Shown here piece by piece: positions 1-64,000 of a DNA stretch of 64,000 nt. A model generated the notes under the pieces. The model was not told the origin of the DNA. It saw only the letters and a list, made by a program, of their open reading frames with translations, and ran no database searches. Each line of letters opens with the position of its first letter. Within the stretch, counting starts at the first letter, position 1. Location: NCBI GenBank assembly GCA_965238005.1, contig OZ250165.1, forward strand, positions 3,584,001 through 3,648,000, written 5' to 3'. Source of the DNA: Longimicrobiales bacterium (lineage in GTDB: Bacteria; Gemmatimonadota; Gemmatimonadetes; Longimicrobiales; Gaopeijiaceae). The translations under genes and the position numbers were made by a program.

Positions 1-169
1 GGCATCCCGGGTGGCTGACGGTGACCCTGAGTTTGCCGTCACCTTCACACCGTGACGATGGGCGACAGCGGTCACGGCCTCCATCTCGTCCACGGTCATG
101 AAGACCGCCGAGATGTCCCCTCCGGGCGTCGGGCGATTCCTCCGGAGATGGCCAGCTTGATCCAGCTAG

Positions 170-186
170 GAGTCTGCGCCGCAGAA
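170..186. repeat. IS terminal inverted repeat (GAGTCTGCGCCGCAGAA)
   Basis: Exact reverse complement of 1754-1770. Confidence 0.95.
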
Positions 187-362
187 GCACAGCTGACTGA
201 GCCGAATGGTCATCGAGCCGTCCGCGGCGAGGCGGATCCGGGTGATTGGGAGGTTGAGGACTTGTGTCTGCGACGGATCGGGAGAGCGGAATGGATGCGT
301 TGGGGGGGCAAGAGAGCTACGAGAGCCCTCGCGCCGGCAGATGCGGGTGAACCCTCGTGCAG

Positions 363-1685
363 TCATGCCGCCTGAAGGGTGTGCAGCCGCTTCACATTGA
401 GTGCCAGGCACACGAGGGTCCACTCGGCCCGGACCTTCTCGAGGCCCCGGAAGCTGAATCGTCGAAAGCCCATCACTTCCTTGATCCAGCCGATGGGCGC
501 CTCGGCCTGCGACTTTCGCCGTGCGTAGCGTCTGCGGCCATCTTCGCTCGCCAGCTTCTCCGCCATGCGGACTTTCGCCGGATATTCCTCCTTGTCAACC
601 GTGGGGGCGGCCTTGCCCTCCCGGGCCAGCGCCACATACCCGTCGATGTCTCGCTCTTCCAGTTCCTCGAGATCCCGCTCGTTGCAATAGCCCGTGTCCG
701 CCAGCACCTGCGCCGGCGTCTCGCCGTACGCTTGCGCCACCGCGTCGACCATGGGCACCAGCTGGCCCTGGTCGCTCGCGTTGTCCGTCACCTCGGCCCC
801 GACCACCAGCTGGTTCTCCCCCTCCACGACCGTCTGTGCGTTGTAGCACTGCTGGAACCCCTCCGAACTCGTCTTCATGATCCGGCTCTCAGGGTCCGTG
901 AAGTTGCTCTGCGCCGCCTCGTCCGGCTCTCCGTACTCCCGCTTGTAGGGCCTGCCGCCCTTCGGGTTGCGCGTCTGCCCCGGCTTGCGGCCCCGTGCGT
1001 CGTCCGCCGCTCTCTGCTCGGCTTCCAGGCGCGCCTTCGCCTCCCGGATCGCCGCCAGCCGGTCCTCGCGCCGCTTGAGCTCCTCCGGCACCTCGTCTCC
1101 GCATGCTTCCTCGCCGTAGCGCTCGTCTTCCGCTTCGTCCACCGCCTCGGCCCTCTCCAACAGCCCCCGGATCTCCGCCTCCAGCCGAGGCTCCCCGGTC
1201 ACCATCCGGCCGTAGCTCATCGCCTTGCGCTTGTTCGCGTTCGCCCGAACCTTCGTCCCGTCCACCGACACCCTGCCAAGCCCCGCCAGCCCCAAGGCCC
1301 GCGCGAGCATCACCACCTCCACAAACACCGCCCGGAAATCCCCGAGATGGCGCTTGCGGAACTCGCACAGCGTCCGGTGCTTCGGGAAGTTCTCCGCCGC
1401 CAGCATCCGAAACGCGACATCCTCCTCCAGCTTCCTCGCCATCTTCCGCGACGAGAAGGTGCCCGTCGCATACGCGTAGATCAGCACCTTGACCATCATC
1501 CGAGGGTCGTACGGCGAGTTGCGCCGCCCGTCCCCCCGGTACCGCCCGTAGAACGCGCTCAGCTCCACCGCGTCCACCAGGTCGCTCACATGGTGCGCCA
1601 AATGACCCTCCGACACCCACTCCCGAAGATCCGGAGGCAGCAACAACATCTGCTCCGGATCGTACGGTCGAAATGTCGTTCCCAT
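363..1685 (-). CDS. IS1182-family DDE transposase
   Basis: N-terminal DUF772-like block (YDPRMMVKVLIYAY..SSRK), VDGTKV, TDPESR, LADTGY, and the C-terminal E-x-x-x-G-x-IK..GFRRF motif; 440 aa. Confidence 0.92.
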   Translation of the reverse strand: MGTTFRPYDPEQMLLLPPDLREWVSEGHLAHHVSDLVDAVELSAFYGRYRGDGRRNSPYDPRMMVKVLIYAYATGTFSSRKMARKLEEDVAFRMLAAENFPKHRTLCEFRKRHLGDFRAVFVEVVMLARALGLAGLGRVSVDGTKVRANANKRKAMSYGRMVTGEPRLEAEIRGLLERAEAVDEAEDERYGEEACGDEVPEELKRREDRLAAIREAKARLEAEQRAADDARGRKPGQTRNPKGGRPYKREYGEPDEAAQSNFTDPESRIMKTSSEGFQQCYNAQTVVEGENQLVVGAEVTDNASDQGQLVPMVDAVAQAYGETPAQVLADTGYCNERDLEELEERDIDGYVALAREGKAAPTVDKEEYPAKVRMAEKLASEDGRRRYARRKSQAEAPIGWIKEVMGFRRFSFRGLEKVRAEWTLVCLALNVKRLHTLQAA

Positions 1686-1753
1686 TCACCCCCCTCGGTG
1701 ATCCGCAAGCCTTCCCAATGCCTTCGCTACCACCAAAGATAGCCGCCGCAGGG

Positions 1754-1770
1754 TTCTGCGGCGCAGACTC
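1754..1770. repeat. IS terminal inverted repeat (TTCTGCGGCGCAGACTC)
   Basis: Exact reverse complement of 170-186. Confidence 0.95.
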
Positions 1771-2046
1771 CTAGCCCCGGCCCGGATCTCGAGACGCACG
1801 GCCTTTCGGAACTCGGCCGGGCCCCTGGTTGGCCACCTCGCTCACGTCGGATCCGTGTCCCCACGCCCTGAAGCCAGCCAGGGAAGGATTTGGACCGGCC
1901 CCGCTCACAGGTGCCAACGGCAACTGAACGGCCCCCAAGGGCACGCCCGCCAAAAGGGCGAGCCCAACCGCTAGACCCATCACGACGTGTGGCTGTCTTC
2001 GCATCAACCCTCCCCCAATGCACGACTCTGCCGAAGGATCGGAGCC

Positions 2047-3897
2047 TCAGCAGGAAAGGCAGTTGTGGTTGTTCTTCGAGCCCAAGCTCTCCAGTAGCTC
2101 CAGCGCCTCGGGGAACGGCTGCACCCGCTGGACCGGTCCGTTGGCCATGTCGGCGGTGGTCTGGCCTGGCCGGCTCACCACCGTCACATCGGCGCCGTGC
2201 TCCACCAGGTACCGGATCATCTCCACGTCGCCCCTGGCCGCGGCGTGATGGAGGGGTGAATAGCCGTTGTGGTCCCGGGCGTTGACGTCGGCGCCCTGCT
2301 CCTCCACCAGGTAGCTCAGCGCCGGCATCCAACCGTCCGGCACGTGGCGATGCGAGTTGCCCGCGAAGCCTTCACCGTAGCCGACACCCGAGGCCGCATG
2401 GATGGGGTGCACGGCTGGCCCCCCCACCTGGACCGGCGGCAGTCCGGACCGATCCTCGCGCTCGCCACCCCTGCGTCGCCGGTTGGGCACCTTCAGGGTC
2501 GTCATGCTGGGATCGGCGCCGTGGGCCACCAGCTGCTTCATGGCCTCCACGTCCAAGGCGTAGGCGGCTCGCCAGAAGGGTGTCGCTCCCTTCGTGTCCA
2601 CGCCCAGGAGATCGAAGGTGTATGACATGTACCACAGGTGCTTCGTCAACCGGATGTTCGGATCCACCCCAGCCTCGAGGAGCGCCTTCACAACCTCCAG
2701 GTGCGTGTGTTTTTGCTGCCGATACGCCTGCTGTTGCGGATATCGGGCCTTGGGCGCCCATTGCGCGTTCAGCGCGGCGTAGAGGGGCGTCGCCCCGGCG
2801 TCACTCGCCAGTGACGGATCCGCCTCACGCTCGAGCAGGCTCATGGCCAGGTCGAAGTGGCCATTGATCATGGCGATGAGCATGGGACTCGTATGGTCCC
2901 CCAAGCTCACCTGATCGATGTCGGCGCCGGCGTCGAGGAGGGCCAGAGCCGCCTCCACGTGGCCTTCGCGCGCAGCGTAGAGGAGCGCCGAGAGGCCACC
3001 GCGGCCACCCACGAGATCCGCATAGGTGAGGGGTTGGGGCTGGGCCTCCTCCAGATCCACCGTCTCCGCTTCCAGCTCAGCAACCGGAGTGCGTTGCTCC
3101 TGGAGGGCGGCACGAACCGCCGCCTGAACCTGGCTGGGCGTCGGTCCGCCCGTCTGCTGATCCGGCCCCTGGGCGGTCCGGAACGCCTCGAGCACCTGGT
3201 TCCGCCGCTGGCCGGCGGCCTGATCGGCCTGCAGCCTCACCGCCATGTCTTCCACCACCGTGGTGATGGCCACGTCGGCCCCCCGATCCAGGAGCACATG
3301 GATCGCCTCCACCCGGTTGTTCGCGACCGCGAACATGAGGGGAGTCTGTCCCAGGGCGGAATCGAGTGCGTTCACGTCCGCTCCGCCGTTTAGAAGAAGC
3401 AAGACAGCGTCCGCACTCCCCGACGCGGCGGCGAAGTGGAGCGCCGTCGCTCCTCCGGTGGTGGTCGTGGCCCCCGGATTCGCTCCCGCCTTCAGGAACG
3501 TCTCCACCACTGGCGCCATCCCGGCCCGGCTCGCCAGGTGGAGAGGCGTGTAGCGGCCGACCCGCGTCACGGCTTCGAGATCGGCTCCGGCGTAGATCAG
3601 CATCTCCGCCATCTCGGCGCCGCCGCCCTCGGCAGCCCAGTGTAAGGCCGTCATGCCGTCCCCCTGGGCGGCGTTCACATCGGCTCCCTGCTTGAGCAAC
3701 GCGCGCACCGCCCCGACGTCGCCCCGTTCCGCGGCGTCCGCTACCGGGGACTCCACTACCGGGGAGTCCTCCTCCCGGGAGTCGAGGGGGGCAACTCGAG
3801 AGTCGGCTATTACCGGCGGAGAGGCTGGGACTGCCACCAGCATGATCGTCGTCAGGCCGAGGGCCCCAAGTGCGTTTACGCGCAGCGTGTCGCTCAT
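2047..3897 (-). CDS. Secreted ankyrin-repeat protein (triad copy 1)
   Basis: Hydrophobic signal peptide, many G-x-TA/PLH-x-AA..GADVN ankyrin repeats, C-terminal NNHNCLSC; ATG overlaps the upstream TGA (TGATG). Confidence 0.92.
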   Translation of the reverse strand: MSDTLRVNALGALGLTTIMLVAVPASPPVIADSRVAPLDSREEDSPVVESPVADAAERGDVGAVRALLKQGADVNAAQGDGMTALHWAAEGGGAEMAEMLIYAGADLEAVTRVGRYTPLHLASRAGMAPVVETFLKAGANPGATTTTGGATALHFAAASGSADAVLLLLNGGADVNALDSALGQTPLMFAVANNRVEAIHVLLDRGADVAITTVVEDMAVRLQADQAAGQRRNQVLEAFRTAQGPDQQTGGPTPSQVQAAVRAALQEQRTPVAELEAETVDLEEAQPQPLTYADLVGGRGGLSALLYAAREGHVEAALALLDAGADIDQVSLGDHTSPMLIAMINGHFDLAMSLLEREADPSLASDAGATPLYAALNAQWAPKARYPQQQAYRQQKHTHLEVVKALLEAGVDPNIRLTKHLWYMSYTFDLLGVDTKGATPFWRAAYALDVEAMKQLVAHGADPSMTTLKVPNRRRRGGEREDRSGLPPVQVGGPAVHPIHAASGVGYGEGFAGNSHRHVPDGWMPALSYLVEEQGADVNARDHNGYSPLHHAAARGDVEMIRYLVEHGADVTVVSRPGQTTADMANGPVQRVQPFPEALELLESLGSKNNHNCLSC

Positions 3898-5291
3898 CAG
3901 ACCGTCAGTGAGAAGTCGCCGGTGCTGTCGCCGAAGCTCTCCATGTCGTCGAGCCCCAGCTTGTGCAACAAGCTCAGCATCACGTTGGCCATAGGCGTCC
4001 CGGCCTCGGCCTTCAGATGCGTGTTGCCCGCCAGTCGGCCGTTGGCTCCACCCACGACGACGAGCGGGCAGCGCTTGTGGTTGTGGACGTTGGGGTCGCC
4101 CATGGGAGACCCGTAGATGAGCACGGTCTTGTCCAGGAGGGAGGCGTCGCCCTCCATGGTGTCCTGCAGCTTCTGCAGAAAGTACGGAAGCATGCCGACG
4201 TGGTATCGGTTGATGAGGGCGAACTCCTCGATGGCCGCCTCGTTCCCGCCGTGGTGGGAGGCCGGGTGGAAGGGCTTGTCGGATCCACTCTCGGGGTAGA
4301 CGCGAGCCGAGGAGTCCCTACCCATCTTTAGTGAGAAGACGCGGGTCATGTCCGATTGGAAGGCCAGGACTTGGAGGTCGAGCATGAGCTTGACGTGCTC
4401 CTCGAAGGAGTCGGGCACACCGGCTGGCGCCTCGGGAAGCTCCCGCAGCTCGCCGCTGGTGTTGTAGGCCTCGACCATCTCCATCCGCCGCTCGATCTCG
4501 CGGATGTCCTGCAGATACCGGTCCAGCCGCTGGCGGTCGGCCGGTCCCAGCTCCCTCTGCAGCTGTGCGACCCTGCCCGTGATCCAGTCGAGGATACTCC
4601 GGTTGGCCTGCCGCCGGGCCGCCCGCTCCTTGGCGGTGCCCCCGGCCCCGAAGAGCTGCTCGAAGGCGACGCGGGGATCGCGGATCACCGGGAGAGGCTC
4701 CGTGGGCGACGCCCAGCTGATGGAGTCGGTGTACACGCACGTGTAGCCGTACGCGCATCCCCCGGACTGGTTGATGTTCTCGATACAGAGCTGCATCGAC
4801 GGGATGGGCGTGTCCTGGCCGAACCGGTGTGCGTATAGCTGATCCAGCGACGTTCCCACGAAGACGTCCGAGCCTTCCGTCTGCTTGGGATGGGCCTGGG
4901 TGAGGAAGGTCGCGCTGGAGCGGAAGTGGTCGCCTCCGATCTCCGCTGCCTTGGTGGCCTCGGCCCCCCTCACGTCAGTGTTGCTGACGATGGTCAGATG
5001 GTTCCTGAAGCGCTCCAGGGAGCTCAAGCTCGTGGGACTCAGATCGAAGTCCCGACCCACCGCCGCCGGCGACCACAGGTTCTTGGAGGCGCCGTACTCA
5101 CTCGCACCCGCCGCACCATGCACCATTTCGATGGCCACCAAACGTGTGGCGTCGGTCACTGCGGATCCGCCCGCCTGGGCCCAGAGCCTCCCGGCCGGGA
5201 CCATGGCATCGAGGAAGGGCAACGCCACCGTCGCGCCCAAGCCCCTCAGGACCTCGCGCCGCGATATGTGCTTGCCTGTGATGAACTCCAT
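3897..5291 (-). CDS. DUF1552-family protein with twin-arginine-like N-terminus (triad copy 1)
   Basis: ISRREVLRGLGATVALPFLDAM start, SLDQ, GCAYGYTC, SISW..PLP..DPR..FEQLFG, HPASHHG and NVHNHKRCP motifs; GGAGG RBS upstream. Confidence 0.88.
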   Translation of the reverse strand: MEFITGKHISRREVLRGLGATVALPFLDAMVPAGRLWAQAGGSAVTDATRLVAIEMVHGAAGASEYGASKNLWSPAAVGRDFDLSPTSLSSLERFRNHLTIVSNTDVRGAEATKAAEIGGDHFRSSATFLTQAHPKQTEGSDVFVGTSLDQLYAHRFGQDTPIPSMQLCIENINQSGGCAYGYTCVYTDSISWASPTEPLPVIRDPRVAFEQLFGAGGTAKERAARRQANRSILDWITGRVAQLQRELGPADRQRLDRYLQDIREIERRMEMVEAYNTSGELRELPEAPAGVPDSFEEHVKLMLDLQVLAFQSDMTRVFSLKMGRDSSARVYPESGSDKPFHPASHHGGNEAAIEEFALINRYHVGMLPYFLQKLQDTMEGDASLLDKTVLIYGSPMGDPNVHNHKRCPLVVVGGANGRLAGNTHLKAEAGTPMANVMLSLLHKLGLDDMESFGDSTGDFSLTV

Positions 5292-6081
5292 CTACTGCCT
5301 CCTCGATGCGATGTATTGCGACTCTACGCTCCGCCGGCCTCTCCGCCCGGCTCATCCGGAACGCCGGGCTCTTCACGACTCCCAGAATGAACGACGACAT
5401 GCGGTAGTCGTTCTCCTCGGCGTCCCTGGCGATGGCCCGGACGGTCGGCTTGTCGTAGTACTCGATCCGACGGCCGAGGGCATAGGCCATGAGGTTCTCC
5501 GTGAACGTCCTGACCAGCGGGATGGGACGCCGAAGCAGGGCCTGCCGCAGGTCCCTGGGACTCGTCACGGGGGTGCCGTCGTACAGCTCACCTCGTGTGT
5601 CCAGCGGCATCCCGTTTTCTCTGATGCGCCACTTGCCGGTCACGTCGAAGTTGTCCAGGGCCAGACCGATGGGGTCCATGAACTTGTGGCAGGAGCTGCA
5701 CACCGGATTCGAGCGGTGCATCTCCATCCGCTCCCTCGTGGTGAGCATCCGGCCGCCCTCGGACCCCTTGGTCTGCTCCAGATCGGGCACGCCGGGCGGG
5801 GGCGGGGGGGGCGGGGTGCCCAGGAGGACCTCCATGACCCATTTCCCCCTCAGCACCGGTGAAGTCCGGCCGGCGTGGGAGGTGAGAGTGAGAACGCTCC
5901 CGTGACCCAGCAAGCCCCTCCGCCGATCGTCGGCCAGCTCGACCCTGCGGAAGTGGGTCCCGGTGATGCCGGGAATGCCGTAGTGCCTGGCCAGGCGCTC
6001 GTTCACGTAGGTGTAGTCGGCGCTGAAGAGGTCGAAGATGCTCCGATCTTCTCGGACGAGGCTGTAGAAGAAGAGCTCCGT
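5044..6081. repeat. Near-identical tract shared with 10943-11980 (offset 5899)
   Basis: Read-by-eye comparison shows about 1.04 kb identical except two substitutions seen (GVV/GIV, AIARD/AIVRD). Confidence 0.85.
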
Positions 6082-7911
6082 CTCCCGCCGCATTGCGTCC
6101 GCGAGCTGCTGGTGGAAGTCGGGATACATCAGCCGATCCGGATGAACCTTGTCCAGGTCCTCCAGCCGAAGCCACTGTGCGGCGAACCTGGTGCCCAGGG
6201 CCTCAGAACGGGGATCGGCCAGCATACGACGCACCTGCTCTTCGAGGCCTCCCTCATCGGACAGCTCACCGCGACCGGCGGCGTCCACCAGCTCCTCGTC
6301 CGGCGGCGCGCCCCAGAGGAAGAACGACAGGCGCGACGCCAGGTCCACGTCGCCTATGCGGTAACTCTCGCCGAGCTCGAAGTCCTCCGGAGGCTCCTCG
6401 AATCGGAACACGAAGTCGGGACTCGCAAGGATCGCCTGGAGGGCCATCCCGATCCCCACCTCGAAACCGCCGTCCTCCGCGCCGACCTGGTAGAAGGACC
6501 TCAGAGCGGCGAGGTCGCGTTCGGTCAGGGGTCGCCGATACGCCTGGGCTCCCAACCTGGAGATGATCTCCTCCTCGCACGCCGGCTCCTCCTCGGGTGA
6601 AGTCGGGCGACAGGTGAAGATCTTCCTCCTACTGGGCGTCTCCGAGACGCCCGTGGGGTTGTGAGGACCCTTCACCACCAGGTCCTTCAGGTGCGCGAGG
6701 GCGGTGATCCCGTAGCCGCCGACCCCGATCTGCCGATCCGCCAACGACCACTCGTGAGGCGACATGAGGTCGTCGACGGGGCCCTCGGACTGTCGGATGA
6801 AAGCTGCGGAGACCCGCTGCGGTCCGGCCCGCACGAAGATCGGCTCCGTCTCCATGATGACGCCGTTGGGGTCCGACACGCTCATCCAGCGATCGACCTC
6901 GAGCAGCGCCATCCGCTCGCCGTTGATGGACACCTCGACCTGCTCGTCCCTCGCGACCCGGCCGTAGAATCCCCCGGTGGTCGTGTGCTCGTACGCCATC
7001 TTGAAGACGTACTCACCGTCGGCCGGGAAGTTGTGGATCACCGAGATACCGCCCCGCGTCCCGCGGGGGGCGCCCTCCACCCGATCCCACTGGGTGGCAT
7101 AGCCCGGGTTCGTGTAGGTCGTGGAGGTCGGGATGGCGTCGGGGTCGCCGATGGCCAGCCGGGTGATGTCGCTCGCCGCCCGGAGGTAGGCGTCCATCAA
7201 CGTAGCCGACAGCATCTGGACATCGGCGATGTTGTCGAAGTTGGCGCTCTTCGTGTCGAGCGGAAGGTAGTCGCCGGCGTCGATGTCGAGGTCCAGAAGG
7301 TCCTGGATCGAGCGGGCGTACTCGGCCCGGTTGAGCCGCTGGAAGGGCCGGCTGCCCGGATTGGGGTCCCGGGCGGCGGCCTCGTCGATGAGGGTCTCCA
7401 GGGTCTCGACCAGCGCCAGGAGCGTGTCGGGGCTCGGTCGTGGCGCACCGGGGAGCGGCATCATGCCCGCCCGGAGCTTCACGATCATCTTCTCCGCCGT
7501 CTCGGCCATCTCGGGGGCCCGCGCCACATCGAATTCCGACAGCGTGAGGTTTCCCGTGAGCATCACGTCGTTGTGGCAAACGACGCAGTACTGCTTGACG
7601 ACGGCGGTGAGCGAGTCGGCCGGTATGCTGGGTGCGCGACCGTCCCATGAGGCGGACGCGGTCACGCCCTCTGGAAGTTCGGGCCCAGGTCCACGAACCG
7701 ACGGATCGGCGTAGGCCGTCAGATATCGCTGGAGGACCGCGGTCATGGAGGCGGACGACGACGCGTCGCCGCCGTGAACCACAGTGGCCTCCCATGTGGT
7801 CGCCAAAGGCGAAGCCGCCTGCACCGCCTGCGACCACGCGGTCCTCGGGAGAGCCGCTAGGCTCACGAGGATAAGCAGGGTTCGCGCCGCCGACGCGCGG
7901 AGTGTGTTCAT
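5098..7911 (-). CDS. DUF1592/1588/1587/1595/1585 (PSD) protein with two c-type heme motifs (triad copy 1)
   Basis: Signal peptide, CVVCH and CSSCH, RLNRAEY, ASRLSFFLW..PDEEL, TSPVLRGKWV, PPPPPP and YALGR. The ORF overlaps the next gene by 194 nt. Confidence 0.88.
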   Translation of the reverse strand: MNTLRASAARTLLILVSLAALPRTAWSQAVQAASPLATTWEATVVHGGDASSSASMTAVLQRYLTAYADPSVRGPGPELPEGVTASASWDGRAPSIPADSLTAVVKQYCVVCHNDVMLTGNLTLSEFDVARAPEMAETAEKMIVKLRAGMMPLPGAPRPSPDTLLALVETLETLIDEAAARDPNPGSRPFQRLNRAEYARSIQDLLDLDIDAGDYLPLDTKSANFDNIADVQMLSATLMDAYLRAASDITRLAIGDPDAIPTSTTYTNPGYATQWDRVEGAPRGTRGGISVIHNFPADGEYVFKMAYEHTTTGGFYGRVARDEQVEVSINGERMALLEVDRWMSVSDPNGVIMETEPIFVRAGPQRVSAAFIRQSEGPVDDLMSPHEWSLADRQIGVGGYGITALAHLKDLVVKGPHNPTGVSETPSRRKIFTCRPTSPEEEPACEEEIISRLGAQAYRRPLTERDLAALRSFYQVGAEDGGFEVGIGMALQAILASPDFVFRFEEPPEDFELGESYRIGDVDLASRLSFFLWGAPPDEELVDAAGRGELSDEGGLEEQVRRMLADPRSEALGTRFAAQWLRLEDLDKVHPDRLMYPDFHQQLADAMRRETELFFYSLVREDRSIFDLFSADYTYVNERLARHYGIPGITGTHFRRVELADDRRRGLLGHGSVLTLTSHAGRTSPVLRGKWVMEVLLGTPPPPPPPGVPDLEQTKGSEGGRMLTTRERMEMHRSNPVCSSCHKFMDPIGLALDNFDVTGKWRIRENGMPLDTRGELYDGTPVTSPRDLRQALLRRPIPLVRTFTENLMAYALGRRIEYYDKPTVRAIARDAEENDYRMSSFILGVVKSPAFRMSRAERPAERRVAIHRIEEAVDGVHHRQAHIAARGPEGLGRDGGVALPRCHGPGREALGPGGRIRSDRRHTFGGHRNGAWCGGCE

Positions 7912-8014
7912 CGGCCCCTTCGTGAGCGGTGAACCGTCAACATAGGCCGTCTACCATAGGCCCTCTCGGCCGGCGCCCGCGAGCCTCCAACTCTCCCGTC
8001 GGACTTCGAAAGCC

Positions 8015-9796
8015 TCAGCATGATACGCAGTTGTGGTTGTTCTTGGCGCCCAGGCTCTCCAGCAGCTTCACCGTCTCGGGGAACGGCTGGATGCGCTGCA
8101 CCGGACCGTTTGCCATGTCGACGGTCGTCTGCCCCCGACGGCTTACAGCCATGACGTCGGCGCCCTGCTCCACCAGGTAGCGGATCAGCTCGTTGTCACC
8201 CCTGGCGGCGGCGTGATGGACGGCGTTGTAGCCGTTGTGGTCCCTGGCGTTCACGTCGGCCCCGTGCTCCTCCACGAGGTACTTCACCGTGGGCAGCCAG
8301 CCATCCAAGACGTGACGGTGGGAGTTGCCGGCAAACCCCTCGCCATACCCCACGCCCGAGGCCGCATGGATCGGCCACGCTCCCGGCCCACCCATCGGAA
8401 CCGGTGGCAGCCCGGAGAGGTCCTCACCCCCGCTCCGACGACCACGCTCGGGTATCTTCGTGGTCGGGACGTTCGGGTCGGCGCCGTACGCCACCAGCAG
8501 GCGCATCGCCTCGACGTCCAGGGCGAAGGCGGCCCGCCAGAACGGCGTCGCCCCGGCCCGGGTCACCCTCAACAGATCGTTGTTGTAGGTCGTGTACCAT
8601 AGCGGCTTCTCGAGCCGCACCTTGGGGTCCACTCCCGCATCGAGGAGGGCCCTCATCACCTCCAGGTAGGTCGCCTGCTGCTGCATGTAGTCCGTCGTCT
8701 GCGGATGCCGCGACTTGGGCGCCCAGTGCATGTTCAGCACGGCGTAGAGGGGCGTCGCCCCAGCGTCACTGGCCAGGCTGGGGTCCGCGCCCCGCTCCAA
8801 CAGGAGCATCACCAGATCGAAGTGACCGTTGATGGCGGCGATGAGCATGGGGCTCGTGTGGTCCGCCGCGCTCACCCGGTTGATATCCGCACCTGCCTCG
8901 ACCAGAGCCAGCGACGCTTCCTTGTGACCCTCCCGAGCCGCCAGGAGGAGGGCCGTGAGGCCGCCGTGGCTGCCCACCAGACCCGCGTACGAGAGGGGAT
9001 CGATCTCCGTCGTCCCCCGCAGCTCCACCTCCTGGGGCAGTTGGCGTCCGCCAGGCGGCTGTTCGCCCGCCTGGGGCGGGTATCCCGGCGCCGCACCGCG
9101 CTCGGGGTGTGGCCCTTGGTTGTCCCGGCCCCGTGGATCCTGCGCGTCCCTGACTGCCGCCAACCTCCGGTTCCGGCGGCTGCGATCGACCCGATCCTCC
9201 TCTTCACGAACCTTGATGTCCACTACCTTCGCCGCAATGGCCGGGTCCGCACCGCCCTCGATGAGCGCGTGAATCGCGTCCACCCGGTTGGACGCCGCTC
9301 CGAACATGAGAGGTGTCTGGCCCCACTGGGACTCCCTGGCGTTCACTTCCGCGCCGTGCTCCAAGAGGACCGCAACCGCCCCGGCGCTCCCCGCCGCCCC
9401 GGCGAAGTGGAGTGCCGTGGCTTCCCCTGTACTGGTTCGGGCACCGGGATCAGAACCGGCTGAGAGCAGAGCTTCCACCACGGATGGGTGCCCTGCTTTG
9501 CTCGCCAGGTGGAGTGGGGCGTAGTCACCGATCCGCGTCACCGCACCGAGGTTGGCGCCGGCGTAGATCAGCATCTCGGCCAACTCCAGGTGGCCGGTCT
9601 CAGCCGCCCAGTGCAGAGCCGTCATGCCGTCGCCCTGGGCCGCGTTCACGTCGGCACCTCGTCGAAGCAGCGTGCGCACCGCCTCCAGGTCGCCTCTCAT
9701 GGCCGCATCGGCCACGGGGGAGTCGGAGACGCTCATCCAGATCAGTGCTGTCAGGCAGAGCGCGCCCACCACGTTCACTCGGAGCGTATATCTCAT
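8015..9796 (-). CDS. Secreted ankyrin-repeat protein (triad copy 2)
   Basis: Paralogue of 2047..3897 with signal peptide, ankyrin repeats and C-terminal NNHNCVSC. Confidence 0.92.
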   Translation of the reverse strand: MRYTLRVNVVGALCLTALIWMSVSDSPVADAAMRGDLEAVRTLLRRGADVNAAQGDGMTALHWAAETGHLELAEMLIYAGANLGAVTRIGDYAPLHLASKAGHPSVVEALLSAGSDPGARTSTGEATALHFAGAAGSAGAVAVLLEHGAEVNARESQWGQTPLMFGAASNRVDAIHALIEGGADPAIAAKVVDIKVREEEDRVDRSRRNRRLAAVRDAQDPRGRDNQGPHPERGAAPGYPPQAGEQPPGGRQLPQEVELRGTTEIDPLSYAGLVGSHGGLTALLLAAREGHKEASLALVEAGADINRVSAADHTSPMLIAAINGHFDLVMLLLERGADPSLASDAGATPLYAVLNMHWAPKSRHPQTTDYMQQQATYLEVMRALLDAGVDPKVRLEKPLWYTTYNNDLLRVTRAGATPFWRAAFALDVEAMRLLVAYGADPNVPTTKIPERGRRSGGEDLSGLPPVPMGGPGAWPIHAASGVGYGEGFAGNSHRHVLDGWLPTVKYLVEEHGADVNARDHNGYNAVHHAAARGDNELIRYLVEQGADVMAVSRRGQTTVDMANGPVQRIQPFPETVKLLESLGAKNNHNCVSC

Positions 9797-11190
9797 CAGA
9801 CCGTCAGCGAGAAGTCGCCCGTGCTGTCCCCGAAGCTCTCGATGTCGTCGAGGCCCAGCCTGTGCATCAGCGTAAGCATCACGTTCGCCATGGGCGTCCC
9901 CGGAGCGGCTCTCAGATGCATCTTGCCCTCGAGCCGGCCGTTGGCTCCACCCACCACGAAGAGCGGACAGCGCTTGTGGTTGTGGACGTTGGGGTCGCCC
10001 ATGGGGGACCCGTAGATGACCATGGTCTTGTCGAGCAGAGACTGGTCGCCCTCCATGGTGCTCTGCAGCTTCTCGAGGAAGTACGGGATCAAGCTGACGT
10101 GGTACCGGTTGATGACGGCGAACTCCTCGATGGCGCTCTCGTTCCCGCCGTGGTGGGACGCAGGATGGAAGGGCTTGTCCGTACCGCTCTCCGGGTAGAC
10201 CCGGCTCGAGGCGTCCCGCCCCATCTTGAATGAGAAGACCCGTGTCATGTCCGACTGGAAGGCCAGCACCTGAAGGTCGAACATGAGCTTCACGTGCTCA
10301 TCGAAGGCATCGGGCACGCCGGCCGGCGCCTCAGGCAGCTCGCGGAGCTCACCGCTCAGGTTGTACACTTCGACCCGCTGGATCCGGCGCTCGATCTCGC
10401 GGATGTCCTCCAGGTAACGGTCCATCCGGACACGGTCACCGGCGCTGAGCTCTCTCTTGAGATCCGCCACCTCGTCGGTGATCCAGTCGAGGATGCTCCG
10501 GCTCGTGCGCCTCCGGGCCGCCCGCTCCTCGGCGCTCCCACCGGCCCCGAAGAGCTGGTCGAACGCGACCCGGGGATCCCGGATCATGGGAAGCGGCTCC
10601 GTGGGAGCGGCCCAGCTGATGGTGTCCGTGTAGACGCAGGCGTAGCCGTAGGCGCATCCCCCTGCCTGGTCCACGTTCTCGATGCAGAGCTGCATGGACG
10701 GGATGGGCGTGTCCTGGCCGAACCTCCGGGCGTAGAACTGGTCCAGAGACATGCCCACGGCGACGTCGGAGCTCTCGGTCTGCTTCGGATGGGCCTGGGT
10801 GAGGAAGGTCGCGCTGGAGCGGAAGTGGTCGCCCCCGATCTCCTTCGCCTGAAACGCCTCGGCGTTCCTGACGTCGGTGTCGCTGACGATGGTCAGGTAG
10901 TCGCGGAAGGGCTCCATGGAGCTCAGGCTCGTGGGGCTCAGGTCGAAGTCCCGACCCACCGCCGCCGGCGACCACAGGTTCTTGGAGGCGCCGTACTCAC
11001 TCGCACCCGCCGCACCATGCACCATTTCGATGGCCACCAAACGTGTGGCGTCGGTCACTGCGGATCCGCCCGCCTGGGCCCAGAGCCTCCCGGCCGGGAC
11101 CATGGCATCGAGGAAGGGCAACGCCACCGTCGCGCCCAAGCCCCTCAGGACCTCGCGCCGCGATATGTGCTTGCCTGTGATGAACTCCAT
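9796..11190 (-). CDS. DUF1552-family protein (triad copy 2)
   Basis: 464-aa paralogue of 3897..5291 with the same motifs. Confidence 0.88.
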   Translation of the reverse strand: MEFITGKHISRREVLRGLGATVALPFLDAMVPAGRLWAQAGGSAVTDATRLVAIEMVHGAAGASEYGASKNLWSPAAVGRDFDLSPTSLSSMEPFRDYLTIVSDTDVRNAEAFQAKEIGGDHFRSSATFLTQAHPKQTESSDVAVGMSLDQFYARRFGQDTPIPSMQLCIENVDQAGGCAYGYACVYTDTISWAAPTEPLPMIRDPRVAFDQLFGAGGSAEERAARRRTSRSILDWITDEVADLKRELSAGDRVRMDRYLEDIREIERRIQRVEVYNLSGELRELPEAPAGVPDAFDEHVKLMFDLQVLAFQSDMTRVFSFKMGRDASSRVYPESGTDKPFHPASHHGGNESAIEEFAVINRYHVSLIPYFLEKLQSTMEGDQSLLDKTMVIYGSPMGDPNVHNHKRCPLFVVGGANGRLEGKMHLRAAPGTPMANVMLTLMHRLGLDDIESFGDSTGDFSLTV

Positions 11191-13783
11191 CTACTGCCTC
11201 CTCGATGCGATGTATTGCGACTCTACGCTCCGCCGGCCTCTCCGCCCGGCTCATCCGGAACGCCGGGCTCTTCACGATTCCCAGAATGAACGACGACATG
11301 CGGTAGTCGTTCTCCTCGGCGTCCCTGACGATGGCCCGGACGGTCGGCTTGTCGTAGTACTCGATCCGACGGCCGAGGGCATAGGCCATGAGGTTCTCCG
11401 TGAACGTCCTGACCAGCGGGATGGGACGCCGAAGCAGGGCCTGCCGCAGGTCCCTGGGACTCGTCACGGGGGTGCCGTCGTACAGCTCACCTCGTGTGTC
11501 CAGCGGCATCCCGTTTTCTCTGATGCGCCACTTGCCGGTCACGTCGAAGTTGTCCAGGGCCAGACCGATGGGGTCCATGAACTTGTGGCAGGAGCTGCAC
11601 ACCGGATTCGAGCGGTGCATCTCCATCCGCTCCCTCGTGGTGAGCATCCGGCCGCCCTCGGACCCCTTGGTCTGCTCCAGATCGGGCACGCCGGGCGGGG
11701 GCGGGGGGGGCGGGGTGCCCAGGAGGACCTCCATGACCCATTTCCCCCTCAGCACCGGTGAAGTCCGGCCGGCGTGGGAGGTGAGAGTGAGAACGCTCCC
11801 GTGACCCAGCAAGCCCCTCCGCCGATCGTCGGCCAGCTCGACCCTGCGGAAGTGGGTCCCGGTGATGCCGGGAATGCCGTAGTGCCTGGCCAGGCGCTCG
11901 TTCACGTAGGTGTAGTCGGCGCTGAAGAGGTCGAAGATGCTCCGATCTTCTCGGACGAGGCTGTAGAAGAAGAGCTCCGTTTCCCGGCGCATGGCCTCTT
12001 TGAGCTGCTGGTCGAAGCCGGGATACAGCCGGACGTCGGGGTGGATCTTCTCGAGGTCCTGGAGGCGGAGCCACTGGCCGGCGAACCGCGTGCCCAACGC
12101 CTCGGAGCGCGGATCGGCGAGCATGCGGCGGACCTGCTCTTCGAGACGTGCGGGATCCGAGAGATCACCCCGAGACGCCACGGCCATGAGCTCCTCGTCG
12201 GGCGGCGTGCCCCAGAGGAAAAACGACACACGTGAGGCGAGATCCTGGTCGTTGATCCAGTAGTCTTCGCCCGGCGCGACCCCAGGTGTGGGCTCCTCGA
12301 AGCGGAAGACGAAGTGGGGGCTGGCGAGGATCGCCTCCAGGCCCGTACGGATTCCGACCTCGAAGCCGCCCGCCGTCGCTCCCATCTCGTAGAACGACAT
12401 CAGGTCGCCCAGATTGTCCGCAGTGAGTGCCCTGCGGTACGCCTGGGTGCCGAGTCTGGTGACGATCTCTTCGGCGCAGCTCTTCTCTTCTCCCGGCGAC
12501 GTCGGACGGCACGTGAAGATCTTCCGCCGGCTCGGCGTCTCCGAGACACCCGTGGGGTTGTGCGGCCCGTTGATGGCCAGATCCCTCAGGTGCGGCAGAC
12601 TCGTGAATCCGTAGGCGTCGGCGATGCTGGTACTCGCCAGTGACCATTCGTGAGGAGAGACCAGGTCCTGGAGCGGCCCCTCCAAGCGTCTGATGAATGC
12701 CGCGGAGACCCTGTGGGGGCCCGCACGCACCGGAATGGGGCCCGTCCGCATGTTTACGCCGTCGGGGTCCGAACGGTGCATCCACCGGTCGATCTCCAGG
12801 AGCGCCACGCGCTCCCCGTCGATGGAGATCTCGAGCTGCTCCGGCACCTCGGCGGTGTGCAGCGCCGCTCTGCCGCTGCCATAGAGAGCGCCGGTGGTCT
12901 CATGGTGGAAGGAGACCCGGAACAGGTACTCGCCGTCCGCCGGGAAGTTGTGCACCACCGAGATTCCGCCGCGGGTCCCATGGGGGGCACTCTCCGCCCG
13001 CTCCGTCTGGGAGTTCCAGCGTGAGACCTTGAAGGTGGCCTCGCTGGCCGACGCGTCCGGATTGCCCACCGCCAGGCGGCTGATCTCGCTGGCCGCGGCC
13101 AGGTAGGCGTTCATGAGAGTGGGAGAGAGCAGCTGCACATCGGCGATGTTGTCGAAGTTCGCGCTCTTCGTGTCCAGCGGCAGGTAGGCTCCCGCCTCCA
13201 CGTCCAGCGTCAGCAGATCCCGGATCGACGCCGAGTACTCCGCACGGTTGAGCCGCTGGAACGTACGGTGGCCCGGATTCGGGGCTTCGGCAGCCGCCTC
13301 GTCGATGAGCGTCTCGAGGGTTTCGACCAGGGCGAGAAGGGTGTCGGGACTCGGACGGGGGGCGCCCGGAATGGGCATCATGCCCGCCCGGAGCTTCACG
13401 ATCATCTTCTCCGCCGTCTCGGCCATCTCGGGGGCCCGCGCCACATCGAATTCCGACAGCGTGAGGTTTCCCGTGAGCATCACGTCGTTGTGGCAAACGA
13501 CGCAGTACTGCTTGACGACGGCGGTGAGCGAGTCGGCGGGAATCGTGGGGGCTGAGCTGGCCGTCAGGACGGGTAGAGGGCCAGGGGCGGGGCCTCGCAA
13601 CGACGGACTCGCATAGGCCGCCAGGTACCCTTGGAGCGCCGCGTCGAGAGCGCCGTCCGAGGAGGAGCCGCCCGGCACGCCCTGCGACCACGCCGCGCAG
13701 GGGTGGGCTAGACCCACCAGCGCGATCAGGATCGGAAATGGCGGCGCTCGGAGTCTCCTCATTCTCGGCCTCTCGAAAGGCAC
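10997..13783 (-). CDS. DUF1592-type di-heme PSD protein (triad copy 2); start may be ATG at 13762
   Basis: Paralogue of 5098..7911 with CVVCH, CSSCH and the same domain motifs. Confidence 0.88.
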   Translation of the reverse strand: MPFERPRMRRLRAPPFPILIALVGLAHPCAAWSQGVPGGSSSDGALDAALQGYLAAYASPSLRGPAPGPLPVLTASSAPTIPADSLTAVVKQYCVVCHNDVMLTGNLTLSEFDVARAPEMAETAEKMIVKLRAGMMPIPGAPRPSPDTLLALVETLETLIDEAAAEAPNPGHRTFQRLNRAEYSASIRDLLTLDVEAGAYLPLDTKSANFDNIADVQLLSPTLMNAYLAAASEISRLAVGNPDASASEATFKVSRWNSQTERAESAPHGTRGGISVVHNFPADGEYLFRVSFHHETTGALYGSGRAALHTAEVPEQLEISIDGERVALLEIDRWMHRSDPDGVNMRTGPIPVRAGPHRVSAAFIRRLEGPLQDLVSPHEWSLASTSIADAYGFTSLPHLRDLAINGPHNPTGVSETPSRRKIFTCRPTSPGEEKSCAEEIVTRLGTQAYRRALTADNLGDLMSFYEMGATAGGFEVGIRTGLEAILASPHFVFRFEEPTPGVAPGEDYWINDQDLASRVSFFLWGTPPDEELMAVASRGDLSDPARLEEQVRRMLADPRSEALGTRFAGQWLRLQDLEKIHPDVRLYPGFDQQLKEAMRRETELFFYSLVREDRSIFDLFSADYTYVNERLARHYGIPGITGTHFRRVELADDRRRGLLGHGSVLTLTSHAGRTSPVLRGKWVMEVLLGTPPPPPPPGVPDLEQTKGSEGGRMLTTRERMEMHRSNPVCSSCHKFMDPIGLALDNFDVTGKWRIRENGMPLDTRGELYDGTPVTSPRDLRQALLRRPIPLVRTFTENLMAYALGRRIEYYDKPTVRAIVRDAEENDYRMSSFILGIVKSPAFRMSRAERPAERRVAIHRIEEAVDGVHHRQAHIAARGPEGLGRDGGVALPRCHGPGREALGPGGRIRSDRRHTFGGHRNGAWCGGCE

Positions 13784-13842
13784 GGGAGTGTCCCGGTGTC
13801 CCCCGGGCCTTTAGGGCTGTTGTGACTACGCCTACGCGGGCT

Positions 13843-14754
13843 CTATGGCTTCTCGGACTTCGATCCGGACATGGCCACGTGGATGGCCTTCACCGTGGCG
13901 TCCACGCGGAACTGCATCAGCCTGTGGCCTACTTCCAGCGCCTGGTTTATCGGGGCGATGCTCAGGCCGTTTATGGTGGCCTCGCCCGCTTCGACACGCT
14001 GGTGGTACCGGACCGCCTCGGGATCCGTCACCATCATCAGGGACGTAATGAAGAAGTCGTCGTGGTGCCCGTCGTTGACGGTCTGCACGTAACCCAGTTC
14101 GTCCTCCATGTATCTCTCGACGTCGCCGTAGTTGTAGTACTCGGGAATGTAGTAGGCCGTTGCACCGCTTCCGGCCCAGCGCTCGTTCAGCGCGGCGGCG
14201 GCGGCCTCCAACCCACGCTGATTCCCTCCGCTGTCCCCGATGAGGATGACGTCGGTGAAGCCCTGGCTCTTCAGGCTGTTGCCGACGTCCTCGAGAACCA
14301 TCCGGAAGGTCTCCTCCCGCAGGCTCAGGGTTCCCGGATATCGAATGTTCTCCGGGTCGCCTTCGGGGACGAGCTTGAGGACCGGCGTGCAGAGCGCGTT
14401 CCCCAGCTTTCTGGCGATAGCGTTGCACGCACCCTCGAGCACGTAGTTGTGCTTGCCGGTGGCGAGGTAGGGACCGTTCTGCTCGACGCCTCCCGTGGGG
14501 ATGATGGCCGCGGTCTTCCCGCCCGCGATCTCGTCACGGACCTCCAGCCACGTGAGCTCGTCAATCCACACCGAGTTCAGGGCCTCGATGGGGCGAGGCA
14601 TCTGCATCATCTCCTGGGCTTCTCGCTCACGCTCCGCCTGGCGGCGAGCCTGCTCCACGGGACTCATGTTGCTCCGGTTCTGAAGCGCTGCCGAGGGAGC
14701 CGCGAATCCCGTGATCAACGCCATCGTCACAACAGCAATACTTGCTCTGCTCAT
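13843..14754 (-). CDS. Creatininase-family protein with signal peptide
   Basis: ELTWLEV..AIIPTGGVEQNG, PGTLSL and GDSGGNQ motifs; ATG at 14754 follows a GGAGG RBS; hydrophobic N-terminus ending in A-x-A. Confidence 0.8.
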   Translation of the reverse strand: MSRASIAVVTMALITGFAAPSAALQNRSNMSPVEQARRQAEREREAQEMMQMPRPIEALNSVWIDELTWLEVRDEIAGGKTAAIIPTGGVEQNGPYLATGKHNYVLEGACNAIARKLGNALCTPVLKLVPEGDPENIRYPGTLSLREETFRMVLEDVGNSLKSQGFTDVILIGDSGGNQRGLEAAAAALNERWAGSGATAYYIPEYYNYGDVERYMEDELGYVQTVNDGHHDDFFITSLMMVTDPEAVRYHQRVEAGEATINGLSIAPINQALEVGHRLMQFRVDATVKAIHVAMSGSKSEKP

Positions 14755-15234
14755 GGTGCCCCCTCCTGGCCTAAAGAACGATCGACAGCACGACACGCCG
14801 AGATTGAGGCCCCTACCCGGGCGAGGCCCTGGAGCGACCCGACGTTCACCGTGAAATTAGCAAACAGACCGCGCTACCGCTAACAGTTTTTGTTCTTTGG
14901 GAGCGGGCGGGTGTGGATCTCGCTGGAGGAAGCAGTTGGCCACACGCCCATTCGATCCGGGCGTCGCGAACCGAAGCGACCGTCGACGACACGCGCTGGC
15001 GCACCAGGGATGGGGCGACCATTATCGGGGGGTGCCGCGAGATCGCCTCTTGATCACAAGGCATTCGCAGCCACATCGAGGACAAGCAGCGGTGGAGGAA
15101 GCAATGAGCTCGCTCGGCAGATTACCCGGATGGATCCTTGCCACCGGCTCCTTGGCCCTCGTGTGGGGGGCAGGGGGCGGATGTGTCGGGGTCGACGCTA
15201 GGGGGCTTCCGAACCCAAGAGAAAGTAGCGAGAG

Positions 15235-16872
15235 ATGAAGCACCTTCTTCTTGGCCTGGCCCTCCTGACGGGTGCGGAAGCCGGGGTCGAATCGACGGAT
15301 ACCTATCCCAAGAATCCCAACATCGACGCCCTCAACTACGCCTTCCGGCTCACCCTGAGTGACTCCACCGACGAGATCGTGGGGGAGGCCACCGTCGACA
15401 TCCGATTCCTGGCGGATGGGATCACCCGGGTGCGCCTGGACCTGATCAATCAGGGAAGCGACGGTCGGGGGATGACCGTGAGCGAGGTCACGTCCGGCGA
15501 CGGTCCGGTGACGTTTACTCACCAGAACGACGAACTGTTCATCACGCTACCTGCGCCCACTCGAGCGAACCAACGAAGCCAGTACACGGTCCGCTACCGG
15601 GGCATCCCGGCCACGGGGTTGATCATCGGGGCCAACAAGCACGGGGACCGGACATTCTTCAGCGACAACTGGCCTAACAAGGCCCGGAACTGGCTGCCGA
15701 CTATCGATCATCCCTACGACAAGGCCACCAGCGAACTCATCGTCACGGCCCCCAACCACTACCAGGTGGTCTCCAACGGGCTCATGATCGAGGAGACCGA
15801 CCTGCCTGGCGACACGCGCCTCACCCACTGGAAGCAGTCGGTGCCCATCGCCACCTGGCTCTACAACCTCGGAGTGGCCCGCTTCGCGGTTGAGCACGTG
15901 GGAGACCACAAGGGGAAGGCCATCCAGACGTGGGTCTACTACCAGGACCGGGATGCTGGCTTCTACGACTTCGCCGTGCCGACCAAGCAGGTCCTCGAGT
16001 TCTACGGCGACTGGGTGGGGCCGTACTCCTACGAGAAGCTTGCCAATATCCAGTCCAACAGCGTGGGTGGGGGCATGGAGGCGGCTTCCTCGATCTTCTA
16101 CGGCGACAACTCCGTCACGGGAGAGCGCACCACCCGCTGGCGCAACGTCATCATCCACGAGATAGCCCACCAGTGGTTCGGCAACGCCGTCACGGAGAAC
16201 GACTGGGACCACGTCTGGCTCAGCGAGGGCTTCGCCACTTACTTCACGCTCCTCTTCCGAGAGCATCAGTACGGCCGTGACGACTTCGTGGAGGGGCTGA
16301 AACAGAGCCGGGACCAAGTGCGGTCCTTTTACGAGGAGAACCCCCACCACAGAATCGTCCACGATAACCTGGACGACATGAGCCGGGTCACCAGCTCCCA
16401 GACGTACCAAAAGGGCGGCTGGACGCTACACATGCTGCGCGGGATCATCGGCGACGATGCCTTCTGGATGGGCATCCAGGACTACTACCGCCGGTACCGG
16501 GACAGGAACGCCTCCACCGACGACTTCCGCCGGGCCATGGAGGAGGCCTCGGGAAGGGACCTCTCGGAGTTCTTCCAACAGTGGCTCTACCAGGGAGGCG
16601 CCCTCGAGTACGAGGGGGGTTGGAGATACGACTCCGGGTCCGGGACCGTCGAGGTGGACCTGATTCAGGTCCAGGACGACGGCTACTCCTTCGAGATGCC
16701 GGTCCAGCTGGGGATCTACTTCGCGGGTGAGACCGAGCCCCACATCGAGGTGCTACAGGTGAGTGACATGACCAACCGGTTCACGATCTCCGTGGACCGG
16801 GAGCCCGAGGCGGTTGTCCTCGACCCGGACACCTGGGTGCTGATGGACGCCGACTTCGCGCGGAGGAACTGA
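15235..16872 (+). CDS. Secreted M1-family zinc aminopeptidase
   Basis: GGMEA exopeptidase motif, HEIAHQWFG-x-WLSEGFATY (HEXXH..E), YQKGG, signal peptide. Confidence 0.92.
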   Translation: MKHLLLGLALLTGAEAGVESTDTYPKNPNIDALNYAFRLTLSDSTDEIVGEATVDIRFLADGITRVRLDLINQGSDGRGMTVSEVTSGDGPVTFTHQNDELFITLPAPTRANQRSQYTVRYRGIPATGLIIGANKHGDRTFFSDNWPNKARNWLPTIDHPYDKATSELIVTAPNHYQVVSNGLMIEETDLPGDTRLTHWKQSVPIATWLYNLGVARFAVEHVGDHKGKAIQTWVYYQDRDAGFYDFAVPTKQVLEFYGDWVGPYSYEKLANIQSNSVGGGMEAASSIFYGDNSVTGERTTRWRNVIIHEIAHQWFGNAVTENDWDHVWLSEGFATYFTLLFREHQYGRDDFVEGLKQSRDQVRSFYEENPHHRIVHDNLDDMSRVTSSQTYQKGGWTLHMLRGIIGDDAFWMGIQDYYRRYRDRNASTDDFRRAMEEASGRDLSEFFQQWLYQGGALEYEGGWRYDSGSGTVEVDLIQVQDDGYSFEMPVQLGIYFAGETEPHIEVLQVSDMTNRFTISVDREPEAVVLDPDTWVLMDADFARRN

Positions 16873-16874
16873 CC

Positions 16875-17894
16875 ATGAGGGCAACGTTCTTGTGTTGGCT
16901 CTGGCCGTAGCGGCGGCTTCCCCTCTCCCGGCTCAGCGCGCCTACGAGCCCCCGAACAAGGAGGCCCAGCGCCAGCGTCGGGCGAAGTTCCTGGAGGCCA
17001 TGGACGGCGGGATCGCCATTGTCGTGGCCGCCGAGAAGGACCAGGACTTCATCTACGAGTTCTTCGTGGACCACTCGGACCTCCACGACTTCATCTACCT
17101 GACGAGGCTGGAGGGGATCGACGCCTCGGAGTCGGTCCTGGTACTGGCCCCCGGCGCCGAGACGTACGCCGAGGTCCTCTACACCTCCCGGGAACCCGAG
17201 GAGATTCAGGAGAAGACGGGCATCGAGCACGTCTATCCCTACGAGCTCTTCATGGAGCACCTGTCCGACGCGATTACCGACTACTCCCTCCTCCGGACCC
17301 ACCAGCGGGGGGCAAGGGGCTCGCGACAGATCTGTCACGGTCCCTCGGCGAGGAGAAGAAGGTCCACTTCAATTACCAGCGTTTCCTGAAGCTGGCGGAG
17401 ACCCCCCGGAGCGCCTCGATATCACCAACCGGCTACATCGGGGCCGAGTACGCGCACTACACGGCGGACTTCGGGCGCTCCGTACCGGTGAGGGGCAAGT
17501 ACACTCCCGAGTAGCGGCGCATCGCCGAGATCCCCGCGTCCAGAAGCAGGTCATCGCCGCGGTGAAGCCCGGGAGGACGTTCGGCGAGAGCCAGGCACTC
17601 AAGGGCAGGCTCATGACGGAGGCTGGGCTGGGAGGCGTGACCGGGACATACGGCATCAGCCACTTCGTCGGGATGGAGATCCACGACGTGGGCTTCTACG
17701 ACATCCCCTGGGAGCCGGGCATGTGCTTCGTTATCGAGTGGCGGGTGAGCCAGGACGACTTCTCCATCCGCTTCCAGGACGTGATCCTCGTGACCGAGGA
17801 CGGCCACGAGTGGCTCACCAGGCACTCCCCCATCGAGCCCGACGAGATCGAGGCCCTCATGGCCAAGCGGGGGATCTGGGAGGGGGGGCGCTAG
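16875..17894 (+). pseudogene. Xaa-Pro aminopeptidase (M24) pseudogene
   Basis: Fragments in several frames: aminopeptidase-P N-domain (DFIYLT), IGAEY..YTADFGRSVPVRGKYTPE followed by in-frame TAG at 17512, then SHFVGMEIHDVG..IRFQDVILVT. Frameshift in the signal peptide and an internal deletion. Confidence 0.82.
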
Positions 17895-18393
17895 CAAAGA
17901 ACGCGGGCGAAGCCGTTGCCACGCCCGGCCTTGCCATACGTTCGCCTACGGCGGGTACGAGGCGTACGACTGCGCCATGTTCGCGACCAGGAGCGCCACG
18001 GAGGCAAGGACGCCGACCGCCCAGAGCGAGAACCGGCCGAAGCGAGTCAGCCGCCCCCGACGCAACAACTCGAGCTGCTCGGAATGGGCCTTGCCAGACT
18101 GTCCAAGTTCCAGGGCGACTCGGCCGCGCGGACCGCATCGCCGTAGACGGTCCAGGAAGCGAATCTAGATCCGACCAGGGGTTGGCGCCGAGAGGCGTCC
18201 GGCCCCTCGTCGGTGGTGGGGGACCGTGCCGATTTGATGATGGTCCGATGATACGCGCCGATTACCCTCGGGAGCCCTGGAAGAGTTCCGTCGCTCACGC
18301 CCCGACCGAGGTCCGCACCGATCTCACGCGATCGCGAGACGTCAGGCGAGCTCAGGAGCGCTTCCACTCGACTACCAGTCACCAGGAGGTTCT

Positions 18394-18576
18394 ATGCAGA
18401 CCCTATCACGGGGCCGGATGCAGGAGCTGTGCGGCGCCAAGATCCCAGAGGGGAGCGCCTGCGGGTTCATGGTCGGATCCCTCGGAGGCGCCATCATGCT
18501 GGGGTGGGTCGTCCCTGCGGCGTTCATCTTCATGTTCACGCCGCTGGTATGCGTCCTGGATTACGGATGGCGCTGA
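18394..18576 (+). CDS. Double-glycine-type leader precursor peptide 1 (bacteriocin-like, 60 aa)
   Basis: AGGAGG RBS; leader MQTLSRGRMQELCGA fits L(-12) M(-7) L(-4) G(-2) A(-1); hydrophobic Gly-rich core with two Cys; upstream of a C39-peptidase exporter. Confidence 0.8.
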   Translation: MQTLSRGRMQELCGAKIPEGSACGFMVGSLGGAIMLGWVVPAAFIFMFTPLVCVLDYGWR

Positions 18577-18623
18577 TCGCCCGTCGCCATTCGACCCACT
18601 CTTCCCCCAAGCAGGAGATCATC

Positions 18624-18800
18624 ATGACAGAGCTCGCGAGCCACCGGATGGCTGACATGAACGGTATGAGCTTCTGGCACGGCTTCCTTTGCGGCGCCGG
18701 CATCATCTCCTCGATCGCCATATCGGCTACCCCGGACCCCATTGTGAGGTGGAGCATCTACAGCGGCACGGTCGGTGCTTGCGGGCTGGCGTTCTTTTGA
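18624..18800 (+). CDS. Double-glycine-type leader precursor peptide 2 (bacteriocin-like, 58 aa)
   Basis: CAGGAG RBS; MTELASHRMADMNG-MSFWHGFLCGAG..GACGLAFF aligns without gaps to peptide 1. It is hidden inside track ORF 18429..18800. Confidence 0.8.
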   Translation: MTELASHRMADMNGMSFWHGFLCGAGIISSIAISATPDPIVRWSIYSGTVGACGLAFF

Positions 18801-18807
18801 GTTGGTG

Positions 18808-18836
18808 GGGCTGGGCGTGACCGGGGCGCCCAGCCC
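18808..18836 (+). terminator. GC-rich hairpin after the precursor genes (terminator or mRNA-stabilising stem)
   Basis: Perfect 10-bp stem GGGCTGGGCG / CGCCCAGCCC with a 9-nt loop; no strong U tract. Confidence 0.5.
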
Positions 18837-18862
18837 GTCGCTTCACTACATCGGTCGTTTCG

Positions 18863-20488
18863 ATGGGTGACCTCTCCGACGATCTCCTACTGGTCACACG
18901 ACACAAGCTCCAAATCGTCGGTCGCCGCTTCGCAGACAACGTACGCAACACCCTTGAAGGGAAGATGGCTCTGATCGTCATGTTGGCCGCCCCCTTCTTG
19001 ATGAAGAGCATGCTGGGGTCCGCGTCCCTGCGGGCCGCAAACGCCAGCCGCGGGGCGGCCGGCGTCATACTCGCGCTCGCCCACGCCGCGACCGTCGTTG
19101 CGCTGATTCTGGGCGTTGCCGCACGCACCGCTCGCTCACTGATCGTCGAGTATCAAGAGGAGCCGCTGGCTCTTTACCCGGGTGGGAGGCGTGGTCTCGC
19201 TGCCTATGACCTGTGGGGAGAAGTGGCGGCGACCGGCCTCTGGCTCCTCTTCTTCTTCTATCTCTTCTACGGCGCCTTGATTTATGGCCTGGCGACTCAT
19301 CCGCTCCTGGTCCTGCCCATGCATCTCCTTGCGCACTTTCTGGTGCTGGGCGCCCTCGGAGCACTGGCCTACCGCTTGACCCTTCGGATCCTGGAGAGAC
19401 GGCCGGCGATGGGCCGATCTCTCTACATCGGGACCAGTGCCGGCGCTGTGCTCGCGTTCCTCGCCGTAGTCGGGTCGGCGACACTTCTCGAAGATGTCCC
19501 GCCCGGGGTGATGGCCCAGCTGGGGGTGTGGTTCGACGGGGCCGCCGTTTTCTATCCTCCGCTCGCTGCGCTGGTCCAACCGACGAACAATCTCCTTGGC
19601 CCGCTGATGTGGGTAGCCGGCGTCGTGGCTGCTCCCGCTGTCGCGCTGAAGGCGGCCGGCCCACTGATGCGCGAGCCGAGTCCCCTGCTGCTGGGCGAGG
19701 TCGGAGCGCCGCCAGAGCGCCGCTTCACGAGCACCTTTCGGACACAGTGGCACCCCAAGGCCCGTGGTATGGCCGGCATTCGCCTGTTCTTCCTGAAGGA
19801 CATCCTTCTTCCCACGACCCGGAATCCCCGCCGCTTCCTCACCAGACAGTGGACCCTGCTCGCCCTTGCCGTGACGGGACCTGTCGTGATGTGGCAACTC
19901 CGCCGTGAGGGGCGCGTGAGCGAGATCGCGGCGGAGGCCGCCTTGTGGGGAGTGGTGATGGCGCTTCCATCGGTCGCCGCCTACTTGAGCGGGCTCGGCT
20001 CGCTCGGACGGGAGGGGCCGGAATTGGCGCTGATTCGTACATTCCTCCGGCCAGCCACGCTGTGGGGCTACAAGGTGCTTCCGGTCCTAGCTGCCGTGGT
20101 GCCGTACGGACTCGTCTACGGAGCCATCACGGGAGCCACCGCCGCTGGGCTGGCCCTCGAGCCGGGACCGTTGCAGTCAGCGGGCGTGGGTGGACTGACC
20201 GGAGTCGTCGCCGCCGTGAATGCGGTCGCTCTGGGGTTCCTGTCCCCCGACTTTGGACGCCGGAGCGTGCTCGCAACGGGTGCGTCAAGGACCGCACGGC
20301 GACTGTTCGAGATCATGGCCCTCTACGGCATTGGGGTCGGCGTCGTCACGCGTGTCATGACCCGCACGGAAGTGCTGCCCGCCGAGGTGTTCGCCGTGAC
20401 CCTGGTCACCACGGCGGGCTTGGGCGTGACGATGGGGGGGATCATCACCTTCTTGGCCCTTCGTCGACTCCCCTTCCTGGAGACTTGA
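18863..20488 (+). CDS. Multi-pass ABC exporter permease (ABC-2-like)
   Basis: About 12-14 hydrophobic segments, FFLKD..RNPR and SLGREG motifs; directly followed by an ABC ATPase. Confidence 0.72.
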   Translation: MGDLSDDLLLVTRHKLQIVGRRFADNVRNTLEGKMALIVMLAAPFLMKSMLGSASLRAANASRGAAGVILALAHAATVVALILGVAARTARSLIVEYQEEPLALYPGGRRGLAAYDLWGEVAATGLWLLFFFYLFYGALIYGLATHPLLVLPMHLLAHFLVLGALGALAYRLTLRILERRPAMGRSLYIGTSAGAVLAFLAVVGSATLLEDVPPGVMAQLGVWFDGAAVFYPPLAALVQPTNNLLGPLMWVAGVVAAPAVALKAAGPLMREPSPLLLGEVGAPPERRFTSTFRTQWHPKARGMAGIRLFFLKDILLPTTRNPRRFLTRQWTLLALAVTGPVVMWQLRREGRVSEIAAEAALWGVVMALPSVAAYLSGLGSLGREGPELALIRTFLRPATLWGYKVLPVLAAVVPYGLVYGAITGATAAGLALEPGPLQSAGVGGLTGVVAAVNAVALGFLSPDFGRRSVLATGASRTARRLFEIMALYGIGVGVVTRVMTRTEVLPAEVFAVTLVTTAGLGVTMGGIITFLALRRLPFLET

Positions 20489-20489
20489 G

Positions 20490-21257
20490 ATGACGGACGC
20501 ACCGTCCATAAGAATCGACCGGCTCACCAAGAGTTTCGGCCCGGTGCTGGCCGTCTCCCAGTTGAGCATGACCGTCGATGCGGGTGAGATCGTCTGCTTC
20601 CTGGGCCCAAACGGCGCAGGCAAGACGACGACCATCGCCACTATCATAGGTCTCAAGAGACCCACAGCCGGTGACGTGTTCATCAACGGCGTGAGCCTGC
20701 GTGCGCCGAACGTCGAATCAGTCCGTAGAAGTATCGGCTATCTGCCGGAGCAACCGGTGTTGTACGACTATCTCACGGGTCGGGAGTTCGTCCAGTTCTT
20801 CGGCCAGCTTTACCGAGCGGACAGGGCATTGGACAGCTGGCTGGACGATCGGCTGGCCGCCCTACAGATGAGTGAGCACGCGGATCGGCTGATCAAGGGC
20901 TACTCGGCGGGAATGAGGAAGAAGATCTCCTTCCTCACGGCCCTGGTACATCAGCCCGACATCCTGATCTTCGATGAGCCCACCGGCGCGCTGGACGCTC
21001 TCAGCGCCCGCATCGTCAAAGATGAAATGGTCGCCGCCCGGGAGAGAGGCTCGCTGGTCTTCTTCACGACTCATGTCATGGAGATCGGGGAGCGCCTCGC
21101 GGACCGAATCGTCATTATCAGTAACGGACAACTCGTAGCAAACGGGACACTCACCGAGCTGCGGATGGCACACGGCCGAGAGACCGGCGAATCACTCGAG
21201 AGTCTCTTCCTCCGCCTGATTCAACTGACGGGGTCCCGAGCAGGCCACAGCGAATGA
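20490..21257 (+). CDS. ABC transporter ATP-binding protein
   Basis: Walker A GPNGAGKTT, signature YSAGMRKK, Walker B IFDEPTGALD, TTH switch. Confidence 0.95.
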   Translation: MTDAPSIRIDRLTKSFGPVLAVSQLSMTVDAGEIVCFLGPNGAGKTTTIATIIGLKRPTAGDVFINGVSLRAPNVESVRRSIGYLPEQPVLYDYLTGREFVQFFGQLYRADRALDSWLDDRLAALQMSEHADRLIKGYSAGMRKKISFLTALVHQPDILIFDEPTGALDALSARIVKDEMVAARERGSLVFFTTHVMEIGERLADRIVIISNGQLVANGTLTELRMAHGRETGESLESLFLRLIQLTGSRAGHSE

Positions 21258-23405
21258 TGCCATCGGCGCTTTCTCGCCTGGCACGACGGTGCGCCCGCAC
21301 CGTGAACCCCCACCCGGTCGTCCGTCAGTACGATCGGGTTGATTGCGGCCCCGCCTGCCTCCTTTCAGTGCTACGGTTCCACGGCGGCGATACCGGGCTC
21401 CCCCGGGTGCGATCCTTGAGTGGCACCGACGCGAGCGGGACCAGCCTCCTTGGGCTCCATCGCGCCGCCGTCGCCCTCGGATTCGAAGCCCGCGGCGCCA
21501 CCGGCGACTACGACAGCCTGCGCAAGGAACGACTGCCGTGTATCGCCCACGTCGTTGTCGAGGGAGCTCAGCACTACGTCGTCGTCTATGATGCCCGAGA
21601 CCGACGGCTGAAGGTGGGCGACCCGGCTCTCGGACCTCGGTGGCTCACGCGTGAGGATTTCGAAGGTATTTGGAGTCAACGAGCCGTCTTGCTCCTACAC
21701 CCCGGCCGGGATCTCCTCCGAGAGCACCCACCTCACTGGTTCCGATGGGTTCTCGGCCGCATCCGCCACGTTCACGGGTGGCTGGTGCAGTCTGTGTTCC
21801 TCGGCGTGATCTACACGATTCTGGGTCTCGCTACAGCGGTCGTGGTTCAGCGGCTGATCGATGACTTCATCGAGATGCGTGACGTGTCGCGGATTCTGTG
21901 GGCCGGTGGGTTTCTTTTTGCCCTCCATGCATTGAGGGGATTGGCCGGATACCTCCGTCAGCGGTTCTTGGTCGGACTCTCCAAGAGAGCCTCGAACGCC
22001 ATCGCATCGGAGTTCCTGGAACACCTGTTCAAGCTTCCCGCTCGTTACTTTGACACGCGAAAGCGTGGAGACATCATCGCACGTCTGCAGGATGCCTCGC
22101 ATATTCAAACCGCGGTCTTGGAGATTCTGGGTAGCACGACCATCGACGTACTCATCACGGTGCTGTCGATGGCTGCCGTCTTCTACTTCTCGCCACCGCT
22201 GGGTTGGATCGCACTGATCCTCCTGGTACCCTACGCCCTCCTCACAGGCACCGCGGCACGACGGATTCATCGGAAGCATCATGCCGCCCTGCGCCTATGG
22301 GCGGCTTCACGCTTCCTACGTCGACGCCATCGAGGGCATCGACTCGATCCGTGGGCTCGGCGTCGGACCGGCCTTCACTCGGCTGAACCTGGCGCTCTTC
22401 GGCCACTTCCAAACCCGGGTCGAGCGGCTCGGACTCACACGTGCCGCGATCGGATTCCGGGTCGAGGGTGTGAGCAGCGCCCTGCTGGCCACGATCCTGA
22501 CCGTCGGCGCCCTTCTAGTGGTGACAGGAGATCTGCGCCTCGGGGCGATGATGGCCGCCTACTCACTCGTTACCGGCACCTTGCCGAGCCTGCAGCGAGT
22601 CATGGAGGGCCTCTTCGCGTTTCAAAGCGGCGGGGCGGCGGCCCAAAGGCTGCAGGACCTCATGCTCACCGCCCCGGAAGAGAGTAGCGGGGAGCGTCCG
22701 TTCCGGATGGGAGTCGACTAGAGGTTGGACGACGCCCGCTTCGAATGGCCCAACGGAGAGCCGGTTCTGAACGGAGCCAGCCTGACACTCCGGCGCGGAC
22801 GGATCACTGGATTGAGCGGAGCGAACGGATCCGGCAAGACCACGCTCGTTCATCTCCTCACGCGGCGCTATCCGCTGAATGGGGGACGTTTGAGAATCGA
22901 CGGCGTAGTGGCGTCGAGGATCGACCTTCAGGCGTATCGTCGGCAGGTAGCCGTCGTTCCAGAGGCCGTGAAGATCTTTCACGGCACTCTTGGTGACAAC
23001 ATCGCACTCGCACGGGAGGAGCTGTCTCGGGAAGAGCTTACTGACCGCCTTCGTGACCTCGCGGTGGGCTCGTTCATCAGTCGGTTCAGGGGGGGACTTG
23101 CCACCATCCTCGGCGAGGACGGGCGTCGCTTGTCTGCCGGTGAGCAGCAGATGATCGGTCTGATACGCGTGCTGCTATGCCGGCCCTCGGTTCTCATCAT
23201 CGACGAGGGCCTGAACGCCCTGGACCCCCGGCTCTACCGGACAGCCATCAGGGCCCTCGCAGCGCACGCCTCCCGAGGAGCGGTTCTTCTCATCTCTCAT
23301 CACCCGTCCGTGTTGGCCCTCGCCGATGAGCAACTCCGCCTCGAAGGGGGCGTCATCACCTCAGTCATGGGGCACGAACCCGGTCCCGACGCCAAGGCGG
23401 CCTGA
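21254..23405 (+). pseudogene. Peptidase-containing ABC transporter (C39 + TMD + NBD), frameshifted and with an in-frame stop
   Basis: QYDRVDCGPACL, HYVVV and GDP C39 motifs; TMD continues in another frame from about 22292; TAG at 22719-22721; then GANGSGKT, LSAGEQQ and IIDEG in the same frame. Confidence 0.88.
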
Positions 23406-23437
23406 GTCCGGTGGCCCGATCGTGGGGAGGTGGCTCC

Positions 23438-24112
23438 GTGCCTATCGACTCCCCCGTCGCGAGCGACCCAGAGTCCCGCGGAATGGCCACTTGGCGCATC
23501 TTCATTCTGATCGCCTGCGTCTGGCTGGCCGTTTCTGCATACACGAATGAGAGGGTGCTCGCGCCGGAGGTGATGGCAGGCGTGGCCAGCCGTACCCCCG
23601 GGGTCGAGATGTCGGTCACGCAGCTCGACCAGCTACGCCGACAAGGACGCTGGGCATACCTGCTGCTTCCCGCGCTCCTGGCGATCCGCGTCGCCGTCGT
23701 GGCCCTGGCACTTCAGTTGTTCTCGATGTTGATGGCGCATCCCCTACCCTACCGCGAGGCATTCCGCGCGGGCCTCTTGGGCTTCGGGGCCGTGATCTAC
23801 GGCACATTCGTTCGGATGCTGAGGCTCGATCTGCTCCCGTCTGGCACCCTCACACGGGAGGAGCTCGCAGTCGTTCCCGATTCGCTGGCGGTCGTGATCT
23901 TGGGAGCGGGAGAGCGTGTCACGGTCCTGTCCGCCGCCTTGGGCCTGGTTAGCCTCCATGACGCCTTCTGGATCGTGGTCGTCTCGGCGTACCTCCATGC
24001 CTTCACCGGCCTGGAGCGCCGTGTGGCCATCGCCATCGCCGTGTCCGGATGGCTGACAGTGGCGCTGGCCCGCCTCGGCGCCCAGGCCTTCATGATCGGA
24101 ATGCTCAACTGA
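23438..24112 (+). CDS. Uncharacterised membrane protein of the bacteriocin-like island (candidate immunity/accessory)
   Basis: About 5 TM segments; GTG at 23438 with GGAGG RBS (alternative ATG at 23483); last gene of the co-directional run. Confidence 0.65.
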   Translation: MPIDSPVASDPESRGMATWRIFILIACVWLAVSAYTNERVLAPEVMAGVASRTPGVEMSVTQLDQLRRQGRWAYLLLPALLAIRVAVVALALQLFSMLMAHPLPYREAFRAGLLGFGAVIYGTFVRMLRLDLLPSGTLTREELAVVPDSLAVVILGAGERVTVLSAALGLVSLHDAFWIVVVSAYLHAFTGLERRVAIAIAVSGWLTVALARLGAQAFMIGMLN

Positions 24113-24248
24113 GCGGTGTCGACACCCGTCGCGCCGCCGAGTTGCCGGCCCCCGTAGCCGCGGTCTCCTTGCCCTCACCGCAACCCGCCTCTACCGTGCC
24201 CATCCACCCACGAGGGCCCTCTCACACTCATTGTCAGAGAAACGTGCC

Positions 24249-24704
24249 ATGAGCATCCGAAAAGTCACAGCCTTCGCTCTCCTCACTCTGATCTCCGCCG
24301 CCGCCACCACCGACCTGTCTGCGCAGGATACCCACACCTACTTCGGCGGGAGCTCCCCGGCCGACGACGGACCACCCTTCAGCGGCGCCGTTCAGGTGGG
24401 CAACACGCTCTATCTCTCCGGAGCCATCGGGCTCGACCCGGGCCAGCAGGTACCGGCCACCGCCGAGGCAGAGGCCACGAACGTCCTGAACAACATCCAG
24501 AGATCCCTGGAAGCCGCCGGCATGACCATGAACGACCTGGTTATGGTGCAGGTGTACAGCTCCGACGTCTCCGACTACGGTGCCTTCAACGGCGTCTACC
24601 GCACCTACTTCACCACCGAGTTTCCGGCCCGGGCCTTCATCGGTGCCGGCACGCTGCTCTTCGGCGCTCGGTTCGAGGTGCTGGGGATCGCCGTAAAGCG
24701 GTAG
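24249..24704 (+). CDS. RidA/YjgF-family protein with signal peptide
   Basis: PFSGAVQVGNTLYLSGAIG, FNGVY..YF..FPARAF and RFEV motifs; hydrophobic N-terminus ending LSA-Q. Confidence 0.88.
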   Translation: MSIRKVTAFALLTLISAAATTDLSAQDTHTYFGGSSPADDGPPFSGAVQVGNTLYLSGAIGLDPGQQVPATAEAEATNVLNNIQRSLEAAGMTMNDLVMVQVYSSDVSDYGAFNGVYRTYFTTEFPARAFIGAGTLLFGARFEVLGIAVKR

Positions 24705-24842
24705 TGGGGCCGACACCTGACGCTCGACATCCCGTGACGCCGAATACACATTAGTTGGCGCAGGGGAGCGGCGTTGGGCCCGTCGGGGCTCACCAAATGG
24801 TCCGGCACATCTCGCACCAGGCCCCTCGCTAGGGGGCACTGG

Positions 24843-26486
24843 ATGCCGAATCTAGAGACAAGGTCGAGCACTCGAATGGGCTCCTGGAGTGGCCCGAGGG
24901 AAGGTCTCCTCACCACTCCCGCGGAACTGGTCCGGGGGCTGGCTCGCGTGAATCTGCCTCTATATGTCGTCGATCACGGCGACACCTTCGCGTTCTCCCA
25001 CGAGGGCACCGTCGAGCTCGGTGGCGATCCCCAGGTGGAAGGCCTCCCTCTCCTGGCCCTGGCCCCCGCATGCAAGCCCCAGCGCCTGGGATCCGCTGGA
25101 TTCGCCCATGACCACGGCGTCCGTTTCTGCTATCTGGCAGGCGCCATGGCGAACGGCATCGGCTCGGTGGAGCTCGTAGAGGCCATGAGCCGAGCGGGCA
25201 TGCTCTCCTTCTTCGGCGCCGCCGGCCTCGGGCCGGATCCTATCGAAGACGCCATTGACCACGTTTCCACCCGCTTGGGCGATCTCCCCTGGGGATTCAA
25301 CCTCATCCACAGCCCGTACGAGCCCAGGCTCGAAGAGGCGGTGGCCGACCTCTACGTGCGCCGCGGCGTGAACCGGGTATCCGCCTCGGCCTATATGGAT
25401 CTCACGCTGCCCCTGGTGCGCTACCGGCTCCACGGGATCCATGCGGACTCGTCGGGCCGCGTGGTGACGCCCCATCGGGTGTTGGCCAAGGTCTCGCGCA
25501 CCGAGGTGGCCCGGAAGTTCTTCGCCCCTGCTCCGGCCAAGATGCTGGCCGAGCTGGCAGCCCGCGGAGACCTCACCGAGGAGCAAGCCCGCATGGCCGA
25601 GACCGTCCCGGTTGCGCAGGACCTGACGGTGGAGGCCGACTCGGGCGGCCACACCGACAACCGGCCCGCCATCACCCTGCTCCCCACCATGCTGGCCCTT
25701 CGAGATCGGCTCCAGGTGGAGCACGACTACGACGCCCCCTTGCGTGTGGGTTCCGCTGGCGGCGTTTCGACGCCACATTCAGTGGCTGCGACGTTCGCCA
25801 TGGGGGCCGATTACGTCCTGACCGGCTCGGTGAACCAGGCGTGTCGCGAGGCCGGAACGTCGGACGCCGTCCGGAAGATGCTGGCCCAGGCGGAGCAGGC
25901 CGACGTGACCATGGCTCCGGCCGCAGACATGTTCGAGATGGGCGTCAGGTTGCAGGTCCTCAAGCGCGGAACGATGTTTCCCATGAGGGCTCACCGCCTG
26001 TATGATCTCTATAGAGCCCACGCGGGCCTCGAAGACATTTCCGAAGACGAACGGCTGAATCTGGAACGGACGATTTTCCGTACGTCGTTGGACGAGATCT
26101 GGGACGAGACGCGACGCTTCTGGGAGGCCCGAGACCCGGCCCAGGTCGAAAAGGCCGAGCGCGATCCGAAGCATCGGATGGCGCTGGTCTTTCGGTGGTA
26201 CATGGGCATGTCGTCCCGCTGGGCGAACCGCGGTGAGCCGGGTCGTGAGATGGACTACCAGGTCTGGTGCGGCCCGGCGATGGGTGCTTTCAACGAGTGG
26301 GTCCGGGGCAGCGTCTTGGAGCCCTGGGAGAGCCGTCGCGTAGTCAGCGTGGCTCACAACATGTTGCATGGTGCTGCGGTCATTACGCGGGCGAACGCTC
26401 TGCGCAGCCAGGGAGTGGAGCTGCCGGCCGAGTGCGTCGACGTCCGCCCCCGCGAACCAGATGAACTCGAGGAACTGCTGTCTTGA
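24843..26486 (+). CDS. pfaD: PfaD-type trans-acting enoyl reductase
   Basis: GAMANGIGS, FNLIHSP, SASAYM, EADSGGHTDNRP, TGSVNQ, MAPAADMFEMG..QVLKRG and DYQVWCGPAMG. Confidence 0.95.
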   Translation: MPNLETRSSTRMGSWSGPREGLLTTPAELVRGLARVNLPLYVVDHGDTFAFSHEGTVELGGDPQVEGLPLLALAPACKPQRLGSAGFAHDHGVRFCYLAGAMANGIGSVELVEAMSRAGMLSFFGAAGLGPDPIEDAIDHVSTRLGDLPWGFNLIHSPYEPRLEEAVADLYVRRGVNRVSASAYMDLTLPLVRYRLHGIHADSSGRVVTPHRVLAKVSRTEVARKFFAPAPAKMLAELAARGDLTEEQARMAETVPVAQDLTVEADSGGHTDNRPAITLLPTMLALRDRLQVEHDYDAPLRVGSAGGVSTPHSVAATFAMGADYVLTGSVNQACREAGTSDAVRKMLAQAEQADVTMAPAADMFEMGVRLQVLKRGTMFPMRAHRLYDLYRAHAGLEDISEDERLNLERTIFRTSLDEIWDETRRFWEARDPAQVEKAERDPKHRMALVFRWYMGMSSRWANRGEPGREMDYQVWCGPAMGAFNEWVRGSVLEPWESRRVVSVAHNMLHGAAVITRANALRSQGVELPAECVDVRPREPDELEELLS

Positions 26487-29400
26487 GCGATCGAAATAAA
26501 GATCGGGCCGCCGCCCAGTCACCCATAGCCATCGTCGGCATCGCCTGCGTGTTCCCGAAGGCTGGCGGTTTGCACGACTATTGGGCAAACGTGCGTGACG
26601 GCGTCGACGCCATCACCGAGATCCCTGAATCAGCCTGGAAGACATCGGAGTACTACGACGCCGATCCCAAGGCGCCCGACATGACCTACGGACGCCGCGG
26701 CGGCTTCATCGATCCCATCGACTTCGAGCCGATGGCCTTCGGCATCTCACCTCGGGACTTGGAAGCCACCGACACCACGCAGCTGCTGGGCCTTCATGTG
26801 GCCCGTCAGGCGCTTCAGGACGCCGGGTACGGTCCAGACGGCCGGGAGTTCGATCGGGAGAAGACCAGCGTCATCCTCGGGGTGAGCGGAACGTTGCCCC
26901 TGGTCATCCCCTTGGGCGCGCGCCTCGGGCACCCCATCTGGCGGAAGGCGCTGAAGGACGCCGGAGTTGATCCCGAGACCACGGAAGACGTCATCGAGCG
27001 TATCGGCGAAGGCTACGTCCCGTGGCAGGAGAGCTCTTTCCCCGGGCTCCTGGCCAACGTTGTCGCCGGCCGCATCGCCAATCGCCTCGACCTTCACGGC
27101 ACCAACTGCATCGTGGACGCGGCGTGTGCTTCGTCCCTGAGCGCAGTGCATCTCGCGGCCCTCGAGCTCGAGTCGGGACGGGCCGACATGGTCCTGAGCG
27201 GCGGGCTGGACACGTTCAACGACATCTTCATGTACATGTGCTTCTCCAAGACGCCGGCGCTGTCGGCGACGGGGAACGCACGCCCGTTCGACGACCAGGC
27301 GGACGGCACCATGCTGGGTGAGGGCGTAGGGGTTCTGGTGCTCAAGCGGCTCGGGGATGCCGAGCGGGACGGCGACCGCATCTACGCCGTGATCAAGGGC
27401 ATCGGCTCGTCCTCCGACGGAAAGGGGCAGGCCGTCTACGCCCCCGCCCCCGAAGGCCAAGCCCGGGCGCTCAGGGCCGCCTACGAGAACGCGGGCATCC
27501 TCCCCGACACCGTCGAGCTGGCAGAGGCTCACGGAACGGGCACCCGGGTGGGCGACGCCACCGAGGTTAAGGGCCTCACCACCGTCTATCGGGAGGCGAG
27601 CCCGGAGGGAACGTGGTGCGCTCTGGGTTCGGTGAAGTCCATGATCGGCCACACCAAGGCAGCAGCGGGCGCGGCAGGCCTAATCAAGACGGCCATGGCG
27701 CTCCACCACAAGACGCTCCCCCCGACCATCAAGGTGGAGAGCCCGAACGAGGCGGTGGCCCCCGGCGAGACTCCATTCTATGTGAACACCGAGAAGCGGC
27801 CCTGGCTGCCCAAGAGTGGACATCCGCGCCGCGCCGGTGTGAGCGCCTTCGGGTTCGGGGGCAGCAACTTCCACTGCGTGGTGGAGGAGTACGGGTCGAA
27901 GGCCACCGAAGTCGACTGGGATGGACGCGATCAGCTGATCGCCTTCTCCGCCGACGACCGGGAGGCCCTTGCCGCACAGCTGGAGCAGTTCCAGGCCGAG
28001 GGGGACTGGGCCGACATCCGGGGACGGGTGGCGGAGAGTCGCGCCCGCTTCGACGCATCCAAAGAGGTCCGGCTGCTTCTGGTCGCCGAGCGAGACGGCA
28101 CGCCGGTCTGCGACCTCATCGGGATGGCGCTTTCGCAGCTGAAGGACGAGCGATCGTCCTGGGCGATGCCCCAGGGGATCTATTTCGGATCCGGAGCCGC
28201 CAAGGGCAAGTGGGCGGCTTGCTTCCCGGGCCAGGGAGCCCAGTACGTCGGGATGCTCCGGGAGCTGGCGTGCCGCTTCCCTGCCGCGGCGGACACCTTG
28301 GCCGCCGCCGATGAGGTGACGCCGGGCCTGGCCGACCGGATCTATCCGCATCCGGCGTTCGACTACGCCACCCGCTCGCAACAGGAGGACGAGCTCCGCG
28401 CCACCAACACGGCCCAGCCGGCCATCGGCGCCGTAGGCCTGGGCGCCCTCCGGGTGCTCAAGCAGTTCGGCCTCTCCCCCGACGCCACCTGCGGCCACAG
28501 CTACGGCGAGCTCGTAGCGTTGTGCGCGGCGGGTCGGCTCCGGCCCATGGAGCTGTACCAGCTCTCACGCCGCCGAGGTGAGCTCATGGCGACCGGCGAC
28601 GGAGATCACGGTTCGATGCTGGCCGTGGCCGCCGAGCTGGAGTGGGTGAAGCAGTTCTTGCGCACCCACGATCTCGATCTGGTCGTCGCGAACCACAACG
28701 CCCCCGAACAGGCCGTGCTCTCCGGCGTCACGTACGAGATCGAGCGTGCCCAGGATCTCCTGTCACGAGAAGGCGTGCGAGTGAAGCGCCTCGCGGTGGC
28801 CGCCGCCTTCCACAGCAGCCTGGTGGCCCAGGCGGGAGCGCCCTTCGCTGAGAGCCTTACGAGCATCGAGCTCACGGGGAGCGACGTGACCGTGTACGCC
28901 AACGCCACCGGCGCCGCGTATCCCGAGCGCTCGACGGACGCCCGCGAACTGTTGGCCAGCCAGCTCACCTCACCGGTGGAGTTCGTGGCCTGTGTGAGGT
29001 CCATGTTCGAGGATGGAGTGCGGACCTTCGTGGAGGTGGGCCCCGGGCGTCGGCTCTCGGCCCTCATCGATGAGATCCTGGCCGGCGAGGACATTACCAC
29101 CGTGGCCCTCGACGCGTCCTCGGGCCGGAGAGCCGGGCTAGTCGACCTGGCCCGCACGCTGGCCCAGTTGGCCGCCGACGGCCACGCCGTGGCGTTGGAC
29201 CGTTGGGACGACGGGGCCCTCGATGCATGGAGGCGCAGGATCGCCCGCGGTAAGCCGACCATGACCGTTCCCATTTCCGGTGTGAACTACGTGGAGCCAC
29301 GACCGAAGCGGCCGCCCAAGGCCGCCACCCCTGCCCCAGCAGCGACGACCCCGGCAGCATCGACCTCGACGACCCCGGCAGCGTCGACTCCAGCGGTGAG

Positions 29401-32400
29401 CCTGCCCCACATGACCCGCACCGGCCCGGCGGCCGATGCGCCGACAGTGACGTCGGATCCGCAGCTATTGGCCGAGGCCATGCGGGCGAGCCAGGCGAGC
29501 CTCCAGGCTCTGGTGCGGCTGCAGGAACAGACGGCGGACGTGCACCGCAGTTTCCTCGAGTCCCAGGAGCGGACCATCCAGGCCATCGCCTGGCAGCAGG
29601 GATTGCTGCCCCCGGGGCAGATCGTCGAGGCGCTGGCTGTCGAGCCGACCGCGGCGCCGGCCCCCACACCCGGTGTGGCGGCCGCCCTGCTCTCGGTCGT
29701 GTCGGAGAAGACCGGGTATCCGGAGGAGATGCTCGAGCTGTCCATGGGCCTGGACGCGGACCTGGGCATCGACTCCATCAAGCGGGTAGAGATCCTGGCC
29801 GCTCTGCAAGAGCGGCTCCCGAACGCGCCGGTGGTGACACCGGAGCACCTGGGCGAGATCCAGACGCTCGCTCAGATCGTCGAGTTTCTGGGCGGTTCCG
29901 CCTCCGAGCCAGCCGCGCCCCCGCCGGTGCCCGACGGAGACGCAGCCGGGGAAGTCACCGCTGCCACCGGATCCGTTCCTACGGCCGAGTCGGCCACCTC
30001 CCCCATGGCATCGGCGCCTCAGGAACAGGCCGTCCACACGCCCACCAACGGCGCCGTCGATGCGCCGACCAACGGAAGCGTCGATGCCTCACGGATCTCT
30101 GAGGTCCTGCTGAGCGTCGTGGCGGACAAGACGGGATACCCCGTCGACATGCTCGACGTGTCCATGAACCTGGACGCGGACCTGGGGATCGACTCCATCA
30201 AGCGGGTCGAGATCCTGGCCGCTTTGCAGGAGGCGCTCCCCGAGGCCTCGGTGGTGGCTCCCGATCAGCTCGGCGAGCTCCGCACCCTGAGCCAGATCGT
30301 GGAGGTGCTCTCAAACGATACCGAGCCTGCGCCTGCCCCGGCGCCGGCTGTCCCGGACCAGTCCGCTCCCCCCGCCTCGGCGGGTGTCGAGCGCCTGGTC
30401 CCGACCCTGCACCCCATCGGTTCGACCGGAGAGCCCATCGGGCTCCCCGCCGGATCCAAAATCTGGGTGACCAAGAGCGGTGACGTCCTCTCGGGCCAGA
30501 TCGTCGAGGAGCTAAGCGCCCAGGGCTATTCTGCCGAAGAGGTGGAGCTGGCCGACGAGGTTCACAACCCGCCCGATGAACTGGCGGGCTTGATCGTGGT
30601 GGTGCCTCCCCGGGTCACCGACGAAGACATCCTAGTCGGATTCGGGCGTGTGCGGGCCATGGCCCCGGTCCTCCGTCGCGCGGCGCTGCAAGGCGGAGCC
30701 CTCCTGTGCAGCGTGACGTGTCTGGGTGGCGGCTTCGCCCTCGACGCGCCTCCCCCCGAGGATGTGGATCCGACGGGCGGAGCCTGGGGCGGAATGACCA
30801 AGACGGCCGCCGCCGAGTGGACGGACGTCCACTGCAGGAGCATCGACGTCGATCCGAACCGGATCGACCTCGCGTCAGAAGTGGTGAAGTACGCTCTCTC
30901 GGAGGGGCCGGTGGAGATCGGCCTGGGGAACGAAGGGCCCCAGACGGTGGTTCTCGAAGCACATCCAGTCGAGCCTGCGGCGCATGCGGCCCTGGGATCC
31001 GACGATGTCGTGCTGATCACCGGTGGAGCCCGTGGTGTAACGGCCGAAGTGGCCGTCGCTATGGCCGAAGCGGGACAGCCGCGCCTCATCCTCATGGGCC
31101 GCAGCCCCGAGCCGAGGGGTGAGCCCGACTGGCTCGTCGGCCTCGACGGGGAGGCGGAGATCAAGCGAGCCATCGTGGCCCAGGCGGGCCCAGGCCTCAG
31201 CCCCCAGGCGGCCCAGGCCGAGTTCAACCGCATCCAGGCCAGCCGGGAGATCCTGCGTAACCTTGCCCGCATCTCGGCGGCCGGATCGGAGGTCGTCTAC
31301 TGCTCCGTCGATGTCCGGGAGCCCGACGCCGTGCGAGCGTGTCTCGATCCACTGGTCGAGGAGTTCGGCCCGGTCACAGGACTCGTTCATGGAGCCGGTG
31401 TGCTGGCCGACCGCAACATCGAGGACAAGAGTGACGGGGACTTTGCCTTCGTCTACGACACCAAGGTGGGCGGGCTACGATCCGTGCTTGCCGCCCTGGG
31501 GGACGCGCCCCTGAAGACCATGGTGATGTTCTCCTCGTCGACGGCCCGCTTCGGGCGCCGTGGACAGGTGGACTACGCCGCAGCCAACGAGGTGCTCAAC
31601 AAGGTGGCGCAGGGCGAGGCCGCCCGCAGGGAAGGGTGCCGCGTGGTCTCGGTGAACTGGGGTCCCTGGGATGGCGGCATGGTGACGCCGGCACTGAAGA
31701 GCATGCTCTCGGCCGAGGGTATCGAGGTCATCGGGATGGAGAGCGGCGCGGCCTACGTCCTGGACGAGATCGCCTCCGATGGACCGACGGAGGTGCTCAT
31801 CCTCGGACCCGGTTCGCAGGTCCCCACTGCGGGACAGGGCCCGCCGGACGCGACGAACGGTGCCGGACCGGATGAGCTACCCGTGGTTTTCGAGCGGATC
31901 ATCACCACCGATACACACGAGTTCATGGCGTCCCACGTCCTGGACGGCCGGGCCGTGCTGCCCGCCACGATGACGCTGGAATGGCTCGCCCATGGCGCGC
32001 TCCACGGGAATCCGGGGCTGCGCTTCGTGGGTGTGGACGACTTCCGTGTGCTCAAGGGTGTGCTCGTGCAGCCCAAGGAGTCGTTCCAGGTACGGATATG
32101 TGCCGACGCGGCCCGCCAGCGGGGTGATGAGTTCGTTGTGACGGCGGAGCTCTGCAGCGGTGGTAGCAACGGCCGCAGGGTGCGCCACGCCCGGGCCCAG
32201 ATCGTCCTCGCGGTCCGTCAGCCGGATCCTGGGGCTCCCCACGCCCCGGCAGACCAGCCGGCATTGGGGAGGTCCATCGAGACCATCTATTCCGAGACGC
32301 TCTTCCACGGACCGGCCATGCGCGGGCTCGTGGAGGTCGAAAGCTGTGGAGACGCAGGTCTGGTGGCTCGCTGCCGGGTGGCACCACCGCCGAAGGACTG

Positions 32401-32746
32401 GATGAAGGAGCCCGTGCGCAGTCGGTGGATCGCCGATCCCTTGGTCCTCGACAGCGGCCTCCAAGCTATGATCGTCTGGACCTCGGACCGGGTAGGGGAG
32501 GCCTCGCTGCCTTCGCGGCTCACGCGCTACCGCCAGTTCGTGCCGACGTTCCCTTCGGACGGCGCGCGCATCGTCATCAACGTGCGTGACCGAACGAACA
32601 CGCGCGTCGTTTCGGACATCGACTGGGTGGGGGAAGACGGGCGCTTGCTGGCCCGGCTCGAAGGGTACGAGTCCGTCGTGGACTCCTCTCTGAGCAAGGC
32701 GTTCCGCCAGAACAGACTCGACGAGAGCGCGCCGAAGCAGGCGTAA
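26483..32746 (+). CDS. pfaA: PfaA-type iterative PKS/FAS: KS-AT-ACP-ACP-KR-DH
   Basis: KS DAACASS/EAHGTGT/GHTKAAAG; AT GHSYG and AFHS; two LGIDSIKRVEIL ACPs; KR TGGARGV and YAAAN; PKS-type DH HVLDGRAVLP. Confidence 0.94.
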   Translation: MSDRNKDRAAAQSPIAIVGIACVFPKAGGLHDYWANVRDGVDAITEIPESAWKTSEYYDADPKAPDMTYGRRGGFIDPIDFEPMAFGISPRDLEATDTTQLLGLHVARQALQDAGYGPDGREFDREKTSVILGVSGTLPLVIPLGARLGHPIWRKALKDAGVDPETTEDVIERIGEGYVPWQESSFPGLLANVVAGRIANRLDLHGTNCIVDAACASSLSAVHLAALELESGRADMVLSGGLDTFNDIFMYMCFSKTPALSATGNARPFDDQADGTMLGEGVGVLVLKRLGDAERDGDRIYAVIKGIGSSSDGKGQAVYAPAPEGQARALRAAYENAGILPDTVELAEAHGTGTRVGDATEVKGLTTVYREASPEGTWCALGSVKSMIGHTKAAAGAAGLIKTAMALHHKTLPPTIKVESPNEAVAPGETPFYVNTEKRPWLPKSGHPRRAGVSAFGFGGSNFHCVVEEYGSKATEVDWDGRDQLIAFSADDREALAAQLEQFQAEGDWADIRGRVAESRARFDASKEVRLLLVAERDGTPVCDLIGMALSQLKDERSSWAMPQGIYFGSGAAKGKWAACFPGQGAQYVGMLRELACRFPAAADTLAAADEVTPGLADRIYPHPAFDYATRSQQEDELRATNTAQPAIGAVGLGALRVLKQFGLSPDATCGHSYGELVALCAAGRLRPMELYQLSRRRGELMATGDGDHGSMLAVAAELEWVKQFLRTHDLDLVVANHNAPEQAVLSGVTYEIERAQDLLSREGVRVKRLAVAAAFHSSLVAQAGAPFAESLTSIELTGSDVTVYANATGAAYPERSTDARELLASQLTSPVEFVACVRSMFEDGVRTFVEVGPGRRLSALIDEILAGEDITTVALDASSGRRAGLVDLARTLAQLAADGHAVALDRWDDGALDAWRRRIARGKPTMTVPISGVNYVEPRPKRPPKAATPAPAATTPAASTSTTPAASTPAVSLPHMTRTGPAADAPTVTSDPQLLAEAMRASQASLQALVRLQEQTADVHRSFLESQERTIQAIAWQQGLLPPGQIVEALAVEPTAAPAPTPGVAAALLSVVSEKTGYPEEMLELSMGLDADLGIDSIKRVEILAALQERLPNAPVVTPEHLGEIQTLAQIVEFLGGSASEPAAPPPVPDGDAAGEVTAATGSVPTAESATSPMASAPQEQAVHTPTNGAVDAPTNGSVDASRISEVLLSVVADKTGYPVDMLDVSMNLDADLGIDSIKRVEILAALQEALPEASVVAPDQLGELRTLSQIVEVLSNDTEPAPAPAPAVPDQSAPPASAGVERLVPTLHPIGSTGEPIGLPAGSKIWVTKSGDVLSGQIVEELSAQGYSAEEVELADEVHNPPDELAGLIVVVPPRVTDEDILVGFGRVRAMAPVLRRAALQGGALLCSVTCLGGGFALDAPPPEDVDPTGGAWGGMTKTAAAEWTDVHCRSIDVDPNRIDLASEVVKYALSEGPVEIGLGNEGPQTVVLEAHPVEPAAHAALGSDDVVLITGGARGVTAEVAVAMAEAGQPRLILMGRSPEPRGEPDWLVGLDGEAEIKRAIVAQAGPGLSPQAAQAEFNRIQASREILRNLARISAAGSEVVYCSVDVREPDAVRACLDPLVEEFGPVTGLVHGAGVLADRNIEDKSDGDFAFVYDTKVGGLRSVLAALGDAPLKTMVMFSSSTARFGRRGQVDYAAANEVLNKVAQGEAARREGCRVVSVNWGPWDGGMVTPALKSMLSAEGIEVIGMESGAAYVLDEIASDGPTEVLILGPGSQVPTAGQGPPDATNGAGPDELPVVFERIITTDTHEFMASHVLDGRAVLPATMTLEWLAHGALHGNPGLRFVGVDDFRVLKGVLVQPKESFQVRICADAARQRGDEFVVTAELCSGGSNGRRVRHARAQIVLAVRQPDPGAPHAPADQPALGRSIETIYSETLFHGPAMRGLVEVESCGDAGLVARCRVAPPPKDWMKEPVRSRWIADPLVLDSGLQAMIVWTSDRVGEASLPSRLTRYRQFVPTFPSDGARIVINVRDRTNTRVVSDIDWVGEDGRLLARLEGYESVVDSSLSKAFRQNRLDESAPKQA

Positions 32747-32751
32747 CGGCT

Positions 32752-35700
32752 ATGTCCTCACCCGAGCCGATCGCAATCGTCGGCCTCGGCGGGGTGCTCC
32801 CCGGTGCCGCTACACCCGATGACTTCTGGCGCGTCGTCGAGGCCGGCATCGACACCGCCTCCGAGCCACCCCTGGGCCGCTGGCACCTGGATGTGGAGCA
32901 GGCGTACGATTCCGAGCACGCCCGGGCGGATCACGTCTACTCCCGGCGGGCCTGCTTCGTTAGAGACTTCGAGCTGGATCCGACCGGCCTGTATCTGCCA
33001 GCGGAGCTTGTCGACGCCCTCGATCCCATGGTCCACCTGGCGCTGCACGCCGGCAGGCAGGCGTGGCACGACGCCGTCACCGATCCGGTCGATCCCGGAC
33101 GCGTGGGTGTCATGCTCGGCAACATCGTCCTCCCCACGGTGTCGGCTTCGGCCATGGCCGACTGGATCCTGGGGCGTCGCTTCGAGCGCGAGCTCTTCCG
33201 GGCGGCCGGCGTACCCATGCCCATGGAGGATCGGGCCCCGGTCGGGGCGATCAACCGCTGGGTCGCCGGGCTTCCCGCCGCCATGCTGGCAAGGGCCCTG
33301 GGCCTCGGTGGGGAGCGGTTCTGCCTGGACGCGGCGTGCTCCTCGTCCCTCTTCGCCCTGGAGCTCGCCGTCGACGCCCTCCGGAGTGGCCGCCTCGACG
33401 CCGTCCTCGCCGGCGGACTGTCCCGGCCCGACTCCCTGTACACCCAGATGGGATTCTCCCAGCTCCTGGCCGTCTCACCCACAGGCCGCTGCTCTCCCTT
33501 CGATCACAAGGCTGACGGCTTGGTGGTGGGCGAGGGCGCCGGAGTTCTGGTAGTGAAGCGCCTCTCCGACGCACTGGAGCATGGAGATCGGATCCGAGCC
33601 GTCGTGAGGAGCGTAGGCCTCTCCAACGACGTGGAGGGCAGCCTCCTGGCCCCCAGCCAGGAGGGACAGCTGCGGGCCATGCGAGGCGCTTACGGAGCGG
33701 CCGGTTGGCGCCCGAGCGACGTGGATCTGGTGGAGTGTCACGCCACGGGCACGCCGGTGGGTGACGCCGTGGAGTTCGCGAGCCTGCAGGCGCTCTGGGC
33801 CGATGAGGACGCCCCCGAAGCGAGCTGCGTCATCGGTTCGGCCAAGTCCAACACCGGCCACCTGCTGACCGGGGCCGGAGCCGTCGGGCTTCTCAAGACC
33901 GTGTTGGCCATGGAGCATCGGGTTCTGCCCCCGACAGCCAACTTCGAGGAGCCGGGGGACAAGGTCGACCTCGCCCGGAGCCCGTTCCGAGTGCTGCGAG
34001 GGGCAGAGCCCTGGGAGGCCCCGTCGAGTCACCCGCGTCGTACGGCGGTGAGCGGCTTCGGCTTCGGGGGGACCAACGCCCACGTGCTTCTGGAGGAGTT
34101 CGGGGAGCCCTCGGCCGGGCGTGCCACAGTCGCCGTTCCGGAGCTGCCCGCGCCCGAGGGAATCGCCATCGTGGGCATGGGCGCCCGTATCGGCCCGTGG
34201 CAGGATCTGGAGTCCGTCCAGCGGCGGATACTGGGCCGCGGGGATGATCATCCGGTTCGCGCCAAGGAGAACCACTGGGGGGTGCCGGACCCTCCGCTGG
34301 GGTGGTTCGTCGAGGAGCTCGAGATTCCCTTCGGCCGCTTCAAGATCCCGCCAAAGGAGATCGAGGAGGCTCTCCCCCAGCAGATTCTCATGCTCCAGGT
34401 GGCCGAGCGCGCCATCGTGGACGCCGCCCTGGACGATGTCGAGCGCCTTCGCACAGGTGTGTTCGTGGGGGTCGAACTCGATCTCAACACGACCAACTAC
34501 CACCTGCGATGGGCCGTGCGATCCCGGGCCGCGGATTGGGCCCGGAGGCTGGAGCGTCCGACCCAAGGAGCAGAGTTCCAGAACTGGGTGGACGAGCTCT
34601 GCGATTCCCTCACGCCCGCGCTCAACGCCAACCGCACCATCGGCGGTCTCGGCTCCATCGTGGCAAGCCGGGTCGCCCGGGAGTTCGGCCTCGGCGGTCC
34701 GAGCTACGTCCTCGCCAGCGAAGAGACCTCCGGCATGTCGGCCCTCCAGGCAGCGATCCGAGCGCTCCAGACCAGACGACTCGACTGTGCCGTCGTGGGG
34801 GCCGTCGACCTGTCCGGAGACGTCCGCGCCCTGCTCTCTCTGGCCAGTACGGATGGCGTGGCGGGTGACGGCGTTCCGCGCCCCTTCGACGGAGAGTCCC
34901 AAGGCGTGGTACCCAGCGACGGCGCGGTCGCTCTCGTGCTGAGGCGGGAAGACGAGGCCCGACAGGAGGGTGATCGTATCTACGCGGTTGTCCGGGGCGT
35001 AGGAAGCGCGGGCGGAGACCTGGCGGACGCGAGCGCCGAAGCCATCCGCCGGAGCTGCCGGGAAGCCCGTGTCGACCCCGATGACGTTCCTTACGTGGAG
35101 GGCCACGGCGGCGGGGTGCCGAAGGAGGACCGATCGGAAGCCCGAGCGCTGACAGAGGTCTTCGGAGCCGACACCATCCTCGGATGCACCAAAGCCCGCG
35201 TTGGTCACACGGGAGCTGCGGCGGGGCTCGTCTCGGTCCTCGGGGCCAGCCTGGCGCTCTACCAGCAGGTGCTACCCGGGGCCAACCGACGCGACCGAGC
35301 CATGCCTGGAGACGGCTCTGCGGCCGGGCCTGCGCGTGTTCCCGAATCGGACACGGGCCTGATTCCGCTGGCCGACTCCCGTCCGTGGGTCCGCGATCGA
35401 ACCGACGGTCCGCGGCGGGCCGGCGTTCTGGCGGTATCTCGAGGCGGATCCTGCTCACACGTAGTGTTGGAGGGACTGGACGAATCGGCGCGTGAGGAAG
35501 AGCGATCGAGTCCCCTGGGCCCCTTGCACGAAGGGCTCTTCGTGGTGGAAGGCGACGACGACGAGGCTGTGGCCGCCGGCCTGAGACGCCTCGCCGACTT
35601 CGCCGCGGCTACGCGGTCGGCTCCGGTGCACGCCCTGGCGCGACGCTGGTGGCAGGAACAGCCCCTGCGGCCGGGCGCCGCCCGGGCCATCGCCCTGGTC

Positions 35701-38700
35701 GTCCGTGATGCCGGCGAGGTTGAGAGCCTCGCCCGGTCCGCGGCCGACCAGATCGAGGCGGGTGCCGACCCGTCGGATCGGAGCGCCGGCCGGGTCTTCT
35801 TCTCGCGAGAGCCCCTGGGACCCGAGGGTCAGCTCGCCTTCGTATATCCCGGCTCGGGGAGTCAGTTCACCGGAATGGGCCGGGAGCTCTGCCTCCAGTG
35901 GCCGGAGAGCCTGCGAGCGCGGGAGGGGAGCAGCGAGAAGCTGAGCTCCCAGTTGAGGACGCCGGAGATCTGGCGGACCGGCCCCACCCCCACCGATGCC
36001 CGTACGGTGCTCCTCTCCCAGGTGGCGCTGGGCACCCTGGCCACGGACCTCATGTCCCGTTTCGGCGTGCGCCCCGACGCGGTGGTCGGTTACTCGTTGG
36101 GAGAGACGGCGGGGCTGTTCTCCACGGGAGCTTGGCACGAGCGGGACGAGATGCTTCGCAGAACCACCGAGAGCGATCTCTTCGTGACCCAGCTCGCGGG
36201 CCCCTGCACCGCCGCCCGCGCCGCCTGGAATCTCGACGAGGATGCTCCGTTGGAGTGGCGGGTCGGGGTGGTCGACCAGCCCGCCGACAAGGTGAGAGAG
36301 GTCCTGGAGGGGCGAGAGCGGGTCTACCTGCTCATCGTGAATACTCCCGGCGAGTGCGTCATTGGTGGCGACGCAGACGCGGTGGATGAAGCCGTCCAGG
36401 CCTTGGGCTCGGCGTTCCATGCGCTCCAGGGTGTCACCACCGTGCACTGTGAGGTCGCCCGCGAGGTGGAGAAGGCTTACCGCGACCTGCACCTGCTCGA
36501 TACCCGCCCACCGGAGGGTATGCGCTTCTACAGCGGGGCCTGGGGAGAGTCCTACGACGTGGACCGGGAGCGGGCTGCCGACTCCCTCCTTGCCCAGGCG
36601 CTCCACGGAGTGGACTTCCCCAAGACTGTACGCCAGGCCTACGAGGACGGCGTACGCATCTTCCTGGAGATGGGGCCAGGAGCGTCGTGCACGCGCATGG
36701 TTTCGAGAATCCTCGACGGTCTCCCCTTCAGGGCGCGCTCCATCTCCTCGCCGACGCAGGACGAGCCGGACGCCGTCCTCAGGGCCCTTGCCATGCTCGT
36801 GGTCGAGCGAGTGGAGGTCGATCTCACGCTCCTCTATCCCGGCGTCGTCGAGCCCGAGGGCGAGTCGGGACCGGCCATCCGGGTTCCCATCGGCCAGGTG
36901 GGCTTTGGAGCGATGCCCGTGGGAACCGTGGCGGCGGAGCCCGTCGGAACCGTGGCGGCGGAGCCCGGCGGAACCCTACCGAGCGCTGAGCCCCACGCGT
37001 CTCTCCCCACGGAGCTCCCCCCGGGTCTGGCGGTCGCCGTGCGGGCCGCCCAGAAGACGGTGGAGGCCCACGAGGCTTTTCTCCGCTCGGCCGAGCACAC
37101 CCGGCAGCTGGCAGCGGCCCAGCTGGCGCATCAGCAAGACTTGATGCACGCCTTGGCCAGCGGGGGCGCAGCACCCTTGATCCCGGATCTGGGCGCTGCC
37201 GTAGCGGCAGTGGAGTCTGCACCGCCGCCCACCGCCTCTCCCCCGGTACCACCCGAGACGACCCGCGACGCCCCCGCTCCGGTGCGCTCCATCACCCTGG
37301 ACCGCGACCAGCTAATGGAGTTCGCCGTCGGCTCCATCGGAGATGTGCTGGGTGAGCGCTTCGCCCACGTGGACAGCCACTCGACCCGCGTGCGATTGCC
37401 CGACGAGCCGCTCATGCTCGTCGACCGCGTCATGACCATCGAGGCCGAGCCCCAGTCCATGACCTCGGGGCGGATCGTGACGGAGCACGACGTGCTCGAG
37501 GGCGCCTGGTACCTGGACGGGGGACGCATCCCTACGTGCGTCGCTGTCGAAGCAGGGCAGGCCGACCTGCTCCTCTCGGGCTACCTGGGCATCGACTCCG
37601 AGACGAAGGGCCTGGCAGTGTACCGGCTCCTGGACGCCGTGGTGACCTTCCACGGAGAGCTGACACGGCCGGGTCAGGTTATCGTCTACGACATCCGAAT
37701 CCTCCGGTTCTTCCGGCAGGGCGACACCTGGCTGTTCCGCTTCCAGTTCGACGCCACGGTCGACGGGCGCCCGCTCATGACCATGCGGGAGGGCTCAGCA
37801 GGCTTCTTCACGCAAGGAGAGCTCGATGCCGGGAAGGGCATCGTGTTGACCGGCATGGAGCAGCGGGCCATGCCCGGCCGGCGGCCCGACGACTGGCGGG
37901 AGCTGGTCCCCATGCGCAAGGAGTCCTACGACGCAGAACAGGTCGAGGCGCTCCGGCGTGGTGACCTGGCCGGCGCGTTCGGTGAGGAGTTCGCCGGACT
38001 CGGCGTGACCCGTCCGCTCACGATCCCCGGAGACCGCATGCGGCTGGTTCACCGGGTCACGGAGCTCGACCCCGAGGGCGGACGCTACGGCATCGGGAGC
38101 ATCGTGGCGGAAGCCGACATCCATCCTGACGACTGGTTCCTCACCTGCCACTTCGTCGACGACGAGGTGATGCCGGGCACGCTGATGTACGAGTGCTGCC
38201 TGCACACGCTGCGGATCTTCCTCCTTCGCATGGGCTGGATCGCCGAGGATGGAGCCGCAACATGGCAGCCTATCGTCGACGTGAAGAGCCGGCTCAGATG
38301 CCGGGGCCAGGTGCTGGCCTCTACGGAGATGGTCACCTACGAGATCAACCTCCAGGAGCTCGGCTACGACCCCGAGCCCCACGCCATCGTGGACGCCATG
38401 ATGTACGCCGACGGCAAGCTTATTGTGGACATCCGCGACATGTCCGTCCGGCTGACCGGCGCGAACCGGGCTCAACTGGAGTCTCTTTGGGCGAACCGAG
38501 GCGCCGGCGCTTCCCCCGACCTGACACCGAAGAGCACGGCAGCGACGCATGCGAGGACGGAGGCCGCTGACGCCGCCTCCGCAGAGTCGCTGGCCCCCGG
38601 GAGCGCTCCCTCCGAGATCACCGTCGTCGAGTCGCCCGGCGGCGCCCCCAAGGTCGTGGCTCTCTATCGGGACCCGTCGGTCCCGTACGACAAGGCGAGC

Positions 38701-39762
38701 ATCCTGGCCTTCAGCAGCGGCAAGCCGTCGGAGGCGTTCGGCGAGGTCTACAGCTCCTTCGACAGTGGTCCGCGGCGCATCGCCCGGCTTCCGCGTCCCC
38801 CGTACCAGTGCATCGATCGTGTTACGTCGGTGGAGGGGGAGCCCTTCGTCATGAAGGCGGGGGCCAAAGCCACGGCTCAGTTCGACGTCACAGCCGACCA
38901 CTGGTACTTCGCGAGCAACCGCCAAGGCGAGATGCCCTTCGCCGTGCTCCTGGAGGTGGCGCTCCAGCCCTGCGGGTGGCTGGCGGGATACGTGGGGTCG
39001 GCTCTGGCCTCCAACACGGACGTGCGCTTCCGTAACCTGGGGGGCGAGGCCGTGCAGCTGGCCAGGATGACCGCCGGCACAGACGTGATCACCACCCAGG
39101 TGGAGCTCACCAGCGTCTCCTTGTCAGGGGGGATGATCATCCAGCACTACTCCATGTCGCTGGCCGCCGATCGTCGGGGGCCACTGTACGAGGGGACCAC
39201 CTACTTCGGCTTCTTCTCGGACCAGGCCCTGGCTGATCAGGTCGGCATGCGCGACGCCGTCATCCATGATCCCCCGTCTGCGGAGCGCCAGCGTGGGCTG
39301 AGCTTCCCGCTCCCAGGCGAGCGGCCATTCCCCGACGAGCACTTCCGTATGGTGGACCGGATCGATCTCCTGGTGCCCGACGGCGGCCCGAACGGTCTCG
39401 GATGGATCGAAGGATCCATCGACGTCGATCCGGGTGCCTGGTTCTTCGAGGCCCACTTCTACCAGGATCCCGTGTGGCCCGGCTCCCTCGGCCTGGAGGC
39501 GTTCGTACAGCTGCTCAAGGCGTACGCCGCCAAGCGCTGGCGTCTCGGTGAGGCGGCCGAGTTCCGTACGCCCCCCAGTGACAACCGCCATCGATGGAGC
39601 TACCGGGGCCAGATCGTCCCGGGTTGCCGGCGCGTGCAGGTGTGCGCCAGCATCACTGCAGTGAACGACGACCGGCGAACCCTCATGGCCGACGGATTCC
39701 TTTCGGTGGACGGCAGGACCATCTATTCGATGAACGATTTCAGCCTGGAGGCGCGCGAGTGA
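32752..39762 (+). CDS. pfaBC: PfaBC-type protein: KS-CLF-AT plus FabA-like DH'/DH domains
   Basis: KS DAACSSS/ECHATGT/GHLLT; second KS lacks the Cys (ASEETS); AT GYSLG; FabA-type CHFVDDEVMPGTLMYE and AHFYQDPVWPGSLGLE plus two pseudo-DH domains. Confidence 0.92.
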   Translation: MSSPEPIAIVGLGGVLPGAATPDDFWRVVEAGIDTASEPPLGRWHLDVEQAYDSEHARADHVYSRRACFVRDFELDPTGLYLPAELVDALDPMVHLALHAGRQAWHDAVTDPVDPGRVGVMLGNIVLPTVSASAMADWILGRRFERELFRAAGVPMPMEDRAPVGAINRWVAGLPAAMLARALGLGGERFCLDAACSSSLFALELAVDALRSGRLDAVLAGGLSRPDSLYTQMGFSQLLAVSPTGRCSPFDHKADGLVVGEGAGVLVVKRLSDALEHGDRIRAVVRSVGLSNDVEGSLLAPSQEGQLRAMRGAYGAAGWRPSDVDLVECHATGTPVGDAVEFASLQALWADEDAPEASCVIGSAKSNTGHLLTGAGAVGLLKTVLAMEHRVLPPTANFEEPGDKVDLARSPFRVLRGAEPWEAPSSHPRRTAVSGFGFGGTNAHVLLEEFGEPSAGRATVAVPELPAPEGIAIVGMGARIGPWQDLESVQRRILGRGDDHPVRAKENHWGVPDPPLGWFVEELEIPFGRFKIPPKEIEEALPQQILMLQVAERAIVDAALDDVERLRTGVFVGVELDLNTTNYHLRWAVRSRAADWARRLERPTQGAEFQNWVDELCDSLTPALNANRTIGGLGSIVASRVAREFGLGGPSYVLASEETSGMSALQAAIRALQTRRLDCAVVGAVDLSGDVRALLSLASTDGVAGDGVPRPFDGESQGVVPSDGAVALVLRREDEARQEGDRIYAVVRGVGSAGGDLADASAEAIRRSCREARVDPDDVPYVEGHGGGVPKEDRSEARALTEVFGADTILGCTKARVGHTGAAAGLVSVLGASLALYQQVLPGANRRDRAMPGDGSAAGPARVPESDTGLIPLADSRPWVRDRTDGPRRAGVLAVSRGGSCSHVVLEGLDESAREEERSSPLGPLHEGLFVVEGDDDEAVAAGLRRLADFAAATRSAPVHALARRWWQEQPLRPGAARAIALVVRDAGEVESLARSAADQIEAGADPSDRSAGRVFFSREPLGPEGQLAFVYPGSGSQFTGMGRELCLQWPESLRAREGSSEKLSSQLRTPEIWRTGPTPTDARTVLLSQVALGTLATDLMSRFGVRPDAVVGYSLGETAGLFSTGAWHERDEMLRRTTESDLFVTQLAGPCTAARAAWNLDEDAPLEWRVGVVDQPADKVREVLEGRERVYLLIVNTPGECVIGGDADAVDEAVQALGSAFHALQGVTTVHCEVAREVEKAYRDLHLLDTRPPEGMRFYSGAWGESYDVDRERAADSLLAQALHGVDFPKTVRQAYEDGVRIFLEMGPGASCTRMVSRILDGLPFRARSISSPTQDEPDAVLRALAMLVVERVEVDLTLLYPGVVEPEGESGPAIRVPIGQVGFGAMPVGTVAAEPVGTVAAEPGGTLPSAEPHASLPTELPPGLAVAVRAAQKTVEAHEAFLRSAEHTRQLAAAQLAHQQDLMHALASGGAAPLIPDLGAAVAAVESAPPPTASPPVPPETTRDAPAPVRSITLDRDQLMEFAVGSIGDVLGERFAHVDSHSTRVRLPDEPLMLVDRVMTIEAEPQSMTSGRIVTEHDVLEGAWYLDGGRIPTCVAVEAGQADLLLSGYLGIDSETKGLAVYRLLDAVVTFHGELTRPGQVIVYDIRILRFFRQGDTWLFRFQFDATVDGRPLMTMREGSAGFFTQGELDAGKGIVLTGMEQRAMPGRRPDDWRELVPMRKESYDAEQVEALRRGDLAGAFGEEFAGLGVTRPLTIPGDRMRLVHRVTELDPEGGRYGIGSIVAEADIHPDDWFLTCHFVDDEVMPGTLMYECCLHTLRIFLLRMGWIAEDGAATWQPIVDVKSRLRCRGQVLASTEMVTYEINLQELGYDPEPHAIVDAMMYADGKLIVDIRDMSVRLTGANRAQLESLWANRGAGASPDLTPKSTAATHARTEAADAASAESLAPGSAPSEITVVESPGGAPKVVALYRDPSVPYDKASILAFSSGKPSEAFGEVYSSFDSGPRRIARLPRPPYQCIDRVTSVEGEPFVMKAGAKATAQFDVTADHWYFASNRQGEMPFAVLLEVALQPCGWLAGYVGSALASNTDVRFRNLGGEAVQLARMTAGTDVITTQVELTSVSLSGGMIIQHYSMSLAADRRGPLYEGTTYFGFFSDQALADQVGMRDAVIHDPPSAERQRGLSFPLPGERPFPDEHFRMVDRIDLLVPDGGPNGLGWIEGSIDVDPGAWFFEAHFYQDPVWPGSLGLEAFVQLLKAYAAKRWRLGEAAEFRTPPSDNRHRWSYRGQIVPGCRRVQVCASITAVNDDRRTLMADGFLSVDGRTIYSMNDFSLEARE

Positions 39763-40838
39763 GGTATTCGCGTGTGGTCATCGAGCGCTTCGGCTACGAG
39801 CTGGCGCCGTGCATCGTCACGTCCGACGAGCTGGAGGAGAGGTTGGCCCCAGCCTATCGCCAGCTGCACATCCAGCCAGGCCAGTTGCTCCTCATGACGG
39901 GGATCCAGGAGCGCCGTTATTGGGATCCGGGATACACCGTGACCCAAGGCGCCACGGCCGCCGCCCTGAAGGCGCTCCGCGACTCGCCCATACCGGCCGA
40001 CGCCCTCGACATGCTGATCTACGCCGGCGTGTGCCGGGAGCACTTCGAGCCCGCCACGGCCTGCCACGTCGCCGCCGGCCTGCAGAAGGCCGGCCAACCG
40101 ATCCGGCCGTCGGCCCACGTCTACGACGTGAGCAACGCGTGTCTCGGCGTCCTGAACGGCATTCTCGACATCGCCAACCGCATCGAACTGGGCCAGATCC
40201 GAGCGGGGATGGTGGTGAGCTGCGAGACCGCCCGGGACATCGTCGACACGACCATCGCCCGCCTCAACGGCCGTCCGGACATGGAGCAGTTCAAGACGGC
40301 CATCGCAACGCTCACGGGTGGATCGGCGGCCGTTGCGGTGATCCTGAGCGACGGCTCCTTCGGCGAGTCGGACAGGAGGCGCCTCCGAGGAGCGGTGGTC
40401 GAGACGGCCCCCGAGCACCACATGTTGTGCCGCTGGGGCTTGGAGGCCCACCCCGCGAGCCAGGCGAACGGAGCGGAGCCCAGCCTGCGGGAGTTCGCAA
40501 GCACCGACGCGCCCGCCGTGCTCGAGCACGGCGTAGCCCTGGGCGCCCGGACCTGGGACGAGTTCCTCAAGGAGATGGAGTGGCCCGTCCAGCAGGTCGA
40601 TCGAACCGTCTGCCACCAGGTCGGCTCCGCCCATCGCGACGTGATGCTGCGGACCATGGGCCTTTCCCCGGAGCACGACTTCGTGACCTACGAGTATCTG
40701 GGAAACACCGGGACGGCAGCCCTGCCGGTGGCCGCGGCCCTGGCTCAGGAGCGGGGATTCATAGAGCCCGGACATCGGGTCGGCCTTCTCGGCATCGGCA
40801 GTGGCCTGAACTGCATGATGTTGGGAGTGGATTGGTGA
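39759..40838 (+). CDS. oleA: OleA, thiolase/KAS III-like head-to-head condensing enzyme
   Basis: GTGA overlap with the pfaBC stop; EPATA (Glu base), NACLG, HQVG, GNTG and GIGSGLN. Confidence 0.9.
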   Translation: MRYSRVVIERFGYELAPCIVTSDELEERLAPAYRQLHIQPGQLLLMTGIQERRYWDPGYTVTQGATAAALKALRDSPIPADALDMLIYAGVCREHFEPATACHVAAGLQKAGQPIRPSAHVYDVSNACLGVLNGILDIANRIELGQIRAGMVVSCETARDIVDTTIARLNGRPDMEQFKTAIATLTGGSAAVAVILSDGSFGESDRRRLRGAVVETAPEHHMLCRWGLEAHPASQANGAEPSLREFASTDAPAVLEHGVALGARTWDEFLKEMEWPVQQVDRTVCHQVGSAHRDVMLRTMGLSPEHDFVTYEYLGNTGTAALPVAAALAQERGFIEPGHRVGLLGIGSGLNCMMLGVDW

Positions 40839-41722
40839 GCACCCTCTACCCATTCGCCCCCCACTACCTGCACATCGCCGGAAACCGGCTCCACTACGTC
40901 GACGAAGGCTCGGGCGAAGCCGTGCTCATGCTTCACGGCAATCCGAGCTGGTCGTTCTTCTACAGGGATCTCATCCGGGAGCTCATGGGCGGCCATCGCA
41001 CCGTGGCGCCCGATCACATCGGGTGTGGCCGCTCCGACAAGCCCGATGACGGGAGCTACGAGTATACGTTGGCCTCTCGTGTCTCGGACGTGAGCTCGCT
41101 GGTGGAGGAGCTGGACCTGCGAGACATCACCCTGGTGGTCCACGACTGGGGCGGGATGATCGGGATGGCTTGGGCCGTTCGAAACGTCCAGAGGCTCTCA
41201 CGCCTGGTCGTTATGAACACGGCCGCGTTTCCGCTGCTGGACGACAAGCGCATTCCCGCTGCCCTCTCGCTGGCCCGGACCCCGGGCCTGGGCGCCCTCC
41301 TGGTGCGCGGCGCCAACGCCTTCGCCCGGGGGGCGGTCCGCACCTGCGTGACGCGTGCGCCCATGTCGAAGGAGGTGGCAGCCGGCTACCTCGAGCCGTA
41401 CGACTCCTGGGCTCACCGCATCGCGGTCCATCGCTTCGTGCAGGACATACCGCTTCACGACGGCCACCGTGCCTACCCCATCGTCCGTGAGACTGCGGAC
41501 TCCCTAGACCGGCTCGCCGGAATTCCCATGCTGATCTGCTGGGGCATGAAGGACTTCGTGTTCCACAGCGAATTCCTCGACGAGTGGATTGCTCGCTTCC
41601 CCGCCGCCGAGGTGCATCGCTTCTCGGACTGTGGACACTACGTTCTCGAGGACGCCTCGAAGGAGATCGCACCACTGGTCCGTCACTTCCTCGAGGCGCA
41701 CCCGCACCGCGCGTCCACATGA
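40835..41722 (+). CDS. oleB: OleB, haloalkane-dehalogenase-like beta-lactone decarboxylase
   Basis: GTGA overlap; LHGNPSWSF, HDWGG and CGHYV; lies between oleA and oleC. Confidence 0.88.
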   Translation: MSTLYPFAPHYLHIAGNRLHYVDEGSGEAVLMLHGNPSWSFFYRDLIRELMGGHRTVAPDHIGCGRSDKPDDGSYEYTLASRVSDVSSLVEELDLRDITLVVHDWGGMIGMAWAVRNVQRLSRLVVMNTAAFPLLDDKRIPAALSLARTPGLGALLVRGANAFARGAVRTCVTRAPMSKEVAAGYLEPYDSWAHRIAVHRFVQDIPLHDGHRAYPIVRETADSLDRLAGIPMLICWGMKDFVFHSEFLDEWIARFPAAEVHRFSDCGHYVLEDASKEIAPLVRHFLEAHPHRAST

Positions 41723-43533
41723 GCGACGAGACCTCCCCCACCCCGCACGGCGGCCTGACCGACGATCCCTCTCCGACCAAGCACGGCGGCCTAACCAACG
41801 AGCACGCGCCCGACTCCGTCAGCGGCCCGGCCCACCACGACTCACGTGCCCCGCGCCCGGCCGCAGGCCACGTCAACGTGGCGGCCTACCTACCCGAGAC
41901 GGCCAGCCGGCACCCCCATGCCCTGGCCGTAGCGGTGACCGTGGGGAGGAACCCGGACGGGACGGGGCGCTACACGAAGCTGACGGCGGCCGAGCTCGAC
42001 CGGCGCTCCGACCGGATCGCCCACGCCCTCGTCGGCGCCGGAATCGGCGAAGGCGTGCGCACGGTGCTCATGGTCAAGCCCAGCCTCGAGTTCTTCGCCC
42101 TTACCTTCGCCATGCTGAAGGTCGGCGCCATCCCCGTCATGGTCGATCCCGGAATGGGAACGAAGAATCTGGGACGCTGTCTGGCGGACGCGGAGCCCGA
42201 GGCGTTCATCGGGATCCCGAAGGCCCACGTGGCCCGGATCGTCCTCGGCTGGGCCAAAGAGACCCTGAAGACCAAGGTGACCGTGGGTCGCCGACTGTTC
42301 TGGGGCGGACATTCCCTGGCCGCCCTCGAGGCCCGGGCACCGGAGGAGCCCTATCCGGTGCTGGAGCCAGACCCGGAGCAGACCGCTGCCATCCTGTTCA
42401 CCAGTGGAAGCACGGGGATCCCCAAGGGGGCGGTAACTCCGTTTCGGGTCTTCTCCGCACAGGTCGACGCCCTCCGGGACGTGTACGGGATCGAGCCCGG
42501 TGAGCGGGACCTGGCGACGTTCCCACTTTTCGCTCTCTTCGGTCCTGCGCTGGGAATGGCTTCGGTGGTCCCCGATATGGACGCCAGCCGCCCGGGCACC
42601 GCGGACCCGGAGCTGCTCTTCCAGGCGTTCCGTGACTTCGAATGCACCAACCTCTTCGCCTCTCCGGCGCTCATCGACAAGCTGGGACGGTACTGCGACG
42701 ACCAGGGTCTCGAGCTGACCTCTCTGCGCCGCGCGATCTCGGCGGGGGCTCCGGCGTCGAATCCGGCCCTGGAGACGTTCCAGCGGTGCCTCCCGGCGGG
42801 AGTCGAAGTGCTCACGTCCTACGGTGCCACGGAGTCACTGCCCATCTCGTACCTGGGGAGCGAGACCATCCTCCGGGAGACTCGGCAAATCACGGACCAG
42901 GGCGGAGGCGTCTGTGTCGGGAGACCGATGCCCGGAATGGACGTCCGGATCATCCCTATCCACGACGATCCCGTCGAGCGCTGGTCTGACGATCTTGCTC
43001 TGCCCGTGGGCGAGATCGGCGAGATCGTCGTCCGCGGCCCGGTGGTGACACCGTCGTACTATAACCGGCCGGAGTCTACCAAGCTGGCGAAGATCCCCAC
43101 GCCCGACGAAGGTCTCTGGCACCGCATGGGAGACGTGGGCTACCTCGACCAGAGCGGGCGCCTCTGGATGTGCGGCCGCAAGGGCCACCGCGTCGAGACC
43201 GAAAGGGGTACGCTCTTCACGATCCCGTGCGAGGCCGTCTTCAACACCCATCCCGCGGTTCGCCGGACCGCACTGGTAGGGGTGGAACAGACGGGCAAGA
43301 CGATACCGGTCCTGTGTGTGGAAAGGGAGCCCGGTGCCACCCTCGACGACAGCGTGCTCACCCAGGAGCTCCTCGCCATCGCACAGAAGCATGAGCATAC
43401 GCGGGAGATCGCCACGGTCCTTTACCACCGGTCCCTCCCGGTGGATGTGCGCCACAATGCGAAGATCTTCCGCGAGGAGCTGGCGGCGTGGGCCCAAAAG
43501 AAGCTGGGGTCGGCCCGGGGGAAGCTGACGTGA
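41719..43533 (+). CDS. oleC: OleC, AMP-forming beta-lactone synthetase
   Basis: ATGA overlap; FTSGSTGIPKG, YGATE, HRMGDVG and DVRHNAKIFR. Confidence 0.9.
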   Translation: MSDETSPTPHGGLTDDPSPTKHGGLTNEHAPDSVSGPAHHDSRAPRPAAGHVNVAAYLPETASRHPHALAVAVTVGRNPDGTGRYTKLTAAELDRRSDRIAHALVGAGIGEGVRTVLMVKPSLEFFALTFAMLKVGAIPVMVDPGMGTKNLGRCLADAEPEAFIGIPKAHVARIVLGWAKETLKTKVTVGRRLFWGGHSLAALEARAPEEPYPVLEPDPEQTAAILFTSGSTGIPKGAVTPFRVFSAQVDALRDVYGIEPGERDLATFPLFALFGPALGMASVVPDMDASRPGTADPELLFQAFRDFECTNLFASPALIDKLGRYCDDQGLELTSLRRAISAGAPASNPALETFQRCLPAGVEVLTSYGATESLPISYLGSETILRETRQITDQGGGVCVGRPMPGMDVRIIPIHDDPVERWSDDLALPVGEIGEIVVRGPVVTPSYYNRPESTKLAKIPTPDEGLWHRMGDVGYLDQSGRLWMCGRKGHRVETERGTLFTIPCEAVFNTHPAVRRTALVGVEQTGKTIPVLCVEREPGATLDDSVLTQELLAIAQKHEHTREIATVLYHRSLPVDVRHNAKIFREELAAWAQKKLGSARGKLT

Positions 43534-44549
43534 AGGTGCTCGTCACTGGCGCGGGCGGCTTCCTGGGAGGCGCCATCGCGCGGGCACTGAAGGAGCGGGG
43601 CGACGATGTGCGCGGATTCTCCCGAGGAGATCATCCCGAGCTGGTATCCCAGGGCGTCGAGCAGCACTGCGGTAACGTGGCCGATCCGAAGGCCGTGACG
43701 GAAGCGGTCCGGGGCGTGGACATCGTCTTTCACGCGGCCGCGAAGGTGGCCGCCGGAGGGCGCTACAGAGACTTCTACGGCACGAACGTGAGGGGCACCG
43801 AGAACGTCATCGCCGCCTGCCGCGAATGCAGGGTGGGATCCCTGGTCTACACGTCCACGCCCAGCGTCACCTTCGGGCTAACGGATCTGGAGGGGGTGGA
43901 CGAGTCCATCGGCTACTCGGACCACTTCGAGGCCTTCTACGGTGAGACCAAGGCCAAGGCCGAGCGTCGGGTCCTGGCAGCGGCCTCGGACGGGCTCCGT
44001 ACCGTGGCCCTGAGACCTCACCTGGTATGGGGTCCCGGCGATACGTCCGTCCTGCCTCGTGTCGTGGAGCGCGCTCGGAAAGGCCAGCTCCGTCGCATCG
44101 ACGGTCCTCCGAAGCGCTCGGGCCACACATACATCGACGACGCCGTCCGGGCGCACCTGATCGCCGCCGACCAGCTCATGGCCGGCGGACAGGAGGCCTC
44201 TCGGATCAACGGCCGTCCCTACTTCATCAGCGCAGGGGAGCCGGTCGAGATCTGGACCTTCCTGAACGGGCTGCTGGACGCGGCGGGAGTTCCCCCGGTG
44301 GAGAAGCGCATATCGCTCCGGGCCGCCATGGCCGCCGGATGGGTGTTGGAAAAGCTGCACGCCCTGTCCGGGGGCAAGGGCGACCCCCGGATGAGCCGGT
44401 GGATCATCCGGGAGCTCACCACGTCCCACTGGTTCGACATCAGCGCCGCCCGTAGGGACCTGGGCTACGAGCCACAGGTGTCGATGGAAGAGGGGATGCG
44501 CCGGCTTGCGGCCTGGGTGACAGAACAGGGTGGCGTTCCCGGTGCCTGA
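43530..44549 (+). CDS. oleD: OleD, extended SDR 2-alkyl-3-oxoalkanoate reductase
   Basis: GTGA overlap; TGAGGFLG, TSTPSV, YGETK and LRPHLVWGPGD. Confidence 0.88.
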   Translation: MKVLVTGAGGFLGGAIARALKERGDDVRGFSRGDHPELVSQGVEQHCGNVADPKAVTEAVRGVDIVFHAAAKVAAGGRYRDFYGTNVRGTENVIAACRECRVGSLVYTSTPSVTFGLTDLEGVDESIGYSDHFEAFYGETKAKAERRVLAAASDGLRTVALRPHLVWGPGDTSVLPRVVERARKGQLRRIDGPPKRSGHTYIDDAVRAHLIAADQLMAGGQEASRINGRPYFISAGEPVEIWTFLNGLLDAAGVPPVEKRISLRAAMAAGWVLEKLHALSGGKGDPRMSRWIIRELTTSHWFDISAARRDLGYEPQVSMEEGMRRLAAWVTEQGGVPGA

Positions 44550-45255
44550 GGGCTGGTGGCCGGCCCGGGACTGGACACCGCCCGGCGAGCACTTCATCGA
44601 CGTGTGGCGGCTGGATCTGACCGTCCTGGAAGAAGACTGGGACCTCCTCAGCCCGGACGAATCCGAGCGTGCGAGCTGCATCGTCGTAGAGGAGAAGCGG
44701 GATCAGAAGGCAGCAAGCCGGGCTCACCTGCGGCGCATACTGGCCCGGTACCTCGACGCTGATCCCAGGAGCCTTCGCTTCGAGTACGGAGAGCACGGCA
44801 AGCCGGGCCTTGCCAAGAACCTCAATCCGAGATTCAACCTCTCCCACTCCGAGAAGGTTGGCCTCGTCGGGGTGACGACGGACGTCCGCATCGGCGTCGA
44901 TGTGGAGCAGGCGCGCGAAGGACGGGCCTTCTCGGACCTGGCGCAGCGGTTCTTCTCCGTGGAGGAGAGCGCGGCGCTGGAAGAGCTCACCGAGTCGGAG
45001 CGGCCGGCGGCCTTCTACCGGGCGTGGACCCGCAAGGAAGCCTACCTCAAGGCGTTGGGTACCGGCCTGAGCTTCCCGTCGAGCGCGTTCACGATCGAGT
45101 ACGCGACGGAGGGCCCGGGCCAGCTGGTGGCCACCGAGATGCCCGGGGATGATCCTGCCGTCTGGCGCTTCGCCGACGTGGAACTGGGCTCCAACTTTAC
45201 GGGCGCCATCTGCTTCGAGGGACCGGAGCGTCTCATTCGCTGGTGGGAGGCCTGA
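44530..45255 (+). CDS. Sfp-type 4'-phosphopantetheinyl transferase
   Basis: HGKP, FNLSHS, IGVDVE and WTRKEAYLKA.G. Confidence 0.93.
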   Translation: MAFPVPEGWWPARDWTPPGEHFIDVWRLDLTVLEEDWDLLSPDESERASCIVVEEKRDQKAASRAHLRRILARYLDADPRSLRFEYGEHGKPGLAKNLNPRFNLSHSEKVGLVGVTTDVRIGVDVEQAREGRAFSDLAQRFFSVEESAALEELTESERPAAFYRAWTRKEAYLKALGTGLSFPSSAFTIEYATEGPGQLVATEMPGDDPAVWRFADVELGSNFTGAICFEGPERLIRWWEA

Positions 45256-45358
45256 GCCGGGAAGACGAGTGGTGGCAGGTCTTCCTATTGCTCGCCCTAC
45301 TCCTGCTTGAGCGCCTGAATCGGATCCACCACGCGGCTCTCCGTCCGGGCACGAGGGC

Positions 45359-45790
45359 ATGCTTACCGGCTTGTCCAAGTACGCGGGCGAGGAGGTGCGC
45401 AGACGGGGATCGAGCCCGAAGCTGCAGGTGCTCAATACCGCGCTCATGAGTACACAGTCCGGCATGACGATCGAGGAAGCCCGTGTGGACACCGAGTACT
45501 GGGGGCGACTCGTGGAGTCGGCCGTGGGGGCACATCTGGCCAACGCCGCCGCGGGTGGTATCTGCCAGACGTTCTACTGGCGTGAACGCAACCGCGAGGT
45601 GGATTTCGTGGTGAAGTCCGGTCGGATCGTCACGGCCATCGAGGTCAAGAGTGCCCGGGCGCGCGGCTCCCTGCCCGGAATGGCAGCCTTCGCGAAGGCC
45701 TTCAGACCGGACCTAATGTTACTCGTAGGTGGAGACGGGATCGCCCTCGAGGAGTTCCTTCTCAGACCTGTGGAACACTGGGTAAGATGA
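45359..45790 (+). pseudogene. C-terminal remnant of an AAA ATPase / DUF4143 protein
   Basis: SSPKLQVLNTAL, GRLVESAVG, YWRERNREVDFV and AIEVKS present; the N-terminal P-loop domain is absent. Confidence 0.75.
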
Positions 45791-45892
45791 GCCCCGGAGC
45801 CTCGACTACGGCACCACGCTTCAGCTAGGAGCGGCCGCACCCCGTCACTCGTACGGGCTCCTCCATCCCCCTTCCCTCCGACGTCGAACTGG

Positions 45893-46102
45893 GCCGCGGG
45901 AATGCCGGTGGTTGTAAGCACGCGCGTCACCACGGGCCGGACCCTGCCCCTCTACGCAGGAAAAGGGAGCGGCGTGACCCTAAAAGAGATCGGGTGCATC
46001 TTCGCGGACAATCTGAGTCCCCAGAAGGCCCGGGTGATGCTGTTGGCCGCTCTAGCGGCCCCGCCCCGCGCTGGTGGGATCGAGGCGTACTTCAGCCGAT
46101 GA
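45893..46102 (+). pseudogene. C-terminal remnant of L-asparaginase
   Basis: PVVVSTRV..G and ADNLSPQKARVMLLAAL..IEAYF present; the catalytic N-domain is missing. Confidence 0.78.
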
Positions 46103-46129
46103 GACTTGTCGGTGGGGTGGAGGCTGAGA

Positions 46130-46690
46130 TCACGGCACCCAGGTCGTGAGTTCCGTGGCTGGCCGCCGGGCTTTCCCTTCCGGTTGGCTCTCGGGCTCGC
46201 CGATGTGGACGGTAGCCACGATCCTCTCCCCGTCGGGGAGTCCGACCGCCGCACGAGCGGCGGGGTCGTCCATGACGGCGCCCGTCCTGATATGGGTCCC
46301 CAGCCCCATCGTCTGCGCGACGAGCGACAGATTCTGGATGCCCATGAACGCGGCCGCGTAGTCCTCCTCGCGGATCTCGGGGTTGTCGTGCAGCGTGATG
46401 GCGACCGCGAGCATGGCCGGCAGCGCCTCGTGGGTCTCGGCCACCTTCTCGACGACAGCCTTGGCCGCCTCGGGATCGTCGACCCGTTTGGCCTTCCGGC
46501 ACCCCAGGGCCTCACCATAGGCACGACGTGACCGGGGCCCGAGCACATAGAAACGCCACGGCTCCGTCATGCGGTGGTTCGGGGCCTGACAGGCCGCGCT
46601 GAGCAGCTGCTCGATCTCCTCCTGCGTTACGGGACGGTCGGTGAACGTCTTGATCGAGCGACGAGCGTTGATGGAATCGATGATGTTCAT
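46130..46690 (-). CDS. Nitroreductase-family protein (YdjA-like)
   Basis: INARRSIKTF, APNHRMTEPWRF and QNLSLVA..GLGT. Confidence 0.9.
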   Translation of the reverse strand: MNIIDSINARRSIKTFTDRPVTQEEIEQLLSAACQAPNHRMTEPWRFYVLGPRSRRAYGEALGCRKAKRVDDPEAAKAVVEKVAETHEALPAMLAVAITLHDNPEIREEDYAAAFMGIQNLSLVAQTMGLGTHIRTGAVMDDPAARAAVGLPDGERIVATVHIGEPESQPEGKARRPATELTTWVP

Positions 46691-46771
46691 ACGCCGGAGA
46701 TTAGGGTCTGCGCGTGTCCGAAAGCTGTACAATTTCGGGGATCCCGCCTACCGCGCCAGTGAGGAGGGGAG

Positions 46772-47932
46772 TCAGCTCGCCGAACCGACCTCCTCCGGCG
46801 CCCGCCCGACGATCCGCTCGTACGCATCCGGATCCGTCGCTCCTTCCGTGGCGATCGCGAGGACCCGAGCGTCCACCCCCATCCGGAGGGCCGATCTCAG
46901 CGACGGCGCCGATGCGACCGCCTCCAGGCCCGCCAGGCCGGCCACCCCCGACTCCCCGGCCACGACGGAGGGGTCGCCATCACGGCCCTCGGCCAATCGC
47001 CTCATGAGCGGCTCCACACGCTCCTCTGCCACCGTCATGAAGGCGTCTACACCTGGCTTGAGGATCGTCCACGCCAGGGGCGAGATTTCTCCGCAGGAGA
47101 GACCTCCCATGATCGTGTGGAGCGATCCGGACGCGTGTGACGGCTCGCCCGCGACGGCGCTCTGATAGAGACAGTCGGCCTCCTCGGGCTCGACAACGGT
47201 GAGGATCGGGCGCTCGACGCCATCCAGCTCCCAGAGGTGGCCGCACACGGTTGCGGACAGACCGCCCACCCCGCCCTGGAGGAACATGTGGGTGGGTCGC
47301 TGTCCGTTTGGAATATACCCCAGGATCTCGTCCACCATCACGCTGTAGCCCTGCATGACCCAGCGCGGGACCTCCCCGTACCCTTCGTACGAGGTGTCCG
47401 AGACCACGTGCCACCCGTTGTGCCGAGCATCCTCGTCCGCCCGGACCACCGCCTCGTCGTAGGTCCCCTGCACCCGGACGGTCCGGGCGCCGAAGGCCGC
47501 GATCTCATCCACTCGCCGCTCGGTCACGTGCTCCGGCAGATAGATAACGCACTGGCAGCCGTGGTTCCTGGCGCCCCACGCGACAGAGCGCCCATGGTTC
47601 CCGTCGGTCGCGGACGTAACGGTGACCGTATGGCTGAGTGCGTGATGGTCATCGCCGAGCTCACGCTCGAGCACCCGCAACACGCCGTACGCACCACCCA
47701 GCGCCTTGAAGCTCGCGAGGCCGAAGCGGGTCGACTCGTCCTTGAGCCAGAGCTCGCCCACTCCCAGGTCATGGGCCAGAGCAGGGAGGGAATGGAGCGG
47801 AGTCGGGTGATAGTCCGGCCAACCCCGGATCTCCCTCGCGGCGCGCCCGTACTCGGCGAGGCTGATGACCGCCCGCTCCGAGTTCCCGTAGGGGCGCACT
47901 CGGTCCAGGTTCGGATTGAGAAGGAAGGACAT
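46772..47932 (-). CDS. Diaminopropionate ammonia-lyase (PLP fold II)
   Basis: YHPTPL, KDES.RFGLASFKALGG, ATDGNHG, VVSDTSY, QGGVGG, TIMGGLSCGE and GESG. Confidence 0.9.
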   Translation of the reverse strand: MSFLLNPNLDRVRPYGNSERAVISLAEYGRAAREIRGWPDYHPTPLHSLPALAHDLGVGELWLKDESTRFGLASFKALGGAYGVLRVLERELGDDHHALSHTVTVTSATDGNHGRSVAWGARNHGCQCVIYLPEHVTERRVDEIAAFGARTVRVQGTYDEAVVRADEDARHNGWHVVSDTSYEGYGEVPRWVMQGYSVMVDEILGYIPNGQRPTHMFLQGGVGGLSATVCGHLWELDGVERPILTVVEPEEADCLYQSAVAGEPSHASGSLHTIMGGLSCGEISPLAWTILKPGVDAFMTVAEERVEPLMRRLAEGRDGDPSVVAGESGVAGLAGLEAVASAPSLRSALRMGVDARVLAIATEGATDPDAYERIVGRAPEEVGSAS

Positions 47933-48104
47933 GCTCAGGCCGCCGGGATCGCCGCCGGCCGTCCCGAATGCACCCGCTCTGCGTAGAGAGACGCCGAAAG
48001 ATCGCCCACCTGCCAGGGCCCCCAAAGGAGGCCAAACCCGATCTTCGCTTGTGTCTTCAACAGGATGGCTCCTGGTGCGTCCCGAAGAGGCGACGCCGGC
48101 TCGG

Positions 48105-48563
48105 TCACTCGTCGTGACGCGACTCTTGGCCGCCCGGGGGCTTCCTCGGCTGGTACACGATCTGCTGCAGCATGCCGGCCCGGCGGGGAAGCTCCATCTC
48201 CCCCGCCGGCATGGCGTTGGCGCTCAGGATGTAAGCCAGGACGTCCGCACTCTGCTGGCTGTTCAAGCTGCCGGGGTTGTCCATCGGCATGGAGATGCGT
48301 ATCCGGCGGGCCAGCTCGCTGAGTGGAACACCGTTCCAGTTCGAGCCGAACCGCCCACCCCTCAGCGGAGGCGCCAAGGCGATGCCCTCGAGCTCCCAGC
48401 CATGGCACACCGAGCATGCCGGACCATAGATTTCGGCACCCCGCTCCGCCTGCTCCATGGTGTAGACCCCGTCCCACACCGACTGCTGTGCGTCGAGCGG
48501 TGCGTGAGCCCCGCCGACAAACACCAGGCCGAAGACCATCGCAGCCATCACTTCCGCCTTCAT
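48105..48563 (-). CDS. Periplasmic monoheme cytochrome c
   Basis: Signal peptide, SVWDGVYT..QAERG, CSVCH and axial MP. Confidence 0.9.
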   Translation of the reverse strand: MKAEVMAAMVFGLVFVGGAHAPLDAQQSVWDGVYTMEQAERGAEIYGPACSVCHGWELEGIALAPPLRGGRFGSNWNGVPLSELARRIRISMPMDNPGSLNSQQSADVLAYILSANAMPAGEMELPRRAGMLQQIVYQPRKPPGGQESRHDE

Positions 48564-48611
48564 GGGCCCTCACAGGGCCAAGTACGCCGCGCGCACGGTG
48601 GGACGGGCGTC

Positions 48612-48701
48612 ACTTCGGGCCCCCTAACTTCGGCCCCCCTAACTTCGGGCCCCCTAACTTCGGGCCCCCTAGCTTCGGGCCCCCTAACTTCGGGCCCCCT
48701 A
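48612..48701. repeat. 15-bp tandem repeat x6 (ACTTCGGGCCCCCTA)
   Basis: Six contiguous units; two carry a single substitution; no spacers. Confidence 0.95.
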
Positions 48702-48892
48702 GCCTTCATCGGGCAGCGTGTACGCGATGGACTCGCTCGTGTAGTCGCCACCGCTGACGGCGATGACGATGTACTGCTTTCCGTCCACCATGTACGTCAT
48801 GGGCGACCCACTCACCTGGGCCGGTATCCACACTTCGCCCACCTGCTCGCCTGAGCCCCGGGGCGCCATGATGCGGGCGTACGACAAGATGA
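48699..48892 (-). pseudogene. C-terminal remnant of a PQQ-dependent dehydrogenase
   Basis: GEQVGEVWIPAQVSGSPMTYMVDGKQYIVIAVSGG..AYTLP; the preceding RGAMMRAYDK block lies inverted on the + strand. Confidence 0.8.
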
Positions 48893-49121
48893 TCGTTAGC
48901 TCCTGGCCGAAAAGAAGAGGGACAATCTATTCGGCACGCACAGGACCGCCAGCCCGGCTTCGATCCTTGGAGCCACGGGGCTCCTGGCCGCCTACTTGCC
49001 GGCGGCGCGCGCCACAAGGGTGGATCCGGTGGAATCGTTACGGGCCGACTGATCCCCAGCCGGAAAACCTTCGCAGGGTCGCACCCGTGCACGGAGCTGG
49101 CGGATCTCCTATCGTGCCGGA

Positions 49122-49814
49122 ATGAAGACGCCCACGATCTACCGGCTCCGACCCGGGCGCGTGGCGCTGCACCTCGGCCTCATCGCCGGGGTTCTCGCTG
49201 TCGTCCACATCGTCGCCATGCAGATCATCTTCAACGACGATCTGGGGCTGGCGGACCGGTGGGGACTGGAGTACTGGCACCTCTCCATCTTCGATCTGGA
49301 CGAAGAGGCCAGCTTCGGCACCTGGTTTACCGTGGTGATCCTGCTCATCGCCGGCCGTCTGCTATTGGCCCGGGCGAGGGTCCTGCGTGCCGAGGCGGAC
49401 CCGTGGTATCTGTGGTGGCTGATTCTGGGAATCGGCTTCCACATCCTCTCCCTCGACGAGGTCGTGGGAATGCACGAGCTGCTGAACACGATCATGGAGG
49501 ACACGCCCTGGACGGTCGTAGGCTTCTGGATCGTCGGGATCGTGGGCTTGTCGTACCTGCCCTTCCTCTGGCAATACCGGTGGCGGGCTGCGGGCCTGTT
49601 TCTCCTCGCGGGCGCCATCTACGCCGGCGGGGCCGTGGGCGTGGAGCACTTCACCGGCGCTGACGTGAATTCCCTCCACTACAACATGTGGACCACCCTC
49701 GAGGAGGGCATGGAGATGGCCGGCGTCATCGTGTTCATTTACGCGCTGCTGGACTACATGCCTGGAGAGCGGAATGACACGCTTCAGCTGGAGCTGAGTG
49801 CAGCCCACTCATAG
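49122..49814 (+). CDS. Uncharacterised multi-pass membrane protein
   Basis: About 6 TM segments; LDEE..FGTWF, LSLDE..GMHE and LEEGMEMAG. Confidence 0.75.
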   Translation: MKTPTIYRLRPGRVALHLGLIAGVLAVVHIVAMQIIFNDDLGLADRWGLEYWHLSIFDLDEEASFGTWFTVVILLIAGRLLLARARVLRAEADPWYLWWLILGIGFHILSLDEVVGMHELLNTIMEDTPWTVVGFWIVGIVGLSYLPFLWQYRWRAAGLFLLAGAIYAGGAVGVEHFTGADVNSLHYNMWTTLEEGMEMAGVIVFIYALLDYMPGERNDTLQLELSAAHS

Positions 49815-50015
49815 CTCCAGCTCCCACGTCTCCTCCACCATCTCCTGGCCGAAGCTCCCGTGGGGCTCCTGGTACCCCCGCCGAGGAGCGTCACGACGGT
49901 CTCCATGGCGCCGGCCAGGCGCTCCCGATCCCGATCCGAAAGGGTGCCGAGCACGTCGGAGACCATGGTGCGCACCGCCTCATCCAGCTCCGCCCAGGCC
50001 CGCCGCTCGACCGGG
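49809..50015 (-). pseudogene. Remnant of a MarR-GNAT fusion protein
   Basis: MarR C-terminal helix (RRAWAELD..LSDRDRERLAGAM) joined, in another frame, to the GNAT-type terminus EPHGSFGQEMVEETWELEL*. Confidence 0.6.
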
Positions 50016-50219
50016 AAGCCCGTCCGTTTCGCGCTACGCACGTTGGGCGGCCCGGACGACGTGTCGGGTGCCGAGCCGGCGGACCTGACCTGGCTTTCGG
50101 CCGTCCCGGCCGATGTCGTGGATGCGGCTCGATCGACGGACGTTGTCGGCCCCGCGGGGGCGTCTGCCGTGCCGTCCGCGGGTCATCGCCACGCGCGGGA
50201 GCAGCCGAAGCGGACCGCC

Positions 50220-50530
50220 GTTCGTGGACTACTGTGGGCCTTTCTTCCGAGCTCCTGACGCTGGCGCCAGAGGCCGACGAAACCGACACCCTCATGCGAG
50301 CCCTTCGTGAGGGACGGATCGCGGGAGCGGGCCTGGATGTGACCGAGCCCGATCCGCTCCCCGTCGACCACGAGCTCTGGGGCATGCCCAACGTTCTCAT
50401 CACCCGACACCTCGGCGGGGACGGGGACGGTCACATGGAGCGCATGTGGCTCCTGTTCAGAGAAGACCTCCGCCGCTTCGTGAACGGAGAGCCGTTGCTG
50501 TCGGTGGTGGACAAGCGCCGGGGGTATTGA
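50220..50530 (+). pseudogene. C-terminal remnant of a D-2-hydroxyacid dehydrogenase
   Basis: ALREGRIAGAGLDVTEPDPLP..HELW.MPNVLIT.H and VVDKRRGY present; the NAD-binding part is missing. Confidence 0.8.
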
Positions 50531-50536
50531 GTCGGC

Positions 50537-51418
50537 TCAGACGCCGAACTTGCTGAAGTACCCGATCACCAGGGCACCACCGGCCGGCAGATTCCGGCCA
50601 TCCAGCGGCACTCTCCAACCGAGCTCGAACGCTCCCAGCGCGGTCTCGTACCACAGGGATGGCGTTAGCTGAAGGTAGTGGCGCCGGCTGTTGACGATGG
50701 GGATGCCCTCCTGGATGGGCGTGTCTCCGTTCCACCCCTCGGCGACCAGCTTGTATTGGAATCTCCCAACGGCCCCACCCACCTGCGCGAGGAAGAAGAT
50801 CTCCTCTCCCGGATCGATAGCCGCCTTTTCATTGAGCTCCCGCCGCCGATAACCGACCCACCCGTTCACGTACACGGAGCGGGGCCAGAAGGAGTGCCCT
50901 ATCTCGGCCATGATCTCCCAGTCCGTCTGACCTTCGCTGAGGGGGATGATCTCCGCGTCGATGGGGGCCTCGCCGATAGGGATCTTCACGCCACCCCTGA
51001 TGGCGAACGGAAGGCCCACGCCCAGGTACTTCAGCGGAGCCACCCTCAACCAGACGTTGGCGTCACCCAGCCCCTCCGTCGACCGGTCGCCACCGGCGTC
51101 GGAGAAGGACAGGGAGTTGAGCGAGCCCCGAGCCCACAGGTCCCAATTCGGGATCAGGCCCACCGAAGCGGTGACGAATAAGGCTGTGGAAGTGGCGTGG
51201 CCGTCGAAGGGGATGGCGTTCTTGTCGCCGGCTTGGTCATAGCGGTCTCGGGTGTCCTGGCGGTACACTTCGGCGCTGATCCACCCCTTCCCCGGTGCCT
51301 CCACCCACTGGGCATCCAACGCGCCCGGCAGTAGCAGCATCGGTCCAGCAGCAACGGCAGTCCCCAAAAAAAAGAGCGCGGCGCGATTGGATGTAGTCGG
51401 AAGCAGCTGGAAACCCAT
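50537..51418 (-). CDS. Secreted protein, probably an outer-membrane beta-barrel
   Basis: Signal peptide ending LDA-QW, alternating beta-strand pattern, GLGD motif, aromatic C-terminal strand. Confidence 0.6.
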   Translation of the reverse strand: MGFQLLPTTSNRAALFFLGTAVAAGPMLLLPGALDAQWVEAPGKGWISAEVYRQDTRDRYDQAGDKNAIPFDGHATSTALFVTASVGLIPNWDLWARGSLNSLSFSDAGGDRSTEGLGDANVWLRVAPLKYLGVGLPFAIRGGVKIPIGEAPIDAEIIPLSEGQTDWEIMAEIGHSFWPRSVYVNGWVGYRRRELNEKAAIDPGEEIFFLAQVGGAVGRFQYKLVAEGWNGDTPIQEGIPIVNSRRHYLQLTPSLWYETALGAFELGWRVPLDGRNLPAGGALVIGYFSKFGV

Positions 51419-51586
51419 TCATCTCCCCCCAGGGAGGATCCACTCCGGACGGCCCCTCCGTAGAGGTCCGCGCGCGGCCACCCGTATGAATCATGGCGAG
51501 TCGGCAAAGGTTCCGGCAGCGGGGTCCTCATCGGCGATCGCACGAGTGGGTCCGGGCGAGGAACCGCCAGGTACCCGGGGTGTCCG

Positions 51587-53314
51587 ATGGGTTCCATGAG
51601 CACGGTGGAAGCCCTCGTCGATCTGCTCGGAGAGATCGACGGAAGAGGATACAAGGCCTACAAGGCCCTCCGCGGCGTCTGGGCCTTTCCCGACTTCGTT
51701 CTGCACGTGGACCACGTGCAGGGGGACCCCTTCGCCGCGCCGAGCCGGGTACGGGCTCTCCTGCCCGCGGACACCACGGGGCTGGCATCGGTGGCTTGCG
51801 ATACCGCCTCCCGCCGCCTCGGCGTGGCCAGCCTGCTGGCCCGACGTTTTCATCAGGCGGCACTCGCCACCATGAAACCCCGGGGGATCGGCAAGAGCGG
51901 CGTCATCGAGATCGAGAGCCCGGGCCAGGAGGTCGTGGCCCACACGGCTGTGATCGTGGCCGAAGACGGCAGCCTGGAGGCGCGGTTCACGGTAGGCCTC
52001 CCTGCATCCGGCCGCCGGGTGCTGGGCGGGGAGGCGGTGGCCCTCCTCGCGGAGGACGTCCCGGCCGTGGTGAATGCGAGCCTGCGCCAGGAGTCCGTGG
52101 GAGCCGACGAGGTGCTGCGCCACGCCCTCACCAACGAGGACGCCGAGGCGCTGCGCGCCTCCCTCGAGGCCCATGGGTGGGTAGCGTTCGTGGCAGACGG
52201 ATCGTCCCTGCCACGGCGGAGCGGCATCGACGACCGGCCACTCGCGGGAGATGCCGTGCCCTTCACCGCTCCCGCAAGTCTCTCGGCCAGCGTCGAGCTG
52301 CCCAACGCCGGCACGCTGACGGGCATGGCTCTGCCCCGAGGCGTGAGCCTCGTCGTCGGAGGAGGCTATCACGGAAAGAGCACACTGCTCCGCGCCCTCG
52401 AGGGGGGAGTCTACAACCACCGCCCCGGGGATGGTCGCGAGTTCGTGGTATCCGATCCAGGAGCGGTGAAGATCCGAGCCGAGGACGGCCGCTCCGTGTC
52501 GGGGGTGGACATCTCTCCCTTCATCGACGGACTCCCGCAGGGCCAGGACACGCACGCGTTCTCCACCCCCAACGCATCCGGGTCCACCAGCCAGGCCGCC
52601 TCGATCATGGAGGCCCTGGAGGCCGGCGCCACCACGCTGCTCATCGATGAAGACACGGCTGCCACGAACTTCATGATCCGCGATCGCCGCATGCAGGCCC
52701 TCGTTCCCAAGTCGGGAGAGCCCATAACCCCCTTCGTCGACCGGGTGAGAGCGCTGTGGGAGGAGTGGGGTATCAGCTCCGTGATCGTTCTCGGCGGAAG
52801 TGGAGACTATCTGGATGTGGCTGACACGGTGGTGGCCATCAAGGAGTTCCGCCCCCGTGACGTGACCGAGGAGGCTCGCCGCGTCGCCGAGGAACTCCCT
52901 ACCGGACGCCACCCCGAGACCCCGGGCCCCATGGGGCCGTTTCCGTGCCGTGCCCCGGTCCCGGGCTCCGTGGATCCCAGCAGAGGCCGGCGCGAGGTGG
53001 ATCTCAAGGTCGGCGACCGGGAGACCCTCGTGTTCGGGAGGCACGTGATCGATCTTTCGGCCGTATCGCAGCTGGTATCACGAGCGCAGACGAGGGCCGT
53101 GGGACGGGCTCTGGTGCTGGCCCGGGAGAAATTCATGGACGGGCAGCGGTCAGTGGGTGAGATTTCGGACCTGGTTTCGCGTATGATTGAGAATGAGGGT
53201 CTCGACGCTCTGGACGAGCGACGGACCGGCGATCTGGCCGCGTTCCGGCCTTTGGAGTTCGCCGCCGCCCTCAACCGGCTGCGCACCCTGGAAGTGAACG
53301 TGCACACAGGCTGA
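51587..53314 (+). CDS. Predicted ABC-class ATPase (COG3044-like)
   Basis: DHVQGDPFAAPS, GGGYHGKSTLL, IRAEDGR, ASGSTSQAA and LLIDEDTAATNFMIRD. Confidence 0.88.
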   Translation: MGSMSTVEALVDLLGEIDGRGYKAYKALRGVWAFPDFVLHVDHVQGDPFAAPSRVRALLPADTTGLASVACDTASRRLGVASLLARRFHQAALATMKPRGIGKSGVIEIESPGQEVVAHTAVIVAEDGSLEARFTVGLPASGRRVLGGEAVALLAEDVPAVVNASLRQESVGADEVLRHALTNEDAEALRASLEAHGWVAFVADGSSLPRRSGIDDRPLAGDAVPFTAPASLSASVELPNAGTLTGMALPRGVSLVVGGGYHGKSTLLRALEGGVYNHRPGDGREFVVSDPGAVKIRAEDGRSVSGVDISPFIDGLPQGQDTHAFSTPNASGSTSQAASIMEALEAGATTLLIDEDTAATNFMIRDRRMQALVPKSGEPITPFVDRVRALWEEWGISSVIVLGGSGDYLDVADTVVAIKEFRPRDVTEEARRVAEELPTGRHPETPGPMGPFPCRAPVPGSVDPSRGRREVDLKVGDRETLVFGRHVIDLSAVSQLVSRAQTRAVGRALVLAREKFMDGQRSVGEISDLVSRMIENEGLDALDERRTGDLAAFRPLEFAAALNRLRTLEVNVHTG

Positions 53315-53401
53315 CGCAGCCGGCTCGCCCGCTCGTCTGGACCCGTCGCCTTTGTATTCCTGGTGCCCCCACGGGGGGCGCTCATCCGATAAGGAAGAGC
53401 C

Positions 53402-56158
53402 ATGTCTTCGCCTGCCCGCTGTTCCACCCGCAGCCCCCTAACCGCCCTGGCCATCCTCGCCTTGCTGGCGACCGCTCCGCTGATGGCCCAGGAGGTCACT
53501 CGCGTCACCGAGGTCGAGGGGATCACAGAATACGGCCTCGACAACGGCCTGCGCTTCCTCCTTTTCCCCGACGCCAGCAAGCCCAGCGCGACCGTTAACA
53601 TCACGTACTACGTAGGGTCGCGACACGAGGCGTACGGCGAGACCGGGATGGCACACCTCCTCGAGCACCTGGTGTTCCAGGGGACGCCCGACCATCCGGA
53701 CATCACGGAGGAGCTCACGGAGCGGGGGACCCGCCCGAACGGCACCACCTCCTACGACCGCACCAACTACTTCGAAACCTTCCCCGCCACGGAGGACAAC
53801 CTGGAGTGGGCCCTCGACTTCGAAGCCGACCGCATGGTCAACTCCTTCATCGCCGCCGAGGATCTCGACTCGGAGATGACGGTGGTCAGGAACGAGATGG
53901 AGTCGGGAGAGAACAGCCCCTTCCGTATCCTCATGCAGCGCACCCTCTCCACCGCCTATCTGTGGCACAACTACGGGAAGTCGATTATCGGCGCCCGCTC
54001 CGACGTGGAGAGCGTGCATATCGACCGGCTCCAGGCCTTCTACAGAAAGTACTACCAGCCCGACAACGCCTTGCTGATCGTGACGGGGAAATTCGATGAG
54101 GAGCGGGCCATAGAGCTCATCGTCGAGACGTTCGGGCAGATCCCCAAGCCGGATCGTTCCGGAGCCAACACGCTCTGGGAGACATACACCCGTGAGCCCG
54201 TGCAGGACGGGGAGCGCATGGTCACGCTCAGGCGCGTCGGAGACGTCCAGGTGGTCATGATGTCGTACCACGTCCCTCCGGGGTCCCATGCCGATTACGC
54301 GGCAGTGGACCTCCTGGCGCAGGTAATGGGGGACCAGCCGTCCGGCCGGCTCTACAAGGCTCTGGTGGAGCCTGGGCTCGCCGCGTCCACGGGAGCCTTC
54401 GCCTACCAGCTTCGGGAGGCCGGACCCCTGCTCGCCTTCGCCCAGGTTCGTGCCGAGGACGATCTCCAGGCGACCTGGACGGCCATGGACGAGGCCCTCG
54501 AGGGGGTGATTCGCGATCCGGTCACGGGCGAGGAGGTCGAGCGGGCCAAGGCCGCTTTGCTCAAGAGTGTGGAGCAGGTCTTCAACAACCCGGAGCGCAT
54601 CGCCCTGCAGCTCAGCGAATGGGCCTCCATGGGCGACTGGCGTCTCTTCTTCGTGCACCGAGACAGGATCGAGACGGTGGAGCCCGCCGACGTGCAGCGA
54701 GTGGCCGCCGAATACCTCAAGCCCGACAACCGAACCGTGGGGCTCTTCTACCCGACCGAGGAGCCGGATCGCGCCGAGATTCCCGAGCTCCCTGACATCG
54801 CGACGGAGCTGGAGGGATACACCGGTCGAGAGGCCGTGGCCGCAGGCGAGGAGTTCGATCCGTCGCCGGCGAACATCGAGGACCGGACCGCCCGGTACAC
54901 GCTGGCCAACGGGATGAAGGTCGCACTTCTCCCCAAGTCGACCCGCGGCGAGACCGTGGTAGGCCGCTTTCGCGTGATCCTGGGTGACGAGGAGGCCCTC
55001 ACGGGGCGTGCCACCGCCGGGAGCATGGCCGGTGCCATGCTGATGCGGGGCTCCAGCGGACACACGCGTCAAGAGATCCAGGACGAGCTCGATCGGCTGA
55101 AGGCCTCGGGGTCCGTCTCGGGAAGCGTGACTCAGGCCTCCGGTCAGGTCCAGACGACCCGCGAGCACCTGCCGGCGGTGCTGCGACTCCTGTCGGAGAT
55201 CATCCGGGAGCCGACCTTCCCCGCCGACGAGTTCGAGACGCTCAAGGAGCAGCGCCTCTCGGGCCTCGAGCAGCAACGCTCAGACCCCAACGCCCAGGCG
55301 CAGATCGCCATCGGCAGACACATGAATCCGGTGCCCCCGGGCCACCCGAGCTACACGGAGACTGTGGAAGAAGCCGTCGCCGCAATGGAGGCCGTCACCC
55401 TGGAGGACGCCAGAGCCTTCTACAACGACTTCTACGGCCCCCAGCTGGGGACGCTGGCGCTCGTCGGCGATTTCGACGAGGTCGAGATGCGAGCGGTCAT
55501 CGAAGAGGCCTTCGGGGACTGGAAGAGCCCGCACGCGGCCACGCGGGTGGCCACCGAGTTCTACGACCCACCGGCCGAGCACCTCCAGATCGAGACCCCG
55601 GACAAGGCGAACGCCATCTTCATCGCTCAGCAGACCCTGGCCCTCCGGGACGACAACCCCGACTACGCGGCCCTGTTGCTGGGGGGCTACATGATCGGGG
55701 GCGGTGTGATGAACTCGCGACTGGCGAAGCGCATCCGCCAAGAGGATGGGCTCAGCTACGTCGTGGGTGGCAACATCAGCGGTCATCCCATCGACGAATC
55801 GGGCGCGTTCATGGCGTTCGCCATCTACGCACCGGAGAACGCGGAGAAGCTGGAGGCCGCGTTCCGCGAAGAGATCCAGAAGGTCCTCGACGAGGGGTTC
55901 CCCGCCGACGAGTTGGAGATCGCGAAGCAGGGATACCTACAGTCGCGCCAGCTGAGCCGAGCCCAGGACCCGTCCCTGGTGAGCGCCCTCACACAAGGCC
56001 TGTACTTCGACCGTACCCTCATGTGGGACGCCGAGCTGGAGGAGCGTATTCAGGCTCTCACGGTCGAGGAGATCAACTCTGCCGTGCGTCGATACCTGGA
56101 CTTGAGTAAGATGACCACCGTGAAGGCGGGCGACTTCGAGGGCGCCAAGCGAAGGTGA
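53402..56158 (+). CDS. Secreted M16 (pitrilysin/insulinase-like) zinc peptidase
   Basis: Inverted zinc motif HLLEH, NGTTSYDRTNY, VVRNE, two-lobed repeat (LDNGL/LANGM), signal peptide. Confidence 0.93.
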   Translation: MSSPARCSTRSPLTALAILALLATAPLMAQEVTRVTEVEGITEYGLDNGLRFLLFPDASKPSATVNITYYVGSRHEAYGETGMAHLLEHLVFQGTPDHPDITEELTERGTRPNGTTSYDRTNYFETFPATEDNLEWALDFEADRMVNSFIAAEDLDSEMTVVRNEMESGENSPFRILMQRTLSTAYLWHNYGKSIIGARSDVESVHIDRLQAFYRKYYQPDNALLIVTGKFDEERAIELIVETFGQIPKPDRSGANTLWETYTREPVQDGERMVTLRRVGDVQVVMMSYHVPPGSHADYAAVDLLAQVMGDQPSGRLYKALVEPGLAASTGAFAYQLREAGPLLAFAQVRAEDDLQATWTAMDEALEGVIRDPVTGEEVERAKAALLKSVEQVFNNPERIALQLSEWASMGDWRLFFVHRDRIETVEPADVQRVAAEYLKPDNRTVGLFYPTEEPDRAEIPELPDIATELEGYTGREAVAAGEEFDPSPANIEDRTARYTLANGMKVALLPKSTRGETVVGRFRVILGDEEALTGRATAGSMAGAMLMRGSSGHTRQEIQDELDRLKASGSVSGSVTQASGQVQTTREHLPAVLRLLSEIIREPTFPADEFETLKEQRLSGLEQQRSDPNAQAQIAIGRHMNPVPPGHPSYTETVEEAVAAMEAVTLEDARAFYNDFYGPQLGTLALVGDFDEVEMRAVIEEAFGDWKSPHAATRVATEFYDPPAEHLQIETPDKANAIFIAQQTLALRDDNPDYAALLLGGYMIGGGVMNSRLAKRIRQEDGLSYVVGGNISGHPIDESGAFMAFAIYAPENAEKLEAAFREEIQKVLDEGFPADELEIAKQGYLQSRQLSRAQDPSLVSALTQGLYFDRTLMWDAELEERIQALTVEEINSAVRRYLDLSKMTTVKAGDFEGAKRR

Positions 56159-56162
56159 TCCC

Positions 56163-56381
56163 CTAGTTGGAGCTCTCTTCGTCGGAGTATCCACCCTCGG
56201 AGAGGAGCTCTCTTAGGCGGCCCTCGCGCTCCGGCAAGTGCGTCTTCGAGATAGCCCTGGCGAGGACGATGCGGTCTTCATCCGAGACCTTGTCCAACAT
56301 GTTGATTGGGGCGCCGTAGCGCAGGAGGATGCGCTTGGCATCAACGACCACCGAATCGGTAACGACTACTGAATCGGTCAC
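56163..56381 (-). CDS. Small hypothetical protein (72 aa)
   Basis: GGAGG RBS before GTG, helical composition, duplicated TDSVVV at the N-terminus. Confidence 0.6.
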   Translation of the reverse strand: MTDSVVVTDSVVVDAKRILLRYGAPINMLDKVSDEDRIVLARAISKTHLPEREGRLRELLSEGGYSDEESSN

Positions 56382-56470
56382 TTACCCTCCCCGGATCAAC
56401 CGTGGACCGTAGACGTGAAATCGGCTAAATGTAGTTTCTTCTACCACCTAAGCCAACGGATGCCTCACGC

Positions 56471-57754
56471 GTGACCCCGCTGGTCCGATACTCGGGCGCC
56501 GTCCTCGTTCCAGTGGCCATCGGCGTATTGACCGGTCTCTGGGTGACTGCCTCGGCCTTCGAACGGCTGCGGAGGGAGGCCGATCTTCGCATAGCGGCCT
56601 CGGCTACGGACCTCATCCAGCAGGAGATGGGCGCAGCACGCGACGCCCTGCTGGAGGAGGCGGAGGCCGTCCAGCCGACTCCTCCCTACGCACGGGCGGT
56701 CGAGGCGGCCCTGCGCGGCGACACGGTGCTGGCTCTCGGTAGCTCGGAAGAGAGCCTCGAGCTCACCGTGGCGTACGGCGAGGGACCCCTGGTCCGGGTT
56801 GCGACGGGCCCGTTCCGGCCCACGGTGCTCGAGCTGCTTCCGAGCATCGCCGGGTACCGGCTTGCACTCTACCTGCGCGGCAGGCGCACGGTGACGACGG
56901 TGCCGACGTTCAGTCCCGAAGTGCTGCACCCGGAGGTCCTCTTTGCGCTGGCCCGTCAAGCCGAGGGGATGGCTCTGGAGTCGGACGGGGTCGCCGGTGC
57001 TTTGCGGGCCTTCCAAACCATCCCGGGTCGTCCGTCGGACGTTGCAGTGCTGGCGGCAGCCGAGGACGACACGAGCATCGAGGCCGCTGGCATGACCGCC
57101 CCCGTCACGGTTTTGATGGTGGTCCTGTTGTTGTCCGGCTTCGCCGCCTGGACCACCTACAACCCCCGTCGGCCGTCGGTTCCTGTGGCGGGGCCGGTCG
57201 AGCAATCGACCCTCCAGTGGTCGCTGGTGGTGCTGGTGCCCGTGATCGCGGGTGTGGCCATCGTACTTTCGCTGGATCGGGATTACCGGCGGAGTGCCGC
57301 CGCGAGCATGCGGGACCAGCTGAATCGGGCGATCATCCTGGTCAAGCAGGTCGATCGGATCAGCTCCGTCTCAGCCGCGGGAGCCATTACCGGATTCGAT
57401 GCGGCCCGGCTTCGGGCCGGTGGAGTCGAGGCGGCGACACGGGACGATGTCGAGCTGATCAGCGCACTCGAGGAGCTACGTCCCCCTCCCCCGAGCTTCA
57501 CGTCGTCCGGTGTCATGGACGTCGACGGCGACACCCGATTCTACTCGGCGGCGCGGACCCCCGGCGGTGCCACTCTGGTCTTGATCGGACCCACGATGAC
57601 CAGGCGGTTGCGAGATGTCCGCCGGAGTCTTGGCCTCGGGGGCCTGCTGATCGTCCTGCCGCCGCTGCTGTTCCTCTGGCTGTCAGAGCGTCCCGGCTCG
57701 GAGTCGGCCTCCGAAGGGCCTGATGACGAGCCTCCTACCGGAGACCGAGCCTGA
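56471..57754 (+). CDS. Hypothetical membrane protein with two extracytoplasmic domains
   Basis: Four hydrophobic segments bracketing two soluble regions; no catalytic motif recognised. Confidence 0.6.
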   Translation: MTPLVRYSGAVLVPVAIGVLTGLWVTASAFERLRREADLRIAASATDLIQQEMGAARDALLEEAEAVQPTPPYARAVEAALRGDTVLALGSSEESLELTVAYGEGPLVRVATGPFRPTVLELLPSIAGYRLALYLRGRRTVTTVPTFSPEVLHPEVLFALARQAEGMALESDGVAGALRAFQTIPGRPSDVAVLAAAEDDTSIEAAGMTAPVTVLMVVLLLSGFAAWTTYNPRRPSVPVAGPVEQSTLQWSLVVLVPVIAGVAIVLSLDRDYRRSAAASMRDQLNRAIILVKQVDRISSVSAAGAITGFDAARLRAGGVEAATRDDVELISALEELRPPPPSFTSSGVMDVDGDTRFYSAARTPGGATLVLIGPTMTRRLRDVRRSLGLGGLLIVLPPLLFLWLSERPGSESASEGPDDEPPTGDRA

Positions 57755-58017
57755 CCGGTCAGACGCTCGAGCTCGTCCGGCACGCCGGGCCGACGACCAC
57801 CCTTGCCTCTGTCTCTCGGTCGTGGACTCAGGTGATGTGCGAACTAGGAGGGGGGTGAACCGGATCGCCGTTAGTTCTTCCACAGGGTGAGATGCCGTAT
57901 GCCGGGAAAGGGTTGCCGGGGGACATGGCTACATGTCAGCGTGGCCGTGGGCGGCCTGATGACGATGGGCGTCGGAAGCTGGTTCCTGGGGCTGTGAGCC
58001 GGCCCGGCGCGGGCGGG

Positions 58018-58145
58018 TTAGTTCTGTTGCTCACGCCAGAGCCAGACGGCGAGGCCACCGGGCCCTATAACGGCGAGTACGCTGGCCCACAGCGGCACCT
58101 CGAAGCCGCCGACCGTGAGGTCTACCCGGAAGAGCAGGCGCAGCG
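58018..58145 (-). pseudogene. C-terminal remnant of a small membrane protein
   Basis: LRLLFRVDLTVGGFEVPLWASVLAVIGPGGLAVWLWREQQN* with no in-frame start. Confidence 0.45.
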
Positions 58146-58152
58146 CGGCAGC

Positions 58153-58657
58153 TCACTTCTCTGCGAGGCTGGCGTAGAGTCGCTTGACCATCTGGATCTG
58201 GCCGGCGTGATATGTGTCGTGCAGGACGATCCCCATGAGTAGATCGGCGTACGTGTATTCGCTCTGTCCGCCCGACAGCTCGTCCAGGCGCGACGGGTCG
58301 AAGTCTCGCATCGCCTCGAGGAGCAGAGTGTGATACTCGCGCACCGGGGCCCGGTCCTCCTTCCAAGAGCTCGCCGTGATCTCCTTGGGCGGAGCCGGCC
58401 AGTTGGAGGGTGAGCGGGGGAATCCGCCGTGGGCCCCTCCCGTGATCCTGCGCCGGATCGCGTAGTTCCAGTAGGCGACATGCAAGGAGATCCCAGATGC
58501 TGTGCCGGTCGGGCGCCGGTTTCCACGCCGCCTCTTCCGGTTTCACTCCCCGGAATGCCCCGAGCACGCTGGCGCCACCGTGCCACAGCTTCGTGCCCGC
58601 CGGTGGGTCGAAGAGCCCGAGCGTCATCTCGAGCCTGCGGTCTTCCAGGTGCGCCAT
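58153..58657 (-). pseudogene. DinB-family protein, frameshifted near 58487
   Basis: WHGG..AAWKPAPDRHSIWDL in one frame; HVAYW..GIVLHDTYHAGQI in another. Confidence 0.82.
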
Positions 58658-58934
58658 CACTCTACTCGTCGCTCCCATACCTGGCCACGAGCCTGCGAAC
58701 CGTCTTCATGTTCCGCATGGTGCTCGGCACCCTCCCTGTCGCCTTCGCCAGACCCGCCCCGAACAACTCGTTGTTGATGGTGTTGCCGTCTTCAGAGAGC
58801 ACGTCACCCGATAGACCCTTCCGTCTCTCTTGTTCGAGATCCTCGTCGTCCGGTCATCGACGATCTCGACCGCCGTCTCGGCTCCCTCTTGGCCTTTCTT
58901 TCGGTGCAGTCGGTCAGCGTTATCACCGAACACC

Positions 58935-60077
58935 TCAGTGCACGGTGAACTTCTGTACACGCCGGCCCGTGGACGCTTCTCCCACGTAGAGGTTTCCCCG
59001 TGAGTCGACGCTCATGCCGTGGGGCCGCAGGAACTGGCCTACCTGTCGGCCACCCCGGCCGAACTCCCCCACCACCTCCAAGCCTGCGCGCTGGAGTATC
59101 CAAACCTTATGGTTCGTCCCATCTGCCAGATACAGCCACTTCTGCTCCGGATCGGGTGACAGCCCGACCACGAAGGCCGACCCGGAGGCGCGCGTGAGCG
59201 GAGCGATGATCCTTTCCGCCACGAACGTCCCGTCGTGTTCGAACACCTGGATGCGGTTCCCTCTTCGGTCTGCGACGTAGATCAGTCCGTCGCTCGATCC
59301 GATGACACCATGGACCGTCGAGAACGCGCGGGGGGGTGGTCCCGCCGGATCGCGGTCACCGAAGTCGTAGTCGTCGTCCGGGGGCTCCCCGTAGGCACCC
59401 CAGTGCCGAAGGTAGTTCCCGGTGTCGCCTTCGTAGACGATCACCCGGCGATTCCGGTAGCCGTCAGCGATGTACACCTCGTTCGTCTCCGGGTCCACCC
59501 AGATTCCCGCTGGTCCACCGAGGAGATTGGGGTCGTCGCTCCCCCCGTTCACGTCGTATTCACCGAGGGTCATCACCAGTTCACCATCGCGCGTGAACTT
59601 CATGACCCGGTGATGTCGGAAGGTGCCGATCCAGACGTAGTCGTTGTGATCGATGAAGAGCCCGTGAGGGTTCCGGGGGTACTCCGATACGTCCTGTGTG
59701 GCCGCGTCCCCCCATCCCTGAACCACGTTTCCTTCGGAGTCGAACTCGATCACGTGGGGTGCGGGCACGCAGCACGTCCCGAGAGGCGGATCTTGCACGG
59801 CCGACGCTTCCTCGGGCGTCAATGTCTCCGGTTGGTGTGTCACCCAGACGTGGTCGGACGCATCGACGAAGACCGACGTCACGGATCCCATGATCCACTT
59901 GTTGGGCATCTCCTTGGGCCAGGAGGGGTCGACCTCGAACCGTGGCGTGCCACCATCGGCTGCGGTGGCCGCGCCACCCGCATCTCCGGACCCCGGCTCA
60001 CACGCAACGAATACGATCGAAAACGTCACAAGCAACGCGAGCGTGAGGCTTAGACGGGATTCAACGACTCTCTTCAT
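58935..60077 (-). CDS. NHL-repeat beta-propeller lipoprotein (PAL-like family)
   Basis: Lipobox FVAC, FEVDPSWP, PHGLFID, IADGYRNRRV, VADRRGNRIQVF and PHGMSVDSRGNLYVGE. Confidence 0.85.
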   Translation of the reverse strand: MKRVVESRLSLTLALLVTFSIVFVACEPGSGDAGGAATAADGGTPRFEVDPSWPKEMPNKWIMGSVTSVFVDASDHVWVTHQPETLTPEEASAVQDPPLGTCCVPAPHVIEFDSEGNVVQGWGDAATQDVSEYPRNPHGLFIDHNDYVWIGTFRHHRVMKFTRDGELVMTLGEYDVNGGSDDPNLLGGPAGIWVDPETNEVYIADGYRNRRVIVYEGDTGNYLRHWGAYGEPPDDDYDFGDRDPAGPPPRAFSTVHGVIGSSDGLIYVADRRGNRIQVFEHDGTFVAERIIAPLTRASGSAFVVGLSPDPEQKWLYLADGTNHKVWILQRAGLEVVGEFGRGGRQVGQFLRPHGMSVDSRGNLYVGEASTGRRVQKFTVH

Positions 60078-60176
60078 GATTCCTCCAACGTTTCCGCGCC
60101 GTGGCGCGACATGAACGGGCGACTCGAGGCCAGACTGAGGGGTCGGCCTTCGAATCGGAGGGCTCAACCACCGGCC

Positions 60177-60968
60177 CTACGTTTGCGCGGCCTTTTCGGC
60201 CGTCATCAGAACCGCCTTTACGCCGTGGGCCTCCGCGGAGTTCTGCGTGGACTGCTTTCGGAACCGGAAGGTCGGGACAACAGCAGATTTCACGCGGCTG
60301 AACCCGGACTCTTCCAGGAGCCTGAACATCTCTCCTTCCAGGAGAGCACCTCCGATTCAGGCCGCCCAGAGCTTGGGGTCATTCACGATAGATTGAGGGA
60401 GCTGCTTGCCGCTGACGATGTCCGTGATCGAGATCCGCCCGCCGGGCTTCAGGACACGGAACATCTCCTCCATCACCCGCCGCTTCCGGAACGAGAGATT
60501 GATGACTCCGTTGGAGATGACGACGTTCACCGACTCGTCGGGGAGGGGGATGTCTTCCATCCTGCCTTCGTGGCACTCCATCTCGGAGCCGGTGGCCGTG
60601 GCGTGCGCCTGAGCCCTCAAGCACATGTATGGGTTGAGGTCGACGCCGATCACCTTCCCCGTAGGCCCCGCACTCCATGAAGCGATGATCGCGTCGAGCC
60701 CGGCTCCGCTCCCCAGGTCGAGAACCGTCTCGCCGGGCTGGACGTTGCTGCGGAGGTGGGGGTTGCCTACCCCGGCGAAGGAAGCGACGGCGCCGGGTGG
60801 GGCCCGATCGAGCCAGTCGGACTGATAGCCGAAGAGCTCTGCGGCCTGCCGCCCGTGGAAGAAGTGGAACTCACCTTCAGGGTGGTCCGCCACGTCCTGA
60901 TACATGCGGACAATCTCGTCCTTGAGGAACTCCTCGAGTGATTCCTGGGCTTCAACAGCGTCCGCCAT
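60177..60968 (-). CDS. ArsM-like SAM-dependent methyltransferase, probable selenoprotein (UGA at codon 204; 263 aa)
   Basis: VLDLGSGAGLD SAM motif. TGA at 60357-60359 sits in LWAA-U-IGGAL, where ArsM has Cys, and the frame stays open and protein-like for 59 more codons. Confidence 0.8.
60330..60346 (-). promoter_or_regulatory. Putative bacterial SECIS hairpin
   Basis: CUCUCCU-GGA-AGGAGAG, a perfect 7-bp stem starting 10 nt after the UGA, with G first in the loop. Confidence 0.65.
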
Positions 60969-61028
60969 ATGGTCTCTCCTGGTCGCACGGCCGTCTGGCC
61001 GCCGGTTCGTGGCTCACGCCACCCTACC

Positions 61029-61800
61029 CTACGACTCGGGGCCGTGCAAGGCAGGGGAGTGGTCACTGGCCACCAGATCGAGGACGCCATCGTCCAGAGC
61101 CTGCCACAACGCTTCTCGGTGTCGGGCCTCCCGGATGGGAGGTGCGCACTTGAAGTTGGTGGCCCCGTCGGGCACCTCCTCGGCCGCGAATGTGAGGTAG
61201 TGGGGACACGTCTCGGCGGTCACCGGGAGTCCGCGGCCGCGGGCCTCGGCGAGCACGTCGGCCGTCTCAGCCGCCGATACGTGGACCACGTGCACCGCCG
61301 CGCTCGTCTCCGCGGAGAGCCGTACGAGGGCGGCAACGGCCTGTGTCTCCGCACTTGTAGCCCAGCACCCCGGCGTCCCGGAGCGGCGCGAGCTGGTCCC
61401 GATTGGCTGGCACGACGCCGCCCCAGACCCCGTAGTCCACCCAGCAGCGCCCCTCAGCGGCAGCCGTCTTGGCCTTCAGCGCGGCTGGCCTGGTGGTGAC
61501 CGGGCTGCTGTTGAGCGGCATGTCCCCCAGGGTCGTGATGCCGCCTGCCGCCGCCGCTTTGGTAGCCGTTTCGAAGCCTTCCCAGTTGGCGCGTCCCGGG
61601 TCATTGACGTGAACGTGTGAGTCCACCAGGCCGGGCATGACCATGGCGTCGCCTGGGTCCAGGTGGGGCGCGTCCGGGGTCGGAGTGCTCGGGGGCTCGA
61701 CCGCCACGACGACCCCGCCGGAAACCACGACGGATCCCGGGCGGACCCCCTCGGGTGTGACCACCCGGGAGCTGGAGACGATCAGGTCGGGCGCTTTCAT
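61029..61800 (-). pseudogene. allB: Allantoinase pseudogene with internal and C-terminal deletions
   Basis: PGLVDSHVHVNDPG..WEGFETAT..DMP, GYKC, then in another frame HVVHVS, ETCPHYL, FKCAPPIRE, ASDHSP and a premature end; far shorter than a full enzyme. Confidence 0.82.
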
Positions 61801-61871
61801 CGAAGCGAACGATGTGCCGAGGGCGGCGGAGCAGCTATAGATTCCAACAGACCCCTCCCACTCGAGAGGCC

Positions 61872-62444
61872 ATGAGCAACCCCCCTGAAGTGCGCATCGG
61901 CGTGCCGGATTGGACCCGCGAGATCGTCGACTGGGACCGGCGATACGCGTCGGACGAAGACAAGATGAGGCTCGTCATCGACCTGTCCCGCGAGAACATC
62001 CTCCGGGGCACCGGGGGGCCCTTTGGGGCCGCCGTGTTCGAGCGGGAGAGCGGAAGACTGGTCTCCGTGGGCGTGAACCAGGTCGTGCCCCTGAACAACT
62101 CCGTGCTCCACGCCGAGATCGTCGCCTTCATGCTGGCCGAGGCGGCCCTGGGCTCGTTCACCCTCGGAGAGGAGGGTATGCCGGCCCACGAGCTGGTCTC
62201 CTCGTGCGACCCCTGCGCCATGTGCTTCGCCGCCATTCTCTGGGCCGGCGTCGAGCGGGTCGTCACCGGTGCCAGCCACAAGGACGCGAAGCGGCTTTCG
62301 TTCGACGAGGGGCCCGTATTCACGCGCTCACACGAGTACATGGAAGAGCGGGGGATCGAGTTCGTGCGTGGCGTGATGCGGGCCGAGGCCCACCAGGTTT
62401 TGGAGGAGTACGGACAGCGCGGTGGGTTGGTGTACAACGGATAG
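61872..62444 (+). CDS. Zinc nucleoside/guanine deaminase (CDA fold)
   Basis: GGPFGAAV, HAEIVA, CDPCAMC and FDEG. Confidence 0.9.
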   Translation: MSNPPEVRIGVPDWTREIVDWDRRYASDEDKMRLVIDLSRENILRGTGGPFGAAVFERESGRLVSVGVNQVVPLNNSVLHAEIVAFMLAEAALGSFTLGEEGMPAHELVSSCDPCAMCFAAILWAGVERVVTGASHKDAKRLSFDEGPVFTRSHEYMEERGIEFVRGVMRAEAHQVLEEYGQRGGLVYNG

Positions 62445-62484
62445 GAAGGCCGGCACTCCCGACACGGAGCCCAGTGACCCAATA

Positions 62485-62513
62485 CGTACGATCTGACTTA
62501 AAAGATACGTACG
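62485..62513. terminator. Possible stem-loop downstream of the deaminase
   Basis: CGTACGATCT / AGAT(A)CGTACG inverted repeat with one bulge and an AT-rich loop. Confidence 0.35.
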
Positions 62514-62746
62514 CCAGGCGGGTCTAGCCCCCCGCCCTGGGGTTCGTCAGACGTCGCCTGGCCATGGCGTGCGCGACGGCCTCCTCCTGCCGCAGCCTCG
62601 TTCTGACACCTCGGAAGGCCGAGCCCTCGAAGGTCCCGATCATCACGCGGCTCAGCGCACGAGCGAAGGCTCCTTCCCGACCGCCCATCCGGCACCTAGC
62701 TTCGCGGCCAAGTTTCCGAAGTCGGGCTAGCTGCTGAGGAGCGCCC

Positions 62747-64000
62747 TTGTCACTCCAGCCGAAGGAACGGTGGGCCACCCGAATCGGCCTCGTCCTGGCC
62801 ATGGCCGGGAACGCCGTCGGGCTGGGCAACTTCCTCCGCTTCCCGGTCCAGGCGGCCCAAAACGGAGGCGGGACGTTCATGATCCCGTACTTCATCTCGT
62901 TCCTGATCCTCGGTATCCCGCTCATGTGGATGGAATGGACCATCGGCCGCTTCGGAGGTCGCCAGGGTCACGGCACCGTTCCCGGCATGTTCGACCTGAT
63001 GACCGACGGGAAGCGCTCCTGGGCCAAGTATGTGGGTGTGATCGGCGTGGTGATGCCCCTCCTCATCTTCATCTACTACACGTACGTGGTGTCGTGGATG
63101 TTGGGCTTCAGTTTCTTGAGCCTCACGGGTGGGTACTTCGGGTTGGGGGACGTGGGCGGGATGCGGGACTACGTGTACTCGTACCAGGACGTTTTCGAAT
63201 CGTCCGCGCACGGTCCCTGGATCACCATCCTCTTCTTCATGGTCACGCTGGCCTTCCTCGCAGCCGTGCTCCGGCGGGGTGTGAGTCGAGGCATCGAGAA
63301 GCTGGCGCTGATCGGCATGCCGATCCTGTTTCTCTTCGCCATCGTCCTCCTGATCCGGGTCCTCACGTTGCCGCGGGCCATGGCCTCGCCCATCGACGGG
63401 CTCAACTTCATCTGGAACCCGGACTGGGCCGGCCTCCTCAACGCGCGAGTCTGGCTGGCGGCGGCCGGGCAGATGTTCTTCACCCTCTCCCTGGGCGTCG
63501 GAACGATTCACACGTATGCGTCGTTCCTGAGGAAGGAGGACGACATCACGCTGGCCGGCCTGTCCACGGCCACCACGAACGAATTCGCGGAAGTGGTCCT
63601 GGGCGGGACAATCGCGATCCCCGCCGCCATCGTCTTCTTCGGAATGGACGAGACCCTCGCCATTGCCCGCGACGGGACGTACGACCTGGCCATAGTAGCC
63701 ATGGGCAGCGTCTTCCCCGTGCTGCCCGGGCCGCAGCTCACGTCACAGCTCTTCGGACTACTATGGTTCGCGCTGCTCTTCATCGCAGGCATCACCTCGA
63801 GCGTGGCGCTGGCCAGCCCGGCCATCGCATTCCTTCGGGACGAGTTCCAGATGAGCCGCGACCGGGCGGTCGGTATCGTCATGGCGATCGCCGCCGCCGT
63901 CGGCCTCCTCCACGTCGCGTTCTACACGCGGGGCTTTCTGGCCGAGTGGGACTACTGGATCGGAACCTTCGGCCTCGTATTGTTCGCCACCATCGAGGTA
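62747..64000 (+). CDS. Sodium-dependent transporter, NSS/SLC6 (LeuT-like); truncated by window end
   Basis: TTG start after GAGGAG; ERWATRIGLVLAMAGNAVGLGNFLRFP, GQMFFTLSLG, TTNEFAEV and AGITSS. Missing from the ORF track because no stop is reached. Confidence 0.93.
   Translation, partial: MSLQPKERWATRIGLVLAMAGNAVGLGNFLRFPVQAAQNGGGTFMIPYFISFLILGIPLMWMEWTIGRFGGRQGHGTVPGMFDLMTDGKRSWAKYVGVIGVVMPLLIFIYYTYVVSWMLGFSFLSLTGGYFGLGDVGGMRDYVYSYQDVFESSAHGPWITILFFMVTLAFLAAVLRRGVSRGIEKLALIGMPILFLFAIVLLIRVLTLPRAMASPIDGLNFIWNPDWAGLLNARVWLAAAGQMFFTLSLGVGTIHTYASFLRKEDDITLAGLSTATTNEFAEVVLGGTIAIPAAIVFFGMDETLAIARDGTYDLAIVAMGSVFPVLPGPQLTSQLFGLLWFALLFIAGITSSVALASPAIAFLRDEFQMSRDRAVGIVMAIAAAVGLLHVAFYTRGFLAEWDYWIGTFGLVLFATIEV

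Follow-up and report, generated by a model that had tools for sequence, protein, structure and literature searches.

Arsenite methyltransferase (NF008823/PRK11873) is an already listed prokaryotic selenoprotein family with a UxxG motif; in the excerpted text of PMC13188914 it stands under the heading of experimentally verified families and is credited to Fomenko et al. 2007 (ref. 87 there), and the excerpt of PMC9312934 carries the same entry. Furthermore, 41 selenoproteins of this family from 39 organisms are given in the excerpted part of PMC5029168, and the excerpt of PMC2398784 has the enzyme among the GOS selenoprotein families. The excerpt of PMC13188914 also credits Haft & Tolstoy 2025 (ref. 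64) with ArsM fusions that contain several selenocysteines (Sec), likewise in UxxG. In the selenoprotein arsenite methyltransferases, which these excerpts present in the form of a listing, the ArsM fold is the same as in the protein described here, the U-x-x-G motif places Sec in the column of the C-terminal As-binding cysteine and the SECIS element lies directly behind the UGA, as at our locus. The protein described here differs from them in that it scores only 204.4 bits with NF008823, its top NCBIfam match, where the cut-off is 263; moreover, the partner cysteines are missing.

The best structural matches as well as the best PDB sequence matches were the solved enzymes CmArsM, CrArsM and human AS3MT (4fr0, 5evj, 6cx6, 8xt7), which have the SAM motif and the C(L/I)xGAL loop in common with our protein but comprise 321-387 residues as deposited, compared to 263 here. 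ArsM/AS3MT enzymes have an additional domain at the C-terminus and bind As(III) via pairs or triads of cysteines, whereas in the present protein a single one of these positions remains, and it would be occupied by Sec. Three NCBIfam exception models, namely ArsM_AhpD_UU (NF041537), ArsM_DUF2284_UU (NF041536) and MTase_UXPK_star (NF047649), also align with their methyltransferase domain to residues 12-256, at 200, 175 and 174 bits respectively, and their cut-offs of 510, 575 and 460 are widely missed. Their Sec motif is UxxG in the excerpted listing, the same as here, and the truncated members of our clade cease to align to these models at about profile position 200-203, which fits a shared Sec column. 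The models, 283-459 profile positions long, describe multi-Sec fusions in which an AhpD domain, a DUF2284 domain or a UXPK tail is joined to the methyltransferase; in contrast, the protein here is a stand-alone form with a single Sec, and a second TGA is absent.

The features of the gene within the window, i.e. the whole stretch of 64,000 nucleotides that was analysed, are collected in Table 1. A sequence-only reading of this DNA had proposed a hidden selenoprotein on the basis of an apparent stop in LWAA*IGGAL, 59 further codons up to a TAG, and a perfect 7-bp hairpin with a G-led loop 10 nt after the UGA. The position and the context of the stop (KLWAA*IGGALLEG) match the sequence, the extension is borne out by translation, and the hairpin is seen as CUCUCCU-GGA-AGGAGAG, beginning 10 nt past the UGA with a UGA-to-loop distance of 17 nt. 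The product is 203 aa long if the TGA is taken as a stop and 263 aa if it is read. On the evidence given below we consider it highly probable that this is a genuine selenoprotein gene in which the UGA is recoded as Sec.

Table 1. Positions of the features of the predicted selenoprotein gene in the window
Feature	Position	Strand	Remarks
Full selenoprotein CDS (predicted)	60177..60968	-	263 codons + TAG; predicted ArsM-fold SAM-dependent methyltransferase with Sec204
Start codon ATG	60968-60966	-	from sequence and translation
Shine-Dalgarno-like GGAGAG	60974..60979	-	spacer of 5 nt to the ATG; read off the sequence
SAM-binding glycine-rich motif VLDLGSGAG	60699..60725	-	residues 82-90; from translation
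UGA codon 204, putatively read as Sec	60357..60359	-	motif U-I-G-G = UxxG; sole in-frame TGA
SECIS-like hairpin	60330..60346	-	stem CUCUCCU/AGGAGAG, 7 bp; apical loop GGA
Post-UGA segment	60180..60356	-	59 codons, residues 205-263; translated only with UGA recoding
Terminator TAG	60179-60177	-	ends 59 sense codons after the TGA

The protein is predicted to be a class-I SAM-dependent methyltransferase with the ArsM/AS3MT fold. Pfam assigned it to Methyltransf_31 (2.9e-26), the PDB sequence search was headed by ArsM/AS3MT chains (E 2.7e-25), and in the SAM motif G88 is invariant among 63 aligned homologues, while V82, L83, D84, G86 and G90 are nearly so. The AlphaFold2 (AF2) model obtained from 63 sequences has a pLDDT of 96.9 and a pTM of 0.93, and the 12 best-listed entries in the Foldseek comparison with the PDB were all ArsM/AS3MT structures (TMq 0.59-0.72, E 1.8e-19 to 2.6e-17). 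In this model the residues behind the UGA form helices at 211-220 and 239-247 and strands at 223-230 and 251-259, with block-mean pLDDT values of 89-98, and across the UGA site (residues 198-230) the chain passes from helix to strand without a break. Since residues 205-263 thus make up two helices and two strands of the fold, the product of 203 residues would be incomplete.

The UGA column aligns with the cysteine of ECLGGAL/ECLAGAL in the ArsM chains 4fr0, 4kw7, 5eg5 and 5evj, in agreement with the previous suggestion that the UGA occupies the position of the catalytic cysteine. We take the residues at this position, Cys224 of CmArsM and Cys206 of human AS3MT, to be the As(III)-binding cysteines that match Sec204, and the partners of Cys224 in CmArsM are presumably Cys72 (GCG motif), Cys174 (SNC motif) and Cys44 (N-terminal). 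The partner cysteines are missing in our protein: Val67 stands in FAGVGN instead of FYGCGS, Gly154 in SNGV instead of SNCV (ISNGVINLS in the gene), and there is no cysteine at all among residues 1-115. The columns of all three motifs were compared in 150 cluster representatives of the wider family. The Sec/UGA column holds Cys in 104 of them; the canonical C-C-C pattern was found in 67 representatives and the single-Cys pattern x-G-C in 34, a further 22 end exactly at the Sec column, and 27 are fragments or carry other residues. Every one of the 22 representatives ending at the Sec column has Gly at the SNC position. Together with the TGA of the close relatives described below, the alignments demonstrate a Sec/Cys pair, with Sec as predicted, among the homologues at the column of codon 204, as the sequence-only reading had anticipated.

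The single-Cys ArsM-like clade (x-G-C) is of the same length class as our protein, shows the same loss of the partner cysteines at 34-44% identity, and has Cys in place of Sec; its members are the Cys partners of the predicted Sec form. Some of them are fused to Thioredoxin_5, MerC or Aminotran_5, and the sources covered attach no function to this clade. Cys116 and Cys132 of our protein were considered as a replacement metal site and rejected in spite of their invariance in the 81 orthologues: in the wider family the commonest pair in these columns is Leu/Phe and the other residues are mostly hydrophobic, so that a conserved metal site is not indicated there. The NF008823 cut-off was missed by 15 of the 16 relatives scanned as well, and was reached only by a two-domain protein (P0123). 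Of the earlier assignment as an ArsM-like enzyme, the fold and the C-terminal Cys column have held, while Val67, Gly154 and the score below the curated cut-off speak against a full identity; in terms of sequence the protein is best called ArsM-like and not a demonstrable ArsM. With the remaining ArsM cysteines lacking and the score below that cut-off, the substrate is uncertain.

In order to follow the UGA among relatives, one genome per species was scanned, which gave 242 encoding stretches, and the best 80 of these were kept. They are 76-97% identical to the query; 67 of the 80 are titled as Gemmatimonadota lineages including Longimicrobiales, and the remaining 13 bear another phylum label or none, with mis-binning as a possible cause. 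Each of these best 80 of 242 has TGA as the corresponding codon, followed by another 55-67 codons in open frame. Of the 120 best matches in the protein database, 119 cover 77% of the query (residues 1-203) and end at the TGA column, most of the 120 being listed at 203 aa, with identities as low as 81%. This corresponds to the expectation of the sequence-only reading that a Sec protein of 263 aa would be annotated as one of 203 aa. The single full-length entry among the 120 (P0010) has 271 aa and is 74% identical through the C-terminal part. The mean entropies at codon positions 1, 2 and 3 are 0.40, 0.30 and 1.16 downstream of the TGA against 0.37, 0.24 and 1.21 upstream of it (81 sequences), and because these positional entropies match, the tail behind the TGA is under the same protein-level selection as the body of the protein.

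The hairpin corresponds to the bacterial SECIS model, which in the excerpt of PMC13188914 comprises a loop of 3-9 nt with a G within its first two positions, a stem of 4-16 bp, 16-37 nt from UGA to loop and an MFE of -7.5 kcal/mol or lower: here the loop has 3 nt (GGA), the stem 7 bp, the distance is 17 nt and the energy -9.8 kcal/mol. The proposal of a SECIS element behind the UGA is in this respect upheld. The energy is that of CUCUCCU-GGA-AGGAGAG alone and was equalled by 1 of 200 dinucleotide shuffles; once longer flanks are included, the local fold no longer stands out (z = -2.07 for 40 nt, z = +0.19 for 50 nt). It is spanned by the codons GCT CTC CTG GAA GGA GAG, encoding the conserved A-L-L-E-G-E, and this six-codon window from +4 has the lowest synonymous entropy of the 163 windows of the gene (0.23, the mean being 1.20). 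All 81 sequences share GCT at +4, compared to an entropy of 0.97-1.83 in the other 21 conserved Ala columns, and 80 of the 81 share GGA at +8, compared to 1.5-1.95 in the other 21 Gly columns. The GC3 of the gene is 83%, yet it is the A/T-ending GCT and GGA that are fixed in the hairpin.

Pairing is preserved in 99.3% of the 560 cells given by the seven pairs in 80 distinct sequences, while at slid registers it falls to 54-75%. The closing pair is U-A in 59 sequences, C-G in 16 and U-G in 5, with no mismatch among the 80. The change from U-A to C-G, by way of U-G, is thus compensatory, and the C-G form arises from a Leu-to-Pro replacement coupled with a synonymous change from GAA to GAG. The outermost pair is broken in 4 sequences. 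In 500 shuffles the observed values were never reached, neither for the percentage of paired cells nor for the count of two-sided changes nor for the covariation score. The support from covariation is real but thin, since two-sided change is seen in only one of the seven stem pairs; the other six are nearly invariant and thus neutral with respect to pairing, because sequence conservation alone says nothing either way. An RNA-level constraint with the geometry of a SECIS element acts on the hairpin. A longer lower stem, which appeared in the 40-nt fold, was rejected as it is not conserved, its partners being situated on freely varying third positions. A search of positions 59800-61200 against Rfam gave no match; we know of no bacterial SECIS family in Rfam, and this null result is uninformative.

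A rival view is that the UGA is decoded as an amino acid other than Sec, either as Cys by a SelB-like factor or a tRNA variant, or as Trp if the hairpin stimulates near-cognate read-through; we regard this as improbable. It could appeal to the outcome of the search for the Sec machinery, which extended over the window and the regions around the 80 loci, together 1.16 Mb or some 20 kb for each genome, small samples that are uninformative for the genomes as wholes. ARAGORN detected no tRNA in the window and 6 ordinary tRNAs, with no tRNA-Sec, in the 80 loci, NCBIfam found no Sel protein among the 45 ORFs of the window, and tblastn with SelA, SelB and SelD of E. coli K-12 gave no match at E 1e-3 in the window and in the approximately 20 kb per genome of the 80 loci. 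Recoding to Cys by SelB-dependent systems has been described for some bacteria, and Trp stands at the column in two proteins, P0010 and the representative P0188. As regards the homologues that the sequence-only reading considered contrary to its proposal, Trp was therefore encountered in these two proteins, and a true stop followed by an unconserved tail was absent in the 80 loci. P0010 is encoded on a metagenome contig of 989 bases and its Trp, as far as the protein indicates, is most simply a TGA translated with a TGA=Trp table, which gene callers may choose for such contigs. A Trp would also be an odd residue to conserve across 80 species at the position of a ligand cysteine, and the column is predominantly Cys in the wider family. 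Additionally, the hairpin has exactly the geometry of a bacterial SECIS element and the column is the UxxG Sec site of the ArsM-type selenoprotein families, both according to the excerpt of PMC13188914, and the sub-threshold matches to NF041537, NF041536 and NF047649 point in the same direction. TGA is not reassigned in general, as it terminates 23 of the 27 ORFs of the window that were checked and is the true terminator in 39 of the 81 orthologues themselves.

Still less probable, in fact very much so, is a split enzyme, in which the UGA would be a real stop and the 203 residues would be complemented by a peptide of 50 residues restarting at the ATG of Met214. This ATG at +10 is present in 78 of 81 sequences behind the Shine-Dalgarno-like AAGGAGAG, the GGAG-rich 3' arm of the hairpin precedes it, and the ORF list contains the corresponding 50-aa ORF (60177-60329). 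Nevertheless, the spacing from GGAG to ATG is just 2 nt, the stop lands precisely on the Cys column, and the modelled chain is continuous from helix to strand across the site. Moreover, residues +1 to +9 (IGGALLEGE) precede the ATG; they are translated in frame, because they are conserved as protein while the third positions of +1 to +3 vary. At these three codons (I-G-G) the residues are invariant and the third positions are free (entropy 1.0-1.9, 81 sequences), and between the UGA and codon +10 the consensus contains no ATG, GTG or TTG, the exception being a TTG at +6 in one locus; the conserved I-G-G residues are consequently reachable only via decoding of the UGA. Finally, a nonsense mutation in a decaying gene can be practically dismissed, as the sequence-only reading had supposed: the genome does have several broken genes, such as the neighbouring allantoinase fragmented at 61029-61800 (profile positions 1-145 and 230-311 of 441), a split ABC transporter and an aminopeptidase tail in the window, but the TGA is shared by all of the best 80 of 242 species-level relatives, which at 76-97% identity are too diverse to be duplicates of one sequence. 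Behind the TGA the frame is unbroken and purifying selection acts on it, and of the 120 best database matches 119 extend over just the part before the TGA.

According to the preferred reading, recoding of UGA204 as Sec, the hairpin would offer its GGA loop to SelB carrying Sec-tRNA(Sec), by analogy with the described bacterial systems, and Sec would be inserted instead of termination, giving the protein of 263 residues. Sec204 would then be located in the W-A-A-U-I-G-G-A-L loop, at the position of the As(III)-binding cysteine of ArsM, where it might serve as a soft nucleophile holding the substrate beside the methyl group of SAM. The protein seems to fall within a subclade in which the other ArsM cysteines were lost, and the substrate would therefore have to be held by a single Se-X bond instead of a chelate of two or three thiolates. 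A metalloid or chalcogen species is the probable substrate, such as As(III)/MAs(III), Se, Te or perhaps Hg. Under selenium shortage termination at the UGA would leave 203 residues without the last two strands, a product which is presumably inactive.

Since arsenite methyltransferase is already a listed selenoprotein family, the gene is a new member and not a new kind, and it represents neither a new recoding mechanism nor a new protein family. It is new as a stand-alone, single-Sec form of the Gemmatimonadota without the partner cysteines. The excerpted literature pairing Gemmatimonadetes or Gemmatimonadota with selenocysteine or selenoprotein does not describe the gene, and a description of selenoproteins in Gemmatimonadota was not found in the excerpts of the literature searched. 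Gemmatimonadota are unmentioned in the main text of BSepDB, its Table S1 lists only the genomes analysed, and its online database may hold such genes; we found no description of the clade and do not claim it as undescribed.

It should be emphasized that public annotation systematically shortens this clade, which is recorded without its predicted active-site residue and without the last quarter of the fold, as proteins of 203 residues named "methyltransferase domain-containing protein", "SAM-dependent methyltransferase" or "arsenite methyltransferase". At least 80 species-level genomes, most of them from Gemmatimonadota, are concerned, as are 119 of the 120 nearest entries in the database. Because of the shortened records, counts of arsM in soil and sediment metagenomes may mis-score the clade. 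The finding would also imply that Sec decoding is widespread in Gemmatimonadota, and an ArsM-fold enzyme with a single selenol could be a clean test case for the benefit of Sec in metalloid methylation.

A scan for further ORFs with an internal TGA and a SECIS-like hairpin returned 61 candidates, 53 of which belong to the ArsM-like gene family itself. Five of the other 8, together with the TGA at 58153 of the window, were tested with Pfam; the latter was rejected as a recoded codon, being an ordinary stop after a DinB_2 domain, and a domain spanning the TGA was found in one case only (L046:481-759). This AhpD-like ORF of 93 residues has a Pfam CMD domain at residues 8-81 with the TGA in C-Y-P-U, and a hairpin with a spacer of 11 nt, a 7-bp stem and a GUG loop, equal in geometry to the one described above; below threshold it matched the (seleno)protein family GSU3128 as well as the AhpD domain in ArsM_AhpD_UU. 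By its sequence it is a convincing candidate for a second selenoprotein gene in the lineage and lends indirect support to the presence of Sec machinery there, and its linkage to the methyltransferase gene was observed in this one of the 81 loci. Clustering of the ORFs within about 7 kb in the 81 loci gave no clue to an operon or to a substrate, the next cluster being present in 6 of the 81. The other recurrences in the neighbourhood were the gene itself and antisense ORFs overlapping it.

The fusion partners in the clade are CMD/AhpD, DUF2652, Thioredoxin_5, MerC and Aminotran_5, and they give a hint of thiol-redox, chalcogen or heavy-metal chemistry. It is conceivable, though we hold it to be rather doubtful, that the proteins form a distinct enzyme class, in which one selenol alone binds the substrate and this substrate is other than free arsenite. 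In such a class S, Se or Te may be carried on Sec204 as a selenenyl-sulfide or -selenide, methylated, and then released by a thiol-redox partner. A chalcogen chemistry of this kind would fit the fusions of the clade, since these involve AhpD-like, DsbA-like thioredoxin, class-V aminotransferase (cysteine-desulfurase-like) and MerC domains, and it would fit equally because the stand-alone AhpD-like CxxU candidate lies 6.5 kb away from the methyltransferase gene in its locus.

Five longer database representatives of the ArsM-like methyltransferase (P0123, P0153, P0181, P0197 and P0146) were found to have their C-terminal end exactly at the Sec column, where the main gene carries its in-frame UGA. 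P0123 combines an AhpD-like domain and a canonical ArsM domain with a second methyltransferase domain that breaks off at the Sec position, and in the other four proteins the cut methyltransferase domain is preceded by DUF2652. It is probable that these five proteins are truncated selenoproteins as well.

A candidate for a second selenoprotein was recognized in L046, a Gemmatimonadota contig, where a short AhpD-like ORF lies ~6.5 kb from the ArsM-like gene. Its in-frame TGA forms part of a C-Y-P-U motif and is followed, after an 11-nt spacer, by a hairpin in which a GUG loop caps a 7-bp stem (CCUUGGC/GCCAAGG). Such a TGA-containing AhpD-like ORF was present in only one (L046) of the 81 loci.

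Among the relatives, the orthologue in L051 is interrupted by an in-frame stop at codon 62 as well as by the conserved TGA, which points either to a broken gene or to a mistake in the assembly. Immediately 3' of this orthologue is a tRNA-Cys gene. Eleven contigs (L019, L023, L052, L070, L041, L077, L031, L055, L060, L073 and L075) bear the titles Akkermansiaceae, Acidimicrobiia, Bifidobacteriaceae, Burkholderiales, Acidobacteriota or Candidatus Eisenbacteria, and their orthologues share 76-81% identity with the Gemmatimonadota gene. For these orthologues mis-binning of the contigs seems more likely than wide transfer.

In the window, the remains of an allantoinase gene stand directly upstream of the selenoprotein gene. 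A distance of ~0.5 kb separates the flanks in the window (61543 to 61051), against ~9.5 kb in the closest relative, L001 (361 to 9918); therefore either a deletion occurred in the window or an insertion in L001. The aminopeptidase-like fragment and the apparently split ABC exporter reflect either additional gene decay or frameshifts introduced by a long-read assembly.

The Pfa-like synthase genes are followed by a FabH/OleA-like ketosynthase, an OleC-like olefin beta-lactone synthetase, an OleD-like reductase and a HetI-type phosphopantetheinyl transferase, and the whole set resembles a pfa-ole (polyunsaturated hydrocarbon) gene cluster. Each of the two three-ORF blocks encodes an ankyrin-repeat protein (616/593 aa), a 464-aa ORF and a third ORF (937/928 aa) for which no family match was obtained; the matching ORF lengths may point to a segment of ~6 kb having been duplicated in tandem. 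An IS1182 transposase gene adjoins these blocks.

Coordinates of the features in the window and in the related loci
Feature	Location	Strand	Remarks
IS1182 transposase	window 363-1685		
Two consecutive three-ORF blocks	window 2047-7911 and 8015-13783	-	
Xaa-Pro aminopeptidase-like protein	window 17562-17894	+	short C-terminal fragment
ABC exporter	window 22281-23405	+	apparently split: 146-aa permease piece, 226-aa ATPase piece
PfaD-PfaA-PfaC-like polyunsaturated fatty acid synthase, then Ole-type genes	window 24774-45255	+	
Allantoinase, two fragments	window 61029-61800	-	profile positions 1-145 and 230-311 of 441
AhpD-like ORF	L046:481-759	+	93 residues; Pfam CMD; spans in-frame TGA at 610-612
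ArsM-like orthologue	L051:10001-10777		
tRNA-Cys	L051:10829-10901	-
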